Virus record (IMG/VR): IMGVR_UViG_3300015214_000024
Location: 169,787 to 233,786 of that record
DNA: 64,000 bases
Origin: a virus
Lineage: Duplodnaviria > Heunggongvirae > Uroviricota > Caudoviricetes
Reading direction: 5' to 3' (one strand)
Part shown: in pieces, positions 1-64,000 of the stretch
How the letters are laid out: the number at the start of each line of letters is the position of its first letter
How positions within the stretch are numbered: the stretch's first letter is position 1
The notes under the pieces: model-generated
What the model was told of the DNA's origin: nothing
The model's database searches: none
What the model saw: the letters and a program-made list of their open reading frames with translations, nothing else
Position numbers and translations under genes: made by a program

Positions 1-1066
1 GAAAATCGAAGACTCAATCAAATTAGATTTTTCAGACGTACTAATCAAGCCAAAAAGATCTACACTCACAAGCCGCAAAGAAGCGATTCTATCAAGGCCC
101 TTCACTTTTAAATATTCATCCAGACCTTGGTCAGGTATTCCAATTGTATCAGCAAATATGGATACGACTGGTACTTTCGATATGGCATCTGTGCTTTCAT
201 ATTATAATATGGTCACAGCTCTGCACAAGCACTATACAATTGATGAAATGTATGAATACATTTCAAATCAAAAATTGCTTACAGTTCAGAATAACTTATT
301 TGTATCTGTTGGAATCGGCCAGGAAGATTGGGGCAAGTATTTACTTTTAAGAGAAAAACTAGGATATTTCCCTAATGTTTGTATAGACGTCGCTAACGGG
401 TATATGGAAAAATTTGTTCAATTTTGTACCAATGCAAGAGATACTATTGGTGATAGTGCAATCATTATGGCTGGTAATGTTGTTTCTTCTGAAATGACTG
501 AACAGCTTATCTTAAAGGGTGTTGATATTGTAAAAGTTGGTATTGGTTCCGGTGCTCATTGTACTACTCGTGTGGTGGCAGGCGTTGGATATCCGCAGCT
601 ATCAGCCATTATAGAATGTGCCGATGCTGCTCACGGCCTGGGAGGTCATATTTGCAGCGATGGTGGCATTACTAATCCTGGTGATATGGTCAAAGCTTTC
701 GGTGCCGGCGCCGACTTTGTTATGATCGGAAGTGAATTTGCTGGTCACGATGAAAGTGGTGGTGATGAAGTCTACAATGATGGTGAAATTGTAGGTAAAG
801 TTACTTACGGTATGAGTTCATCAACTGCTATGAAAAAACATTATGGAAAAGTAGATGAATACCGTTCCAGTGAAGGAAGAACGTCAGTAGTACCATATCG
901 TGGACCTTTGTTGAATACCATACAATATTATTGTGGAGGATTGCGCTCAGGTATGACATATGTTGGGGCCAAATCTTTAAAAGAGCTAAGTAAGCGAACT
1001 ACATTTATCAGGGTTAACCGAGTTTTGAATGAAAAATATGAAAAAGAAACTTTGACAAAACGGTAA
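1..1066 (+). CDS. guaC: GMP reductase (start codon straddles window edge)
   Basis: Frame open from nt 2 (KIEDSIKLDFSDVLIKPKRS); CIDVANGY, KVGIGSGAHCTTR and GADFVM motifs. Confidence 0.93.
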   Translation, partial: KIEDSIKLDFSDVLIKPKRSTLTSRKEAILSRPFTFKYSSRPWSGIPIVSANMDTTGTFDMASVLSYYNMVTALHKHYTIDEMYEYISNQKLLTVQNNLFVSVGIGQEDWGKYLLLREKLGYFPNVCIDVANGYMEKFVQFCTNARDTIGDSAIIMAGNVVSSEMTEQLILKGVDIVKVGIGSGAHCTTRVVAGVGYPQLSAIIECADAAHGLGGHICSDGGITNPGDMVKAFGAGADFVMIGSEFAGHDESGGDEVYNDGEIVGKVTYGMSSSTAMKKHYGKVDEYRSSEGRTSVVPYRGPLLNTIQYYCGGLRSGMTYVGAKSLKELSKRTTFIRVNRVLNEKYEKETLTKR

Positions 1067-1131
1067 TAAAACATTTGACATCGTTCTTCGATATGTTATA
1101 TGTCGTTAGTCAGCAATAAAAGGGCACTTGT

Positions 1132-1503
1132 ATGAAGAAGGTAATTTTGGCAGCGGCGTTGATGCTCGGCGTAACATCGCCCGTGATGGCGACGGTAACG
1201 AATCCGGCATTGCCTCCAGAGACAGTTAATTTAATGATAGTCTCTGTTGGAACACTTTATAATGACAATATGGTCAAGATGACAAATGGTGATGGTAAAT
1301 CAATTACCGTTCATCTTTCAGACTGTGATATTGATTGGAATACTGGTGATTCGTTTTATCTAGTTGTATCACAATCTGGCGCTGCTTATACGGTACCAGT
1401 TGTTGACTTCCAAGTTGCATATCGAATGACTGGGAAGAATTGGAATGATACGGTCAATTTGCTGGCGCGAGCCGGTAAAATGTGCAAAGTACGTGCAGAT
1501 TGA
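1132..1503 (+). CDS. Hypothetical exported protein
   Basis: Signal-peptide-like N-terminus; TTGACA promoter upstream. Confidence 0.7.
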   Translation: MKKVILAAALMLGVTSPVMATVTNPALPPETVNLMIVSVGTLYNDNMVKMTNGDGKSITVHLSDCDIDWNTGDSFYLVVSQSGAAYTVPVVDFQVAYRMTGKNWNDTVNLLARAGKMCKVRAD

Positions 1504-1633
1504 TAATCTTACATTAAATTAATAAATAATTGTAAGAAATTAAAAACCAAAGCCCCTCAAAGGCAGCGGACTCTTAAGTGGGTGGCTTAGCCTTTGGGGG
1601 GTTTTTTATGTTCTGTGAAGGGAGAACAAATTA

Positions 1634-2044
1634 ATGGGCATCAGGTTGGAATTTAAGCATATTATGGTTCGTGCTATTGTTAAAAATCCAGTTAAAACCG
1701 TTGATGAGCTTAAAGCTTGGTCTTTGGGGGTAATTGATGCAGTTAATATGAAGGTTGCTGAAATTCCAGGTGAGAAAAATCCTATTGCGTGGAAGTGTGA
1801 AATTCCAGGAAATGAAGGAATGACGCTCGTCGCAGTTATTGAGACTTCTAATTTGGCATACCACGATTGGATTGTTGAAGGCGGCACTATGGTTGAACTT
1901 GATCTTTTTAGTTGCGGCCCGTTCACAAAAGAACAAGTTATTGGTGAAATAATGAAACTTGATCCTATTAGTTTAGAATACAAATTTTTTGATAGAGAGC
2001 ATTCATTGGATTTGCTAGATGAAGGATCGTTCATTTTTGATTGA
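1634..2044 (+). CDS. speD: S-adenosylmethionine decarboxylase-like proenzyme
   Basis: GMTLVAVIETSNLAYHDW...LDLFSC resembles phage AdoMetDC. Confidence 0.7.
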   Translation: MGIRLEFKHIMVRAIVKNPVKTVDELKAWSLGVIDAVNMKVAEIPGEKNPIAWKCEIPGNEGMTLVAVIETSNLAYHDWIVEGGTMVELDLFSCGPFTKEQVIGEIMKLDPISLEYKFFDREHSLDLLDEGSFIFD

Positions 2045-2046
2045 AT

Positions 2047-2077
2047 GAAAATGCCCTTGGCACCAAGGGCATTTTCG
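2047..2077. terminator. Bidirectional terminator between convergent genes
   Basis: GAAAATGCCCTTGG-ca-CCAAGGGCATTTTC inverted repeat. Confidence 0.8.
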
Positions 2078-2089
2078 TATTTGCCTATA

Positions 2090-2704
2090 TTAAACTAACC
2101 AAGAATAGTATTTCTTAGTCATATCACGTCGATGTGCTAATCCGTTTGTTCCGCCGTTTATACGCTTTGTTACCGCTACAATATTTGATTCTGAAATTGA
2201 TGTGCATAATGACCATAGACTATTATGGTCAAAAAACCACTTAGCTGATTGGAATGCATATTTGGTAAGTACAATATCAGGATTGGAAACTATTTCGTTA
2301 TCGTGCATCGCTTGTGCAAAAAGAGAATAGTTGCTTGAACCAGTAAGTTGGATAGGACCACGGCCGCGGTATTTCCAACCATCACCAGACGCTTCTGACC
2401 CATTTCCCATTCTATTAGAATAAACTTTATTTGCAATCTTAATAGGTTGGCGAGCATATTGGGTAGCCATTGAAATATTTGGAAAATATTTACCAAAAAC
2501 TTTAACTAGTGATTGTGCTGAATAATTTAAATTTTCAGTAAAAATGGTAAAACCGGCCGATTCGTGCGAACATTGGCCAAAAAAATGAGCGCCTTGCGAC
2601 GCAGTCAGCTTAAAAAAAGCAGTTCCTTTTTTTAAAGTTTCAGGACCAAACCCACCATCAGGGACGGCACCAATTTGTTTTTGGAATTCAATAAGTGGAT
2701 TCAT
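2090..2704 (-). CDS. Glycoside hydrolase family 19 endolysin with short PG-binding N-terminus
   Basis: HESAGF..ENLNYS, YRGRGPIQLTG, INGGTNGL motifs. Confidence 0.9.
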   Translation of the reverse strand: MNPLIEFQKQIGAVPDGGFGPETLKKGTAFFKLTASQGAHFFGQCSHESAGFTIFTENLNYSAQSLVKVFGKYFPNISMATQYARQPIKIANKVYSNRMGNGSEASGDGWKYRGRGPIQLTGSSNYSLFAQAMHDNEIVSNPDIVLTKYAFQSAKWFFDHNSLWSLCTSISESNIVAVTKRINGGTNGLAHRRDMTKKYYSWLV

Positions 2705-2829
2705 TTCAGATCCCCCCTTTTAATTATCTTATAGGTTATTTATTTTGTTAGGATGGCCAGCCCAATAAATAGATTGAGTTTTTGATTTCTATCAATTATA
2801 GTGACTTATAAAAATATGGATTTATTATA

Positions 2830-3975
2830 ATGAAAATTTCAATACCAATTTACTTTTTCACAGGCCTGGCGGCCATTTCAATGGCTTGTGTTGCAGCTTT
2901 TTTTAGTATTACTGGTTTGGCCGCACTGTATGCAGCCGCCGCCGTACCTGTTATTGTAATGGGATCTTGTATTGAATTTAGCAAAATAGTATCAACAGTT
3001 TGGTTGCATCATTTTTGGAAAAAGTCTAATTTCTTGATGGTCGGCACACTGATGTTAATGGTAGTTGCCAGTATGGCTGTCACTAGTGGCGGTGTTTATG
3101 GATATTTGACTGGATCACACGCCAGCCAAGAAGCACCAAATCAACAAAAACAATTAGTAGCTGATAGAATTGACCAACAACTTGCTGTAGAGCAGGATAA
3201 AATCACACGATATCAAGATCGATTAAAATCATTAGATGAAATAGTATCAACTTCGTTAACTCAAGGCAGATATAGTAGCTCAGCAGCGGATAGAATTAAT
3301 CGACGCCAAGCATCAGAACGAAGCCAAATTCAAGAAGAGATAGATGCGACGTATAAACGTATTGACGCCCTTTCAGCACAAAAACTTGACGTAAATCAAG
3401 AACAAAGTATGAGCGAAGCAAAGCTTGGTGCTGTAAAATATCTTGCAGCGTTATTTGGTGCCGACACTTCGAATGCAGTTATGTACTTCACTTTGATTAT
3501 GGTTTTGTTACTTGATCCGTTTGCTATTATTTTAGTCATCGCAACCCAAGTAGCATATGATAATCGTAAAAAGGTAAATGAACCAGTAAAGAAAAGAAAA
3601 TTAATTGCGCCTGAAATACCTGACGAGATTGTTGAAAAATTAGATAATGGCGACGAGTTACCGCCATTTGTTCCCACATTGGACAACGGACCAGAATCTG
3701 CAGACACGTTGGAAGGTCCAACCGATTATGTAATGCATCCAAATAGTGACGAAACAATAGAAGATAAAAAAGAAAAAATAGTTGATTTCTTTAATGATGA
3801 TGAAATTAAAAATGGCATTAATAATGCCGAAGATGAGACTATAATTAAAATTGATGAAGTGGTTAATTCATCCAACATTAGTGATGACGAAAAGGTTGCA
3901 CAAGTATTAAATGCCTTGGGTTCAACTTTATCTCCTGATCGAATGGAAGAAGTTAAGAAACGCTGGTTAGATTGA
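2830..3975 (+). CDS. Membrane protein with coiled-coil region
   Basis: Three N-terminal TM segments, coiled coil, one later TM. Confidence 0.7.
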   Translation: MKISIPIYFFTGLAAISMACVAAFFSITGLAALYAAAAVPVIVMGSCIEFSKIVSTVWLHHFWKKSNFLMVGTLMLMVVASMAVTSGGVYGYLTGSHASQEAPNQQKQLVADRIDQQLAVEQDKITRYQDRLKSLDEIVSTSLTQGRYSSSAADRINRRQASERSQIQEEIDATYKRIDALSAQKLDVNQEQSMSEAKLGAVKYLAALFGADTSNAVMYFTLIMVLLLDPFAIILVIATQVAYDNRKKVNEPVKKRKLIAPEIPDEIVEKLDNGDELPPFVPTLDNGPESADTLEGPTDYVMHPNSDETIEDKKEKIVDFFNDDEIKNGINNAEDETIIKIDEVVNSSNISDDEKVAQVLNALGSTLSPDRMEEVKKRWLD

Positions 3976-3985
3976 GGTATTTGTT

Positions 3986-4507
3986 ATGAAAAATTATGGT
4001 TGGTCGTCTCTGATGATAAAATTCAATGAGACAATTAATAATCAAATTATATCGTTTGCTAATCAGGTAATTCCAATCGAATATCAGAGCGATCCAGAAA
4101 ATGGATCAGGTATTGTAACTGATCCACATATCAGTCTTATTACTGATTTGGAAATAACCTATCCAGAACATAAAATACGTGAAATAATAAAAAATATTCC
4201 ATCGTTTAAAGTTGAATTTGGGACCATTTCTTTTTTTAGAAATGACACAGTTGATGTGGCTAAAATTGATATTGAAAGCGATCAATTAAACGAGATTCAT
4301 TATCACCTGAAAGAGTTAATCCCCAATCATTACAAATTTGATGAATATCATCCACATTGTACGTTAGCCTTTGTTAAACCTGGAACGTGTGACTTTATAC
4401 TACAGCAATCAAATTATTTTCGTGGTATAAATTTTCAAGTTGATTGGATTAATTATAATTCAGCCAAAGGCGTGACATATCCTATAAAAATTAATCAAAA
4501 AAGTTAA
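3986..4507 (+). CDS. 2H phosphoesterase (Acb1/T4 57B-like)
   Basis: Two HxS/T motifs: PHISL and PHCTL. Confidence 0.75.
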   Translation: MKNYGWSSLMIKFNETINNQIISFANQVIPIEYQSDPENGSGIVTDPHISLITDLEITYPEHKIREIIKNIPSFKVEFGTISFFRNDTVDVAKIDIESDQLNEIHYHLKELIPNHYKFDEYHPHCTLAFVKPGTCDFILQQSNYFRGINFQVDWINYNSAKGVTYPIKINQKS

Positions 4508-4560
4508 AAAACACGCCAAAAGTGGTTGACTTTTAAGTTATCTGTATATATATTAATAGA

Positions 4561-4781
4561 ACATAGACGCTGATGCGTAGTATTCAGTTACTTCGATAGA
4601 ACGCTCAAAACGAATGGCCCTGGCCATTTATTGCACCAGGAGGTGAAAATCCTTCAATTCAAATCGATGGCGGGTAACTCCTAACCTGGTATTTGAAATG
4701 CTAACAGATAAAGGCTAGTTAGCAGGACGGTATTCCTTATTACCAAAGCTTCTGGATACGATATTAACACAGTGTTATGGT
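4561..4781 (+). ncRNA. Y-RNA-like ncRNA 1 (directly upstream of Ro60)
   Basis: GCGUA-GUAUUCAG-UUACUUCG 5' motif; CUGGAUAC complement; paired ends; TTGACT promoter at ~4526. Confidence 0.7.
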
Positions 4782-4892
4782 CAATTTATTGAGCCCTAAA
4801 GTTAAGGAGGTCACCTTTGAAGGACCGTCCCTGGCTTTAGGGACAATCTAGATCATATCGCTGTCCGATGAAGAAAAGAAGAGGAAAGAGAT

Positions 4893-6452
4893 ATGAAGTT
4901 CAATACACCAGGTCAAGCACCAATTCAATCACAAACGTCACCAAATACCGTTACTCACGAAGGCGCACCATCATATAAGTTTGATTCCATTATGGAACTT
5001 TATATGGCAGTTGCGACCACACTTATGGGTGAACCAAAGTTTTATGAATCAGGTGATGAACGCGCTAAGCGCATTCGCCGTTTGATTTCCAAAGCAGTCC
5101 AATCTGGTGAAATTGAAACTGTAGCAAAGTTGGCAGTTTACTGCCGTGAAACTTTGAACCTACGTTCAGTCCCAATCTTTATCACTGTATCTTTGGCGAA
5201 GGAAATTCGTGATCAAAAGATCGCCTGGGACGGCCTCCGCCGCCTCGCTAACCGGGTTATTCAACGTGCTGACGAAGTTCGCGAAATGTTCGCTGCTGCT
5301 GAGCAAATTTTCGGTGATAACCAGAACAACAAAGTGTTTAAGCGCATTGTTCCAAAGGCTCTCTTAAAGGGCATCGGTGATTCTTTGAACAAGTTTGATG
5401 AATACCAGATTGCCAAGTACAAGGGTGGTTCAGGCGCAGTGTCGTTCAAGGACGTTCTTCGAGTCATTCACCCAAAGCCAGCTAACGAATCAAAGGGAAT
5501 TCTTTTCGCTAAGATTATGAATGATTCTTTGGCCCCAGCTGACACTTGGGAAAATAAGATCTCAAACGAAGGCTCAACGTCTGAAAATTGGCAAGAAATT
5601 GCCAATGACTCAAAGGTTGGTATTATGGCAAAGCTTCGCAATTTGCGCAACTTTGTCAAGCACAAGGTTGATTTGACAAATGTCATCGCACATTTGACCA
5701 ACCCAGTCGCAGTAGCCAACAGCAAGCAATTGCCATTCCGTTGGTACACTGCGTATCGTGAACTTGGCGGTGAAAGTATGAAGCGCAATTGGTATTACCG
5801 CGCACCAACTCCAGAAGTAGTTGCTCCAGCAAACCTTTTGGGTGCTTTGGAAGATGCTTTTGATTTGTCAATTGCAAACTTGCCAGATTTGGGTGATGAT
5901 GTTTTGATTATCGCTGACCAGAGCGGTTCAATGCAGAGCCCAATCAGTCAAAAGAGCACAGTAACTTGTGCGGAAATCGCCGCTGTTTTGGCAGCCGGTG
6001 TTTGGTTCAACCAAACACGCTTAGGTAAGCGCGCTTTTGTGGCCGGCTTTGCTGATCGCGGTAAGGTCTACTCGTGGAGCAATCGTACATCAGCTTTGGC
6101 TGCGGCTAAAGAAATGATGAATACTGAGCTTGGCGGTTCTACTCGAATTGACACGGCTTGGCAGGCTGCTAAAGCTGCTGGTTTGAAACCATCAACTATT
6201 ATCGTCTTGAGCGATATGCAGATGACGGGCTCACATTATGAGCGTTTGATGGATCCAGAAGCTTATGGCTTGGCCAATGTCAACACTCTTAAATTGTCAG
6301 TTAACCTTCAAGGTTATGACAACACGCCATTGGCTGTTAATAACGGCTGGTACCAGCTAACTGGTTGGAGTGAAAAGATCTTCAGCTTCGTTGAAGCTAT
6401 GCGCAATCCAAGCGATGCGATAAATCAGATCAAGAATTCAATCCAACTTTAA
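4893..6452 (+). CDS. rsr: Ro60/TROVE-domain RNA-binding protein with vWA domain
   Basis: RADE, KFDEYQIAKY, LRNLRN, QLPFR motifs; DQSGSM MIDAS motif. Confidence 0.92.
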   Translation: MKFNTPGQAPIQSQTSPNTVTHEGAPSYKFDSIMELYMAVATTLMGEPKFYESGDERAKRIRRLISKAVQSGEIETVAKLAVYCRETLNLRSVPIFITVSLAKEIRDQKIAWDGLRRLANRVIQRADEVREMFAAAEQIFGDNQNNKVFKRIVPKALLKGIGDSLNKFDEYQIAKYKGGSGAVSFKDVLRVIHPKPANESKGILFAKIMNDSLAPADTWENKISNEGSTSENWQEIANDSKVGIMAKLRNLRNFVKHKVDLTNVIAHLTNPVAVANSKQLPFRWYTAYRELGGESMKRNWYYRAPTPEVVAPANLLGALEDAFDLSIANLPDLGDDVLIIADQSGSMQSPISQKSTVTCAEIAAVLAAGVWFNQTRLGKRAFVAGFADRGKVYSWSNRTSALAAAKEMMNTELGGSTRIDTAWQAAKAAGLKPSTIIVLSDMQMTGSHYERLMDPEAYGLANVNTLKLSVNLQGYDNTPLAVNNGWYQLTGWSEKIFSFVEAMRNPSDAINQIKNSIQL

Positions 6453-7159
6453 TGAGAAGGAAAAAGGGCGGGATGCTCAAAAATTGGTATATTCAGAAAG
6501 TTAAAAAGCCCGGCGCTGAAACATTGGATGGCTGGGAGAATTGGACTGAAAAAACCAAAAATGAGCATCCTGCCCTTTATTTTCTGTTTGAAACGTTACC
6601 GAGATTTTTTTCAGTAAAAAAACGCCGAATTTGGGATTTGAAATACCACCTCAAACAAAAATATTTTCACGGATATCACAATTTACGCCTTGATGTAAAA
6701 CGGTTTAAAGCACCGTATAACAAAGAAAGATTGCACAAATATTCGTGGATGGATGCAGATAGTCAAATGGAATTGTTTATGTTCCAAATCTTAGTCAACT
6801 TTATTGAAAAAGAAGTTGGATATAATCAATTTGTCGAAATTGCATATGATGACGAAAAAAACAATACTTCTGATCGATACAAAGAATTACTTGAGCTGTA
6901 TCATTGGTTTATTGACGACTATTGCGATCAATCATTTTCAGATTTGCTACACAAAGAATTGTACGATCAATTTCCAGATTTCAAATCATTACGGAAAACA
7001 TCGCTTTTTTCAAAACCAAAAACCCAGCGTGAACGTGACTATCATCAGGCAAATGCAATAATGATGTCTAAAATATCAGATCGTGATGAAATTCTTGAAG
7101 AACAAATGGGAAACAATTTAATTAAATTGATTAAATTGCGTGGCTGTATGTGGACATAA
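6452..7159 (+). CDS. Hypothetical protein
   Basis: 235-aa ORF coupled to the Ro60 stop. Confidence 0.7.
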   Translation: MRRKKGGMLKNWYIQKVKKPGAETLDGWENWTEKTKNEHPALYFLFETLPRFFSVKKRRIWDLKYHLKQKYFHGYHNLRLDVKRFKAPYNKERLHKYSWMDADSQMELFMFQILVNFIEKEVGYNQFVEIAYDDEKNNTSDRYKELLELYHWFIDDYCDQSFSDLLHKELYDQFPDFKSLRKTSLFSKPKTQRERDYHQANAIMMSKISDRDEILEEQMGNNLIKLIKLRGCMWT

Positions 7160-7220
7160 TTTGTTTGACAAAGAAAATAAACCAGTATAATATGCAATAT
7201 CAACCCAAATAGGAGATTAA

Positions 7221-7736
7221 ATGAAAACTCAAACTGTTAAAATGAATAGGGATATTAGGGAACAATCGGTTCGTCTTATTGACGAAAACGGTAACCAATT
7301 AGGAATTATGCCTACCAACACTGCTCTGAATCTTGCCGCCGAGCGAGAACTAGATTTGGTAGAAATTAATCCCGGTGAAATTCCAGTTTGTAAAATTATG
7401 GATTGGGGCAAAGAGCAGTATCGAAAGAAAAAGCTCAAGCACCAGCAGCAAATTAACAGCAAGAAACAAGAAACAAAAGAGCTGTATCTCCGACCAGTAA
7501 CTGGTGAACACGACATTCAGATTAAAGTGCGCCAGGCAATGAAGTTCTTAGAGCAAGGACACAAGGTTAAAATTGGTATGAAATTCCAAGGCCGAGAAAT
7601 GGCCCACCGCGATGTTGGCCAATCAGTTATGGAATCGATTATTGATCAATTTTCCAATCGGTCTATTGAACATATGCCATTCCGTAATAATCAAATCCAG
7701 ATCATCATTTCGCCCACACCAAGTAAGGCGAAATGA
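7221..7736 (+). CDS. infC: Translation initiation factor IF-3
   Basis: VRLIDENG..LDLVEI..PVCKIMDWGK..HD..K..FL..GHKVK..GREMAH. Confidence 0.95.
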   Translation: MKTQTVKMNRDIREQSVRLIDENGNQLGIMPTNTALNLAAERELDLVEINPGEIPVCKIMDWGKEQYRKKKLKHQQQINSKKQETKELYLRPVTGEHDIQIKVRQAMKFLEQGHKVKIGMKFQGREMAHRDVGQSVMESIIDQFSNRSIEHMPFRNNQIQIIISPTPSKAK

Positions 7737-7953
7737 ATAAAGATTATTCTATAAATTATAGGGATAAATCTTGCCGTATCCCACATTCAGGATATATGAT
7801 ATTAGTGGATCAATTGATGCTAAAGCCGGACGACATTATTGAGAAGACAATTGATCTTTTTATTTCGTCCGGTGTTGATTTTAGACAGATCCATCTCTAT
7901 GTTTCATACAGTAATGATGGAAATCATATTATTAATCTAATGGCATTATAACA

Positions 7954-8652
7954 ATGACTAATTTTGCATTTGATGTTGATGGTACTTTAACTGACAGCCG
8001 CCGGATAATTGATCCAGCATTCAAAGAATTCTTTTTAAATTTCACTAAAGAGAATACCGTATATCTAGTAACTGGTAGTGATTATCCAAAAACACTTGAA
8101 CAAGTTGGTGACGAAATACTTAATAGTGTTGAAGCTGTTTTTTGCTGTTGCGGTAATGCAGAATATCGAAAAGGCCAACTAATATCGCAAAGCGATTTTA
8201 AAGTCAATGACCAACTTCGATCGTTCTTCCTTGAAATGATGAACGAGAGCCAATTTTATCCCAAAACTGGAAACCATATTGAAGAACGAATCGGTATGGT
8301 TAATTTCAGTATTGTGGGTCGTAATGCAACTTTAGAGGACCGACAGGATTATATCATTTGGGATAAAATGACTTATGAGCGGGAAATAATTAAAAGCTGC
8401 ATTGAAGATCGGTTTGATGAACTTGAAGTTACCCTGGGTGGCGAAACTGGACTTGATATCTACCCAAAAGGAAAAGACAAGTCACAAGTTGCAGATTTGA
8501 TCAGTCCATTCATATTTTTCGGTGACCGTATTGAAGAAGGCGGTAATGATTTGACAATTGCCCAAAAAGCTACTATACACTATAATGTAAGCGGGTGGAA
8601 AGACACTTATTCTATTTTGAAAGAAAAATATACCAATGGCAAGTGTGAGTAA
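7954..8652 (+). CDS. HAD-family phosphomannomutase (eukaryote-type PMM)
   Basis: FDVDGTLT, HIEERIGMVNFS, FFGD..GGND. Confidence 0.85.
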   Translation: MTNFAFDVDGTLTDSRRIIDPAFKEFFLNFTKENTVYLVTGSDYPKTLEQVGDEILNSVEAVFCCCGNAEYRKGQLISQSDFKVNDQLRSFFLEMMNESQFYPKTGNHIEERIGMVNFSIVGRNATLEDRQDYIIWDKMTYEREIIKSCIEDRFDELEVTLGGETGLDIYPKGKDKSQVADLISPFIFFGDRIEEGGNDLTIAQKATIHYNVSGWKDTYSILKEKYTNGKCE

Positions 8653-8965
8653 AAAATTTAAAGTCAGTGGTGGAAGATACACTGGACAGGTTCATCCAGG
8701 TACTAATTCACCAGTGGTTGAATGGTTTGCGACTAATTTAGAAATGCCATCTAAGAGAGCAGCCATAAAGTGGATGAATGATAAACGCAAAGCGTATCAA
8801 GCCAGCGGTATAATGACGACTTTTTCGTATCACGAATCAATATCAAAATCATATGATATTGTAGAAGACGAAAAAGGTAAAATTAAATTATGGTGTTTCG
8901 GCCGCGGATAATATTATATCTAGCCACATTATAAATATTTGAGTATCATTTAAAGGAGTGAAAAG

Positions 8966-8986
8966 ATGACACGAACTACTAGCTGA
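8966..8986 (+). promoter_or_regulatory. Thr-rich leader peptide MTRTTS upstream of thrS
   Basis: AAGGAG RBS; ATG ACA CGA ACT ACT AGC TGA; hairpin at 8985-9020. Confidence 0.75.
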
Positions 8987-9058
8987 CCATCCAGCAAATC
9001 ACTAGGATTGTTGGATGGTCGTATTCAACATTTTCTAACGTGATTTAATAGGAGATCA

Positions 9059-10243
9059 GTGATGTTATACGATCATCGTAAAATTGGCCGAGAAATGGGC
9101 CTATTTCATATTCAAGAAGACGCCGCAGGCTCAGTATTTTGGCACCCACGCGGCTATGCACTTTACCGTAATATTGAAAATTATATTCGAATGAAACAAC
9201 TTCAGTATGGCTATGACGAAGTCAAAAGTCCACAACTGTATGATGTTTCACTTTGGAAAAAGAGTGGTCATTGGGATCACTTCAAGGAAAATATGTATTC
9301 TATTGAGGATTCAAATTTCTCCTTGAAACCTATGAATTGTCCAGGCCACATTCAAATCTTCAATTCTGACCTAATTTCTTATAAACAACTACCTTTGCGG
9401 CTGGCTGAATTTGGTTGTTGCCATCGTAATGAGCCATCTGGTGCATTACACGGTATAATGCGTGTCCGACAGTTTGTCCAAGATGACGCTCATATTTTTT
9501 GTATGGAAAACCAGATTCAATCAGAAGCATTAGCATTTTGTAAAATGCTTCAGGAAGTTTATGATGATTTTGGATTTAAAAATATCAAAGTAGCCTTAAG
9601 TCTGAGACCGGATGACCGTGCTGGCAATGACGCTGATTGGGATTTGGCCGAACAGGCATTAGAGGAAGCCATCAAGCAGGCCGGGTTTGAATACATTCTC
9701 CAGCCAGGTGAAGGTGCATTTTACGGTCCTAAATTGGAATTTGCACTAATCGACCAAGGCGGCCGTGAATGGCAATGTGGTACCATACAATTAGACTTTG
9801 TTTTGGCTGGACGACTTGGGGCAAAATATGTTGCTCAAGATGGTAGCCAAAAAGTGCCAGTTATTTTACACCGTGCAGTATTGGGTTCATTAGAACGATT
9901 TATTGGTATTCTTTTAGAGCATTATGGTAAGGATTTACCAGTATGGCTATTAAAAGACCAATTTGCTGTTTTGCCAATCAAGCCATCAGTCAATGATTAC
10001 GCTTGCAATGTGAAAGAAGCTGTGCTACAATTTGGCTTTAATGCAGAATTGGATTCTGATGATATTTCTCTTGGTGACAAGATTAAAAAATATTATCATA
10101 TTCCCAATCTCATTATTATCGGAGACCGTGAGGCTAAAAACGGCCAAGTTGTTTGGCGAAAACTTGATGGTTCACAGGAAGTTATTGATTTACATATTTT
10201 TTATGAAAAAGTGAAAAATGTGAAAAATCCGTTGAAAAAGTAA
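9059..10243 (+). CDS. thrS: Threonyl-tRNA synthetase lacking N-terminal editing domains
   Basis: DHRKIG, LKPMNCPGH, RVRQFVQDDAH, GEGAFYGPK, HRAVLGSLERF. Confidence 0.95.
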   Translation: MMLYDHRKIGREMGLFHIQEDAAGSVFWHPRGYALYRNIENYIRMKQLQYGYDEVKSPQLYDVSLWKKSGHWDHFKENMYSIEDSNFSLKPMNCPGHIQIFNSDLISYKQLPLRLAEFGCCHRNEPSGALHGIMRVRQFVQDDAHIFCMENQIQSEALAFCKMLQEVYDDFGFKNIKVALSLRPDDRAGNDADWDLAEQALEEAIKQAGFEYILQPGEGAFYGPKLEFALIDQGGREWQCGTIQLDFVLAGRLGAKYVAQDGSQKVPVILHRAVLGSLERFIGILLEHYGKDLPVWLLKDQFAVLPIKPSVNDYACNVKEAVLQFGFNAELDSDDISLGDKIKKYYHIPNLIIIGDREAKNGQVVWRKLDGSQEVIDLHIFYEKVKNVKNPLKK

Positions 10244-10244
10244 T

Positions 10245-10445
10245 TGACACGGACTAAATAGTGTAGTAAGTTTAGAACATAAGTTGAAACAAATTTTAAG
10301 GAAAGCAGTTACCATTATGTCACATTCAGTTTATCATTATGAATATGAGCGTGAATATCTCCGTCCAGGGGAGAGTTGGTAACGAGTATTTAAAATACTT
10401 CGACTGAACCGATTCAACCCTGGGACTGAAATCCCAGGGTTTTTT
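10245..10445 (+). promoter_or_regulatory. Attenuator 1: promoter, leader 10317-10382 (MSHSVYHYEYEREYLRPGESW), antiterminator and terminator
   Basis: TTGACA promoter; H/Y/E-rich ORF; AACCCTGGGA/TCCCAGGGTT-TTTT terminator. Confidence 0.85.
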
Positions 10446-10454
10446 CGTTTTTGT

Positions 10455-10531
10455 GGTGGCATAACGCAAACAGGTGAGCGGACTGACTGTGAATCAGTTG
10501 TTAGAGGGTTCAAGTCCCTTGTGTCACACCA
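10455..10531 (+). tRNA. tRNA-His(GUG), A73 type
   Basis: Cloverleaf, loop CUGUGAA, CCA. Confidence 0.9.
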
Positions 10532-10550
10532 AACATTATTGGAGTGAAAA

Positions 10551-10739
10551 ATGGAAGTATTTGTAATCAAAACTGAAGAAGTTGAACGAACGCTTAAATT
10601 TTTTACCCAATTGGGTTTAAATTTTGTTCAAGAACAACACGGTAATGGACCAATCCATTACGCTTGTGAACAAAATGGAGCAGTTTTTGAAATTTACCCT
10701 AAGGGTAAAACTGAAGGTTTTAAATTTATAGATATGTAA
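10551..10739 (+). CDS. Small VOC/glyoxalase-like protein
   Basis: FFTQLGL.F..EQHG.GP.HYA...VFEIYP. Confidence 0.65.
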   Translation: MEVFVIKTEEVERTLKFFTQLGLNFVQEQHGNGPIHYACEQNGAVFEIYPKGKTEGFKFIDM

Positions 10740-10744
10740 TTTTT

Positions 10745-10831
10745 GGGTGGTAAAAGTCAGTGGTTCTGATAGGCAGTCTGTAAAACTGCGCCTTTTCGGA
10801 GGGAGTAGTTCGATTCTACTACCACCCACCA
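10745..10831 (+). tRNA. tRNA-Tyr(GUA)
   Basis: Loop CUGUAAA, long V-arm, CCA. Confidence 0.85.
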
Positions 10832-10840
10832 AGAAATTAT

Positions 10841-10916
10841 GGTGACTGAAGTGTTGACGGATACACGCTTGGTTGTGAACCAGGAGTAACGGGCTCGATA
10901 CCCGTTGGTCACCCCA
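10841..10916 (+). tRNA. tRNA-His(GUG), G-1:C73 type
   Basis: Loop UUGUGAA, CCCA end. Confidence 0.9.
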
Positions 10917-10922
10917 AATTAT

Positions 10923-10998
10923 GCAACGGTCTTCTAATGGTTAGGAACCCTGACTTTCAATCAGGCCAATGCGAGTTCAAGTCTCGTCCGTTGCACCA
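10923..10998 (+). tRNA. tRNA-Glu(UUC)
   Basis: Loop CUUUCAA, CCA. Confidence 0.9.
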
Positions 10999-11157
10999 AA
11001 GCTTGTGCTTTGTGACCCTTCATACGCCCGAGGGTCAGAAAAATATCAGGATGCTGATACGGTATTATATACTAAAGGCATTGGGACCGCGCAGTACGCA
11101 CTACGGCTGAGTCATAAGGACTGAATAGTAGATGCTCGGTAGCGGCGAGCAAAATAT

Positions 11158-11229
11158 GGCGCGGAACGCTAGAGGCGGGCGGCTTGCCTTTCAAGCAAGT
11201 GTAAGCGGGTTCGATACCCGTCCGCGCTA
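11158..11229 (+). tRNA. tRNA-Glu(UUC)
   Basis: CUUGC-CUUUCAA-GCAAG arm. Confidence 0.8.
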
Positions 11230-11234
11230 CTACT

Positions 11235-11307
11235 GGCCCGGTAGTTTAGAGGTTAGAACGCGAGGTTTTCACCCTCGAGAGCGGGGTTCGATGTCCCCGT
11301 CGGGTCA
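11235..11307 (+). tRNA. tRNA-Glu(UUC)
   Basis: CGAGG-UUUUCAC-CCUCG arm. Confidence 0.85.
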
Positions 11308-11322
11308 CAAAAAGGAGTTTAT

Positions 11323-11550
11323 ATGAGTAACACTTTTAAGATTGAACGTGCTAGAAAACTTTACAAAAGCGATAAACCGAGTAAAGATATGAAGTTGACA
11401 GGCACTGGGGAAACTTGTATGAATGGTGATCCATTGTTTGTTAATAATGGTGGCCAACGTTGGGGCAACCAACGTAAAATGAGGGCAAAGATGAAAGTTG
11501 ATGCTCGTAAGTCAGAGAGAATGAAGAACAAGAAGATTGATTTGGAATAA
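11323..11550 (+). CDS. Small basic hypothetical protein
   Basis: AAGGAG RBS, K/R-rich ORF. Confidence 0.65.
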   Translation: MSNTFKIERARKLYKSDKPSKDMKLTGTGETCMNGDPLFVNNGGQRWGNQRKMRAKMKVDARKSERMKNKKIDLE

Positions 11551-11558
11551 AAGAATAT

Positions 11559-11647
11559 GGGTGAGCTGCTCAGATGGCGGATGGGCACCGGACTGTAAAT
11601 CCGGCACATAAGAAACATAGTAGGTTCGAATCCTACCTCACCCACCA
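11559..11647 (+). tRNA. tRNA-Tyr(GUA)
   Basis: CCGGA-CUGUAAA-UCCGG, CCA. Confidence 0.9.
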
Positions 11648-11665
11648 AAATGATGGAGATAATGC

Positions 11666-12055
11666 TTGTTTAAAAATTCTAGAAAACAAGGTGATGCTGG
11701 CTTGGGTCAAGCAATAGCTTGGTTGACTATGAAAGGATATGCTATTAGTATTCCACTAACTGACAATCAAGATTATGATCTAGTTGCTGAAATTGACGGT
11801 GATTTAAAGAAAATTCAAGTCAAGACCGGAACTAGAATTAGTGATAATGGTATTGGGATGATCTATCTTAATGTTGATGGGGGAAATCGAAGCGGAACCG
11901 GTAAATTTAAAAATTTAGACGACCAACATTGGGATTATTTATTTGGTTATCATTTGGATACAAAAGAGATTATTTTTATACCTAAAAATGAAATATGCTC
12001 AAAAAGCCAAATCAATTTAGGTGAAAAATATAGAGACTGGATTTCAAAAATCTAG
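11666..12055 (+). CDS. PD-(D/E)XK homing-type endonuclease
   Basis: QGDAG..YDLV..KIQVKT motif of the group I intron-associated family. Confidence 0.8.
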   Translation: MFKNSRKQGDAGLGQAIAWLTMKGYAISIPLTDNQDYDLVAEIDGDLKKIQVKTGTRISDNGIGMIYLNVDGGNRSGTGKFKNLDDQHWDYLFGYHLDTKEIIFIPKNEICSKSQINLGEKYRDWISKI

Positions 12056-12276
12056 TCTTGAAACTAACTTGTAGAGGATCTGGTGAAAGGTATTTTATAC
12101 CGAAGGGACCAGCTATTCTACCGCGAGATGCGAGATCCGACCCCAAGTAAGTGGGAGTCAAACCGGGTAAGATGGCGTAATGGAAACATAAGCGTAGACT
12201 TACTTTGGGGAGATTGGAGGTTGTGCTACCGGCTAAGTTATGTTTGAAACAAGTTCTTACTAAGCTTGTTTCGTTT

Positions 12277-12361
12277 GGGTGATATGACACAGTGGAGGGT
12301 CACCAGTCTGTAAAACTGGCGCCGAAAGGCACGGTAGGTTCGAACCCTACATCACCCACCA
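12277..12361 (+). tRNA. tRNA-Tyr(GUA)
   Basis: CCAGU-CUGUAAA-ACUGG, CCA. Confidence 0.9.
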
Positions 12362-12378
12362 AATTTGAAAGGCTATGA

Positions 12379-12624
12379 ATGATTTTTACTATTGGTAAAA
12401 AAGAATGGTATGATCAATGGATAGTTGAACAAGGCCCGCTTTTTAAAAAACGTGGCAAAGATGATGAATACAGTGGTGGGTCTGCATTTTTATGCATTGG
12501 TAAAGCAATAAAAAATTGTCCGCCTGGATATGCAATTTACATACTTGACACTAATATTGATAATTTGTATGAAGTAAATGGTAATTTGCATATTATAGAA
12601 AGTTGTAGGATTTGTTTAATATGA
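12379..12624 (+). CDS. Hypothetical protein (paralog of 13990-14241)
   Basis: Shared TIG..WY..WI.EQG..FKK.G..Y.GGSA pattern. Confidence 0.7.
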   Translation: MIFTIGKKEWYDQWIVEQGPLFKKRGKDDEYSGGSAFLCIGKAIKNCPPGYAIYILDTNIDNLYEVNGNLHIIESCRICLI

Positions 12625-13022
12625 AAGCAAGTGTTTGTCAAATGTATGTCAATCCAGACGGTGTTATTCTCCGACGTTGTCCAGATATGGGCGAGCATCA
12701 GCAGATGGTTGACCAATGGATTAAAGATGCTAAGATAGAAGGTGAATATTTTGACGACGTTTTCTTCTTTAGTAATAAAGATGATTACAATACTTTAAAG
12801 TTTTTCAAATGATTTGTCCTTATACTTTTGAAGCTTTTAACTTTAAAATAATGGTTAATACTAGGCAAATAATGAAAGATACAGCCTTCTTTGAAGGACT
12901 TGATAGTCAGAATATTGATTTTCGGTTAGGGTGGAATAGTTGGCCACCAGATATGGCAGTTGGTCCTATTTGGTTTAAGACTGAAGAAGACTTAAACATT
13001 GCTAAATTATTATTATAATAAT

Positions 13023-13099
13023 GGCCCCAGCGTCTGACACGGATAGGACACTAGCCTCTCAAGCTGGAGAACCGGGTTCGAGCCCCGGTGGGGCTACCA
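13023..13099 (+). tRNA. tRNA-Glu(CUC)
   Basis: Loop CUCUCAA, CCA. Confidence 0.9.
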
Positions 13100-13309
13100 A
13101 AGGAACAAATTATGTTTGATACCTTTACTGCACCAAACGGTGAAGAATATGAATTTAGGTTAACTGAACAATTGAGGCCATTAGACCAACGCCAATGGCA
13201 AATAATGGACTTGTGCAAAAATACCAATATACCTTACGTCTATTGGAATGGATGGTTTTATTTTAAAACTATTGAAGATTACACTACTATAATTTTAATA
13301 TTTTAAATT

Positions 13310-13380
13310 GCTGCTATCGTATAAAGGTATAATACACCACGATTAATCAGGAGATGCAGTTTCAAAGGCTGCTGGCGGCA
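13310..13380 (+). ncRNA. Degenerate tRNA-like RNA
   Basis: Acceptor, D and T arms present; anticodon arm broken. Confidence 0.45.
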
Positions 13381-13382
13381 CC

Positions 13383-13476
13383 TATGAGTCAAAACTACTA
13401 AAGACGAATGGTAGAGTCAGCCCGCTCTTATACGGGATAATAGCTGGTTCGATTCCAGTTAGTAGTTTTGGCCATA
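13383..13476 (+). ncRNA. tRNA-like RNA with extended acceptor stem, no CCA
   Basis: D, anticodon and T arms closed by a ~17-bp stem. Confidence 0.6.
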
Positions 13477-13480
13477 CAAT

Positions 13481-13581
13481 GGGCCAATAGTGTATGACGA
13501 AACGCTAATTAATTAGTAAAGTAGGCGGTGAGCACGGGCTTCATACAGGGTCTAGGATGGGTTCGATCCCCATTTGGTCCA
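13481..13581 (+). ncRNA. tRNA-like RNA with D-loop insertion
   Basis: GGGCCAA/UUGGUCC acceptor, GUGU/GCAC D-stem with enlarged loop, T-arm. Confidence 0.55.
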
Positions 13582-13623
13582 CACGTTGACAAACTTAATC
13601 AAATTCGCTATGTTGCATCTATG

Positions 13624-13713
13624 AGCCAGGCGGCGGGAGTAGAACAGTGGTACTTCACCTCCATCCCAGGAGGAGATTGTAGGTTCGATTCCTACCTTGC
13701 CGCCCGTCCTGGC
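13624..13713 (+). ncRNA. tRNA-like RNA (Gly-like) with extended terminal stem
   Basis: CCUCC/GGAGG arm, GUAGGUUCGAUUCCUAC T-arm. Confidence 0.5.
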
Positions 13714-13989
13714 CATACACTGAAAGGATAGCTGTGGGTTTTGAAGAGACATTGAGGCGAGCAGAAATTGCTATGATGGGAGTTGATGCTTTTAAACGCC
13801 AATTTAATATCTCTGACTCTTTATCATTGGATAAGGAAGCCAGTAAACGTGTAATGATTTATTATGCTGCTCCAAAACCACACCGATATGGATTTTTCAC
13901 ATCCACAAATCCTTCAGCAAGGGAGGCTTATTTTACTGATATAGTCTCCAATTACTCAAAACAAACTAAAAATTTAATTTGGTGCTAAA

Positions 13990-14241
13990 ATGTTTTATAC
14001 AATTGGGCGAAGCGATTGGTACAACAAATGGATAATTGAACAAGGGTCCTCTTTTAAAAAGCTAGGCTGTTCAAGTGACTATGTTGGCGGATCAGCATAT
14101 TTCAGCTATGAGGATGCTGAAAGGGCCTGTCCATTAGGATATTCCGTTTATGGATTGATTACAACCATTGATAACATATATCAAATTGGTCATAATTATC
14201 ATATTAAAGAAAGTTGTAGGATAGTGTTGTGCAACCAATAA
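13990..14241 (+). CDS. Hypothetical protein (paralog of 12379-12624)
   Basis: Visible sequence similarity. Confidence 0.7.
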   Translation: MFYTIGRSDWYNKWIIEQGSSFKKLGCSSDYVGGSAYFSYEDAERACPLGYSVYGLITTIDNIYQIGHNYHIKESCRIVLCNQ

Positions 14242-14871
14242 TGAATGGCTTCTTCACTTCAAAAATGGGCGTCCCGGAATTTGCCCAGGACATACTTCGT
14301 CTTAGAAGAGAATATGAAGATGAAATCGATAGTTTGGTTAATTATAAGCAAAATGGTATTATAAGTACCCAAACATTGATGGAAAGAACAAGTTCAGCGG
14401 TTGAGAAATATGATCAGCTTTTCATCAATGCGTTCAATAGTCTAAGTATTGCAAACCGAATTGATCTAATATCTAAATGGGTAGAATTTAATAATTTTGC
14501 TGAACAGGGAATTTTTGAAGACAGTGAAATTTTATTAGCGGCAGCAAGGATTGTTCGATGAATGTGAAAGAATTTGAAGAACAATTTCATAAATTGCACG
14601 AAGTCTACAGTCATAAAAGTAATGAAATGGGCGTTCGCCTTAAAGCAAAATACGAAAAAGAGGTCAAAGAGCTCTCAGAGCAAATAGATAATGAATTATT
14701 TGACGAAATTGGCAAATTATTTAAGAGTATGGATTTTGAGGACAAGGTTTATTTCTTAGAAATTTATGTAGCCAGACACAAATTGGCCAAATATATAGAA
14801 CCACACGAATTGACAGCTTTGCGAATTATGGAATGGCCATATTTAAAATATTTAGAAACGAGGGAATAAAA

Positions 14872-15681
14872 ATGGTAGTACATTGGGTAATTGATCGAGC
14901 ATTAGGTAGAGCAGAGGGTGGTTATGAGCACCTTGTAAATTGCCTTGAACGTACTGGTACGCCATATACTCTTGTCCGCAAGCCACCGTTTGCTGATTAT
15001 CTAATCGGATTGGGTGACGATCATACGCCCATTACTATCGACGTTCCAAATCCAGTATTTGTTACTGGAACGACTTCAATGCGTCTTGTCTGTGAAAAAA
15101 TGGATTGGAATCCAGGATATATTGATGCGCCAGGTCAGGAAGAGCTTAAAGCTCATTGGGGTGATGAACTCTTAAACTATGATTCAATTGTAGGTACTTT
15201 TAGAGATATACAGCCACCTCCTGGAGCATTCTTCATCCGTCCTGTTGAAGATACAAAATCTTTCTCTGGTCAAATTATGGATGAAGCAACTCAATTTGAA
15301 TATTGGCGAAAGAGTTTGATTGATATTGAAAATTCAGTCACTACATTGAAGCCGGATGATTTAATTATGATGGCTCCGTTGAAACGTATCTATGCAGAGT
15401 ATAGACTTTATGTAGTTGATGGTGAAATTATCACAGGATCGAGATACAAACTTGGCAACAAAGTTTTTTATACCACCGATCTTGACCCTGGTATGATAGA
15501 ATACGCCAAGGAGCGAATTAAGGAATATTGTCCACGTAGAGCATTGTGTCTTGATATTGCTGAAATTGAAGGTGAAAAGGTAACCTATAAGGTTATTGAA
15601 ACTAACGCTATATCAAGTTCAGGATTTTATGCTTGTGATATGGCAAAGTTTGCAGATGCAATCAATGGCGCATTCAGTTAA
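14872..15681 (+). CDS. ATP-grasp domain protein (R2K/DUF4343-like)
   Basis: FFIRPVEDTKSFSG, EYRLYVVDG, IETN..SSGFY. Confidence 0.75.
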   Translation: MVVHWVIDRALGRAEGGYEHLVNCLERTGTPYTLVRKPPFADYLIGLGDDHTPITIDVPNPVFVTGTTSMRLVCEKMDWNPGYIDAPGQEELKAHWGDELLNYDSIVGTFRDIQPPPGAFFIRPVEDTKSFSGQIMDEATQFEYWRKSLIDIENSVTTLKPDDLIMMAPLKRIYAEYRLYVVDGEIITGSRYKLGNKVFYTTDLDPGMIEYAKERIKEYCPRRALCLDIAEIEGEKVTYKVIETNAISSSGFYACDMAKFADAINGAFS

Positions 15682-15745
15682 TGGTGCGCCATTGACTTCC
15701 CCTTTGTGTGATTGTATAAACACATAAATTTATAGGAGATTTTTA

Positions 15746-16117
15746 ATGACTGGTCTGATTTATGTCGCTTCACCTTATAGTGATCCTGACAAACAAGTAG
15801 TTCAACTTAGAATGAACAAATTTGCCGGAATTATGGCGAAGCTTATTGAGCACAAATTCCACCCAGTTAGCCCATTACTCAATCACTATTTGGCCGATGT
15901 AGTTACTGTCAATTTCCCACTAACTTGGGACTGGTGGCAGGATTATTCCCGTTTACTCCTTTCAAAGTGTGATCATATGATTGTGATTGGTCCTGATTGG
16001 GAAAAATCAACAGGGACAATGGCAGAAATTGAAATAGCCACTGAATTGAGCATTCCAATCAGCTATTTGACAACTTATAAAGATATTGAAAATTTCATCA
16101 ATCCTGTAGTAGACTGA
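15746..16117 (+). CDS. DUF1937/nucleoside deoxyribosyltransferase-like protein
   Basis: IYVASPYS...W..S.G..AEI..A. Confidence 0.7.
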   Translation: MTGLIYVASPYSDPDKQVVQLRMNKFAGIMAKLIEHKFHPVSPLLNHYLADVVTVNFPLTWDWWQDYSRLLLSKCDHMIVIGPDWEKSTGTMAEIEIATELSIPISYLTTYKDIENFINPVVD

Positions 16118-16140
16118 AAGAAAAGCTATGCAGGTAATTT

Positions 16141-16551
16141 ATGATAAAAATCGAAAAGCCGTGGGGAAATTATATCTCTTTATATGAGGGAGATTTACCT
16201 TATGATAAAATACAAATCAAAACATTGACAGTTTTGTCAGGCCAACGACTTTCACTACAATCGCATAAACATAGAAAAGAATATTGGTTAGTAGTTTCAG
16301 GAAATCCTACTATTGAGGTAGAGCAATCAGAAAGAGACTATTTTATTGGTGATTTAATTAAAATCCTTCCCAATCAAAGACATAGATTGTCTAATCAATA
16401 TACTGACCCAGTTGTAGTAGTCGAAGTTCAGACTGGTCCATATTTGGGCGAAGATGACATCATTCGCTATGAGGATGACTATAATCGTGATGATGTTGAG
16501 GAAATGCAAAATATAATAAGGCAAACAAAAGAGCAGTCTGGTGAAGAATAA
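16141..16551 (+). CDS. Mannose-6-phosphate isomerase type II cupin domain
   Basis: KPWG, RLSLQSH.HR.E.W, EVQTG.YLGEDDIIRYEDDY. Confidence 0.9.
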   Translation: MIKIEKPWGNYISLYEGDLPYDKIQIKTLTVLSGQRLSLQSHKHRKEYWLVVSGNPTIEVEQSERDYFIGDLIKILPNQRHRLSNQYTDPVVVVEVQTGPYLGEDDIIRYEDDYNRDDVEEMQNIIRQTKEQSGEE

Positions 16552-16763
16552 AAAACTTAGTACAGTTTACTTGCCTAAAGAACTGGACGACTGCCTTAAA
16601 GAGATGGCGCTTATGTTTTCATCAAGTGGTGAAACAATATCAGTCAACCAATTAATTGGTGCAATTTTATGTTTCCAATTTGGTGATTTGGAAGCTATTG
16701 ACAATGATCTTTTAAGAACATATTATACGCTCCTTAGTTGAGAGTTATTTGGAGGAAAATATA

Positions 16764-17385
16764 ATGCTACGTGGTACACGTTTGATTGAGGGCAAGGAAG
16801 CTCAAACATTTAATGAAGTAATTGATACCTTTCGGAGGTTAGTTCATCCAGTCTGATTTCGAAGAAATCATTGTTCCCAGTATTTGGGAACAAGAAACCT
16901 TTTTGGCCAAAACTGGCCCAGAACTATCTAAACAAATGTGGACCTTTAAGGATAAAGGTGATCGAGACGTTTGTTTGATTCCTGAAGTTACCGGTATTTT
17001 TCAAGAAACTTGGCGTGAAAAATGGTCCAAGTCAATGAAATTCCGTAAAGTGTTTTACGTACAACGCTGTTATAGGTATGAAAGGCCGCAAGCTGGCCGT
17101 TATCGTGAATTTACGCAATTGGGTATTGAAATCCTTGGTAACTATGATAATGGTGATCAAGAGGCTCAAGATTTGTTGAAAGCTGGTCTTGACGCAATTG
17201 GTGTAGAGTATGAATTTGATTCAACCGCGACACGTGGTCTCGGATACTACACTGAGCTTGGTTTTGAAGCTCGTTGCGAATCACTTGGTGCGCAAAAGCA
17301 AGTAGCAGGCGGCGGCCGTTATGCTGAAGGTGTTGGATGGGCTATTGGTGTTGACCGACTGGTTTTAGCTAAAATGAATAAATGA
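16764..17385 (+). CDS. hisS: Minimal histidyl-tRNA synthetase, split by a +1 frameshift at ~16845
   Basis: MLRGTR N-terminus in frame 0; +1 frame gives FEEIIVP, LIPEVT, RYERPQAGRYREFTQ, RGLGYYT, GGGRY, GWAIGVDRL. Confidence 0.85.
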
Positions 17386-17477
17386 TTATTTTAATTGTAA
17401 TTCTTTTACATATTATAATACCAGTGCCTTATTGGATAAGCACTGGTATTATTAGTTTTTTCCTATCAAAAATTTTA

Positions 17478-18062
17478 TTAGGCATCCTGTTTGACTTTTT
17501 CAATAGTAAAGGTAGAACCAGTTTTTCTACCGTGAATGGTGCCGATGTCTGATATTTTTACACTATATCCTATCGCATTTAAATCTGATTTAAATCTATT
17601 AATCAATTTGGTATAAAGATCAATTCTATTTTCATCCTTATCGGCAGTAAATTCAATTTTATTCGGATGTTCTCGATTGATAAAATCTTTAGCAATTTGA
17701 ATGACTGTACCAAATACCTGAATACTTGATTGACCCATCATTCCGCTGTTTGAAAATCTTGGTCCGTGGACAGCGCTAAATTCTAAATTATAGTCATCGT
17801 CGTCTCCACCATTCATTGGCAGAAAATCTACATTATAGTCCATATTTCCTACTTTAAATTTAGCAGAAGTGTCATAAGTCCATTTGTAATCTACAGCTTC
17901 GTGGAGATCAATCTTCCCACCTGGATTGATTGGCGGATTGCCATTCTTATCAACCTTATTTCCGAATTTTTTTGATTGTTTAGATATTTCGTCAACACCT
18001 ACATCAACGGTTGTATTGACACCTTTCACTATCTTTCCTACTCCAAATTCATATAATCTCAT
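17478..18062 (-). CDS. Hypothetical, probable virion-associated protein
   Basis: MRLYEF N-terminal motif; TAAATA late-type promoter upstream. Confidence 0.65.
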   Translation of the reverse strand: MRLYEFGVGKIVKGVNTTVDVGVDEISKQSKKFGNKVDKNGNPPINPGGKIDLHEAVDYKWTYDTSAKFKVGNMDYNVDFLPMNGGDDDDYNLEFSAVHGPRFSNSGMMGQSSIQVFGTVIQIAKDFINREHPNKIEFTADKDENRIDLYTKLINRFKSDLNAIGYSVKISDIGTIHGRKTGSTFTIEKVKQDA

Positions 18063-18689
18063 AATTTTAATCCAACGGTAAGGGCGAAAAATTTCGGGTT
18101 GATTTATATGTGATATTTATTGATAACTGATTGATGATGAAGAAATATTATTGAACTTTTCGTTAGATCAGAAGCCTATTTCCCCCTCGAATTTCTTCGA
18201 AAGGGAGAAAAACTTTTCGTTGAGTCGTCAGTTAGCAAATTCAATACCTGCTTTCGCAGTAAGGTGGGAAGCATTTACCTTTAATTTCAATTGGTTTCCG
18301 TGTAGTCAGAGTACACCTTCCGGGATAAAGCACAAAATCATTTGCCAAATTTGTGCTTCATTGTAAGTTGATAAGGTTAGATCAGAGCTTACATCTTGCG
18401 CGCCAGCGTAGCATTTAATACGCCTTATTTTTAACGTGTGCTACCCCCGTAAATCAAGAACAGACAGATCCCCACGTACCTTGCCAACCCAAGGGTGTTC
18501 TGTTGCCAGAACTTACTCATCCCGTCTATGTCCGAGCCAGAGTCTTGCAGAATGTTGGATGTAATTTTTCGAGGATGGGTATTAGTATGGTGTTAGTAAT
18601 ATGTTAGTAGTTCAACCAATATATTATTCATCAATGTTGATGGTCAATTTCTTTTTCAAACACCATAAATATCTTCAAGAGGACAAAAT

Positions 18690-19313
18690 ATGGTCAAACT
18701 TGAAATAAACCAACTACCAAATTATCCAACTCGTAAAATGATACCACTTATGCTTGATGAGGATGGAAAAGAAATCGATCCACCAAAAGCATATCCAATA
18801 CCTGATTTTGAAATAGTTGAAGAAGAGCGTATTACTATTTTGGATCAATCCTATCAACAACTAAATCACAAATTAGCATTGAAGTTAATTCATTTTCTTT
18901 ATGGTCCTGTGGAAATTACCTCAAGATTTACTAAAGGTATGCCAAGTCCTAGGTTGTTTTTTAAAGAATTTCAAAAGAACAATTGGATTGGATATAACCA
19001 ATATGGCAACCCGCTGACACTTTTTACCAGTGATATACAAGGACTCAATAGCACGATTTCAAATCAAATGATTCTGTCAAATTCGTATGTCGTTGATATG
19101 CAGCATCCTTATTGTGAGCAGATAATGCAAGTTAGTAAGGAATATGAAATTTTAAATTGGCCTTGGGCTACTTTGGAAATATCACTCGATTGCGTAAGAA
19201 AAGGTGATCTAATTTTAGGACAGATACAATTGTACGAAATTGATCTTTCTGTGAAATATTATATTGAAATTGACGATATTACACCGTTTACTGCGTACCA
19301 TTTGACACGATAA
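18690..19313 (+). CDS. Hypothetical protein
   Basis: 207-aa ORF with RBS. Confidence 0.7.
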   Translation: MVKLEINQLPNYPTRKMIPLMLDEDGKEIDPPKAYPIPDFEIVEEERITILDQSYQQLNHKLALKLIHFLYGPVEITSRFTKGMPSPRLFFKEFQKNNWIGYNQYGNPLTLFTSDIQGLNSTISNQMILSNSYVVDMQHPYCEQIMQVSKEYEILNWPWATLEISLDCVRKGDLILGQIQLYEIDLSVKYYIEIDDITPFTAYHLTR

Positions 19314-19353
19314 CTTCTATATGTTAGGCTAAAAGCCAATATGGGAGGTTTTT

Positions 19354-20280
19354 ATGTTATTGGAAATGGCGATTGGTGATGCATATGGTATTGGCTTTGA
19401 ATTCTGCAAAACCAATAGTGTAAACGATTTGTCGCGATTTTATCAGCACCCAAAATATTCAAACCTAATACCTGGCCAATATACAGATGATACCCAGCGT
19501 TCTTTAGCTAATGTTATGGTCATCACACGCAAAGATTATCTAAATCAATTTGACTATGCCCAGGCTTATATTGATGAATTTAAGGCCAGCCCTAGGGATG
19601 GTTATTCAAGAAGATTTCAAGCTTTAATTGAATCCTGTAACAATGGATTGGATCTATTAAGCAATGTCCGCCCTACTAAAGATTCCAATGGCTCGATTAT
19701 GGGAGTTGCTCCTGTTGGATATTTGGAGAAAATCAGTGACGTAAAACGTGCCGCAGCGATTCAAGCTATGGTTACTCACAGTTATTCCACAGTACCGTAT
19801 GCTCAAATGATTGCCCTCGCTGCCCATTATTTTCTTTATGATCTTGGATCTAAGGATGATCTTCTTGAATTCATCAACGATCAATTAGATGAACAATATT
19901 TTATAGTTGATGGCCGCCATCCTCTAAAAAATACCTTTTCTGATATTTTCAAAGAATCAGAATATGAGGATATTATCGAAGCTTGTGATATGACTGCACA
20001 AAAGACAGCTTATCATTCCTTATATGCAGTATTGTCATATGACAATTTGGCAGATATGTTGAAACATTGTATTGATGTTGGCGGCGATACTGATTCACTC
20101 GCGGCCTTGTCTATGGCCATAGGATCAAGTTCTAAAGAGATTGAAAACAACTTGCCCAAGCATTTATACGATACCTTGGAAAATGGAACCCGTGGTAGAG
20201 ATTATATTGACAGTCTTGACAATGTCTTGAATAACGTATATTTCCCTAATACGTGGAAAGCTCGCCAAACGAAAAAATAA
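19354..20280 (+). CDS. ADP-ribosylglycohydrolase (DraG/ARH family)
   Basis: AIGDAYG, YTDDTQ, SNGSIM, GGDTDS. Confidence 0.9.
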   Translation: MLLEMAIGDAYGIGFEFCKTNSVNDLSRFYQHPKYSNLIPGQYTDDTQRSLANVMVITRKDYLNQFDYAQAYIDEFKASPRDGYSRRFQALIESCNNGLDLLSNVRPTKDSNGSIMGVAPVGYLEKISDVKRAAAIQAMVTHSYSTVPYAQMIALAAHYFLYDLGSKDDLLEFINDQLDEQYFIVDGRHPLKNTFSDIFKESEYEDIIEACDMTAQKTAYHSLYAVLSYDNLADMLKHCIDVGGDTDSLAALSMAIGSSSKEIENNLPKHLYDTLENGTRGRDYIDSLDNVLNNVYFPNTWKARQTKK

Positions 20281-20292
20281 TTGGAGAATAAT

Positions 20293-20913
20293 ATGACACC
20301 TTTCGAGAAAAAACTTCTTACTCTCCGCCAACAGCTTATTGGTGCCCGATATTACAATGCTCTTACGGCATTGGATTTTGCAATGGCTTACCACACTGGT
20401 ACTCGAAAGGATGGCGTCACTCCTGAATTTCAACATCAGGTCGAAATTGCACTATATGCGCTAACGCTTGCTGATGTAAAATATCGTGAAGAAGTGATCG
20501 CTACTATTATGCTTCACGATGTTCGCGAAGACTATAGTATTACTGATTATGAAATTGCTCATCTTTTTGACAGCAATGAATTTACTCTTCGAGTAAACCA
20601 AGCTGTGGAAAATATGACCAAAGAATGGCGCGGCATTAAAAAGGATGAAGCTCAGCTTTTTGAAGCAATGGCCATTGATCCTATTGCCAGTATTGCCAAA
20701 GGCTGTGACCGAATTCATAATTTGGGATCAATGGTCGGAGTTTTTAAAATTGAGAAACAGAAGGCTTATTTGGAAGAAGTTGACCGGTTATTCATACCGA
20801 TGCTAAAAACAGCTCGAAAGAAATTTGCATATCAGCATAATGCATATATGAATATTCTTCATATGATGCGTAGCCAATGTGATCTCATTAGAGCGATTCA
20901 TGAAGCCACCTAA
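20293..20913 (+). CDS. HD-domain (p)ppGpp hydrolase-like protein
   Basis: H.G.RKDG.TP...H, LHDVRED, K..DR.HN. Confidence 0.8.
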   Translation: MTPFEKKLLTLRQQLIGARYYNALTALDFAMAYHTGTRKDGVTPEFQHQVEIALYALTLADVKYREEVIATIMLHDVREDYSITDYEIAHLFDSNEFTLRVNQAVENMTKEWRGIKKDEAQLFEAMAIDPIASIAKGCDRIHNLGSMVGVFKIEKQKAYLEEVDRLFIPMLKTARKKFAYQHNAYMNILHMMRSQCDLIRAIHEAT

Positions 20914-21334
20914 ATCAGTAGTTTTTATCTGGAAAAAGTACGGCGTCCTGCGCAATAAAAATTGTGGTGATTCGTGGTTTGCTCGATTTGAGTTTGGAAG
21001 TAAAACTTACCCCTATGTTGAAGAACTTCGATTCTTTAAAGACAGATCAGAACGTGATGCTTTTATAAAGGAACAAAATCGATTGATCAAGATTTATGGT
21101 CACGATGAATATTACAATCTGTATCGGAATTTAATCAAATGAATGCTATAATATGTCTAGGATTATATAGCTTGATTATGGTCACATTGGCGGACTTTGT
21201 TGAATTTGAGCTCACGTTGATAGATATACTTTGGCCAATATCGATACCATACCGCTTGATAAATTATTATTTCGGCAAGCCTATCAATATGGAAAATTTT
21301 TTTCTAAGAAAGTGAAAAAAGTTTAAAAAAGTGG

Positions 21335-21557
21335 TTGACTCCGGACTAAATACATTATATAAAGTATAAATAACTTTGTAGAAACTTTTATAGGAAAGTG
21401 AATTTAAAATGTTAAACCTAGTACTCAATCCAGTTAATTTGTTAGGACTCAATCCTAATCAATTGCCTGTGGGTGACTCGGGGACAGCATTTTAAAATCT
21501 AAATAAAAGATTTAAATGAAGGTTACCCCGGGAAACGCAAGTTTACCCGGGTTTTTT
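21335..21557 (+). promoter_or_regulatory. Attenuator 2: promoter, leader 21409-21495 (MLNLVLNPVNLLGLNPNQLPVGDSGTAF), antiterminator and terminator
   Basis: TTGACT and TATAAATA promoters; L/N/P-rich ORF; CCCGGGAAAC-GCAA-GTTTACCCGGG-T6 terminator. Confidence 0.87.
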
Positions 21558-21567
21558 ATTGCTTACA

Positions 21568-21689
21568 AGAGTTTAGTTTAGAGTGTGGTGAAATGGTAAA
21601 CACGGGCGGCTAATAACCGCCCCCCACAGAGGAAACGAGCATTTAAATGAACGTTGCTGGTTCGAGTCCAGCCACTCAAAACTAAACTT
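21568..21689 (+). ncRNA. tRNA-like RNA, AAU anticodon, extended acceptor stem
   Basis: GGCGG-CUAAUAA-CCGCC; ~16-bp terminal stem; no CCA. Confidence 0.6.
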
Positions 21690-21707
21690 TTTGATTTGGA
21701 TTGAACA

Positions 21708-22238
21708 ATGATTGATATTGAACAATATATTCGTTTACCGTTAAATGAGCGCCAAGCACATTTGAAATTGGAAGAAAATTGTATTGTTCGTGGCGGCCCT
21801 AAAGATGGTGGTTTATCATCGTATTGTAAGGGTTTGATGGCTCATATATTGGATACGACAATACCATCTGGTATGAAGATACATATTTGTCACGCTTGCC
21901 ATAATAAACATTGTTCAAATCCAAAACATTTATATTGGGGTACTGCTAAAGAAAATGCTATTGACAACTATAATAACGGTGCTAAAACAGCCCGTGAACG
22001 TACAATAGAAAAATATGGCATTGAAAAGGCAAATGAAATTTTTAAATTAAATTCAACCTTGGCAGCGGCTAAAGGAGGAAGAAAAGGAAAAGGAAAACCA
22101 AAAAGTGATCATCATCGGTTAGCTTTATCAAATGCTGGTAAAGGAACTGTATGGTTTAACAACGGTTTTAAAAATTTAAAAATTAAGATAGGTGGTCAAA
22201 TTCCGGAAGGGTTTGTTCAAGGAATGATTAAAAAATAA
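21708..22238 (+). CDS. HNH homing endonuclease
   Basis: ICHACHNKHCSNPKHLYWGT..EN. Confidence 0.85.
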   Translation: MIDIEQYIRLPLNERQAHLKLEENCIVRGGPKDGGLSSYCKGLMAHILDTTIPSGMKIHICHACHNKHCSNPKHLYWGTAKENAIDNYNNGAKTARERTIEKYGIEKANEIFKLNSTLAAAKGGRKGKGKPKSDHHRLALSNAGKGTVWFNNGFKNLKIKIGGQIPEGFVQGMIKK

Positions 22239-22243
22239 TATAT

Positions 22244-22325
22244 GGGGCTGTGGCTAATGCGAATGGTACAGCTAATAGTTTTAGAAACTATGCTTTTGAG
22301 AGTTCGAGTCTCTCCAGCCCTACCA
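22244..22325 (+). tRNA. tRNA-Leu(UAG), short V-arm
   Basis: AUAGU-UUUAGAA-ACUAU, CCA. Confidence 0.8.
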
Positions 22326-22439
22326 GTTTAATTACTGATGCTATTTGACATTGTTGATTGATTTATGTTACTGGTAGGACCTAAAAGATCCTATCAGTGC
22401 CAGGAAGGTAACGGGTAGTGCTGACTACTTCCTGGATTT

Positions 22440-22513
22440 GCTCCTGTAGCCCAAATGGAAGAGGCGGCAGTTTCAAACACTGTACAGTGTGAGTTCGAGT
22501 CTCACCAGGAGCA
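22440..22513 (+). tRNA. tRNA-Leu(CAA), short V-arm
   Basis: GCAGU-UUCAAAC-ACUGU. Confidence 0.85.
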
Positions 22514-22517
22514 CAAG

Positions 22518-22615
22518 ATGATGGTTTAGTCAGGGGTTAGCTCAATTGGTAGAGCACCTGGTCTGGAGCCAGGGGGTTGGGAGTTCAAGTCTCCTGCTCC
22601 TGACTAAACCATCAT
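22518..22615 (+). ncRNA. tRNA-Pro(UGG)-like RNA with ~13-bp acceptor extension
   Basis: Full cloverleaf flanked by AUGAUGGUUUAGU/ACUAAACCAUCAU. Confidence 0.7.
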
Positions 22616-22623
22616 ACTTAAAT

Positions 22624-22699
22624 GCGGTTGTGGGCAAAAGGTAAAGTCGGCAAACTTAAAATTTGTGTCATATTGTGGGTTCGAGTCCCACCTACCGCA
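22624..22699 (+). tRNA. tRNA-Leu(UAA), short V-arm
   Basis: GCAAA-CUUAAAA-UUUGU. Confidence 0.8.
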
Positions 22700-22952
22700 C
22701 AAAAAGATGAAAAAGGCGTTGACAACGTTTTAACATCAAGTTAATATGCGAAACAAGAAACGTACTTAACAGTAAGTTTTTCGTTTAGTGGTATTTCTTT
22801 AATAGCCCTAATAGGCTGGGATTACGGAACGCTATGTTGAAGGACATAACTCGGAAATCCCCGTGTGAGGCGGTCATCCAAAGTGGTAGTCGAATTATGG
22901 TTGGAAGAAACGGAATGTAAGGACCACCGAAATGGTGCAAGGCCATTATAAC

Positions 22953-23027
22953 CGGGGATTAGCTCAGCCGGGTCAGAGCGCCTGCTTTGGGAGCAGGAAG
23001 TCGTAGGTTCGAATCCTACATTCCCGA
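22953..23027 (+). tRNA. tRNA-Pro(UGG)
   Basis: Loop UUUGGGA. Confidence 0.9.
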
Positions 23028-23184
23028 CAATATTAAGCAATGCTGTCATTAAGTAGTAATATTTTTTGATAGGAAAGGCAGCCATTATGGCGGTAAGCTG
23101 GATATATCCATTAACTCAATCATTTGGGTGTGGAATAGCCCGAGCAGAAGTTGGGATCAGGTCCAACCGTTGTTTAATATTAAT

Positions 23185-23268
23185 GCCCTAGTGGTGAAAT
23201 TGGTAGACACACTAGATTTAGGTTCTAGCGCCAAAAGCGTGGGGGTTCGAGTCCCTCCTAGGGCACCA
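23185..23268 (+). tRNA. tRNA-Leu(UAG)
   Basis: Canonical, CCA. Confidence 0.95.
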
Positions 23269-23272
23269 AAAG

Positions 23273-23935
23273 ATGGAGACGAGAATGGAAATTCTTAAAT
23301 TGAAGAATCCTTATCTAAATGGATTTAGTGATGAAAACGATCCAGTTGCTCTGCAATATTTAGATAAGCTGAAAGCGATTAAGGAAGCATTATCATCAGG
23401 CCGCCTCTATTGCCAATATATAGATGGCGATAGAAAAGGATCAATTGCAAAATTGATCCCAGATCCTGCCTATTCTCATATTGAGGATCGCGCGCCATCT
23501 ATTCGATATTCAAGTTCGCACTTTCAAAAAGGTCCTTGGTATCGATTTGAGAATGATATGTTTTTTATGATTGCGACTTGGAATGGCCGCAAGAATAAAG
23601 TTAAAGAAACTTGGTCATATTATAGTCAATTTGAATTTATTATTGGCGATGATATAGAAACTGTATGGCAAAAGTTTGATGCACAAACGGCTAAAGAAGA
23701 AGTACTCAAGAACCCCAATCAAAAGGATATTGATGGTAATGTTCTCAATGTCGGTGATGCAGTAATGTTTGTTAATGCACGTTATGGCTCACGAATGGTA
23801 CTTGAACGTGGCAGAATTAAAGAATTTAAAGTAGTGGTTGATTCGAAGAAAACTTCTATTTCAACTGTTATTGAGAATAGCGAAGGTGCTTTAAGTACAT
23901 TATCATATCCAGAAGATATGGTTTGTAAAATTTAA
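23273..23935 (+). CDS. Hypothetical protein
   Basis: 220-aa ORF between tRNAs. Confidence 0.7.
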   Translation: METRMEILKLKNPYLNGFSDENDPVALQYLDKLKAIKEALSSGRLYCQYIDGDRKGSIAKLIPDPAYSHIEDRAPSIRYSSSHFQKGPWYRFENDMFFMIATWNGRKNKVKETWSYYSQFEFIIGDDIETVWQKFDAQTAKEEVLKNPNQKDIDGNVLNVGDAVMFVNARYGSRMVLERGRIKEFKVVVDSKKTSISTVIENSEGALSTLSYPEDMVCKI

Positions 23936-23938
23936 AAT

Positions 23939-24024
23939 GCGGTTATGGTGGAATGGCAGACACACTATCTTGAGGGGGTAGCGAGAGAAATCTCATAAGG
24001 GTTCAAGTCCCTTTAACCGCACCA
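23939..24024 (+). tRNA. tRNA-Leu(GAG)
   Basis: Loop UUGAGGG, CCA. Confidence 0.9.
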
Positions 24025-24255
24025 AAAAGAACGTTGCGAGTAGCTATCGCATAGTTAGGCTGATATCCTGATGAAGAATCCAGTTAGCCCTGGAAAAACT
24101 ATCCCTGACTTGGAAAGCTGGTTGACATAACATATAATGTCACGTATTGGGATTTATACGATAAATTGAGCCGTGGAGGTGAGCGTTGATCTAGCTGATC
24201 TAAAGTAGGCTAGGGAGTGATCGGACCCGTGAAGCGGACAATTAAATCCCAACAT

Positions 24256-24332
24256 CTGGAAGTAGCGCAGCCTGGTAGCGTACCTCATTTGGAGTGAGGG
24301 GGTCGGAGGTTCAAATCCTCTCTTCCAGACCA
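24256..24332 (+). tRNA. tRNA-Pro(UGG)
   Basis: Loop UUUGGAG, CCA. Confidence 0.9.
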
Positions 24333-24340
24333 ATTATTGT

Positions 24341-24455
24341 GCGGATGTAGCTTAATGGGTTGGTCGAGCTAGATAAGACCAAACTTAGTGGCCACTAAGT
24401 AAAGCGGCAGGTAGTTAACCTGGAGAAGGTGGTTCGATTCCATCCATCCGAGCCA
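24341..24455 (+). ncRNA. tRNA-Asn(GUU)-like RNA with two hairpins in the D-loop
   Basis: D-stem GCUU/AAGC encloses two hairpins; GCCA end. Confidence 0.6.
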
Positions 24456-24590
24456 AAAAGAAATTGAACATATTTTGTTTGTGTGGGTAAAAGCATTGAC
24501 AACGTTAGTATTGCCTCTATAATCTAGACGTTGTGTGGGTTCAAGTCCCTGAGGAGGCTTCAGCTTTTTAACAGCAAATATGTCAATCAT

Positions 24591-24667
24591 TCCCCTGGGG
24601 TCCTATCGGTAGGGACGCCTGACTGTTAATCAGGTTGCTGTAGGTTCGAATCCTACCAGGGGAGCCA
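24591..24667 (+). tRNA. tRNA-Asn(GUU)
   Basis: Loop CUGUUAA, GCCA. Confidence 0.9.
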
Positions 24668-24896
24668 ATTAGAAATTCAAACTAATGATTAATTAGGAAA
24701 CTTGCCAATGGGTCGACACAGACGCAAGGATAATTTTTAAAAATTAGGGAGATAGGAGAAGTCCTGGGCGGGCGCCAACCTTTATGGCTAGCCGGCGCGA
24801 ATATAGGGTTCAATTCCTTATAGTGGAAAACAAAGTCGTGTTTTTCATCCTTGGGCAGGGTAGGTTCAATTCCTCGCTTCTCTGAACGCAACATAT

Positions 24897-24973
24897 TCCC
24901 AATGGGCCCTATTGGCAGGGGCACGACGCTGTTAACGTCGACGCTGTAGGTTCGAATCCTACATTGGGAGCCA
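24897..24973 (+). tRNA. tRNA-Asn(GUU)
   Basis: Loop CUGUUAA, GCCA. Confidence 0.9.
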
Positions 24974-24987
24974 ATTTGAGGTATGAT

Positions 24988-25410
24988 ATGAATTACAAAG
25001 GACATAAAGATAAAATTTATATTTGTGAAAATTGTTTTTCTGAAATAGCCTTCAAAGGCTATTCAAACAAGCACCGATTTTGTGATATGAAATGTGCTGG
25101 TGAATTTAAAGTTAAGGAAACTAAAGATAAAAATTTAAAATTATTCCTTCAAGGTAAATTAACGCGCAGGGATAGAATTTATGAAATATTAGTTGAACGC
25201 GATGGTAATTGCTGTTCTGTTTGTAAAATTACCGAATGGAATGGTAAAGAAATTCGTTTATGGGTTGACCATATTGACGGAAATGCTACCAATAATTCAC
25301 CGAATAATTTTAGACTGATTTGTCCAAATTGTGATTCACAAAGTGAAACTTTTGGAGCCAAGAATCGAGGCAATGGAAGAAAATCAAAAGGATTACCGCA
25401 ATATGGGTAA
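24988..25410 (+). CDS. HNH endonuclease
   Basis: CSVC..VDHIDGN..NN...N.RLICPNC. Confidence 0.88.
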   Translation: MNYKGHKDKIYICENCFSEIAFKGYSNKHRFCDMKCAGEFKVKETKDKNLKLFLQGKLTRRDRIYEILVERDGNCCSVCKITEWNGKEIRLWVDHIDGNATNNSPNNFRLICPNCDSQSETFGAKNRGNGRKSKGLPQYG

Positions 25411-25413
25411 TAT

Positions 25414-25488
25414 TCCGGAGTAACTCAATGGTAGAGTAACTGGCTGTTAACCAGTAAGTTGGGGGTTCGAGTCCCTCCTCCGGAGCCA
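25414..25488 (+). tRNA. tRNA-Asn(GUU)
   Basis: Canonical. Confidence 0.93.
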
Positions 25489-25610
25489 TTAAAGTTTAGG
25501 CAAAAAGAGAAGGCGGTTAAATTCCGTCTAGGCGAGAGATCAAGGGCCCATTTATGGAGGTCTTGGCGAGAGAATATAGCATAATGTTAATGTGCTTTTT
25601 GTCTTACCAT

Positions 25611-25882
25611 TTTGGTATAGTGTAAAGGAAAAGTTCAGTAAGTTGCTGAAAAGTTTCTAATAAGCTTATCGGAGAATAGTGAAAGTATTAACAGTAGCAA
25701 ACGCAAAGGCTATAAAAACCGTGAGCTTGGGAAGGGCAAGACAGGCTGTTAATATGGAAACTGGGATTTGATAAGTGGATGATTAACTTAGTAAGTAGGT
25801 GAAAGGCTTAGTACGTGGTAGCACGCCGGCATAGCACTTGCGTTTTGGAGCCGGAAGTGAGGTTCGAGCCCTCTTACCAGAG
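25611..25882 (+). ncRNA. tRNA-Gln(UUG)-like RNA with ~190-nt D-loop insertion and 12-nt anticodon-loop insertion
   Basis: UUUGGUA/UACCAGA acceptor, GUGU/GCAC D-stem, CCGGC/GCCGG stem, T-arm. Confidence 0.6.
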
Positions 25883-25892
25883 CTAATAGAAA

Positions 25893-26071
25893 TTATCCAT
25901 CGTCTAAACGTGGTACTAACGATAGGGAGTGATCACCTGACAATAGGTCGATTGAAAATTAGTATTGAAATCTACCAATCACGTGTAAGGTAGAAAGTAA
26001 AGAAATGTTTCTTTCAGTTAGGACGCCGCCCGTGGAGGGCGGAAATATCAGCACACTGATTGGATAAACCA
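25893..26071 (+). ncRNA. tRNA-like RNA with ~110-nt D-loop insertion and reduced T-loop
   Basis: UUAUCCA/UGGAUAA-ACCA; GUCU/GGAC D-stem; CCGCC-CGUGGAG-GGCGG. Confidence 0.55.
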
Positions 26072-26185
26072 ATGTGTAGCTTAATTGTTGAGGATTTATT
26101 TTCAACAATTAGTTCGTAAGAATGTTCACCGTATGGTGTAGGACGTTCGGGATATAATTGCGGGGAGGGGCATTATATCATTCAT

Positions 26186-26261
26186 CTAGATGTGGGAAAG
26201 TTGGTAATCCGCCTGTTTCGGGAACAGGAGACCGCCGGTTCGAGCCCGGCCCTCTAGACCA
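26186..26261 (+). tRNA. tRNA-Pro(CGG)
   Basis: Loop UUCGGGA, CCA. Confidence 0.9.
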
Positions 26262-26325
26262 ATTCTTGACATAGCATTGAACTAATGCTATTAGATTTCT
26301 ATTAACAATTTAGCTCAGAAAGGAT

Positions 26326-27591
26326 ATGGCGATGTATGATCAGTATGTATGCGTAATGTTCCCGTATCCTAGTGGCGCTGGCCTGCATTTGGGTCATTAT
26401 TACAACTATGCTGTAATTGACTCATATGCTAGGTGGCAGCGTTTTAAAGGTCAGACGGTTTTTCAACCTTTTGGTTATGATGCTTTTGGCTTGCCTGCAG
26501 AAAACTATGCTCGCCAAATTGGCGGTGATCCTAGAACAATAACTAATCAAAATATTCAAAATTTCCGTAAACAAATGCGAAATATGAATACTTTGTATGA
26601 CGAACAGTTGGTTACTTGTGAAACTGATTACGTTAAGTGGACCCAATGGATCTTTAATGCTTTGAAAGATCGTGGATTAGCATACAAAGCTTGGGGTGAA
26701 GTAAATTGGTGTGAACAGTGCGGGACCGTGTTGGCTAATGAACAAGCGCAAAATGGCATTTGTGAACGCCACGGAACTCCTGTTGAAAAACGTCAAATGA
26801 ATCAGTGGTATTTCAAGATTACTGATTATACTGATCGATTGATTAAGAATTTGGACTGGATTGATTATCCGGAAGGGACTAAGAAGCAACAGCGCAAATG
26901 GTTGGAGGATCAGCAAGATTGGTGTGTCAGTCGTCAGCGTTCTTGGGGCTGTCCTATACCAATTGAAGGTGAAACTGACACCTTGGACACTTTTGTTGAC
27001 TCTTCATTTTATTTCTTGCGCTATTTGACTAAAAGTGAAGATGAGTTTTTGCCAGCTGATCAATACAAGCAAGTCGATCTGTATGTTGGTGGCCCAGAAC
27101 ACGCTTGTATGCATTTGATATATGCTCGTTTTATTCATATGGTTTTGTTTGATATGGGAATTGTTCCTGAAGAAGAGCCATTTAAGAAAGTTATTCATCA
27201 GGGTATGATTACCAAGGATGGGAACAAGATGAGCAAAAGTAAAGGTAATGCCGTTAGTCCTGATGACTATGATCCTGACGAATTGAGAATGTATTTGATG
27301 TTCTTGGGGCCATATTTTGAAGGTGGGGATTGGAGTGACCAGCATATTGTTGGTGTTCGCCGCTTCTTCAATAGGATGAAAACTTGGTTGGGAGAAGCTG
27401 GCACTGAAAATATTGACACTTCTCAGTTGGAAAATCAAATTGATCATTATGTTTCTACTTTCAAATTTAATAAAGTAGTTTCAAGTTTTATGGAATTTAT
27501 GAACAAAAATAAATCCAAAAAAGTTGATAATGAAACTCGAAATAAAATTGTCAGAATGTTGACTAATTTTGCCCCAGGGTTTCGAATTTAA
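26326..27591 (+). CDS. leuS: Minimal leucyl-tRNA synthetase (no CP1 editing or C-terminal domain)
   Basis: MFPYPSG.GLHLGH, DAFGLPAEN, DWCVSRQR.WG, DTFVDSS, KMSKSKGN; only 421 aa. Confidence 0.93.
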   Translation: MAMYDQYVCVMFPYPSGAGLHLGHYYNYAVIDSYARWQRFKGQTVFQPFGYDAFGLPAENYARQIGGDPRTITNQNIQNFRKQMRNMNTLYDEQLVTCETDYVKWTQWIFNALKDRGLAYKAWGEVNWCEQCGTVLANEQAQNGICERHGTPVEKRQMNQWYFKITDYTDRLIKNLDWIDYPEGTKKQQRKWLEDQQDWCVSRQRSWGCPIPIEGETDTLDTFVDSSFYFLRYLTKSEDEFLPADQYKQVDLYVGGPEHACMHLIYARFIHMVLFDMGIVPEEEPFKKVIHQGMITKDGNKMSKSKGNAVSPDDYDPDELRMYLMFLGPYFEGGDWSDQHIVGVRRFFNRMKTWLGEAGTENIDTSQLENQIDHYVSTFKFNKVVSSFMEFMNKNKSKKVDNETRNKIVRMLTNFAPGFRI

Positions 27592-27770
27592 GTAGTTGAC
27601 AGTGAATAGATTGTTTGCTACTATGAATACATAAGCAGTTAAGCAGTTTTGGTCCACGGTGGTTCCAGCAAATGTTGGAGGGTAGATGGTTCGAATCCAT
27701 TTAAGAAAACCTGGGTTAGGTTTAAACCAAAAGAGCGTTCAAATCGCTCCGCCAAAAACCGTTTAATTAT

Positions 27771-28724
27771 TATGCCCACTTGGCGGAATTTGAATATGAT
27801 AAACCTTGAAAATATTGTTGAATCTCTCAAAAGGCAATATCCTGAATATGATTATGAGATATTGAATAATAAGATTGGAATCTGGGATCCTCCTGGAAAC
27901 CATTATAAAGGAAGATACCATATACAAATTGCAGAATGTGAAATAACTGAAGACAAAAATTATGATCATAATTTTTGGATAGATTTTTTAGAAAAATGTA
28001 TCTTTATTCATAGAATGAATAAGTATAATTTTTAATTAAAATTTGCGTCAACTATAAATAAAGCTAAAAGGTAACTTTATGCTTTGTGATTATGGTTGCG
28101 AACAGGAATCAAATTTTGTTCTTAAAAATGGTAAAAATTGTTGCGCAAAGAGTCAAAATTCATGTCCTGCAATAAGGGCTAAGACTGGGGCAACTGTTAA
28201 GCATCAATTTAAATCTGGCAGTAGAAAACGTCAACCATATGTTTATGCTGATTTGCCTGATGAAACAAAAGAGAGAATGAAATGGAACAAAGGAAAAGAA
28301 ATTGTTCCAAACGAAATTGTGTTTGCTGAAAATAGCAAATATGATAATGATGTGGTTAAAAAAAGAATTTTACAAAACAATCTTTTAGATTATAAATGTG
28401 CCGAATGTGAGTTGACAGAATGGCAAGGCAAAAGTATAGTGTTGGAGTTAGAACACTGCAACGGCGTTCGAAACGATCATAGGATTGAAAACTTAAAGTT
28501 TTTGTGTCCAAATTGCCACTCACAAACGGAAACGTTTAGAGGAAGAAACAAAAACACTGGAAAAGTTATTGTTACTGATGAAGAGTTGTTGACAGCGTTA
28601 AAGTCGACTGCTAATATAAGACAAGCTTTACAGAGTGTAGGACTTGCTGCTAAAGGCGGAAATTATGCTCGAGTTAAAGCTTTAAAATTAAAGTTTAATG
28701 TTTAATATGCCCACTTGGCGGAAT
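27771..28724 (+). mobile_element. HNH-carrying insertion bounded by a 19-bp direct repeat of the tRNA-Leu 5' end
   Basis: TATGCCCACTTGGCGGAAT at 27771 and 28706. Confidence 0.65.
28079..28705 (+). CDS. HNH endonuclease
   Basis: CAEC..LELEHCNG..D.R.ENL.FLCPNCH. Confidence 0.88.
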   Translation: MLCDYGCEQESNFVLKNGKNCCAKSQNSCPAIRAKTGATVKHQFKSGSRKRQPYVYADLPDETKERMKWNKGKEIVPNEIVFAENSKYDNDVVKKRILQNNLLDYKCAECELTEWQGKSIVLELEHCNGVRNDHRIENLKFLCPNCHSQTETFRGRNKNTGKVIVTDEELLTALKSTANIRQALQSVGLAAKGGNYARVKALKLKFNV

Positions 28725-28864
28725 GGTAGACGCCAGGGACTTGTCGGAAAGAAACCTTAGGGTTTAGAACGCCACTTAGTATGGCGACGGTGCGAATCCG
28801 GAATCCGAAAGCTAAAATCCCTTGCCCTTTGGGCGTACCGGTTCGAGTCCGGTAGTGGGTACCA
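28709..28864 (+). tRNA. tRNA-Leu(UAA) with a 71-nt structured insert in the anticodon
   Basis: AGGGA-CUU^AAAA-UCCCU restored if 28743-28813 is removed. Confidence 0.8.
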
Positions 28865-29495
28865 AATGAGAAGTCGTATGGTTGGTTTCATACTACTTGA
28901 ATGATATAAATTGGGTTAACACAGTTTATATCAAACAAGCTGTCCCTGATAAGCCATATGTGGGAAGATAAGCTGCCCATTTGACTATGTAGCTTGAGTT
29001 ATTGTAAACGGAGATATAGTAATGACTGCTGCTACTTTTGCTGGACTACTTGTTATTATGTATGTCCTTTTTGTAATTGGTAAAGTTCTTGAAAACTACT
29101 TGCCTCAGAAGCAGCCAAGTTATGTTAGTGGCGCTGGCGCACCGGAACCTTCAGCAGAGGCTAAGGAAGCTGCCCGTCGTTATAGAGAGCAGAACCTAAA
29201 TCCGTTTTATTGATATGAAAAATCAAGAACCAACGGATGAACAAATAAATGATTACTTGGTTGGTAATCCGCATGAAAGTTGGTTTACAGCCAGAGAGAA
29301 ATTAAGAGATAAAGCTTATTCAGAAGATCACAAGAAACCGGAAGGTATGACTTGGGGTGAATATTGGAAAAGCTTTTAAAAGTTCGCACTGCCCGATATG
29401 AGTAACACTGAAAAGTGAAAAACTCGGAATTACTTAGCCCAAACACTTTGGGATGCAAAGACGGTAAGGAAAAAGGAAGTGACGGTGCGAAACTT

Positions 29496-29582
29496 GCGGG
29501 TATGGCGGAATTGGTAGACGCGACTGACTCAAAATCAGTTTCCCGAAAGGGAGTGGGGGTTCGAGTCCCTCTACCCGCACCA
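29496..29582 (+). tRNA. tRNA-Leu(CAA)
   Basis: Canonical, CCA. Confidence 0.95.
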
Positions 29583-29762
29583 AACTGGAAGGATTTAAAT
29601 CTTAGCAGTTTGACCTATTTGAATGCTATGTTAGATTAAACTGGCCTAAAGCTGCCAATCCTAACGGATCGTGGCATAGCAAACAAGTGGGACTGCTAAA
29701 CGTACTAAGCGGGATTGGAACATGTGCGTGACTTTGCTAAGTTTCAGAGTAAATTTAGCTAT

Positions 29763-29800
29763 TCTTCAGTGGTGGAACTGGTAAACACATTAGACTAAAT
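29763..29800 (+). pseudogene. tRNA-Leu 5' half
   Basis: GUGGUGGAACUGGUAAACAC D-arm, truncated just before an endonuclease ORF. Confidence 0.5.
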
Positions 29801-29805
29801 ACATT

Positions 29806-30384
29806 ATGAAGAATAATTGGAAAGAAATTCAGGAATATTACGACAAAGGTTTTAGTATTCGAGAATTGGTTGCACATTTTAAAATTTCGACTAAGTCAAT
29901 ACATCTCGCTAAAAAGCGTGGCGAGTTTGTGACCAGATCAAAATCAGAGAGTGCTTTATTAGTAAAGAAAAAATTTGGCCAGAAGGTATTGTCAAAATCC
30001 CATAAAGATAATATATCTAATGGTATGAGGGCGGCCCATAAAAATGGTAATGCTTGGAATATTGGCCAAAGTAGATGGAATAATGAACCAAGTTGGCCAG
30101 AACAATTTTTTATGAATGTGGTCGCAAATGAATTTGACGACAAGAATTATGAATATGAAAAACCATTTCATAAATTTAGTTTAGATTTTGTTTGGGAGCA
30201 TAAAAAGAAAGTAATAGAAATTGATGGTGAACAGCACGATCGCTGCTTTGAGCAACGTAGACGTGATGAGGAAAAAGATTCGTTACTCCATCAATATGGA
30301 TATGAAATTTTACGTATCAGGTGGAAAGATATGTTTAATGATCCAAAAGTTTATATTAAACTTGCAAAAGATTTTATAAACTAA
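29806..30384 (+). CDS. DUF559/Vsr-like endonuclease
   Basis: LDF..VIEIDGEQH..D..D..L...GY.ILR. Confidence 0.82.
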   Translation: MKNNWKEIQEYYDKGFSIRELVAHFKISTKSIHLAKKRGEFVTRSKSESALLVKKKFGQKVLSKSHKDNISNGMRAAHKNGNAWNIGQSRWNNEPSWPEQFFMNVVANEFDDKNYEYEKPFHKFSLDFVWEHKKKVIEIDGEQHDRCFEQRRRDEEKDSLLHQYGYEILRIRWKDMFNDPKVYIKLAKDFIN

Positions 30385-30387
30385 TAT

Positions 30388-30459
30388 TCCGATGTAGCTC
30401 AGCGGTAGAGTCGGTGACTGTTAATCACTTTGTCGGAGGTTCGAATCCTTCCATCGGAG
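30388..30459 (+). tRNA. tRNA-Asn(GUU)
   Basis: Canonical. Confidence 0.92.
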
Positions 30460-30930
30460 CAAAAAGGAAAATGGTATGACTTGGATGATTTATCCAGATA
30501 ATATTCCAACAGAATCAGGTTATTATATGACTTTATATTATAATCCTGAACGTAATGAAGAGCTTTACAAAGCTCTTTGGTTTAGTGTTGATATTGGTAA
30601 ATGGACTGGACCTTGGCCTTGGAATTATGAATATGGGAAAGAATTTACGACCACTGATGGTCATAAAGCTCGTCCTATAATTTGGAAGGGTATTGATGTA
30701 AAGAAATATCAACCATTATCAAAAGCTCGATAATATACCCAATGTGTGTATATTGAAGGATAAAAGAAAAGATATCGGCACCTAGTTGGTCGCCGGCGTA
30801 CTATGTGAGCACAAAACCAAATAGGTATCAGATATTTGGCACAAAAGCGTCACACATAAGCGGTTTGGGAGGAGGTCCGCGGTCTTTTCAATTTTTCCAT
30901 AAATATCTAAAAGATTTGTGGAGATCAAAA

Positions 30931-31380
30931 ATGAAATTATTTGAAATAGATCAAATGAAACTTGCTGCTAAAATGCAAGCCATTATTGATGATCCGAACA
31001 CTAATGAAAATGTTAGAGCAGTAGCTAAATCAAAACTTCAACAGCTTATTGATAGTAAAGCTGGCCAAAACGTAACTTATGCTTATACTGATTTTGGTGC
31101 TACTCAAAAGATTAAAGATTACAATAAGGTTTTTATGGTAATTGATCGAACCGTAATAACTTTTAGAGATATGGTTGATTCCATTAGAAAAGTTAATACA
31201 ACTTTTGTTGATTTTGACAATGGGACAACTGATAGTAAATCACCATCAATTATACTTAAAGTCAAAGACGATGGCAATGATGTGAGTGATATAATAAAAA
31301 ATTCTATTAAATCATCTAAATTTACAGTGTCAACAGTTGACAAAATAGATGATAATATGTATAAAGCATATATACAGTGA
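30931..31380 (+). CDS. Hypothetical protein (MKLFEI start)
   Basis: GGAG RBS; TAAATA upstream. Confidence 0.65.
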   Translation: MKLFEIDQMKLAAKMQAIIDDPNTNENVRAVAKSKLQQLIDSKAGQNVTYAYTDFGATQKIKDYNKVFMVIDRTVITFRDMVDSIRKVNTTFVDFDNGTTDSKSPSIILKVKDDGNDVSDIIKNSIKSSKFTVSTVDKIDDNMYKAYIQ

Positions 31381-31464
31381 ATAGAAAATGTGGATTGAAC
31401 AATTTATTGCGTCCGTTTTAAAGTTAAGTGAACTTGAAGCGAAGATCATTTCTTATCCATAAAT

Positions 31465-31541
31465 CGGGGATTGGCCTAGTCTGGTAAGGCGCTTGCTTTG
31501 GGTGCAAGAGATCGCGAGTTCGAATCCCGCATCCCCGACCA
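31465..31541 (+). tRNA. tRNA-Pro(UGG)
   Basis: Loop UUUGGGU, CCA. Confidence 0.9.
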
Positions 31542-33213
31542 ATCTTTAAGAAAGATGGCTTATGAATGTTTATGTAGTTGTACTGCATACTAACAGTGTA
31601 GATTATGATTCTGGTTTGGTTGATGAATTCACTGACATCGTAAAGGTCTTTTCAACCCCCAATAAAGCAAATGATTTTCTAGAGGGGAAGCCTAAATCAT
31701 CCTCGGGCCCATTCAGCAAATGGTTTACTATTGAATCATATGAGGTAATTGAATAATGGCCTTTGAATGTAACAAGTGTTGGCTCGTTCCCTGTGAATGT
31801 GGTGAACAATACAAAAATATGACAGTGTATCAACTTGAAAAACTTAGAAAGATCCTGAACGACGTTATTAGAAATAGGGTTTATGAGGATTATAAACGTG
31901 ATCAATCGTGGGAAGGGCCGGGGAACAGATAAATGAAAAATGGTAAAGTAGCAGCAATAATTTCAGTAATGAAGAAGCACGGGTTTGTCGTTAGTTCAGA
32001 CATAGCTGTTGAGTTGTTAGCAGCCATTCAGACCCGAGGTGAATCCGAATATGAAATTGGCGATTTTGTAGAAATTTACGAAGGTATGGGCGAATGCGGG
32101 TTTGGCGAAATTGTTGAAATCCTTGGCAAGGGCCGCTATATGATTAACCATTGGGATATGGCGAACCAAAACTTTTCTCATAAAAGCCCAAATAGCAGTA
32201 TATCTGGCTTGTCAAGCAAAGAGGAAGCTATAGATTACTTTCTAATAAGAACTGGTCAGAAAAAATGAAATTAAGAAATATCTTTTTAGCATTAAAACAC
32301 CAGTTACCTTTTACTCGTTTATTTCGAAATTTTGTTATCACTAGAAATGCCTGGGGTTTATTTCATCAAAATTCACACATAAATCAATCGACAGGCAACC
32401 CTAAGGTTTGCTACAACACGATAAAATCGGCAACTAAAGCTGCTGAGTCGATGAAAAAGAAGCACAATAAACATTTCAGTGTTTATAAATGTGTTTTTTG
32501 TAATGGATACCATATAGGTAAGAATCGAGATAACAAATGAATAATGAATTAAAAATCACAGTGAGTGGTATGACTGGAACGGGTAAGAGTCATTTATCAC
32601 AATTGCTTAGTGAATTTTTAGAAGCAGTAGGATTTAACGTTGAAATTGATAACGACGAGTTTATTGATCTTAGCGAAAGATTGATGGAAGTAGTGTCAGA
32701 TATGGCACTACAGACTAAAATAGTTATCGAGGAAGTAAACATACCCCGCCCAGCCAGAAGGGGAAATTATCAGGAGATATAAGACCAATTGGAGGAAAAC
32801 ACAATGTTCTATGTAAAGAAATACGATGAAAATGGTGATAAGCTAGGCAAGATACGACACGATGATATCTTGGATGCATTTATGAATATGGGTCAACATT
32901 ATCGTAATTCTGATGTAGAAACTGCCAAAATGGTCGGTACTGATGGTAAAGTGTATTCTGTCTACATCAAATTTGATTAAAAGGGTGTAAGTAAAATGTG
33001 TGATCATCGAGCCTATTTTTGGGAAACTAAATCTTATGAAGACTGGAACGGTGACATTCAAGAAGAACAGAACTATGTTTCGGAAATGACATTTGTGGAT
33101 CTTGATTTACATCGATACCACTGTACTCAATGCAAAGAAGTTTTTTATTATTCAGGCGCAGCTCGAGCCTATTATGAAGACGGAGTTAAGACTGATATTA
33201 TAGGATTGGATAA

Positions 33214-33402
33214 ATGAAACACACCGTTGTGGCAGGGGAAACTCTTTGGAGTATTGCTGAAAAATACTTAGGCGATCCATTTAAATGGCCTCTATTATAT
33301 CGATTAAATTACCAAACAATCATTAAGGCCCAAAAACTTCCTGGTCGTCAAAAATTTCGCGGCCCTGATTGGATATACCCAGGTACAGTTTTGGAAGTCT
33401 AA
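33214..33402 (+). CDS. LysM domain protein
   Basis: HTVVAGETLWSIAEKY..W..IYPG.VL. Confidence 0.85.
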   Translation: MKHTVVAGETLWSIAEKYLGDPFKWPLLYRLNYQTIIKAQKLPGRQKFRGPDWIYPGTVLEV

Positions 33403-34319
33403 ATATGACTGCCTTAGACCGATGGGAGAAAGAGTTTTCTTTTAGGCTGAGTATTGACCGCTCTCCGGAAAATGACCAATATGATCGATTCAAAGATGAA
33501 TTGAATCAGCATCGAATTCCTTATATGATGATGGGAAGCCAATTAGGGTTCAAATCATCAGAAGATTTAGCAGCCGCTACTCTTTTATATTAGACCACCT
33601 TGGCTTGACTTTCGAACAGTTTACCATTATAACGCCGTTTAATGTCTATGTCCTGACGTTAAACGGCCGCCCTTCTATGAAGGCGTTAAACCATACAAAG
33701 TCTTTAAATATACGATATATGTTTGGAGACACGGAATGAATTTTGTTGTTAAGAGTGATGTTAATGATCCAAGTAAACATTTAGTCTATGTTGACCAAAT
33801 TAACGTAGGTATTGTAAGCTATCACGAATTATCTAAAACTGGATGGTATGAAGATGGGGATCGTGGTCATTTTGTTTTGATGTTTGATATTGAGTATGAT
33901 GATCTGATAAACTGCATTAGGAAATATTATGGATAAAGCGTTTAGAAGAGCCCGGCGTAGCTTCACCCAAGAACTGATAAGGAATGATGAGCGTATGCGG
34001 GAACGCTTACCCTATCACGTAATATTCAAGGACTATAATAAAAAATCTCATATCAGAGATGCAGTCCTCAATAGTGATTTAGATATCGAAATATGGAGCA
34101 GTGGCGATCTGCTTTGTTTTAAAAATGAACAAGAATATTTGGCTGCGGTTTTAATTTCGTGAATAATCATTTCCCGTTCGATCTCACAATAATTCGGACA
34201 TATGACGAATTTGATCCAGTTAAGGATCTGAAAGCATTACTTGACAAAATGGGAATAGAGTATATATTCGGCGTTGATACTTTTTATTTTAAAACTGATG
34301 ATGAAAGAGAGTTAGCCCG

Positions 34320-34898
34320 ATGGGTAAAGTGAAGACTGTAGCATTATATGCAGGATCATTTGATCCAATCACTCGCGGCCATTTGGATATTCTTGACAAA
34401 GCATTGGCCACCTTTGACGAGGTGCATCTTTCAATCGGTGTAAACCCGAAAAAAACTCGCTTATTTGATATTAAATCTATGATGGCTTTTATAGTTAATT
34501 TTGGGTCATTGATGGAGCATTTTGGCGCAGATACCTCAATAAAGCCAATTATGAAAACTGTTGGCACTTGGGAATATGAATGTTCTCATCCTGGTGTTCC
34601 AGTAGTTTTAAGAAATTTTATTGGCAGCATAACTCAACACGCTGCTGATCTAAAAGCTACTCATCTAGTCAGGGGCTTGCGCCAGGCAAGCGATTTTAAT
34701 GACGAATTTTCACTCACTGGCGTAATTGGCCACGTTAATAGTGATTTAATTATGACTCACTTTATTTGTAACGAGCGCTTTCTTCATATCAGTTCAAGCA
34801 CTGCTCGTGAATTGGCATCCTTGGGTGAAAATACCAGTTGGCTTGTCACGCCATTTGTTGAACGCGCTTTAAAGGATAAATTTAGTGATACTTTCTAA
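34320..34898 (+). CDS. coaD: Phosphopantetheine adenylyltransferase
   Basis: YAGSFDPITRGHLDI, LVRGLR..DF..E, ISSS. Confidence 0.9.
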   Translation: MGKVKTVALYAGSFDPITRGHLDILDKALATFDEVHLSIGVNPKKTRLFDIKSMMAFIVNFGSLMEHFGADTSIKPIMKTVGTWEYECSHPGVPVVLRNFIGSITQHAADLKATHLVRGLRQASDFNDEFSLTGVIGHVNSDLIMTHFICNERFLHISSSTARELASLGENTSWLVTPFVERALKDKFSDTF

Positions 34899-35166
34899 TG
34901 AAGAATATTGGGCAAACCGGCAACAGATTTTTATGGATTCTGATTTTGGTAAAGAAACTGAAGCAGAGTTTCCATATAAAATTCAATTTAATGATACAAA
35001 TAAATGTATAAGATGTTTTGATATATACAAAAACGAAATCCCAAGTCAGAACAGAAAAATGTTTCACTTTGGAATTTTATATTTTAAATATTGGTCAGAC
35101 TACCAGTTAGCTTTGGCGGTCCTGGCATCGATGGAAAAAATGAACGTCCCTAAAATTAATTAAGGG

Positions 35167-35419
35167 GAAATAGCTTGGTTTGGCATAGGTGCTAACTATT
35201 GGAGGACGCTCCAACATTGGTTGAATGAAGAGGCAGTAATCTTCGCCCGGCGCAAAATAAAGATCGGTGGGTTCCGAGCTTGGTCGGACAAGTAAGTTGG
35301 TGGGTTGCGCCTCACCTTTCTCAGCCTCCAGAGATTAATCTGCTGGTAGATTATTGGAAACAGTATGAACCCGAAAGGGAAGAGACAGAAATTACGGAAA
35401 CGGTGTAAGCCCGTTATTT
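35167..35419 (+). ncRNA. Structured intergenic RNA, unknown class
   Basis: GC-rich and ORF-free; paired ends AAAUAGC/GUUAUUU; GNRA hairpins. Confidence 0.5.
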
Positions 35420-36287
35420 TATAGGAGGTCTTGGTGGAAATTGTAATGGATGGCTATAAAATGTACATTATCAAGCACAAAGACAATGGGCAGATGATGA
35501 GATTTTTCCACGAGCAGAATTTACGCTGCGATTATGATTACTCAGCAGGTGAATATTGTTTTTACAATGAGGCAGACTATCTGGCTGCAATGATAATGAT
35601 ATGAGCAAGAAACGATTTGTGAAATTAATTCGAATCCAGGGTGAATATGCCAGACGGGTAGAATTTAAAGATTCATTAGATAAGCACGGCGTAAAATATA
35701 CTCAATATCATAACAATATTGGGCAGGAATTTATTTTTCACAAACCATCAGAATATGCGGCAGCAATGTTATTGATATGACTTACAGGCAATTTAGTTTT
35801 AAAGATGTTGACCCAAATACTCGTGTTGTGATCTTGGATGATTTTCAGCCTATGCATTTTTTTCATAAAATTTGGAAGTTAGAAGTTGATCGCGCAAATG
35901 ATATAAGTGAAGGATTGGCAGCTAATGAAATACAATACCAAGCCTATCTGAATAGAGACAATGGTAAGATAGTTTTCCATTTCAATAGTGAAGAAGATTA
36001 CACTATTGCAAAGTTTTTAGTATGAATGTAGATAAGCATCTTGAAAGATTATCGAGGCATTTTGCTACAACGTTTCCATATTTTATAAAAAAAGATTATT
36101 GTGAGTCAGATTGGTCTGATTTTTATCAATCCTTGAAAGATTATAATATTGTAACTGTTGCCCACGATGGTGGCTTTTATTTCAGAAATCACGATGATTA
36201 TTTGTTGGCACTTTTGTTGAAGTAAAGGTTGACAAAAGGTTTTCCATTTGCTAATATTAATTCATAATTTATAAACAAATATAGAAT

Positions 36288-36701
36288 ATGAAAATCTACA
36301 ATTGCCTTTATTGTGGCACTGAAAATAAATGGTATCACAGTAAGACAAACAAATACTGTAATAATGTTTGTCAAGGAAAATATAAATGGCAGTTTGAAAC
36401 ATTGCCGAGAATTCTAGCAGGTGGTGGTAAAGATCCATCAACGTTAAAAAAGTTTCTTATAGAAACAAGAGGCGAGGAATGTGAAGGTTGTAAAGTTGGA
36501 CCAATTTATAATGATTTGCCATTAGTATTACAGCTTGATCATATTGATGGTAATAGTGATAATAATTTGCCAAATAATTTAAGATTGTTGTGCCCTAATT
36601 GTCATTCACAAACTGATACATATGCGGCCAAAGGACAGGGCACTAGATATCATAAAAAGAATAATAAAAGAAATTTATATTTGCAAGCTTATAAAGCATA
36701 A
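36288..36701 (+). CDS. HNH endonuclease
   Basis: LQLDHIDGN..NN..NLRLLCPNCH. Confidence 0.88.
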   Translation: MKIYNCLYCGTENKWYHSKTNKYCNNVCQGKYKWQFETLPRILAGGGKDPSTLKKFLIETRGEECEGCKVGPIYNDLPLVLQLDHIDGNSDNNLPNNLRLLCPNCHSQTDTYAAKGQGTRYHKKNNKRNLYLQAYKA

Positions 36702-36712
36702 ATAAAATATAT

Positions 36713-36786
36713 GGGCGGTTAGTTAAATGGTATAACCTTGCTTTTACACAGCAATGTCGGGGGTTCAATTCCCTCACTGCCTACCA
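36713..36786 (+). tRNA. tRNA-Val(UAC)
   Basis: Loop UUUACAC, CCA. Confidence 0.9.
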
Positions 36787-36870
36787 CCACACAAAGCCCA
36801 TCCTTGTGATGGGCTTTGTCGTGATAAGCACTTTTTTGTAATAAATCCTTAATATTAGGAGTTTGGTGTA

Positions 36871-37368
36871 GTGAAGATCGCGTTAATTGGTATGCCCACC
36901 AGTGGCAAATCAACAATTTCAAATGAAATCACTAGACTTACTAATTATTCTCATATTGATCTTGATCATATGTTAGAGAACCGATTCGGAACAACATTGC
37001 AAGAATTTATTAATTCATATGGTGAAAATGAATTTGTAGATCAAGAAAACTCATTAATGCTTGAAATTAAATATCCAGAAGATTGCATTATTTCCACAGG
37101 CGGAAGCGTCATTTATGCCACAAGCGCGATGGAAAGGCTGAAAGCTGATGGTGTTCATTTTGTATATTTAAAAACCTCCATTTCAAAATTGGAGAAACGT
37201 TTGCACAACCAACGTGATATGCGTGGCATCATTATGCGCGGCTGTAAAAATTGGTCAGAGCTATTAGCAAATAGAAGTGTACTTTATAGTAAATATGCGG
37301 ATACCGTCATTGAAACTGACGGTTTATCTTTGAGTGATATCAGTCAAAAAATTATTGATCTGATGTGA
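36871..37368 (+). CDS. aroK: Shikimate kinase
   Basis: LIGMPTSGKST, DLD, ISTGGS, R...Y..YAD. Confidence 0.85.
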   Translation: MKIALIGMPTSGKSTISNEITRLTNYSHIDLDHMLENRFGTTLQEFINSYGENEFVDQENSLMLEIKYPEDCIISTGGSVIYATSAMERLKADGVHFVYLKTSISKLEKRLHNQRDMRGIIMRGCKNWSELLANRSVLYSKYADTVIETDGLSLSDISQKIIDLM

Positions 37369-38204
37369 TGGAGAAATTGAATCAAATGATCAAATATAAA
37401 ACTATTTGGATTAGTGATCTTCACCTTGGGAGTAAAGGAGCGTCTGCAAAAGAACTCCTTTCTTTTTTGAAATATACCGAGAGTGATAATTTATATTTGG
37501 TTGGCGATATTATTGATATGTGGCAATTGAGTAAAAAATGGTATTGGCCAAAAGCGCATAATGAAGTAGTTCAAAAAGTCTTAAAAAAATCAAGAAAGGG
37601 AACTAATGTAATTTATGTTCCTGGTAATCACGATGAAACAGTTAGAGATTTCTTACCCTTAATGCTGGGCGACATTGCTGTTGAATATGAATCAGAATAT
37701 ATTTCAGTTATGGGTGAACGATTCTTAATCACTCACGGCGATCTTTACGATGTTATTACTCGATACCATAAATGGATAGCTAAATTGGGTGATGCAGGGT
37801 ATAATTTTTTAATTAGCGTTAATAGATATTTGAATTGGTTTAGGCGAAAATTTAAAATGGGTTATTGGAGTCTGAGCCAATACGTGAAAACAAAAGTTAA
37901 AAATGCAGCATCTTTTATTGGTGATTATGAAAATTCAGTAGCAGAAGCCTGCAAGCTACGAAAATATGACGGTATTATATGTGGGCATATTCATCACGCA
38001 GAAATGCGAACAATTGATGGCGTAAAATATTTCAATGATGGTGACTTTGTTGAATCAAAAACTGCATTAGTTGAAGAACTTGACGGATCATTTGTTATAC
38101 TTTCCTGGCAGGATGATTCATTAGTCGAAATCGCTCGTTGGTCACCAAACGCCACAAATGCAATTGCTCATAAAATACCAATAGTTTTGGTTAAGGATAA
38201 TTAA
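37365..38204 (+). CDS. UDP-2,3-diacylglucosamine hydrolase-like metallophosphoesterase
   Basis: ISDLHLG, VGDIID, GNHD, HGD, CGHIH. Confidence 0.85.
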   Translation: MMEKLNQMIKYKTIWISDLHLGSKGASAKELLSFLKYTESDNLYLVGDIIDMWQLSKKWYWPKAHNEVVQKVLKKSRKGTNVIYVPGNHDETVRDFLPLMLGDIAVEYESEYISVMGERFLITHGDLYDVITRYHKWIAKLGDAGYNFLISVNRYLNWFRRKFKMGYWSLSQYVKTKVKNAASFIGDYENSVAEACKLRKYDGIICGHIHHAEMRTIDGVKYFNDGDFVESKTALVEELDGSFVILSWQDDSLVEIARWSPNATNAIAHKIPIVLVKDN

Positions 38205-39199
38205 TGAAAATATTAATAATTAGTGATTTAACATCTAAACAAATTAACGGTGTGGTCACTACTTTTCAAAATACAATTAAGGAATTGAAAAGTAGAGATT
38301 ATGAAGTGAATGAAATCAATGCTGATATGTTCAGAAGCCTGCCCTGTCCGGGATATAGGGAAATTAGACTATCGTCTGTGACTCCTAAAATCATCGGTCA
38401 ACATATTGAAAATTTTAATCCAGATTATATTCATATTGCCACTGAAGGCCCGATTGGGTTGGCGGCGCGTTCATACTTGCGTTCAATCGGTGACAAATGG
38501 TCATCAAGCTTTCACACTAAATTTGCTGAATTTGTTGAGGCTAAAATTGGCTTTGGTGCGAATCTAATATGGAAATTTTTGAAATGGGCATATAGGGACG
38601 ATGCATTCATTTTAACAACTACCTCATCGATGCGAGACGAGCTTGTCTCTCACGGTTTTAATCGAGAAAGAATAAGAACTTGGTCAAGAGGTGTTGATCC
38701 TGATATTTTTGTGCCTAATCCTTTTGGGCAAAAGGATTTAATTTTCCTAAATGTTGGACGAGTGTCTGTTGAAAAAGGCTTGGAGGATTTTTATAAACTC
38801 AATCTACCTGGTCATAAGATTCAAGTCGGCGAAGGCCCTGAATTGGAAAAATATAAGAAAAAATATCCAGATGTGGAATTTGTTGGTGCAAAGCGTGGCA
38901 AAGAGTTGGCTGCGTATTATAGAAATGCATCTGTTATGGTATTTCCTAGTAGGGCTGATACTTTTGGTGTAGTTATTATTGAGTCAATGAGGTGTGGAAC
39001 CCCGGTTGCGGCTTATCCGGTTACTGGACCAATTGATATTATTCAAAATGGTAAAAATGGTTTTATGAGTGAAAATCTATCTGACGCCATTGATGAATGT
39101 TTAAAAATTGACCGCAAAAAAGTGCTATTCAATTCAAATCAATATAATTGGAAAGATGCTACTGATAAATTCGTTAAAGCACTTATACGTAGAAAGTGA
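38204..39199 (+). CDS. GT4 glycosyltransferase
   Basis: HIATEGPIG, VGRVSVEK, FPSRADTFG. Confidence 0.9.
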   Translation: MKILIISDLTSKQINGVVTTFQNTIKELKSRDYEVNEINADMFRSLPCPGYREIRLSSVTPKIIGQHIENFNPDYIHIATEGPIGLAARSYLRSIGDKWSSSFHTKFAEFVEAKIGFGANLIWKFLKWAYRDDAFILTTTSSMRDELVSHGFNRERIRTWSRGVDPDIFVPNPFGQKDLIFLNVGRVSVEKGLEDFYKLNLPGHKIQVGEGPELEKYKKKYPDVEFVGAKRGKELAAYYRNASVMVFPSRADTFGVVIIESMRCGTPVAAYPVTGPIDIIQNGKNGFMSENLSDAIDECLKIDRKKVLFNSNQYNWKDATDKFVKALIRRK

Positions 39200-39213
39200 T
39201 AACTACTTAGTGA

Positions 39214-39780
39214 TTAATTAACTGGATCAGTGATCACTATTGTATTGCCACGTAGCATAACATTGTCTGGATTGAAATCAAAATACTCAAAATTCTTAGC
39301 AATCAAGTCTAAAGCTTTTTTAATACCTGGCTGATTTTTATCAAGCTCGTCAATTTTGGCCAACATTGTTTCCGTGCCTTCTGGGCTCATATGCGATCTT
39401 GAATTTTTAACATAGTTTAGATAGTTGTAAACTGGCGCTAGACCTAACTGTATGTATTTGGCTTTATCAACTGGTTCGAGACGTTCTATCCTTATAGCAG
39501 TATATCGGTCATTAATTTGGAACATTTTTCCTTTGATTTTTGGAAAGTGATCATTAGGATTGGATAGAGTGAGGTTGATGAATTTCTTGTACGATGAATC
39601 GTCATTGTCGAAAATTTTAACAATAGTATTTTCGCCAGGTTTAGCCCACACGCTGGCATATGCACCGCGGCCAATTTTTTCATAGCCGTTAGATTTCAAT
39701 ATGTTACCTGCCAGCCCACGTGTCCTGGGCATATCTAATTCATTTAAAATTTTGTTATTGACAAACTCATCCAATCGCAT
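39214..39780 (-). CDS. Protein-kinase-like protein
   Basis: IGRGAYASV, IVK, DFNPDNVM..ITDP. Confidence 0.7.
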   Translation of the reverse strand: MRLDEFVNNKILNELDMPRTRGLAGNILKSNGYEKIGRGAYASVWAKPGENTIVKIFDNDDSSYKKFINLTLSNPNDHFPKIKGKMFQINDRYTAIRIERLEPVDKAKYIQLGLAPVYNYLNYVKNSRSHMSPEGTETMLAKIDELDKNQPGIKKALDLIAKNFEYFDFNPDNVMLRGNTIVITDPVN

Positions 39781-39859
39781 ATATTATGGTCCATATAAAC
39801 ACACCGATATTTATTGAAAAATAAATTCGAAAAATTTACAAAAAGTTTAGAAAAAGTGG

Positions 39860-40105
39860 TTGACACGGAATAAATAGTTTTGTAAAGTATAAATACATTA
39901 GCGCAGGAAGCGCATTTTAAAAGGAATAGGGAACTTCAAATGTTTACGAAATTTGGACAATTTAAGGGACAGAAAGCTGTTGCGACAGTCGCAGCGGATC
40001 GTATGACCTTTGATTGGGCCATTACGGAGGGTGTTCGAGAATAAAGTTTAAGAAAAAACTTAATTCGAAGGGCACCCGGGAAAAGGAAACTTTCCCGGGT
40101 TTTTT
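39860..40105 (+). promoter_or_regulatory. Attenuator 3: promoter, leader 39940-40044 (MFTKFGQFKGQKAVATVAADRMTFDWAITEGVRE), antiterminator and terminator
   Basis: TTGACA and TATAAATA promoters; ACCCGGGAAA/TTTCCCGGGT-T5 terminator. Confidence 0.87.
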
Positions 40106-40116
40106 ATTACTTAAAT

Positions 40117-40191
40117 GGACGATTAGCTCAGCGGTAGAGCGGCACCTCGACACGGTGAAGGCCACTGGTTCAATCCCAGTATCGTCCACCA
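40117..40191 (+). tRNA. tRNA-Val(GAC)
   Basis: Loop UCGACAC, CCA. Confidence 0.88.
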
Positions 40192-40198
40192 AATATAT

Positions 40199-40273
40199 GG
40201 CCCTGTAGCTCAGTGGTAGAGCGGTAGACTGAAAATCTGCGCGTCGGCAGTTCGATCCTGCCTGGGGCCACCA
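40199..40273 (+). tRNA. tRNA-Phe(GAA)
   Basis: Canonical. Confidence 0.95.
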
Positions 40274-40457
40274 AGTGGAAATGCGGAACGAGACCGCTGG
40301 TAACCACTTTAAATAAACCTAAATGGGCGTGATGTGGATGAAATTGGTGGCGGTAACACCAAGAGTAAAAATCATCAATAGAGGACAAAATGATCCTCTA
40401 TAGCGGTCAAGCCAAAACGCTGGCAATATAGATCGCTGGATACAAAAGCGAAAATAT

Positions 40458-40531
40458 GGTCCTGTAATTCAATGGTAGAATAGCCGCCTGATAAGCGGTC
40501 AACGAAAGTTCGATTCTTTCCTGGACCACCA
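40458..40531 (+). tRNA. tRNA-Ile(GAU)
   Basis: Loop CUGAUAA, CCA. Confidence 0.9.
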
Positions 40532-40542
40532 ATTTATTTTGA

Positions 40543-40616
40543 CGCGCGAAGGACAAGATGGTTAGTCACAGGTCTCATAAGCCTGATCCTGGTGGGTTCG
40601 AGCACCACTCTCGCAA
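40543..40616 (+). tRNA. tRNA-Met(CAU), initiator-like
   Basis: Loop CUCAUAA; C1:A72 mismatch. Confidence 0.75.
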
Positions 40617-40622
40617 CAAAAT

Positions 40623-40696
40623 GGCTCTATGATATATGGGTATTATGCTTGACTGTCTATCAGGCAAACCGGGTTCGAGTCCCGGTAGAGTCGCCA
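40623..40696 (+). tRNA. tRNA-Asp(GUC)
   Basis: Loop CUGUCUA, GCCA. Confidence 0.88.
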
Positions 40697-40699
40697 ATT

Positions 40700-40775
40700 G
40701 CCCCAAAAGCTCAACTGGAAGAGCAGACCGCTTCTAACGGTAAGGGTGTGGGTTCGAGTCCTACTTGGGGCGCCA
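40700..40775 (+). tRNA. tRNA-Arg(UCU)
   Basis: Loop CUUCUAA. Confidence 0.9.
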
Positions 40776-41127
40776 ATTACTGTTTCGGAGGATAACGAAA
40801 TGACTATGCAGGAAGCAAGAAGCTAAAATTAGGAAAAAAGTTCAAAAAAATGGTTCCACTTTATAGGCATTTTGCTCGAGAGTGGGAAGAAGAACTTGAT
40901 TTTAGTGAAGAAATGCTGTATGAATTATACTTAAACGAGTCAAAAGGAATTGGCTCCATAAGTAGGACCAACGGTTTTGCTCACGGAAAGAAGATTTTAA
41001 GCATTACTGTTGAGATGTGGAAAGAGGATCTTTGGATAACATTGTTTCCGTGGGAATTATTCGAAGATCCTCAATTACCAGATTGGTGGATCATTAGTGT
41101 ATTCTCAATCGATAAAAAATAGGTGTT

Positions 41128-41532
41128 TTGATGGTTTGTTTAATTTTAGGTGATAGTATAGCAGTTGGTACCCACCAAGCATTGGCGTATCAGCATACTG
41201 AATGCATACGCCAAGCTAAAGTTGGCATTTCATCAAAAGTAATTGACAGGTATCCTGTAGTTGAAAACGCTGACACTGTTGTAATTTCTGCCGGATCAAA
41301 TGATGATCCAAGAAATAATAACGTTCCAACATTTGAACATATCAGGACAAAATATATTGGTAAAAAGGTAGTTTGGATACTTCCTAGAAACCGAACTTTA
41401 GCCAATCAAGTATTACAAGTTGCCAGAAAATATGGTGATGCTTATGTTGATGGTGTTGGGTTTAAGTCAAATGACAATTTACACCCAGCTAGTTATGCAA
41501 GTATGGCTCGGGCAGTCAAAACTAAAATGTAA
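41128..41532 (+). CDS. SGNH-hydrolase-like protein
   Basis: GDSI, GSND, DNLHP. Confidence 0.75.
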   Translation: MMVCLILGDSIAVGTHQALAYQHTECIRQAKVGISSKVIDRYPVVENADTVVISAGSNDDPRNNNVPTFEHIRTKYIGKKVVWILPRNRTLANQVLQVARKYGDAYVDGVGFKSNDNLHPASYASMARAVKTKM

Positions 41533-41599
41533 ATTTTCTAAAGAATTGATTCTTTAATTAGTATGGTGAAAGTTTGGCCTGAAAACAAACTTAGAAAAT

Positions 41600-41675
41600 G
41601 GGAAATTAGCTCATCTGGGAGAGCACTTGATTTGCATTCAAGAGGTGATCGGTTCGAGTCCGATATTCTCCACCA
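41600..41675 (+). tRNA. tRNA-Ala(UGC)
   Basis: Canonical. Confidence 0.92.
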
Positions 41676-41679
41676 TTAT

Positions 41680-41786
41680 GTATAGTAAGATCCCAGGGCG
41701 GGTCGACGGATAAATCCACAGTATTCATTTAATGAATATGCTAATGGTATCGTTTTAGGTTGGTTCGATCCCAGCACTATACACCA
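41680..41786 (+). ncRNA. Aberrant tRNA-like RNA
   Basis: GUAUAGU/ACUAUAC-ACCA acceptor and T-arm; non-canonical body. Confidence 0.5.
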
Positions 41787-41873
41787 ACCAAAGATGCGTA
41801 GGATGCAGATACTTCGATACTTTGTCTCGTACACAAACCAAAAAAAGACTGTATTCGCTTTTATCACTTTGGT
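41787..41873 (+). ncRNA. Y-RNA-like ncRNA 2 (CGU anticodon hairpin)
   Basis: Shared motif; UUUGU-CUCGUAC-ACAAA. Confidence 0.7.
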
Positions 41874-41880
41874 AATTATT

Positions 41881-42024
41881 TTGATCAGTAGCGTAGGATT
41901 GGGTTACTTCGATTGCAACTCGACCGATGGGGGTTCGATTCCCTCTTCCTCCACAAACTTTATGGGGGAATAGCTTAATGGACAAAGCGGTAAAATTTCT
42001 CGATTCGCCTTTATCTCTGATCAA
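41881..42024 (+). ncRNA. YrlA-like Y RNA 3 (GCA hairpin plus permuted tRNA domain)
   Basis: Shared motif; T-arm, then closed acceptor stem, then D-arm. Confidence 0.8.
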
Positions 42025-42032
42025 TCTTTTAT

Positions 42033-42135
42033 GGGGATGCTGGACGCGCCAGCCCTGGGAACCCGGGGTATCCCGCAATTTAAATTAATTTGCTTTGCGC
42101 GCGGCGAGACGGTTCAATTCCGTTTATCTCCACCA
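42033..42135 (+). ncRNA. Ala-identity (G3:U70) tRNA-like RNA
   Basis: GGGGAUG/UAUCUCC-ACCA, T-arm, atypical core. Confidence 0.55.
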
Positions 42136-42284
42136 AAACAAGAAAACGGCAGCGTAACTTAGTCTATACTAGTTAACATTGACTAAGCCATCGAGTGAAA
42201 GTAGTAGAGTTTGGTGTAGGCATACACTTAAAACTGATTTAGTCTCTACATTAATATTGAAGCGGTGATGCTGCCACCAATAAT

Positions 42285-42371
42285 GCCGAGAAAGCTGTGC
42301 GCGGTGCCAGCAGAATCCATAACAGACGATGGGGTGATCCTTAGTAGGCGGTTCGACTCCGCATCTCGGCA
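42285..42371 (+). ncRNA. Aberrant tRNA-like RNA
   Basis: GCCGAGA/UCUCGGC acceptor and T-arm. Confidence 0.5.
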
Positions 42372-42383
42372 CAAATATAATAT

Positions 42384-42455
42384 ACCCCTGCCCACTGGAT
42401 GGGACCTGACGCTACGAACGTCGGTGAGCTGGTTCGAGTCCGGCCAGGGGTGCCA
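42384..42455 (+). tRNA. tRNA-Arg(ACG)
   Basis: Loop CUACGAA. Confidence 0.85.
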
Positions 42456-42552
42456 GAATAATTTGAGTCTATATTCTCCCCGGGAAGTCCGTTTAAAACC
42501 CACAAGTCCGGCTAAGACAGGTGCTGGAGGTTCGGAATATAGACCAAACAAT

Positions 42553-42628
42553 GCCCTATTGGTGAAACTGGATATCACAGGACTTTGCGAAGGTCCAGTC
42601 TCAGGTTCGAGTCCTGAGTAGGGCGCCA
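42553..42628 (+). tRNA. tRNA-Arg(GCG)
   Basis: GGACU-UUGCGAA-GGUCC. Confidence 0.85.
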
Positions 42629-42639
42629 TTTTAAATTAT

Positions 42640-42727
42640 GGACACGTTGAGCAGTAGGTTGGCTCACCTGACTCTTAATCAGACGCGCGAAAGCGCCTTG
42701 TGGGTTCGAACCCCACCGTGTCCTCCA
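42640..42727 (+). tRNA. tRNA-Lys(CUU) with long V-arm
   Basis: Loop CUCUUAA; GCGC-GAAA-GCGC extra arm. Confidence 0.8.
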
Positions 42728-42977
42728 GTTTGCTTAGGCCTGACTGTAAAGAAGGCCGCCGCGTGGTTAACAAGAAAACGAATTTAAATTCGTCGAAAGT
42801 TGAAAAAGTTGCTAACAGATTTGCGGAGCAACTGAGCACCTGACTTTTAGGTACTCCCCTTTTATTTTGTTTTTCACCATTATAAAAGGCACAATTGGCA
42901 TACCAGGTAGGTTATTAATAACTCCAAAAGTGTCACCGGGTTACTATCTTCCCGGAAATTTAGGAGATAGATAGTTT

Positions 42978-43050
42978 GGGGCCTTAGCTCAGCTGGGAGA
43001 GCGCTTCGATGGCATTGAAGAGGTCAAGGGTTCGATCCCCTTAGGCTCCA
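42978..43050 (+). tRNA. tRNA-Ala(GGC)
   Basis: Loop AUGGCAU. Confidence 0.92.
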
Positions 43051-43059
43051 CAAAAATTT

Positions 43060-43142
43060 CGGTATGCGATGGCTGATTGGAGAAGCCTATGACCTGCGCG
43101 GTTATGATAGTGCGCACCTTGGGTTCGATTCCCACATACCGT
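43060..43142 (+). ncRNA. Aberrant tRNA-like RNA
   Basis: CGGUAUG/CAUACCG acceptor, D and T arms; ambiguous anticodon. Confidence 0.5.
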
Positions 43143-43152
43143 CCTAATTTGT

Positions 43153-43226
43153 TGCCCATTCCTCTAATGGTAAGAGAACTGGCTTTGAACCAGACAATTG
43201 AGGTTCGATCCCTCGATGGGCATCCA
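43153..43226 (+). tRNA. tRNA-Gln(UUG)
   Basis: Loop CUUUGAA. Confidence 0.9.
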
Positions 43227-43311
43227 AATCTTTGAGTAAGTCAAGCACGTGGTAAAGGATGGCGGTGAGCTGATGTGTAGCGTTGCCATCTACTTAACAA
43301 ACAACTTTTAT

Positions 43312-43383
43312 GCTAGTGTAGTTCAGTGGTAGAACGCTGCTCTCATAAGGCGGATGTCGCAAGTTCAATTCTTGCCACTAGCA
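43312..43383 (+). tRNA. tRNA-Met/Ile2(CAU)
   Basis: Loop CUCAUAA. Confidence 0.85.
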
Positions 43384-43468
43384 CAACAATATATTGAGCG
43401 GTCTAGAACTACGTAAAAGGGGTGGCATAGCTGAGTTCAGCGGCGCCCTTACCGCCAATTAAAAATAT

Positions 43469-43541
<73 letters not shown>

Positions 43542-43543
43542 CA

Positions 43544-43676
43544 TAATCCAGTAGCGTAGGATACAGATACTTCGGTAAAACTTTTGTCTCAGAAACAAAA
43601 CTAGTTGGTTCAAATCCAACAAATATTCCCCGAAAAGGAATATATGTTCTCTGTGTTCGGTCTTATCTCTGGATTA
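43544..43676 (+). ncRNA. Y-RNA-like ncRNA 4 (CAG anticodon hairpin plus T-arm)
   Basis: Shared motif; UUUUGU-CUCAGAA-ACAAAA; GUUGGUUCAAAUCCAAC. Confidence 0.75.
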
Positions 43677-43681
43677 CTTAT

Positions 43682-43754
43682 GGGGCCATAGCTCAGTTGG
43701 GAGAGCGACACACTTGCAATGTGTAGGTCGGGGGTTCGACTCCCCCTGGCTCCA
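43682..43754 (+). tRNA. tRNA-Ala(UGC)
   Basis: Canonical. Confidence 0.93.
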
Positions 43755-43755
43755 C

Positions 43756-43897
43756 AAAAACCAGCAGCGTAGAAATGAGTTACTTCGACTGTTAATCGAC
43801 TGGTTGTGGGTTCGAATCCCACTCTCTCCTCCACTATGGAGAGATAGCTCAATGGTAGAGCGGTAAATTTCTTGTTTCGATTTTTTCTCTGGTTTTT
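43756..43897 (+). ncRNA. YrlA-like Y RNA 5 (GUU hairpin plus permuted tRNA domain)
   Basis: Shared motif; UCGA-CUGUUAA-UCGA, T-arm, closed acceptor, D-arm. Confidence 0.8.
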
Positions 43898-43945
43898 CTT
43901 ATACTTAAATTCAATTCCATAAATAAAGATAAAAGGATATCTATT

Positions 43946-44299
43946 ATGCGCTGGAATGAAATTAACGAAGATTCGCCAAGACCGTTTGACAAACCAGCTA
44001 ACTATGCTGCGCCGAAGAGTGATGATGTAAATAAAACAGAAAACGACGAAGCTGGAATAATTTTTGGACATCAAGTGCCTAATTGGGCTATTGATGATGA
44101 TAAAGTTGCAGTTTTTGGGTCTAATTCAAATTTTATGCAAGCTCAAGTTTTTAAATCAAAGTCCGGAAAGTTTTTCGTAGATTTTGGTAAAGAAAGAACT
44201 CAGGAATTTAATTATGCTGGCCAGGTTGAAAATGCTCTAAGAAAGCTGCGAATAACCTCATTCGAGCGTATTGATTATTATAGACCATCGTCCTACTAA
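43946..44299 (+). CDS. Hypothetical protein (MRWNEI start)
   Basis: TAAATA upstream. Confidence 0.65.
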   Translation: MRWNEINEDSPRPFDKPANYAAPKSDDVNKTENDEAGIIFGHQVPNWAIDDDKVAVFGSNSNFMQAQVFKSKSGKFFVDFGKERTQEFNYAGQVENALRKLRITSFERIDYYRPSSY

Positions 44300-44314
44300 G
44301 AGTGAAATGGAACG

Positions 44315-44992
44315 ATGAGATTCAATGAATTCATAATTGAAAGCAAACAAATAGCATTAGCTAAAAAAGCATTCCAGCAACTTTCTCCCGAAGCTAAGAA
44401 AGCAATCGAGGACTGGGAGTCAGTTAATTGGATTGGTGGCAAGCTTGAGCAGCATTTTAAAGCTAATGATGAAATCGCTCAAGAAATAGAACGAGCTTTT
44501 AAGCCAGTTAGAGATTCAATTCCAGGTCAAACTTTGAAATTATATCGTGGTATAATTTATGATGATAATTTTAAAACCTGGGAAAACAAATATTTGGAAT
44601 CTTGGTCAAGCGATCGACGAGTTGCTGAACATTTTGCTGGACTCCGTAGTAGGCAGAACGGCCCTTCATCACTACATAAGGTCATATCTGAACCAGAAGT
44701 TGACACTCTTGTTAAGAAATATGAAAAAACTGGTTTTTTGAAATATGCTGGCAAATATTATGTACGCAACAAAGACTTACCTCAATATTACAACATTTAT
44801 GACAAGAACAAGCAATTTGTCACAGATGGCGATAATTTGAAAGCTGATCTTATGAGTGACCAAGAATGGGCTAAAAAATCAAACGATTCAAAACTTGCCA
44901 AAGGCGAAGTTATTGAAAAAGAAATTGATAAAAATAAAATAGTTTGGTTAACTAATAATTTGAATTCAAAAGAATACCTTGTTAGAAAGTAA
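44315..44992 (+). CDS. Putative ADP-ribosyltransferase (R-S-E type)
   Basis: LYRG ... ESWSSD..VA..FA ... KEYLV. Confidence 0.55.
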   Translation: MRFNEFIIESKQIALAKKAFQQLSPEAKKAIEDWESVNWIGGKLEQHFKANDEIAQEIERAFKPVRDSIPGQTLKLYRGIIYDDNFKTWENKYLESWSSDRRVAEHFAGLRSRQNGPSSLHKVISEPEVDTLVKKYEKTGFLKYAGKYYVRNKDLPQYYNIYDKNKQFVTDGDNLKADLMSDQEWAKKSNDSKLAKGEVIEKEIDKNKIVWLTNNLNSKEYLVRK

Positions 44993-44993
44993 T

Positions 44994-45125
44994 TTACAAG
45001 ATTCCAGTGACAAATTGAACAAGTGGAATCCACCAAGTAATTGCCGTGAACGGTGGTGGACACTTTAGTAAATTGGGTCTCACGACGCGGCAACGTCCCA
45101 GGTTCAAGTCCTGGCTGGTAAGCCA
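44994..45125 (+). ncRNA. Enlarged tRNA-like RNA
   Basis: T-arm CCAGGUUCAAGUCCUGG, GCCA end, weak acceptor. Confidence 0.4.
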
Positions 45126-45153
45126 TAAAACTTAGCAATCATCAATATCACAT

Positions 45154-45225
45154 ACCGAAGTAGCTCAATGGTAGAGCGCCGGCTTCCAATCCCGGGCGTT
45201 GTGGGTTCGATTCCTACCTTCGGTG
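45154..45225 (+). tRNA. tRNA-Trp(CCA)
   Basis: CCA anticodon; canonical D and T arms. Confidence 0.85.
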
Positions 45226-45240
45226 CAATAAATATATTTT

Positions 45241-45879
45241 ATGAAATATATTATCTATAAAATCACAAATAATTTGGATGGAAAAATTTACATCGGTAAA
45301 CATCAAACAATGAATATTGATGACGGCTATATGGGCTCTGGTAAATTAATCAGACGAGCGATCCAAAAGTATGGTGTTGAAAATTTCACTAAGGAAATTT
45401 TGTTTGTTTTGGATTCTGAAGAAGAGATGAATTTAAAAGAAGCAGAAATTGTCACGGAAGAATTTATAAGCAAAAATAATACTTATAATTTGTGTTCCGG
45501 AGGCAAAGGCGGCTTCTCATATATCAATAGAAATGGGCTTGGAGTTTCAGAAAATCAAAAAGAAGCTTCACGTAAATTTGCCTATAGAAATCTTGAAAAA
45601 ATTAATGCTCCGGAAAATATAGATTTGAAGCGGGCGGCGATGGCTAAAGTTAATCAAATTAGAATTGATCGAGGCATAAAACCATTTCTTGGCAAGAAAC
45701 ACTCAGAAGAAACTATTGCCAAAATGAAAGAATCCAGCAAGGGCAAAAGCACTGGTAGCAAAAATTCGCAATTTGGAACAATGTGGATTACTGATGGATC
45801 AGTGAACAAAAAAATAGATAGGGATTCTATAATCCCAACTGGATGGAAGCCGGGAAGATTGATGAAAAATATACCCTAA
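45241..45879 (+). CDS. GIY-YIG (Seg-like) homing endonuclease with NUMOD3
   Basis: IIYKITN..KIYIGKH, YMGSG, GKKHSEET. Confidence 0.9.
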   Translation: MKYIIYKITNNLDGKIYIGKHQTMNIDDGYMGSGKLIRRAIQKYGVENFTKEILFVLDSEEEMNLKEAEIVTEEFISKNNTYNLCSGGKGGFSYINRNGLGVSENQKEASRKFAYRNLEKINAPENIDLKRAAMAKVNQIRIDRGIKPFLGKKHSEETIAKMKESSKGKSTGSKNSQFGTMWITDGSVNKKIDRDSIIPTGWKPGRLMKNIP

Positions 45880-45944
45880 GTGTTACGGTAGCACGACGAG
45901 TTCCAACCTCGTTAGCGTGGGTTCGACTCCTACAGGGTATGCCA
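45871..45944 (+). tRNA. tRNA-Trp(CCA)
   Basis: ACGAG-UUCCAAC-CUCGU. Confidence 0.88.
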
Positions 45945-46016
45945 AATTTAAGGCTTGACTTTGGCCAACCATTAGTGTAAATCAAAAACCTACAACAAAA
46001 TAGTTTGGAGGTTTAA

Positions 46017-46523
46017 ATGAGCACTGCTCTTGCATTTATTACTGGTTTGGCAACTGCCTACCTTTTTACCTGGCCAGCGTTGGCCATTCTTTTCGTCATT
46101 GGTTTGATTTTTGAACACAATCACCGCAGTGGTTGGGCGATTTTCTTTGGTCTTGTGGCAATGTTTGCTGGATATTTTTATTTCGGCCTCACCTTGTCGA
46201 CGGTACTACTTTATGGTGCTGGCTATTTGGGTATTGGTTTAGTTTGGAGTTTCTGGCGTTACGGGCGTTATGTTCGTTCAGAAGTTGCTCGAATTAAGGC
46301 TGATACTTATATTAAGGAAAGCGAATATGCTAGTTATGCTAAGGGCTTGTCCCCAGCTAAGCATATCGGTAAGATCACATCGTGGATTATCATTTGGCCA
46401 CTAAGTGTTGCAAATATGCTTGTTGGTGACATTGTGGACTTTGTCCAGTATGGTGTGACTAAGCTTTTCAAGATGGTTTATGTCAAGATCTATACCAGTT
46501 TGGTTGCTGATCTTATTAAGTGA
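46017..46523 (+). CDS. Membrane protein
   Basis: Multiple TM segments, GGAGG RBS. Confidence 0.75.
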   Translation: MSTALAFITGLATAYLFTWPALAILFVIGLIFEHNHRSGWAIFFGLVAMFAGYFYFGLTLSTVLLYGAGYLGIGLVWSFWRYGRYVRSEVARIKADTYIKESEYASYAKGLSPAKHIGKITSWIIIWPLSVANMLVGDIVDFVQYGVTKLFKMVYVKIYTSLVADLIK

Positions 46524-46553
46524 TACGTGATGGGGCTTAGGCCCCATCAAAAT

Positions 46554-46630
46554 GGTTCGTTAGTCGAGTTGGTTAAGACGCTTGCCTGTCACGCAAGAGA
46601 TCACGGGTTCAAGTCCCGTACGGATCGCCA
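46554..46630 (+). tRNA. tRNA-Asp(GUC)
   Basis: Canonical. Confidence 0.95.
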
Positions 46631-47270
46631 TTAAATTGTCCCCGTATGACGCAGAATATGTTTGAAAGGGAGAATGAGATGATTGAAGAAATTCAAAAGC
46701 TTAAAAATACTAAGGCAGGTTGCCTTGACCCAATGCAGAATTTGATCGCTTGTGAAGTATTTGAACATTCAACCCTTATGGGAGTAGAAGAACTTTACCA
46801 ACAGATGTATCAAGAATATTGGGATGACGCAAATCAATGCGTTGAGGATGAATATGAGGAAGCTATGAAAAATGGTGAAACTTATTACCATCCAGAGTGG
46901 CATAGGTTTGAAATTGGTGAGGTAACTCGCCAAGACGCTATGAAATCTGCGTACCAACAAGGATGGATTAGGTTAATCTATAATCCACTTGAGCAGAAGC
47001 TGTATGCTGAAAGTGTTCAGAAAATTTTAAATTCTCGAAAGGGATATTTAGAATTTATTGCTGAATGTCTGGACAAAGATTGCACTTTGCAACTGTCCGC
47101 TCAAAAATAATTTACCTATAGGGCTGATGAAACTGTATGAAAAATAACAGCATTATCCCTCTTAGTAGTCGCACGGTGCATTACCGCTCCGCCTGCTTGG
47201 GTGTAACCAAGGCAGGAATTATATTCCCCGGCGTGTATGTGATGGTCTCCGCTTCTAGTAGGTAAACGTT

Positions 47271-47341
47271 GGGGCATCTAACGGGTTAGACTCTGCGCTT
47301 GCACCGCGGAAGAAGGGGTTCGACTCCCCTATGCTCCACCA
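47271..47341 (+). tRNA. tRNA-Ala(UGC), atypical D-arm
   Basis: Loop CUUGCAC, G3:U70, CCA. Confidence 0.8.
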
Positions 47342-47896
47342 TTATGAAAGGATCGTTATGAACATTTATAAAATGTTGGATGAGTTCCCGTATGGGATTG
47401 TGGTCCTTGAGGGGGATTATGTTAAGCATATTTGTCTTTATCCTTCAATGCCCACACAAGCTGATGCTGAAGGATTGTACGATGAACTTCAAAAAGATCC
47501 GGAGCACGGAATGATTGGTGAAGATTTATCCAAGATGAATTTTTGTCCAGCCTCTGGCGAATTATTAAAAGAAGCTATAAGGGCATTTTCAAGTGAAAGC
47601 TATGAATAATAAGGATTTTGTAGAATATACCACTGATCCAGATTTATGGCCAGATCTTGTTGAGATCAGTGATATTTTAGTACGCTTCCCATTTTATATG
47701 AAATGTGATCAGTTCTCAGATGCGGTGTTATTGGCTGAACAATTTGACCGATATTTTGAAGACCAAGATTTGTTTATGGTGTGCAGACAATATGATAATT
47801 TTGTTTTCTTTGAGTCAGAAGAAGCAAGGGCTATTGCGGCAATAATTAAATAAAAGTAGTTGACAGACTATAAATAACATAGTAGATTATACAAAT

Positions 47897-47971
47897 AACC
47901 AGCAGCGTAAAATACGGTTACTTCGTTTATTTGGAAAACACACCGTACTGTATTTGACTTTATCTCTGGTT
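47897..47971 (+). ncRNA. Y-RNA-like ncRNA 6 (minimal)
   Basis: Shared motif; own TTGACA promoter at ~47860. Confidence 0.7.
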
Positions 47972-47974
47972 TAT

Positions 47975-48048
47975 GCGGGATTAGCATAGTGGTAATGCAG
48001 CAGCCTTCCAAGCTGAATAGAGGGGTTCGATTCCCCTATCCCGCTCCA
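47975..48048 (+). tRNA. tRNA-Gly(UCC)
   Basis: Canonical. Confidence 0.93.
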
Positions 48049-48534
48049 TTAGGACAGTGGCAAGCTGAAAAGCCTAAGTACACGGCGTCTCCTAATTACC
48101 CTTTTAAGGAACTGCATTATGTTTGAGCCATATGCAATTTTAGGACTTTCATTTGAAGAAGCTACTATGCTTGCAAATGAGAATGGATATTCAATTTTAG
48201 TTGAAGTTGAAGATGGTATGTGGTGCGGAGTCGCGCTGGATTATAATTTAAAACGAATTAAAGTTGAAGTTGAAGATGCACACATTGTTAATGTGAAAGG
48301 TTTAGGTTGATGGATTTTGTATCAGCTGGCACAATGACCCACGAACAAGAATCAAATATTGTTGAATATCAGATTGTTGATATTGATTATTGGGAGCAAG
48401 ATGCTATTTTGTTCATTGGCGGTCAGCGTTTATATTTTCAATGGGATGCAAAAAATCCACCAACATTGATAGATGCTTTGAACTATTTTAAGAATGAAAT
48501 AGATTCAAAATATGGAATAACAAAATAAATTTAT

Positions 48535-48609
48535 GCGGGTGTAGCTCAGGGGTAGAGCATTTCCTTGCCAAGGAAAATGTCGAGGGTTCGAATCCCTTCT
48601 CCCGCTCCA
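48535..48609 (+). tRNA. tRNA-Gly(GCC)
   Basis: Canonical. Confidence 0.93.
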
Positions 48610-48695
48610 AAAAGCCGCAAGTAGGTTAGTTGAAATAGACTAGAGTGGCATCCGTCCACACTTAAATATTTAAGTGCAAAGGGGATACCTACATT

Positions 48696-48771
48696 GCCTT
48701 TATAGCTCAGCTGGTAGAGCAACTGATTTGTAATCAGTAGGTCCGGGGTTCGAATCCTCGTGGGGGCACCA
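48696..48771 (+). tRNA. tRNA-Thr(UGU)
   Basis: Canonical. Confidence 0.93.
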
Positions 48772-48780
48772 AAATAATAT

Positions 48781-48855
48781 GCCGGTGTAGCACAATGGTA
48801 GTGCAGCGACCTTGTAAGTCGAAGGTTGCGGGTTCGAGTCCTTTCTCCGGCACCA
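48781..48855 (+). tRNA. tRNA-Thr(UGU)
   Basis: Loop CUUGUAA. Confidence 0.9.
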
Positions 48856-49260
48856 AATATAGAAAGTAATTAATATGCAATTGGGTATGATTATTAGTAT
48901 ATTATTTGCATTTGGTGCAATAATTTCTCTTTTTGCACATCATCATTACAGTAAAAAATTTAAAAAACTCCCAACAGGACCAGAGCAGGATCATTTTCGC
49001 AAACTTGCAATGATCACATTGGGAATGATCGCAGGCTTTGCGTTGGCAGTATTTGTTTCATCGTCAACTATCGATGATCGCAAACCATACCAATATCCTA
49101 TTATAGACCGAATTGATATTCAATATCAGTATGAATATATTGATGTTTGGGAAAATCCTAAGACTAAGTGTAGATATTTAATACACCATACTCGACTATC
49201 AACATCAAAACCTGAAATAAATTACCTACCCTCCGGTAAGCCAGATTGTCCAGAAAACAG

Positions 49261-49488
49261 ATGAAATACTTGACAGATGGTGCAAGACACCTTATATGTG
49301 ATCCATATTCAATAGAAAATCTGCATAAAATGGCAGATGATTTGGATATAAAACGATGTTGGTTTCACGATGGGAAATTTCCACATTATGATATACCAAA
49401 GCGTAGAATAAATGAAATTGAGGCTAAATGTGAAATAATAAAATCTGAAGATATTATTCGAATTATTAAAAAGACAATGCCACTTTAG
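49261..49488 (+). CDS. DUF4031-like protein
   Basis: HL....ENLH.MA..L.I.R.WF...HYDI. Confidence 0.65.
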   Translation: MKYLTDGARHLICDPYSIENLHKMADDLDIKRCWFHDGKFPHYDIPKRRINEIEAKCEIIKSEDIIRIIKKTMPL

Positions 49489-49553
49489 CAATCTTGGTGA
49501 TGCGGACGGTTGAAGCCCGTCTCAGACTGGTTCGAAACCAGTAGGTGGCACCA
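49479..49553 (+). tRNA. tRNA-Phe(GAA)
   Basis: GACGG-UUGAAGC-CCGUC. Confidence 0.85.
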
Positions 49554-49836
49554 AAAAAGCCTATCGAGGTTCACTCCGTGCCAGTGTAGCAAAACGGAGA
49601 GTTTGAGTTTTCGAGCTTTCTCATTCCTTAAGAAAGGATCTGTAGTGCAGCGTTATCGAGTTGAAATATGGATAAAACGCGGTGATTGTGGTAAATGGGA
49701 AACTGATTTTACTTCTGATGATTTGAATCATATTCAGCAAGTCCTTTCAGGAAGACAGAAACCACTCAAGGATCCTATTAGAATTTTAATGATTGAAGAT
49801 ATTACTAGCTTTTTTGAGTTAGTTTAAATGGGTTGG

Positions 49837-49911
49837 TGCGGGGTAGAGCAGTCAGGTCAGCTTGCGAGTCTCATAAACTCGAGGTCGTTGGTTCAAATCC
49901 AACCCCCGCAA
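49837..49911 (+). tRNA. tRNA-Met(CAU)
   Basis: Loop CUCAUAA. Confidence 0.85.
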
Positions 49912-50159
49912 CTAGAAAGGAATTGATTATGTCAAATGCCGAAGTAATATGGGAAAGCAAGTTGGATGACAAATGGGACTGTATTGTCACTCGAGTATCT
50001 GAATATCAAGGCCGTTTAATTGTTTCTGATAAAGATGAAATTATTTTAAATGAAAGTGTGCCATTAGCATATGGTGCTGCTTTCGGACCAGATATTGACG
50101 ACGTTGCCCAATGGCAAGACAAGTGCGTCGAGGTCGTGGACAAATATCAAATGAATTGA

Positions 50160-50234
50160 CGCGGGGTAGAGCAGAGGCAGCTTACTTGGCTCATAACCAA
50201 GTGGTCGGGGGTTCGAGTCCCTCTCCCGCAACCA
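50160..50234 (+). tRNA. tRNA-fMet(CAU)-like
   Basis: C1:A72, loop CUCAUAA, CCA. Confidence 0.88.
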
Positions 50235-50327
50235 ACTATATTCTGTTCACAAAACGGCGTGGGGATGCTCGCGTGATCATAGCGCTCACTGATCTGAACG
50301 GGAAAACACCTACAGAATATAGTTAAC

Positions 50328-50400
50328 GCTTTGTAAGCATTGCTGGCGATGCGCCGGATTCGTAACCCGGAGATAATGAGTTCGATTCTCGTACAAAGCA
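50328..50400 (+). tRNA. tRNA-Thr(CGU)
   Basis: CGU anticodon, cloverleaf. Confidence 0.8.
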
Positions 50401-51153
50401 CGGGCCTGAACGCCAAGGAGGAATGGCAACGCAGGAAAGGAGCGTCGGGGTAACACCTAACGCGCATTAAATCTAGGTTGAGGTATTTTTGTAGCTCGTG
50501 GTAGTTCCTAAATCAACCGAAAGCCCTTGGTAATGCTTGGGTTGCGCTAATCGCCGGTTCGAATCCGGTCGGGTCCACAGGGCACCAGCATCTACGCTCT
50601 GCTTTTGAAAATCCTTATTACCCGATAAGGGCGTAATTTATTACCAAAAGTATTCCGGTGCTGCTTCCGATTGATGATTGGGTGTCATTAATCAAACGTG
50701 GAAGGCGCTGGCCGCGAGTCCAGCAAGCAACTTGTGGAGAACAAGAACTCGCTATTTTTTTAAAGGAGAGCAAATATGAAACAGGTAAACTATCGACAAT
50801 GTGGTTTAGCCCAGGATCGCTCTCGCGTAATCGGATGGATCGAAGAGCGCGGAGCCAAAATGGGTGCTCGCGTTGAAATTGAAGAACTTGGCGGCTTTTG
50901 GGAAGTCGTTGGAGTCGGCACCACGGTCCGCACCAAGTCTGAAGTTCAAGAAGCGCAGAACCGCGCTCGTCAACCTTTCTGTGCCTTAAAATCATATAGA
51001 GGTAACAAATAATTGACTTTTTATTGTTCCCTATTGTATTATTGCAATAGGGAACAAGGGTTAATAGTACCAATAGCCAAACCAGTAACCCCGAAAGACC
51101 CACAGGTAGAAATGCCGGTTGAAGCTGTTAGGGCTATTACTTAGGGATTTGAG

Positions 51154-51711
51154 ATGGAATTTAAAAAAGGCGCAATTACTGTAATTGATGATATTTTTAC
51201 TACACAAGATTGTAGTGATATACTTGATTATTACGATAACAATAGACACGATCTAGTACATCGAACAGATCATCGAAACAAAAAATTTCTATCAATTGTA
51301 GATCCTAAAACTAATTTGCCACGTGATGGCATTGCTAAAAATATAGCTATCAAGCTTTTAACTTGGATGGATTTTAGATACCGGATCGAATGGGGTCATA
51401 TTGAAGAGCGTGAACCGGGTTCCCATTTGCCATACCACTACGATTTACATTCAAATAGTACGGTTTTCACATCTGTCACATATTTGAATGATGATTATGA
51501 TGGCGGTTATACTATCATTAGACCGCACGGTGAAGAAAGTGATAAGTATAACATTAGAGTAATTCCAAAGGCTGGAAGAACTGTGTTCTTTCACGGTGCA
51601 TACAATTACCATTGTGTAACTGAAGTAGAGAAAAGTAATAGGTACGTGATACCAATGTGGTATATGTTTATGCCTTTGGACTTGCCAGAAAAACTTAAAT
51701 GGTGGATTTGA
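51154..51711 (+). CDS. 2OG-Fe(II) oxygenase
   Basis: HYD, YLNDDYDGG, HCV..V...R. Confidence 0.88.
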   Translation: MEFKKGAITVIDDIFTTQDCSDILDYYDNNRHDLVHRTDHRNKKFLSIVDPKTNLPRDGIAKNIAIKLLTWMDFRYRIEWGHIEEREPGSHLPYHYDLHSNSTVFTSVTYLNDDYDGGYTIIRPHGEESDKYNIRVIPKAGRTVFFHGAYNYHCVTEVEKSNRYVIPMWYMFMPLDLPEKLKWWI

Positions 51712-51715
51712 TAAA

Positions 51716-52273
51716 ATGGAATTCAAAAAGGGATCTATCAGTGTTATAGATGATATTTTCACACAAGACGAATGCTCAAGGCTGATAAAATATTATAATG
51801 ATAATTTTGATAGAGCTATAATTCGCCCAGATTATCGAAATTTAAAATTCCTTGAAATTGTAAGTCATTATGACCAAAAGCCTTTTGATGATTTTTGTAA
51901 AAAAAATGTATCAAAAATTATGGATTGGATGGATTATCGATACAGGATTCAGCGCGCTCACATAGAACGTCGCCATCCAGGATCGTATATGAAGTGGCAT
52001 TTGGATTCAGCTTTTGATTTAACGGTTTTTACATCAGTTACATATCTGAATGATGATTATGATGGTGGTCACACTGTAATTAGACCACACGGTGATGAAA
52101 CTGACGATCACAATATTGAAATAGTACCAAGAGTTGGACGAACTGTATTCTTCCACGGTGCATATCACGATCATTGTGTGAGCGAAGTGAGCGGGGGAGA
52201 GCGATATACCATACCAATGTGGTATATGACTATGCCGCCAGATCTTCCTGATAAACATAAATGGTGGTTATAA
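51716..52273 (+). CDS. 2OG-Fe(II) oxygenase (tandem paralog)
   Basis: HLD, YLNDDYDGG, HCV. Confidence 0.88.
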   Translation: MEFKKGSISVIDDIFTQDECSRLIKYYNDNFDRAIIRPDYRNLKFLEIVSHYDQKPFDDFCKKNVSKIMDWMDYRYRIQRAHIERRHPGSYMKWHLDSAFDLTVFTSVTYLNDDYDGGHTVIRPHGDETDDHNIEIVPRVGRTVFFHGAYHDHCVSEVSGGERYTIPMWYMTMPPDLPDKHKWWL

Positions 52274-52278
52274 AATCA

Positions 52279-52367
52279 TATCTCGGTAATGCTCAAAGGT
52301 AAGAGCTAGGACCTGTCGTATCAATATAGGCAGGCCTGGATGCAGGTTCAATCCCTGTCCGAGGTGC
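52279..52367 (+). ncRNA. tRNA-like RNA with elongated anticodon arm
   Basis: Canonical D and T arms; ~9-bp anticodon-position helix. Confidence 0.55.
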
Positions 52368-53046
52368 AAACGGCAAAAACTGGATTGGTACTGGTTGACA
52401 TACGCCAATTCAGATATTAGAATGAAGGCCAATTTAAGATACTATAAATTGGTTGTTTTGCCACCAATAGGAGAAAAAATCAATGGGACATCGTAACAAA
52501 GAGCGTATTGATTTCTCCAATTTTAAACGAATGGAAGCATTGAAACTTCCAGCAAATCGTGATGAATGGTTTCCTGCTCATCGCCAAAATGATTGTTTAG
52601 AAATCTATCTCAGCGAAACGATGGATCATAAGAAAAACTTCTTAACAGTGGTCGGCGTGAACGATGGCGATGATGGATATATTGTAAAATGGTTTGATGG
52701 GCACGACAATCCGGATGCTTTTGAATTATTCACAAGATTGATGAATATGGAAATCATATTTAAAAAGAATCTATATGATTTAGGAATGTATGATGACTAA
52801 GCCATATAAAATAATGCAGATAGCAAGTAATGATGATATTGAATATTTTGGTCGGTCATTATCTAAATCAATGAACGTTGAATTACCAAGATTGCTGATG
52901 CTTAGTGAAGTTGAAGCGATTTTGTCGAAAATGCACAATAATAAAGTGCAGGTCAGTTCAATTGTTAAAGACACTATTGAAGAACGATATATTGTTTTTC
53001 AAGACGAATTAACATATTGTGAATTTATGTTATTGGTATAAAATTT

Positions 53047-53120
53047 GGGAGTATAGCACAACGGTAGTGCGTCCGACTGATAATCGGCCGATCCAAGTTC
53101 GATTCTTGGTATTCCCACCA
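53047..53120 (+). tRNA. tRNA-Ile(GAU)
   Basis: Loop CUGAUAA. Confidence 0.9.
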
Positions 53121-53121
53121 T

Positions 53122-53195
53122 TGCCCTTTCCTCTAATGGTAAGAGACGCGGCTCTGAACCGTTCAATCGGGGTTCGAATCCCTGAAGGGCATCCA
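53122..53195 (+). tRNA. tRNA-Gln(CUG)
   Basis: Loop CUCUGAA. Confidence 0.9.
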
Positions 53196-53272
53196 TTCAC
53201 CAATCAGTATCCAGCGCTGAATAAGATTGGACTAAGGTAGCGTAAAAATTAACCGCGCGCTAGGTTGGTGAA

Positions 53273-54094
53273 TTACTTTTTCTTCTTTTTCTTTTTAGAA
53301 TATTTGGCCCAAGCAAAGCCAACTATCGGAATGAGTAACGACCCCCAAGCCCATTCCCAATTGGCAGATAACCATTTGGTTATGCGTTGCTTGGTAGTAA
53401 TGTTTACATTTACTTTACCAACGTATGTGTCTAAATATCGTTCAGCTTTTTCGCCATCAACTGTAATAATAGCCGTTACTGTAATTTTAACTTCTTTGCC
53501 TGGTCCGCTGGAAAGTGGCTTTAGTGACCATTTCCAAGTTGTATCCTGATCACCCATAATAATTTGACGCTGTGGTGTAAGATTGATCACGTCAAAGTCT
53601 CTAGCCTCAAGTCTAACTTCGACAATTCTAGATATTTGGATGTTTTGAGTAATTTGTTGCCCTTCTGGTAAATGTTCTTTCAACTGATCTATTGAAATTG
53701 AAGGATTGATTTTCACCACAACTTCGATATCATCATTAATGTTTGCTTCTTGTGGAACGCTATATCCAAAAGATGATTGCGATAACTGTCGAGCGATGTC
53801 GTCAGATGAAAATACGCTTTTAGTTGGTAATTCGGATCTGTTGGTTTGTGCTGTGTGAATGCTTGTATTTTCTTGAACACTACTAGCAGGTTCTATATTA
53901 TTTAAATATTCATAATTATCACTAATTGACTGCTCATTGGTGTAGTCTTCAGCGGTTTCTGTGGTGACTTGTTCAGATTGTGAATCAAGTTGATAGCCTA
54001 TATTCGAGTGTTCATACTGAATATTTTTCATTACTGCGCATCCAGTACATAGACTGCATATTAATACGAATAAAAATAGACTTAGTTTTTTCAT
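53273..54094 (-). CDS. Putative lipoprotein with C-terminal membrane anchor
   Basis: Lipobox-like CTGC; C-terminal TM plus poly-Lys. Confidence 0.7.
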   Translation of the reverse strand: MKKLSLFLFVLICSLCTGCAVMKNIQYEHSNIGYQLDSQSEQVTTETAEDYTNEQSISDNYEYLNNIEPASSVQENTSIHTAQTNRSELPTKSVFSSDDIARQLSQSSFGYSVPQEANINDDIEVVVKINPSISIDQLKEHLPEGQQITQNIQISRIVEVRLEARDFDVINLTPQRQIIMGDQDTTWKWSLKPLSSGPGKEVKITVTAIITVDGEKAERYLDTYVGKVNVNITTKQRITKWLSANWEWAWGSLLIPIVGFAWAKYSKKKKKKK

Positions 54095-54118
54095 TCTGTT
54101 ATTTATAAGGATAACTAT

Positions 54119-54202
54119 TCTCCCTACTACTGGTAGGTCTAGTAACGTGACTTTGAATCACGGGTGCGCGGACGCGCAAAGGTTCGAATCCTTGAGGGAG
54201 AT
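54119..54202 (+). tRNA. tRNA-Gln(UUG) with long V-arm
   Basis: CGUGA-CUUUGAA-UCACG plus extra arm. Confidence 0.75.
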
Positions 54203-54221
54203 CAAATTTGAGGTATTGATA

Positions 54222-54905
54222 ATGAAAACTTTTACATATGCTATTGGAGATATACACGGTCGATTGGACCTTTTGGTTAAATCGATTGAACTGATTGAGC
54301 ATCACCGTTTACAGAATGATGCATATGCTATAGTTGTATTTTTGGGAGACTACGTTGATCGTGGCCCGAACAGCAAAGAAGTGTGTGATATTTTAATGGC
54401 CGGACCAAATACTGAAAATACTGAATGGATTATACTCCAAGGAAATCACGAAATAATGTTAATTGAAGCTGGTCTAGGCGGTTTTTCTGAACAGAAATTT
54501 TGGCTTAATAATGGCGGTCAAGAAACGCTTAGCAGTTTTGGTGGCTATCGGGAAATGATTCCATATATCAAATGGATGCAAAATTTAACAAAATATTACT
54601 ATGATGGTGAACGTGTATTTGTTCACGCTGGCATTAAAGACGGTGTTCCATTAGAGCAAACGCCTGAGGCTGTGTTACAATGGATAAGATATCCTGATGA
54701 ATATGAGCCTAATTCCCCTTTAGGTTATTTGGTTCACGGTCACACTCCTAAAATGGGCCAGCCTTTGATTCTAAAAACCAGGTGTGATTTAGACGTCTGG
54801 GGAGTCGCTACTGGTAAAGTATGTGTTGGCGTTTTTGAAAAGGGCATCCCGGGCGGCCCGATTGATTTATTGGAAGCCAATATGGGATATAGAGCACTTG
54901 ACTAA
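54222..54905 (+). CDS. Ser/Thr protein phosphatase-type metallophosphoesterase
   Basis: GDIHG, GDYVDRG, GNHE, VHAG, HGHTP. Confidence 0.9.
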   Translation: MKTFTYAIGDIHGRLDLLVKSIELIEHHRLQNDAYAIVVFLGDYVDRGPNSKEVCDILMAGPNTENTEWIILQGNHEIMLIEAGLGGFSEQKFWLNNGGQETLSSFGGYREMIPYIKWMQNLTKYYYDGERVFVHAGIKDGVPLEQTPEAVLQWIRYPDEYEPNSPLGYLVHGHTPKMGQPLILKTRCDLDVWGVATGKVCVGVFEKGIPGGPIDLLEANMGYRALD

Positions 54906-54956
54906 CTAGGTCATCTTTGCTATATCAATGGGTGTGATTAACAGTAAGGAAATATA

Positions 54957-55532
54957 ATGACAATTCTCCGTTGGGATAAACCGAAAAAAGTGATGACCGC
55001 CCAGCAATGGGGTGAGCATTATGGTTTTGATGGCGGCCCCATTGGTGGTTATGCCCCAAATATGAGTGAAGCTGACCAGCTTTCCTGGAAAGCCAAAATC
55101 ACCGGTAAAAAACTTGGATTCCCGCAGGTAGAGATTCGAAAGACTACTGAACGTGGTAGTCAGGTAGTAATTATTATCAATTTGGGCGCTGGATATAATT
55201 ACAAGTATTATCGAGCGGTTGATGATGATTATACTAAGTACGCTGATTATGCTGATTATTTGGCACAGGAAGGTGCCCATTATCATCAAAAATATCCTCA
55301 ACAATATCCCACTCTTCAGGATGGCATTGATTTTATTTCCGAATGTGGTGATGAAGAAGGATTTTGGCGTTGCAAATATCCCACGAAAGGGATCAATGTT
55401 CATATAGCTACGAACGGCCCAATTCAAATGACTTTTGATGAAATGATGGATATGCAAAAGGCCATTGAAGAAGCAAAAGTAGCACTTACTAGTTTAGAGA
55501 TTGCACCAAGCTATGCTAAAAAAACTGGCTAA
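54957..55532 (+). CDS. Hypothetical protein
   Basis: 191-aa ORF with promoter and RBS. Confidence 0.7.
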   Translation: MTILRWDKPKKVMTAQQWGEHYGFDGGPIGGYAPNMSEADQLSWKAKITGKKLGFPQVEIRKTTERGSQVVIIINLGAGYNYKYYRAVDDDYTKYADYADYLAQEGAHYHQKYPQQYPTLQDGIDFISECGDEEGFWRCKYPTKGINVHIATNGPIQMTFDEMMDMQKAIEEAKVALTSLEIAPSYAKKTG

Positions 55533-56138
55533 TCTTTTTATATCAATATATGAATTCCTTTATAGAGGATATGAATTTGCCACATTTCAGCATTTTAAAT
55601 TGGGTGAATATGAAATTCATTATCTAATTGATTGCGGTGCTGGTTATATGGGCGGTGTAGATACCGTAGCGGCTTGTAGTGTGAAAGATGCATTAAAAAG
55701 TCATCGACAACACGATGTAGAAGCAGTATATTGCGATGGTGAGTTAGTATATGCTGCCAGCTGGGCTGATATACAAAGTTTAGATTGAGAGATGTATGCC
55801 CATAATTTATGAACCAAAACCAGAAACTTGGCAAGATGCAGTATTTCGTATCTGTTCAAATTTGAATGATGAAGAAATTAAAACCTTGAAAGAAAATAGC
55901 TATGCACTATTTCACCACGGCCTGGGCACTAGTATCCGAAACAACTGGGACCTGTGGGATGAAACGTCATCATTGTATAAATCATTTCAGAATGACCTTG
56001 GTTTGACACACGCTGACGATATGAGTGGTATTATTCTTCGTAGTGCAGAAGCTACTGCTAAAGGTGAACCAGTACAATGTAAAGAATGGGCTGGAGAATA
56101 TTTAAAATATTGGGAACAGTGCAATAAATAAAATATAT

Positions 56139-56211
<73 letters not shown>

Positions 56212-56400
56212 CAATTATTACAGTGTAACCGCGGAATAGCACTGTGTTGGCAAACGGCATCAATTTAGCCAGACTATAGGTTTGAAATTGGCTGTTCGGA
56301 CCCCATACTGGTAGGATGGCAAAGTCGTGCACCTATTGGTTGGTGGCTACGTGATTAATCACATATAATGAGGTTGGGCCAAAATACTGTAATAATTAAT

Positions 56401-56476
56401 GCTGTTGTAGCTCAGTGGTAGTAGCACTTCATTGGTAATGAAGAGGTCGTGGGTTCAATCCCCACCAACAGCACCA
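56401..56476 (+). tRNA. tRNA-Thr(GGU)
   Basis: Loop UUGGUAA. Confidence 0.92.
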
Positions 56477-56740
56477 GATAAATATTTGTACTTTGAGGCA
56501 CAAATAAAGAGGATCATCAAATGTCATACCCAAATGTATCTGATCACGAAAGTAGAATTGCTGCGCTTGAATCAAGAATTGAAGCACTTGAAGGTCAATC
56601 ATCATCTGACAATAGCCTGCTTCAATTTTTGGCTAAATTGAAGAAGTGGTTCCCATTTATTAGATAATAGTGTGGCCCGATGGGCAGAGCTCGGTCGCTC
56701 CGAGATAGAGTTATAGTTTCTGTACACTGAAACTGCGTAT

Positions 56741-56817
56741 GCCCGAGTAGCTCTTCTGGTGAAGACACTTGCTTTACACGCAAGTTAAGGTGAGTTCGAT
56801 CCTCACCTCGGGTACCA
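56741..56817 (+). tRNA. tRNA-Val(UAC)
   Basis: Loop UUUACAC. Confidence 0.9.
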
Positions 56818-57283
56818 AATTTTAGAAAGACATATTATGAAAGTCCAAATTGATCTAAAAGTTCTTGAAAATTTAATCGAAGCTCTTGAATTTTATGCAA
56901 ATCCTGACACTTATTGGGCTTGCAGTTTTATGTTTGATCGACCGACTGGTGGCTTTGATGAAGATTTTTCAGACCACCAAGAATATAAAGATTTCTTGGA
57001 TGGATCTGCTCCTGATTGCTATTATGAAGACAGGGAAAGGCCAGGAAAGACTGCACGTATTGCGTTACGTGATTATGATACTAATCCTGCCATACCAGTT
57101 GAAGGTGAAGAATGATAGATTTATTTTTTATCTTCATAATGTTAATAATGGGCGGCTGTATGGGCTACAGTCTCGGACGCCACCCTGGTAAGAATGTTTT
57201 TGATAAATTTATGTTTATGATAGAACAAACTTGCAGAGAAGATTTGACAGACGATAAGAAATAAGTTAGTATAAAGAATACAT

Positions 57284-57358
57284 TGCCCGGTAGTTCAATG
57301 GTGGAACACTAGACTTTGAATCTGGGGGTTGTAGGTTCGAGTCCTACCCGGGCATCCA
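57284..57358 (+). tRNA. tRNA-Gln(UUG)
   Basis: Loop CUUUGAA. Confidence 0.92.
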
Positions 57359-58135
57359 AGTTGGTTCATTCGGATTTAGGTTCGGGTGGTCAATGGCTCC
57401 TATTAGGACCAACGCCCAAGGGATTAATCCACGCCGTTGCTCTTCTGATAGATCAGTATGTTGACACAGGCTTGTATTTCCTTGTTAGAAAACAAGGTGG
57501 CGGAACGGATGTTCTTTTGAATTTAGGAGGCTTCGTTCGTGAAGCCTCCTTTTCCTTTGAGTGGAGAGTATATGACTGACGAAGTTGAAATGTTCAGGAC
57601 CGAAGAAGAAGCAAAAGAATATTGGGACGATGTTACTCTTCGTGCAGATATTATCGAAGGTGTAGTCCGAACACTAATCGTAGCCAAGGATGGCACGTAT
57701 AATCGCAACAGCGATGCATCATTTGATCGGTTTGATATCAGGTCTGCGGTAGCGATGGCGCTTAGCCTTTATACTGACAAGAACCTTGAATTGATTGAAA
57801 TGATGAACAAAGTCACAACACGTGATTGACTTTAATTTCCTAAAAGTTTAATATCCTTTTCTACAAGATAGGAAAGTTTATGAATCCGCCAGCAAAAGAC
57901 AAGTCGCCCATTGACGATTTCATTGGACCATTTTCTAAGAAACATCACGTTATTGCTGAAATTCTAAGTCCAGGACTTTGGTCTGAGTCATCTCACGAAC
58001 ACGTTAATTGGTGTTTGTGGGCTAAACAGTCTTTTTATCGTCGAAATACATATTTTGGCGTGCAATTTTGGTTTAAGCGTGTAGATGCGTTAGAACAAGC
58101 TGATAAAATCATTAAGGCTATTGAGGAGATTGAAA

Positions 58136-58882
58136 GTGAATGATAAATTTGAAAAACTGATCGATCGCCTTAGCCAAAAGATACGGCTTTCGGCTAATCC
58201 AGTTCCCGGATTTATTGTTGGTTTGAGTGGGACTGATTCAATCGTCACATTTATACTTCTTTATGAAGCCTTGAAGCGCTACAATCGCGAAGATCGTCTT
58301 TATGGTATTCATTACGTTAATGAATATCGAAAAAAGCCATCGTGGTTTGAAAAAGATATTATTCCTTGGTTGGCGGAAACTTATCCAAACACTCGGCTTG
58401 AAGTCCATACACCATTAGGTGGAAATTTTGATCAACAACGATGGGCTGATTTACATTTACGGGCATTGAATGAAATTGTTGTAAACGGGTTTGGTGAAAA
58501 GAAACTAAAGTTATTTGATCCTGGGCAAAACTACTGGGTTTCTGGTTGTATGAATGCCACTGAAAAAGCTCTTGGAAATTACAGCATTTTATCCAATAGC
58601 GTAAGCATTCAGCCCATTCAGACAATTTACAAGGGAGAAATTTTGGATATTTGTGTCGAACATAATGTTCCTGAAATTGCTATCGAAATGTCGCAAATTC
58701 CTGACTGCTTCTGTGGTCGAGAAGAAATTGCTGCTCACAATGTTCGTTTGATTGATGAAATTATCACTTACAAGTTGGATCCTTCAAAATATGATCCAGA
58801 ATTGCTGGCTGAAGTTTATGCCTATGTTCAAGAAACTAAGCGAGCCAATGATTTCAAAAACAGGACACCATTTAACGTATGA
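58136..58882 (+). CDS. NAD synthetase-like PP-loop protein
   Basis: VGLSGTDS PP-loop; NATE..LG.Y; QPI..YK.EI. Confidence 0.6.
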   Translation: MNDKFEKLIDRLSQKIRLSANPVPGFIVGLSGTDSIVTFILLYEALKRYNREDRLYGIHYVNEYRKKPSWFEKDIIPWLAETYPNTRLEVHTPLGGNFDQQRWADLHLRALNEIVVNGFGEKKLKLFDPGQNYWVSGCMNATEKALGNYSILSNSVSIQPIQTIYKGEILDICVEHNVPEIAIEMSQIPDCFCGREEIAAHNVRLIDEIITYKLDPSKYDPELLAEVYAYVQETKRANDFKNRTPFNV

Positions 58883-59532
58883 TTATCCATACTACGTTAA
58901 TTCGACAGCGCCCGGGTGGAAAAATGGTGGGTATGCTTGGCGTATTAAAATATACTGGTGGTGATCTTTCAGGAATAGCTCAAGCATTATATAAACCATC
59001 AAGGATATATAGTGCTTGGCTTTCAATCAAACATTGGAAGAAAGTTACACATTGCGCAACATTATTTTATGATATTAGTAAGCATCAAGAACTTAGCTAT
59101 GAATTACAAAAGTATGGAATCCAGGCCAATCATTCAGAATTTAAGCATTACAATTCAATGAAGGCTAAATTATATTTAGAAGATCACGAAGCTACTGTGT
59201 TAAGAATTATAGCTTGACACGAATATTTGATAGCTGTATAACGACATTATTACGGCAGTTGGTAGTGTGTAACAGGTTCGATCCCTGACCAATTTGTAAT
59301 AGAATTGAGTAAGCCCACACAAATTTTTAGAAAGGTTGAAATGTCAAAGCGTATCTTTAAGCGTTGTGAAGCAATTCAAATACTTAATGATCTTTTTGAT
59401 CCAGACTATATGGATGAATCGGATCGAATTGATTACACCAAGTGGTCAAACGACCAACTTGAAGGTGAGCTTTGTTGCTCAGGCTATATCCACGATGAGG
59501 ATATGGGCGGAGTGGTAAATTAAAAAAAAAAT

Positions 59533-59605
59533 GGACGGTTAGCTCAGTAGGTAGAGCGGGATCCTTTTAAGTTCTTGGCCGGGGGTTCGAATCCCTCACC
59601 GTCTA
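59533..59605 (+). tRNA. tRNA-Lys(UUU)
   Basis: Loop CUUUUAA. Confidence 0.88.
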
Positions 59606-60211
59606 CAGGAGAATAATCAATGATGGACCACTTTAAAACAGTTTTGGCGGTTACCTTCTTTTTTGCCATTTTAGGCGCAACTCTTGGTCCTCTTTTTGGT
59701 TTTCAACAAGTTATAAACCAGAAGCAAGAATGTTATACTCACACTGAATATGACAATACATTTTCATACGGTTGTGCAGGTCTTGGTTTGGTGTCGGGGC
59801 TTGTCCTTGTTTATCAAGAAGTTCGCCGCAATAAGGGTAAGAAAATAGATGATGACACAAAAAGAGATCAATCAGAAGATTGATGATATAGCCAAATGGG
59901 TCAAGCAAGGCCATAGTCAAAGTCCATCAAATTGCCGACTTTTGTTGGCTGAAATCCAACGCCTACGAGAATTAGCGAACACACTACGATGAACGAGAAG
60001 CGATTCTATGTATATGCCAGTTTCTTTAATGGCAAACGCGGCTGGTATAGAATCCGTGGAGTAGATTCTGGTGGCAATTATATTGGCAATTTCCCTGAAG
60101 GTGTTGATAAATTACCAGGTATGAAGTTTTGCCAAGATAGACCAAAAGGCAAACAAGTTAGTGAACACGTGGTCAAAGAATATTTTGGATATGTAGGCAA
60201 GGAGGTCGAAA

Positions 60212-60421
60212 ATGTCAGTTGAGTATAGGTTTTCTGAAGAAGAAGTTCAGGAACGCTTTGACGAAATTATGGATCTAGTTGATAAAGAACGTGCCCACGT
60301 GATTATTACTCGCGATGGGGTAGATGTAGCTGCGCTAATTCCGTATGAAGATTGGGAGTTTTATCAATCACTAATTAATAGTGATTGGAAAGAAGTTGGA
60401 GAGCGTAATGAAGAAGGTTAA
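60212..60421 (+). CDS. Orphan Phd/YefM-family antitoxin
   Basis: E..ERFDEIMDLV...VIITRDG...AALIPYEDWE. Confidence 0.75.
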   Translation: MSVEYRFSEEEVQERFDEIMDLVDKERAHVIITRDGVDVAALIPYEDWEFYQSLINSDWKEVGERNEEG

Positions 60422-61311
60422 TGTAGAAATTACCAATCGTGGCGCTGTTTATGTTAATGATACGCGGATCACAGGACGCCATACTAAATGGGGTGTCCAC
60501 AATGTCGTATGCAGGTTGGATAAAATTCGCCTTGATAGTGTCCGCCAAGCAATCATAGATGCCGGTTATGGTCATATTAGGCTTGATGATCAGTATTGTG
60601 AGGAAATGGGAATTTGATAGCTATGAATAGCTATGCTGATCTTAAAAAGAAATATGAAGATCAATTCAAAAATGGCGAACTTTTAGGCCATAGTGAATTA
60701 GCGGAAACTTATAGAGACAGTAACACGTTATGGTTAAAGATTAAAAACAGGCATTCTGGCAACATAGTGCAATCTAATGTTATTGAAGCTATTTTTGATT
60801 GGTCGGAATATGTTGGTATTAGAACTGAAAGCTCATTGTTGAGAAATCCACTTGGATGGCGACGTCATCCAAGTATTATGTTTTGTGATGAGTATTTTAC
60901 TGCAATATTTCCAAGATATGATTGGCAGAAAACCGCAGCAATAATTACTTGGGGTGAGTATTTTACGACGAGAAAATTAAATGTTCCTTCGAGCCAAAGT
61001 TATTGAAGTCAACAATCATTTCGATATTTCTATGATTTCATCTATTGTTATTGGTACTAATGATGCTGATGGTTTTAAGCGATGGATGGATAGAAATTAT
61101 TTGTTTATTACGCTTGGCAGTTTTGGCACGATGGTTTGTCCAGTTGCTAATTTTGATCAATATGTAAAGCTACTATACCAAAGAAGTAACCAACCTAACA
61201 TTGATAAAATTATTAAAAAGTGGGGAATTTATGACCCAAATCAAAAAACTTTTCTTGAAAAAACAAAAGGGTGGTTGACATTCAATTTTGGTTCGTTTAT
61301 AGACGTGTAAT

Positions 61312-61384
61312 GCCTCTGTAGCTCAGTGGATAGAGCGCCGTGCTTCGAACGCGGAGGTCGTAGGTTCGATCCCTACCAGGGGCT
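61312..61384 (+). tRNA. tRNA-Arg(UCG)
   Basis: Loop CUUCGAA. Confidence 0.92.
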
Positions 61385-61403
61385 CAAATGATAGGAGAGA
61401 ATA

Positions 61404-62105
61404 ATGTCAGTTAGAGCAGCTTTAGCAAAACTTGCCGCGTGTGCGTGTGGATGTGCGGTTATTGGCGGCGGCGCCGTTCACGTCGCTGAAGCACAACGCC
61501 CAGGTATTTTGAAAACTGTTAAGCCTGTCAAAACGGCTAAACATACTCCATCACGCACTGTTAGACGACACCGCACGGTTGTTACTTATAGACCAAGTCG
61601 TACAGAACCGGTTCAATCAGCCCAAGTTACTCAGGTTATAAATGTTATGCCGCAAGCATTGCCAGAGCAGCAAATGGTCAATGCTGGTGGCGGCGCGACG
61701 GCGACGGTTGTTAGTGGTAGTTCTGGTTCTTCTGGATTTTCTGGATCGTTTGGCGGCTTTGGCGGCGGCTTTTTTGGTGGTTCGAGTGGCGGTTCAGTAA
61801 TCATATCATCCACCTCAAGTGGTAGTACAAGTACGTCGACTAGTTCTAGTTCTTCATCAAGTTCAAGTACATCAACGAGCTCGAGCACTTCTGGTGGTAT
61901 TAGCACATCTGGTGGTTTTGGCTCGTCAAGTTCTTCGTCGAGTAGTACAAGTGGTGGGTGGTCAACTTCTACGTCAGGGGGATCGACTGGAAATCCACCA
62001 GTCGACGTTCCTGAACCGTCTTCAGTAATTTTGTTTGGATTGGGAGTTTTGGGTCTAATTGTAGGCAGGAAGCTTTCAACCCCCAAGAGAGATACCATAA
62101 GCTGA
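61404..62105 (+). CDS. PEP-CTERM sorting-domain protein, Ser/Gly-rich
   Basis: VPEPSSVILFGLGVLGLIVGRK C-terminus. Confidence 0.88.
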   Translation: MSVRAALAKLAACACGCAVIGGGAVHVAEAQRPGILKTVKPVKTAKHTPSRTVRRHRTVVTYRPSRTEPVQSAQVTQVINVMPQALPEQQMVNAGGGATATVVSGSSGSSGFSGSFGGFGGGFFGGSSGGSVIISSTSSGSTSTSTSSSSSSSSSTSTSSSTSGGISTSGGFGSSSSSSSSTSGGWSTSTSGGSTGNPPVDVPEPSSVILFGLGVLGLIVGRKLSTPKRDTIS

Positions 62106-62410
62106 GCTATCGCGGGGCAACTCGAGGAAGTTCAGGATTGGCGTGGGAAACGAGTGGGAGAGGTAGTAGGCTTGGATCAGTATGTCAAGCCGAAGAATGC
62201 CATAGTAAGACGTATCGTTCTTTGCTATGGTTCTCGCTAATCACCACCGTGATTGAGCCAACAAGCCAAACAGGACCTGGCAATTTCCCAGTTATAGGTC
62301 CGGGTTGGTGCAGCCCTGAAGCGATAAGCTTCGTGGATAATTCCGGGGCCAGACGTATGTCTGAGACGAATGATAGCATAATACAGAATCCTGGCTATAG
62401 GCTTATGGTA
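62093..62410 (+). ncRNA. rnpB: RNase P RNA (compact)
   Basis: GAGGAAGUUCAGG...CAAGCCAAA...AGACGAAUGAUAGC...ACAGAAUCCUGGCUAU; P1 ACCAUAAGCU/GGCUUAUGGU. Confidence 0.85.
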
Positions 62411-62431
62411 ACTTGAAAGAAAGGCAAATAA

Positions 62432-62932
62432 ATGTTTGGACGTAAAAAGAAAGAAATCAATACCGGATCCTACACTGTCGACTTTTCAGATAAAACTCAA
62501 TCAGTAAATAATACTGATACAGTTTTAGAATCATATTTCAATGATCCAGTTGAGGAAGATGGACCTCAAGAAGATTTCAATCCAATCGACAAACTATACT
62601 ATTTCCTGTCAGATTTGATGGATGTGTATGAGGATTGGTCTGTTTCTGAATCCGGAATCGACAATGAAGGATATACCAATTATACTGTAATACATAGAAC
62701 AAAACCAATAACTGTCAATTTTAACAGTTATAATAATGAAAATGAAGCAACAGTTTTAATTTCTGGTGAAGATGTTGAAAATATTATAGGATATGATATG
62801 ACAGCAGATTTGGCTGATAAAATATATGATATAATCAACGAGGTTGAGGAAAGATTGGAAGAAGAGCGCGAAGTTAGAAATAACGAATCAGCTCAACGAA
62901 TTCTTGATATGCTTGGATATGGAGAAGATTGA
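62432..62932 (+). CDS. Acidic hypothetical protein
   Basis: 166-aa ORF. Confidence 0.7.
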   Translation: MFGRKKKEINTGSYTVDFSDKTQSVNNTDTVLESYFNDPVEEDGPQEDFNPIDKLYYFLSDLMDVYEDWSVSESGIDNEGYTNYTVIHRTKPITVNFNSYNNENEATVLISGEDVENIIGYDMTADLADKIYDIINEVEERLEEEREVRNNESAQRILDMLGYGED

Positions 62933-63131
62933 TGAAACTTTCTGAAACACAGCTTGATCAAATGATCACACTCTGGCACGATGATAAATCAATTCTTTGT
63001 GAACTCCACGAATTTTTGGGTTTGTCTAAAGAAGATTATTCTAAATGGGTTAAAACTCCTAGTTTTCAACCTGAAAGTGATTTGGATGAAGATGAAGTTA
63101 ATTTCATTCTGAGTATGAAAGGAAGATGTTA

Positions 63132-64000
63132 ATGTCGGTTCACATTTTTGGCGGTGGAACCTTTTTTCACGTTCGCAACCATATGGCGCTTTGCGCACCA
63201 GCATTTGGTAAAACTGCTCGATATATTAATACCTTTTATGACGATGCATTCTTGCATTTGACAAAAATGGCTGATCCAAATTCAATTCTTGATACCAATG
63301 AAGATGTTGAATATAAGCTTGATAAGCTCATTGAGGATCCTTATTGCAAGATCATCTATTTCAATGTTGCACTTTGTGATTATGAGGGATCTATCTTGGA
63401 TGGCACTCTTGAAGATTGTATAACTCCATCAGGAAAATACGCTCCTCGACTTAAAACTCGAGAAGGTCTACAGCATATGCGCCTCACGCCGGCAGCTAAG
63501 TTGATTGGCAAGATTCGCAAGACTCGCAAGGATATTTTTGTTGTTGGATTTAAGACGACCTGCAACGCAACACCTGATGAGCAATATCTTGCAGCATTGA
63601 ATATGTTGAAAGAAAATTCTATCAACTTGGTTCTCGCGAACGATACAGGTAATCGTCGAAATATGATTGTTGCTCCAGAAGAAACTCGCTATTGCGTTAC
63701 TACTGATCGAAATAAAGCACTTACAACTTTGGTAGAAATGACCAATAGCAGGTCTCGAAACACTTTTACCCGATCGACGGTAATTGATGGCGATCTTGTT
63801 CCTTGGAATTCAAATGAAATTCCTGACAATTTGCGACAGGTGGTCAATCACTGCATCAAAAGAGGAGCATACAAGCCCTTCCGGGGATCAACTGCTGGTC
63901 ACTTTGCAGTCAAGGTGAATGAACACGAAGTTTTGACATCTGTTCGCAAGACAAATTATAATGATTTGGATAAAAGCGGATTGGTTCGAATTGAATACGA
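63132..64000 (+). CDS. CoaB/DFP-like protein (3' partial)
   Basis: IFGGGT..V..H..AFG; FNVALCDY; VGFK; LVLAND; runs off the window. Confidence 0.65.
   Translation, partial: MSVHIFGGGTFFHVRNHMALCAPAFGKTARYINTFYDDAFLHLTKMADPNSILDTNEDVEYKLDKLIEDPYCKIIYFNVALCDYEGSILDGTLEDCITPSGKYAPRLKTREGLQHMRLTPAAKLIGKIRKTRKDIFVVGFKTTCNATPDEQYLAALNMLKENSINLVLANDTGNRRNMIVAPEETRYCVTTDRNKALTTLVEMTNSRSRNTFTRSTVIDGDLVPWNSNEIPDNLRQVVNHCIKRGAYKPFRGSTAGHFAVKVNEHEVLTSVRKTNYNDLDKSGLVRIEY

Follow-up and report, generated by a model that had tools for sequence, protein, structure and literature searches.

A leader ORF matched to downstream tRNA genes as a candidate ribosome-mediated attenuator of a jumbo-phage tRNA operon

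The reason why phages carry tRNA genes has been open for more than 50 years, the main ideas being static codon compensation and defence against tRNA depletion; clustered phage tRNAs in particular have been proposed to offset host defences that deplete tRNAs (PMC10264068). Here we ask why a block of such genes would be headed by a short open reading frame (ORF) and a terminator. The locus belongs to a Rak2-like jumbo phage (virus record of 455,147 bases) whose major capsid protein shares 69.5% identity with its counterpart in Sinorhizobium phage Phosso and 58-66% with those of Rak2-like jumbo myoviruses. Within the window, which is the whole 64,000-nucleotide stretch of the record that we analysed, about 60 tRNA genes, all on the plus strand, are sorted into three blocks: a His/Tyr/Glu block (10456-13100), a Leu/Asn/Pro block (22244-31541) with a LeuRS-like gene inside, and a 34-gene block (40117-61385) for Val, Phe, Ile, Met, Asp, Arg, Ala, Lys, Gln, Trp, Gly and Thr, with small ORFs interspersed among its tRNA genes. 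ThrRS, HisRS and LeuRS-like synthetase genes lie among or near these blocks. The tRNA at 22244 was called Ile by ARAGORN, which we rejected on inspection in favour of Leu-UAG, and apparent tRNAs with Asn and Cys anticodons in the 34-gene block (~41890 and ~43770) were set aside as YrlA-like RNAs.

The 34-gene block is preceded by a compact series of plus-strand elements. A sigma70-type promoter (39860-39888; -35 at 39860-39865, 17-nt spacer, -10 at 39883-39888) matches the consensus at 10 of 12 positions, and transcription is predicted to start at ~39895. The predicted transcript begins with a small 5′ hairpin (39901-39913), followed by a Shine-Dalgarno-like purine tract (39921-39932; anti-SD duplex -6.3 kcal/mol) and by the leader ORF of 34 codons plus TAA (39940-40044; ATG at 39940). 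The 5′ strand of a putative antiterminator (40029-40036, last base of codon 30 to first base of codon 33) lies within the ORF, and an inner stem-loop that contains the stop codon (40039-40066) closes it. A switch segment (40070-40077) could either pair with 40029-40036 or give its last 4 nt to the stem of an intrinsic terminator, a hairpin with a U tract (40074-40105; 25-nt core -15.0 kcal/mol), and the first tRNA gene follows the terminator end by 11 nt. Two other identities for this region were rejected. An octamer at 39888-39895 resembles a T4-type late promoter and is conserved in orthologs, but the genome has 31 copies where 66 are expected, and they are scarce around the capsid gene. A T-box riboswitch was discarded when neither a stem I/specifier loop nor a T-box antiterminator matched in Rfam at gathering or E-value thresholds; no other Rfam leader matched at the unit. 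On the minus strand, at 39214-39780, a kinase-like gene of 188 residues (weak PHROG matches) is transcribed divergently from the attenuator promoter and adjoins it in all orthologous loci.

The strongest link between leader and tRNA genes is one of composition. As originally noted, codons 1-29 use exactly 12 amino acids, Met, Phe, Thr, Lys, Gly, Gln, Ala, Val, Asp, Arg, Trp and Ile, and the 34 tRNA genes at 40117-61385 carry precisely the same 12; Glu is limited to codons 30 and 34. This set makes up 62% of residues at the phage's own amino-acid frequencies, under which the match over codons 2-29 has P=1.6e-6, and 0 of 95,554 28-residue windows of phage proteins fall within it. The cut at codon 29 is post hoc, so the whole ORF and a rule-fixed window were also tested: for the former, at least 31 of 33 residues in the set has P=3e-5, and the latter, codons 2 to N-6, has 27 of 27 in the set of its own block (P=2.7e-6). 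We take codons 2-28 (39943-40023) as the sensing window, based on composition, with a border from ribosome-occlusion folding; they hold all 12 amino acids of the downstream block, no others, and zero from the sets of the three other blocks described below. Each sensed amino acid is represented by one to five scattered codons.

The earlier claim went further and proposed that synonymous codons are cycled, as in a broad isoacceptor sensor, and this part did not survive. The codons listed in its favour are present, but the leader uses 20 distinct codons where 19.0 +/- 1.5 are expected (P=0.36), and it samples 17 of 21 anticodon classes where 15.6 are expected (P=0.24). Phe, Asp and Gly use one codon each within codons 1-29, and the Val-UAC, Arg-UCU, Arg-UCG and Gly-GCC tRNAs are the primary readers of no codon in the sensing window. 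The leader-tRNA match holds at the amino-acid level only, and codon-level sampling is without statistical support.

Is this leader unique in its genome? We searched the whole genome for strong terminators that have a short ORF and its ribosome-binding site ahead of them, and recovered this unit, two sister units in the window and a fourth unit on the minus strand. The first sister (10317-10446, plus strand) is a 21-codon His/Tyr/Glu leader with its terminator ahead of the 10456-13100 block (9 of 14 codons, P=3.6e-6), and the second (21409-21558, plus strand) is a 28-codon Leu/Asn/Pro leader with its terminator ahead of the 22244-31541 block (15 of 21 codons, P=1.2e-7). The fourth, outside the window at genome ~300,300, has a 15-codon leader with seven Ser codons before a Ser tRNA cluster (P=1.3e-4). 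Each of the four leaders is enriched for its own block only (P=3.6e-6, 1.2e-7, 2.7e-6 and 1.3e-4, with no significant off-diagonal cell), and together they cover 19 amino acids with no overlap between sets. The original explanation for the missing Ser and Cys codons, that no such tRNAs exist in the window, is correct for the window, yet both kinds are present in the genome, and a Ser-rich leader of its own precedes the Ser block. A search ahead of the two Cys tRNAs gave no Cys leader.

We next consider how such a leader could act on its terminator. The proposed pairing of 40029-40036 with 40070-40077 is borne out as an alternative to the terminator, overlapping its stem by 4 nt: the antiterminator takes the four base-proximal nucleotides of the terminator's 5′ arm. 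We modelled folding with the ribosome-covered RNA held unpaired and 5, 7 or 10 nt protected past the A site. In this model the antiterminator is fully formed in the nascent RNA with the A site up to codons 26-28, depending on whether 10, 7 or 5 nt are protected, beyond which the terminator closes. With 5 nt protected, the switch is predicted to fall between codons 28 and 29 in this unit and in its orthologs; with 7-10 nt, the sole Ile codon (28) would lie at or beyond the border. An untranslated leader is predicted to favour the antiterminator, leaving the terminator a probability of 0.03-0.06. The two folds of the full transcript are near-equal in predicted energy at equilibrium, and with a stalled ribosome the terminator often still wins in the model (closing probability 0.1-0.85 here and 0.8-0.99 in the ortholog L378), so antitermination would need a kinetic head start, with the antiterminator forming before the terminator. 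We found no conserved pause hairpin, and a hairpin at 39977-39997, the candidate for a protector or pause (1:2) element of the trp/his type, does not touch the antiterminator strand, nor is its sequence kept in orthologs.

Taken alone, the pairing of this unit is marginal against shuffles of the leader end (P=0.05-0.08); its support comes from conservation and from a test across units. Over 53 units, the end of a leader pairs better with its own terminator base than with a swapped one (-11.8 vs -7.9 kcal/mol; 0 of 100,000 permutations), and the leader end of this unit pairs at -14.1 kcal/mol with its own terminator, as against -10.6 at best for 64 other terminators of the genome. The geometry recurs as well: in 15 units the distance from stop codon to terminator is 29-40 nt, and 14 show pairing between the terminator base and the final codons of the leader. 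The folding measure is unusable for one unit (unit A of G002), where a local hairpin confounds it. The case for an antiterminator that excludes the terminator and is controlled by ribosome position thus consists of folding models and conservation.

Orthologs were reached through the divergent neighbour gene at 39214-39780, for which a search of a protein collection gave relatives. Neighbour searches of IMG/VR and JGI metagenomes yielded no close relative, a DNA search of cultured phages gave matches to tRNA genes only, and a promoter-pattern scan returned mostly unrelated contigs. Four distinct orthologous leaders (L378/L380, L381, L384 and L385) have 34 codons with no indels and are 50-64% identical in residues over codons 2-29. 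All four cover 12 of 12 amino acids within codons 2-28. Of 24 replacement states, 22 stay within the set; judged by frequency this has P=1.2e-3, and relative to single-base neighbours P=1.8e-5, although the states are not independent. Both exceptions are Asn, one each in two orthologs. Amino acids also shift position, Ile being at codon 28 here and at 5, 8 or 16 in the orthologs, which fits selection on composition. The -35 hexamer and -10 positions 1, 2, 5 and 6 are invariant, a similar Shine-Dalgarno-like tract is present, codons 30-32 and the switch segment are nearly invariant, and nine pairs of the terminator are invariant, while the inner stem differs between orthologs. Six antiterminator pairs are invariant and a seventh is preserved by a one-sided U-G to C-G change; given this invariance, the outer helix offers no compensatory change.

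These alignments bear on two other readings of the locus. In the first, the unit is an attenuator, and what stalls its ribosome is the nascent peptide together with a ligand (an antibiotic or metabolite), or a general slowing of translation, instead of a shortage of the matching tRNAs. The residues of codons 21-26 (Arg-Met-Thr-Phe-Asp-Trp) are indeed invariant in all five sequences, with synonymous changes in one, as an arrest peptide might require; the remainder of the peptide, however, turns over within the set, and leaders of other blocks and phages share no peptide motif and yet track their own tRNA sets. Any elongation inhibitor should, according to the folding model, also open the switch, but a general sensor would have no need to avoid the amino acids of other blocks. 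We consider stalling of either kind quite unlikely as the basis of the unit. In the second reading, what functions is the 34-residue peptide itself, or else the leader RNA once released, and the leader matches the tRNA block by accident. In its favour, the ORF is conserved, several assemblies annotate it as a gene, and an attenuator RNA with a function in trans is known in Sinorhizobium meliloti (PMC6614838). Against this, the peptide matches no NCBIfam or PHROGs family, a third to half of its residues change in orthologs, and an incidental match has P around 1e-6 here, and the match is seen again in many unrelated units; we find this reading scarcely credible.

Attenuation keyed to the tRNAs predicts that leaders in other phages follow the contents of their own arrays. 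G001, G003, G004 and Phosso each have one mixed tRNA array behind a leader with 18-20 amino acids in its window, that of G001 having 18 codons, each for a different residue. In G002, where the two blocks differ in content from those of our phage, the leaders differ accordingly: its larger block includes tRNAs for Asn and Cys and none for Gln or Asp, and the leader ahead of that block has three Asn, one Cys, no Gln and one late Asp, the reverse of our leader for Asn/Cys versus Gln/Asp. Among cultured phages, SCTP-2 has four units and blocks, each leader fitting its own block best, and Atu_ph07 has one unit. Atu_ph07 was reported to be without Asn and Thr tRNAs (PMC6102473), and its leader contains both Asn and Thr codons. 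In Atu_ph07 (MF403008; 323905-324023 and 335108-335213, minus strand) and SCTP-2 (MF360958; 298729-298847), we observed tRNA genes whose anticodon loops are interrupted by short structured inserts; by our own reading, these intron-interrupted genes would be Asn (GUU) and Thr (UGU) tRNAs after removal of the inserts, the two in the Atu_ph07 array supplying the types reported absent, although ARAGORN names them differently. Of 50 terminators before tRNA arrays on viral contigs, 38 have a short ORF ending 20-46 nt upstream, vs 9% at random positions, and eight of these 38 ORFs have all 20 amino acids in their window; the contigs were selected by a terminator-then-tRNA pattern and are partly related to each other. 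A scan found no leader-terminator cassette heading the tRNA arrays of BF, GAP32, Munch, 121Q, Paride, XacN1, XaC1, Vibrio 2.275.O, T5 or KVP40.

A further question is how much of the block the terminator would control. The first strong terminator within the block comes only at 57526, and promoter-like sites lie at 47860, 52395 and 57244; promoters are also found behind the terminator of Phosso. One could therefore read the terminator as a fixed, leaky stop or processing signal that gives a constant tRNA level, with a leader that is vestigial or matters little, most of the tRNAs being made from internal promoters. The internal sites agree with this, as does the predicted default of read-through when no ribosome is present. 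In addition, four runs of one straw metatranscriptome study contain the stretch as assembled contigs; those of three runs bridge the terminator and none spans 39755-39883. Such contigs cannot reveal ends, strand or level and may include DNA, and we did not use them as evidence on regulation. What argues against a fixed stop is that selection has kept frame, length, composition and antiterminator in diverged orthologs, and that the first 18 tRNA genes, for 10 of the 12 amino acids, precede the first strong internal promoter. We regard this reading as highly improbable. Nevertheless, the more distal tRNA genes, all those for Gly and Thr among them, may be transcribed from the internal promoter-like sites independently of the attenuator, which would then more probably boost tRNA output than gate it absolutely. 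For Val, Arg, Cys and Ala, further tRNA copies occur outside any attenuated block. Scattered tRNA genes lie at genome positions 250733, 255014 and 257314 (Arg), 262397 and 262635 (Cys) and 312566 (Ala), and the genome-wide scan found no leader-terminator unit ahead of the Arg, Cys or Ala genes. A lone Val-UAC tRNA (window 36713-36786), outside the three blocks, follows an HNH gene that has its own promoter-like site at 36229, and a weak terminator comes after it.

We conclude, with a probability of roughly 0.85, that the unit is a ribosome-mediated transcription attenuator that controls a phage tRNA operon and raises tRNA supply when decoding slows. Promoter and tRNA genes are separated by a short ORF, which has a ribosome-binding site and is enriched in codons related to those genes, and by an intrinsic terminator before the first tRNA gene. 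The original reading, in which a leader peptide samples the amino acids of the downstream tRNAs to set attenuation, is supported by the composition statistics, the folding geometry, the conservation in orthologs and the way leaders and tRNA sets covary between phages. The sequence itself shows the anatomy, the composition match, the mutually exclusive helices and the conservation, and the switch position comes from modelling; we infer translation of the leader, coupling of transcription to translation, regulation in vivo and the natural trigger. In the proposed mechanism, RNA polymerase, presumably the host's, would start near 39895, and a ribosome would load on the leader. With charged tRNAs plentiful for all 12 amino acids, the ribosome would pass codons 28-29 and cover 40029-40036 before the terminator is made; the terminator would then fold and transcription would end at ~40105. 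If the ribosome lagged at any of codons 2 to ~28, or did not initiate, 40029-40036 would capture the base of the terminator and polymerase would read through into the tRNA block. The new tRNAs would hasten decoding of the same codons, closing the loop. With four units of non-overlapping sets, the phage could raise only the tRNA group in short supply.

The sensor itself is unable to distinguish tRNA loss from amino-acid starvation. We think tRNA loss or damage (by host anticodon nucleases, PMC10264068, or infection-driven decay) the likelier selective cause: extra tRNA supplies no amino acids, which makes tRNA loss or failed charging the more plausible pressure, and the synthetase genes of the phage fit a failure of charging. 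Leader-peptide attenuation operates in S. meliloti (PMC6614838), the host of Phosso, which is the nearest cultured relative. A sensor that turns on tRNA genes when their own codons decode slowly would mean that those genes are there to repair a shortage.

The switch mechanism is of a known, textbook kind. Enterobacterial leaders that sense one or more amino acids include thrL (Thr/Ile), the ilvGMEDA leader (Ile/Val/Leu), pheL, hisL and trpL. In the E. coli pheST operon, attenuation through the pheM leader lets the supply of charged tRNA control a component of the translation machinery. The phage unit resembles pheST/pheM in the attenuation of a translation component, and this phage too has synthetase genes in or next to its tRNA blocks; pheST/pheM differs in sensing one amino acid, having a protein-coding target and residing on a bacterial chromosome. 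With the amino-acid operon attenuators, including S. meliloti trpE(G) (PMC6614838), the unit shares a promoter, a short codon-rich ORF, an antiterminator that overlaps an intrinsic terminator, and a fold set by ribosome position. Unlike them, it controls tRNA genes in a phage, and it senses 12 amino acids (18-20 in relatives) through scattered codons where they have runs for one to three amino acids; the final codons of its ORF also contain the antiterminator strand. Folding predicts no protector (1:2) hairpin, so transcription should continue past an untranslated leader; the S. meliloti trp leader, by contrast, causes termination when it is not translated. T-box riboswitches likewise read the charging state of tRNA to switch between terminator and antiterminator, but they bind uncharged tRNA directly and without translation, in contrast to the phage unit with its ORF under selection. 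Clustered tRNA genes are also found in T5, KVP40 and the Rak2-like phages BF, GAP32, Munch, 121Q, Paride, XacN1, XaC1 and Vibrio 2.275.O, although their tRNAs are not sorted into leader-matched blocks; T5 has several annotated plain promoters. In the literature searched, which included word searches of the Atu_ph07, AP-J-162 and jumbo-phage overview papers and left most subscription papers outside, we found no description of leader attenuation for tRNA genes. What is new is the choice of viral tRNA genes as target, a 12- to 20-amino-acid sensor, separately sensed blocks and a predicted default-on logic.

These comparisons suggest a broader picture, towards which we lean with some reserve: many large phages may audit the charged-tRNA pool in a closed loop, using codon-sampling leaders (for up to 20 amino acids, or for matched subsets) to turn on individual tRNA blocks as the corresponding tRNAs are depleted by host defences or stress. 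If so, phage tRNA arrays would be an inducible counter-defence and not static codon compensation. Each leader could then report which tRNAs run short during infection, giving a direct assay; three cultured phages that carry the cassette, Phosso, Atu_ph07 and SCTP-2, have tractable hosts. From a leader one can also predict which tRNAs an array contains, overlooked intron-containing ones included, and leaders could be used as compact biosensors of tRNA charging.

Several other features of this genome were observed. Two tRNA-like genes with irregular anticodon loops lie at window 13393-13468 and 13631-13705 (an 8-nt loop read as CUUA and a 6-nt loop), and G002 likewise has a CUUA tRNA call, at 96422. 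The first element behind the terminator of the second sister unit (window 21579-21680) is a Leu-type tRNA body with a long variable arm and AAU at the anticodon position. A HisRS-like gene (window 16764-17385) has a start frame that stops after 30 codons and a catalytic domain in another frame. Outside the window, at genome ~297,580-297,630 on the minus strand, a 16-codon ORF with four Ile codons lies directly 5′ of an IleRS-like gene; terminator scans found no terminator by it, and its control is possibly translational. Finally, the 34-gene block contains YrlA-like (Y RNA) elements at window 43770-43889, 41906-42009 and 45082-45205, whose T arm, looped acceptor stem and D arm come in a permuted order (the best has an Rfam YrlA E-value of 2.8e-6; all fall below the gathering score), and a TROVE/Ro60 protein is encoded in the window at 4893-6452.

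Follow-up and report, generated by a model that had tools for sequence, protein, structure and literature searches.

The window, i.e., the whole stretch of 64,000 nucleotides analysed here (positions 169,787 to 233,786 of IMG/VR record IMGVR_UViG_3300015214_000024), comes from the 455,147-base record (39% GC) of a T4-like jumbo phage. This record encodes a T4-type major capsid protein, by which the closest cultured phage is Sinorhizobium phage Phosso (69.5%), as well as a CCA-adding-type enzyme. The DNA also occurs in landfill metagenomes, from which it may originate. ARAGORN detects 69 tRNA genes in the whole genome, and 56-59 lie in the window, every one on the + strand; these tRNA gene calls define an array extending from 10456 to 61385 (+), whose transcripts are the likely substrates of the RNA described below. 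The order of the tRNAs in the window is roughly sorted by amino acid, and genes for phosphatase-like, NAD synthetase-like and Phd-like antitoxin proteins lie scattered between them from 54147 to 60421. Outside the window, two ARAGORN calls correspond to tRNA-Pyl (G000:C1:15281-15358 and 165512-165586), which are possible amber suppressors.

About 700 bases beyond the last tRNA gene of the array starts a 318-nt gene on the same strand (62093 to 62410, +; ends set by P1) whose product is, almost certainly, a homolog of RNase P RNA, the ribozyme by which newly made tRNAs are trimmed, in a phage form with a reduced specificity domain. It is flanked upstream by a PEP-CTERM gene, whose TGA stop codon (62103-62105) overlaps the 5' end of the RNA gene within P1, and on the other side by an ORF without assigned function. 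The PEP-CTERM protein itself (61404-62105) carries a long Ser/Gly/Thr tract, in which in-frame indels are seen in relatives from RNA libraries. Neither a sigma-70 promoter nor a terminator was found adjoining the RNA gene. Its GC content is 49%, versus 39% for the window, and its folding z-score is -4.0 over 62093-62410, with none of 100 shuffles folding equally well. A 92-codon ORF also overlaps the gene, but a coding reading of this ORF was set aside because indels and covariation within the family of relatives (see below) point to constraint at the RNA level.

Mapping to a canonical bacterial RNase P RNA (375 nt) allowed E. coli numbering to be assigned. A complete type-A catalytic domain is present, comprising P1-P6, P15-P17, the bulged U69, A248, the GGU of L15, and CR-I, CR-IV and CR-V, with all conserved residues at canonical spacing. 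The preliminary description had located P1, P2, P5, the P4 strands and the ACAGAA element correctly, while P6, P15 with its GGU, P16/P17 and CR-IV had escaped it. All elements are on the + strand. P1 (11 bp, 62093-62103/62400-62410), whose 5' strand covers the last codons of the PEP-CTERM gene, is followed by P2 (6 bp, 62106-62111/62372-62377), where all six pairs change on both sides among relatives and 98% of cells are paired, and by P3 (3 bp with a GCAA tetraloop, 62114 to 62123), which is read from the sequence and varies widely in length across the family. CR-I and the 5' strand of P4 occupy 62124 to 62137, A65/A66 being 62128/62129; P4 itself (8 bp, 62129-62137/62389-62396) covaries across the family and bulges U62132 in the register of E. 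coli U69. The 3' strand of P4 lies with CR-V in 62383 to 62398, as placed by mapping to the canonical copy, and the ACAGAA element is found at 62383-62388. P5 (5 bp, 62138-62142/62257-62261) begins with a U-A pair here and with C-G in 61 other members, while the P6 pseudoknot (7 bp, 62144-62150/62284-62290), whose 3' strand lies in L17, is supported by motif-anchored pairing and by covariation. J5/15 (CAA, 62262 to 62264), which holds A248 (62263), is invariant in the family alignment and leads into P15 (3 bp), L15, P16 and P17 (62265 to 62309, from family alignment and pairing); the L15 GGU, i.e., G292-U294, the binding site for the CCA of pre-tRNAs, maps to 62303-62305. A branched element in the position of P18 and one more hairpin follow (62313 to 62363), in a layout common to four relatives, the P18 position being empty in 43 of the 65 members. 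Finally, CR-IV (J18/2, 62364 to 62371), with G332/A333 at 62368/62369, is identical to the canonical copy at 7 of 8 positions, with an equal 19-nt spacing.

The specificity domain is a different matter. Between P6 and the 3' strand of P5, no P12-P14, CR-II/CR-III or paired T-loop module is recognisable (a regular expression for CR-II/III words gave too much noise to be of help), and the stub found there (62151 to 62256) consists of a P7 stem (62151-62157/62244-62249; about 75% paired in the family alignment), an internal loop, a variable arm and a linker of 7 nt leading to P5. The arm (76 nt, 62160 to 62235; folding z -2.9) contains two hairpins (62169-62191 and 62199-62231). In about half of the relatives measured it is a stem-loop of 7-15 nt and in others it reaches up to about 150 nt, while the whole P5-enclosed region spans only about 55-70 nt in many members. 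The internal loop is partly conserved across relatives, with GA opposite a GYUAA-like strand. Thus, the earlier view of a divergent specificity domain without clear T-loops holds for the T-loops only: as judged from the sequences, the domain is replaced by a P7 stub and a variable arm rather than merely diverged. This arm is most likely a tolerated insertion site and not a substitute recognition domain. Some of its contents are unusual: on contig L444 (5563-5693, +) it holds a tmRNA-like, CCA-ended RNA of about 130 nt, with a G3-U70-type acceptor stem, a T arm and a weak RF00023 match (E 0.011), and a similar insert occurs on contig L389 (within 341-682, -). A substrate nested in its own enzyme is one possible reading of these inserts.

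The relatives were collected in several ways. BLAST with this copy gave a single one, located in an unannotated gap of the tRNA cluster of Stenotrophomonas phage DLP6, where it occupies positions 2963-3207 (about 245 nt) of the locus L001 from KU682439.2, and first scans of viral contigs with a CR-IV/CR-V pattern returned chance matches only. Later motif scans, based on CR-I and CR-V and applied without any pairing filter to viral and metagenome contigs, gave 66 motif pairs, corresponding to 65 distinct full members, including this copy, that of DLP6 and one truncated where its contig stops. The RNA is found as well in three megaphages from GenBank (595-735 kb). Phosso has no copy at 10 of its 14 motif sites, those that were checked, so this group may be able to do without the RNA. 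The median length in the family is 230 nt and some members are shorter than 200 nt; at 318 nt, this copy is among the longest, so that the label "compact" given to it at first is apt relative to cellular RNAs (375 nt for the canonical copy) and not within its own family. Neighbouring proteins are mostly without known function. At 58 of the 65 member loci tRNAs are found, versus 15 of 231 chance loci, and 37 members lie within about 20 nt of a tRNA. Besides its RNase P RNA, DLP6 carries a permuted tmRNA (L001:22-254; RF04321, 136.8 bits) that is absent from its feature table and from the paper describing the phage (PMC5349666). On two other contigs (L098:2634-3520 and L116:1307-2192, both -), an RNase P-like gene is split just after the 5' strand of P4 by about 610 bases holding an ORF for a 199-aa GIY-YIG endonuclease, and the 5' strand of P5 is seemingly lost; this may represent either disruption by a homing endonuclease or an RNA made of two pieces.

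Three members were met in scans of bacterial and archaeal genomes; they look like misbinned phage DNA, a reading that is firm for the first only. This first one lies on a 546-kb contig (L476; G004:C90) of a Bacteriovoracaceae bin, 30 relatives of which all have an ordinary rnpB; the other two are on contigs of 2-4 kb bearing tRNAs. The 546-kb contig, itself probably from a megaphage, encodes SmpB and a CCA-adding-type enzyme in addition to a T4-type capsid protein and the miniature RNase P RNA.

To assess pairing, 49 members were aligned with plain MAFFT; because of their shared ancestry, the counts are not independent events. In this alignment, 90.5% of cells pair, versus 30-43% in slid controls, and both partners vary in 33 of the 40 pairs. 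Pairing reaches 94-100% in P2, P4, P5, P15 and the beginning of P16 (its first pairs); it is lower, about 75%, in P6 and P7, which is probably due to misalignment of subfamilies. When P6 is anchored on motifs, strands form on average 6.8 bp with their own partner and 5.3 with mismatched partners. The U-A pair that opens P5 only in this copy is a private compensatory double change, at a pair that was also used as an anchoring tie-break. The bulged U69, A65/A66, A248 and GGU are invariant in the 49 aligned sequences. Furthermore, an nhmmer profile built from 28 homologs with this copy held out finds it with 108 bits (E 3e-32) as the sole match in the 455-kb genome. Together with the covariation and the canonical spacing, this upholds the original proposal of a phage RNase P RNA whose catalytic core is intact. 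That the gene instead resembles one by chance, or is the decayed remnant of a gene captured from a host, is hardly credible, since the held-out profile (E 3e-32), the family covariation and the private P5 pair effectively refute this reading, for which the overlapping 92-codon ORF and the lack of an Rfam match for this copy would speak.

Searches against Rfam, suggested as a check in the preliminary description, gave a mixed answer. This copy has no match to an RNase P model, either at the gathering threshold or at E 10, nor in genome-wide searches with RF00010 and RF00373, while homologs do match, below the cutoffs: the DLP6 RNA scores 54.7 bits with RF00010 (RNaseP_bact_a; E 4e-14, cutoff 100 bits), and three others score 49.3, 40.8 and 28.1 bits with RF00373 (RNaseP_arch; cutoff 84 bits). 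No match to the type T model was obtained in Rfam searches with this copy or its homologs. The extra length of this copy is probably variable cargo, which would account for its being missed while shorter relatives match.

What, then, could this RNA do? The tRNA genes of the phage have U at position -1 in 59 of 69 cases and A at -2 in 48 of 69, against a background of 30% for each base, a leader bias that, at the level of sequence, marks them as RNase P substrates and fits the host RNase P equally well. CCA is encoded in 45 of the 69 genes. These tRNAs had at first been considered often atypical, but 68 of 69 keep the D-loop GG and the TTCRA T-loop (by a loose motif test), and the idea that their elbows are atypical was rejected on this ground. 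Across members, A at -2 reaches 68%, 64% and 55% when position 332 of the RNA is A, G and U, respectively, a comparison confounded by kinship, in which the leader base does not clearly follow the RNA position. As for expression, RNA-library contigs of close relatives (from two studies, on straw and root samples) cover the gene, although contigs cannot prove transcription. One of them begins at 62090, and in another (run X6) the match ends exactly at 62410 and gives way to 153 letters of unrelated sequence, a tail that is either a different downstream sequence in the relative or an assembly chimera.

On these grounds, the RNA is likely to be a phage RNase P RNA that has lost its specificity domain and acts on phage pre-tRNAs with the help of host RnpA. 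Neither RnpA nor HARP was detected in five phage genomes, and since no RNase P protein is detected in the phage, it probably borrows that of its host. In the mechanism that we envisage, the RNA would be transcribed together with the tRNA array and freed by processing; its P4 active site, in a structure supported by covariation, would fold braced by P6, and host RnpA would be bound. The 3' CCA of a pre-tRNA would then be anchored at the L15 GGU, without T-loop contact, and its leader at A248 and G332/A333, residues that are all present and whose contacts are modelled on those of E. coli. Cleavage of the 5' leaders of the many phage pre-tRNAs would thereby provide extra processing capacity during infection. 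Studies of trimmed RNAs are compatible with this scheme, as the E. coli catalytic domain alone is active, requires the P6 interaction and can dispense with P18 (PMC5839562); the family, which keeps P6 and lacks P18 in 43 of 65 members, matches these needs. Such engineered catalytic-domain-only RNAs are nonetheless less efficient, by about 500-fold for E. coli and several-thousand-fold for B. subtilis (PMC5839562), and in RNAs with a normal specificity domain, the paired T-loops stack on the tRNA elbow (PMC11143913). Whether the phage RNAs form a natural class of active, catalytic-domain-only ribozymes that work with host RnpA and recognise CCA and leader only is, in our opinion, an evenly balanced question. 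If they do, their substrate range may differ from that of the host enzyme, and nested RNAs can be housed in their variable arm.

An active ribozyme with changed specificity, cutting hairpin-plus-CCA substrates rather than ordinary pre-tRNAs, is an unlikely alternative that nonetheless has a precedent: E. coli RNA deleted for its S domain (delta94-204) cuts, with its protein, pre-4.5S RNA but not pre-tRNA-Tyr (PMC11143913). The substrates would then be tmRNA-like or 4.5S-like RNAs, tRNA mimics, polycistronic spacers or host RNAs, and the two relatives with a tmRNA-like, CCA-ended RNA inside their variable arm would fit. However, the location inside tRNA arrays is conserved, and catalytic domains alone are able to cut pre-tRNA, albeit with weaker binding. 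It is quite improbable that the phage supplies a protein of its own, unrecognisable as RnpA, in place of the host protein or of the specificity domain that was lost: the partly conserved internal loop of the stub could be a protein site and most neighbouring proteins have no known function, but the genome of this phage contains no RnpA family match or RNR motif, and no neighbouring gene stood out as conserved. Very improbable too is a decoy that would sequester host RnpA or bind tRNA 3' ends, thereby disturbing host tRNA maturation, with catalysis being incidental. Such a role would suit an RNA that has lost the domain giving most of the efficiency on pre-tRNA and yet kept the catalytic domain, to which RnpA binds, whereas the invariance of U69, A65/A66, A248 and GGU in the aligned sequences is as expected for catalysis, and RNase P activity is a necessity for a phage that has about 69 tRNA genes.

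Activity on phage pre-tRNAs with host RnpA, our preferred reading, would give large phages 5' maturation as a further part of their translation toolkit. RNase P RNA is regarded as an essential gene of cells, and the literature searched, in which few subscription papers were covered, yielded no report of one encoded by a virus; RNase P is not mentioned in the DLP6 paper (PMC5349666) or in a survey of huge phages (PMC7162821). Here, a widespread natural RNA has retained its catalytic half and shed the specificity half, in what seems to be an event independent of archaeal type T. This stripped-down form makes testable both the contribution of the specificity domain in vivo and the ability of a catalytic domain alone to sustain tRNA maturation. 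Such a test is within reach given the unannotated copy in DLP6, a cultured and sequenced phage, and the members under 200 nt are candidate minimal RNase P scaffolds.

Among known systems, E. coli M1 RNA (rnpB, RF00010) shares with the phage RNA P1-P6, P15-P17, CR-I, CR-IV and CR-V, the bulged U69, A248 and the L15 GGU, and the spacing from CR-IV to CR-V is identical to that of bacterial type A. The phage RNA differs by its lack of a recognisable T-loop platform, P12-P14 and CR-II/III, by the 114 nt (76 of them in the variable arm) that separate its P5 strands, versus 158 nt, by a P2 of 6 bp and a P15 of 3 bp, and by being encoded by a virus. P4 starts with A-U, G-C and U-G, versus A-U, A-U and G-C in bacterial type A, a signature that resembles that of archaeal RNase P RNAs. 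Three homologs indeed score best with the archaeal type A/M model (RF00373). However, this is a T4-like phage, the host of the cultured carrier is a bacterium, and by this model the RNA does not belong to archaeal type A/M, this copy having no match and its homologs scoring 28-49 bits, under the 84-bit cutoff. Nor can it be classed as bacterial type A, given the absence of the type A specificity domain (P8-P14, CR-II/CR-III, T-loops) and scores below the RF00010 cutoff.

Archaeal type T RNAs likewise are missing the greater part of their specificity domain. Those of Thermoproteaceae have a 3-bp P2 and a 2-nt P5/P15 linker (PMC3579882), in contrast to the 6-bp P2 and 3-nt CAA linker of the phage RNA, which on these lengths is not a type T member; moreover, type T works with archaeal proteins, whereas no protein partner was detected for the phage RNA. 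The likeness between the two is thus probably convergent. The engineered Eco CP RPR retains equal parts and depends on P6 and not on P18, but it is a laboratory construct whose efficiency on a model hairpin is lower by about 500-fold (PMC5839562), while the phage RNAs occur in nature and have kept a P7 stub. Finally, the diverged RNAs of CPR bacteria that lack P12 resemble the phage family in missing specificity-domain helices and in being seen only at lowered Rfam thresholds (PMC8172020). These RNAs are cellular, however, and two thirds of them are devoid of the CCA-binding motif (PMC8172020), which the phage family keeps.
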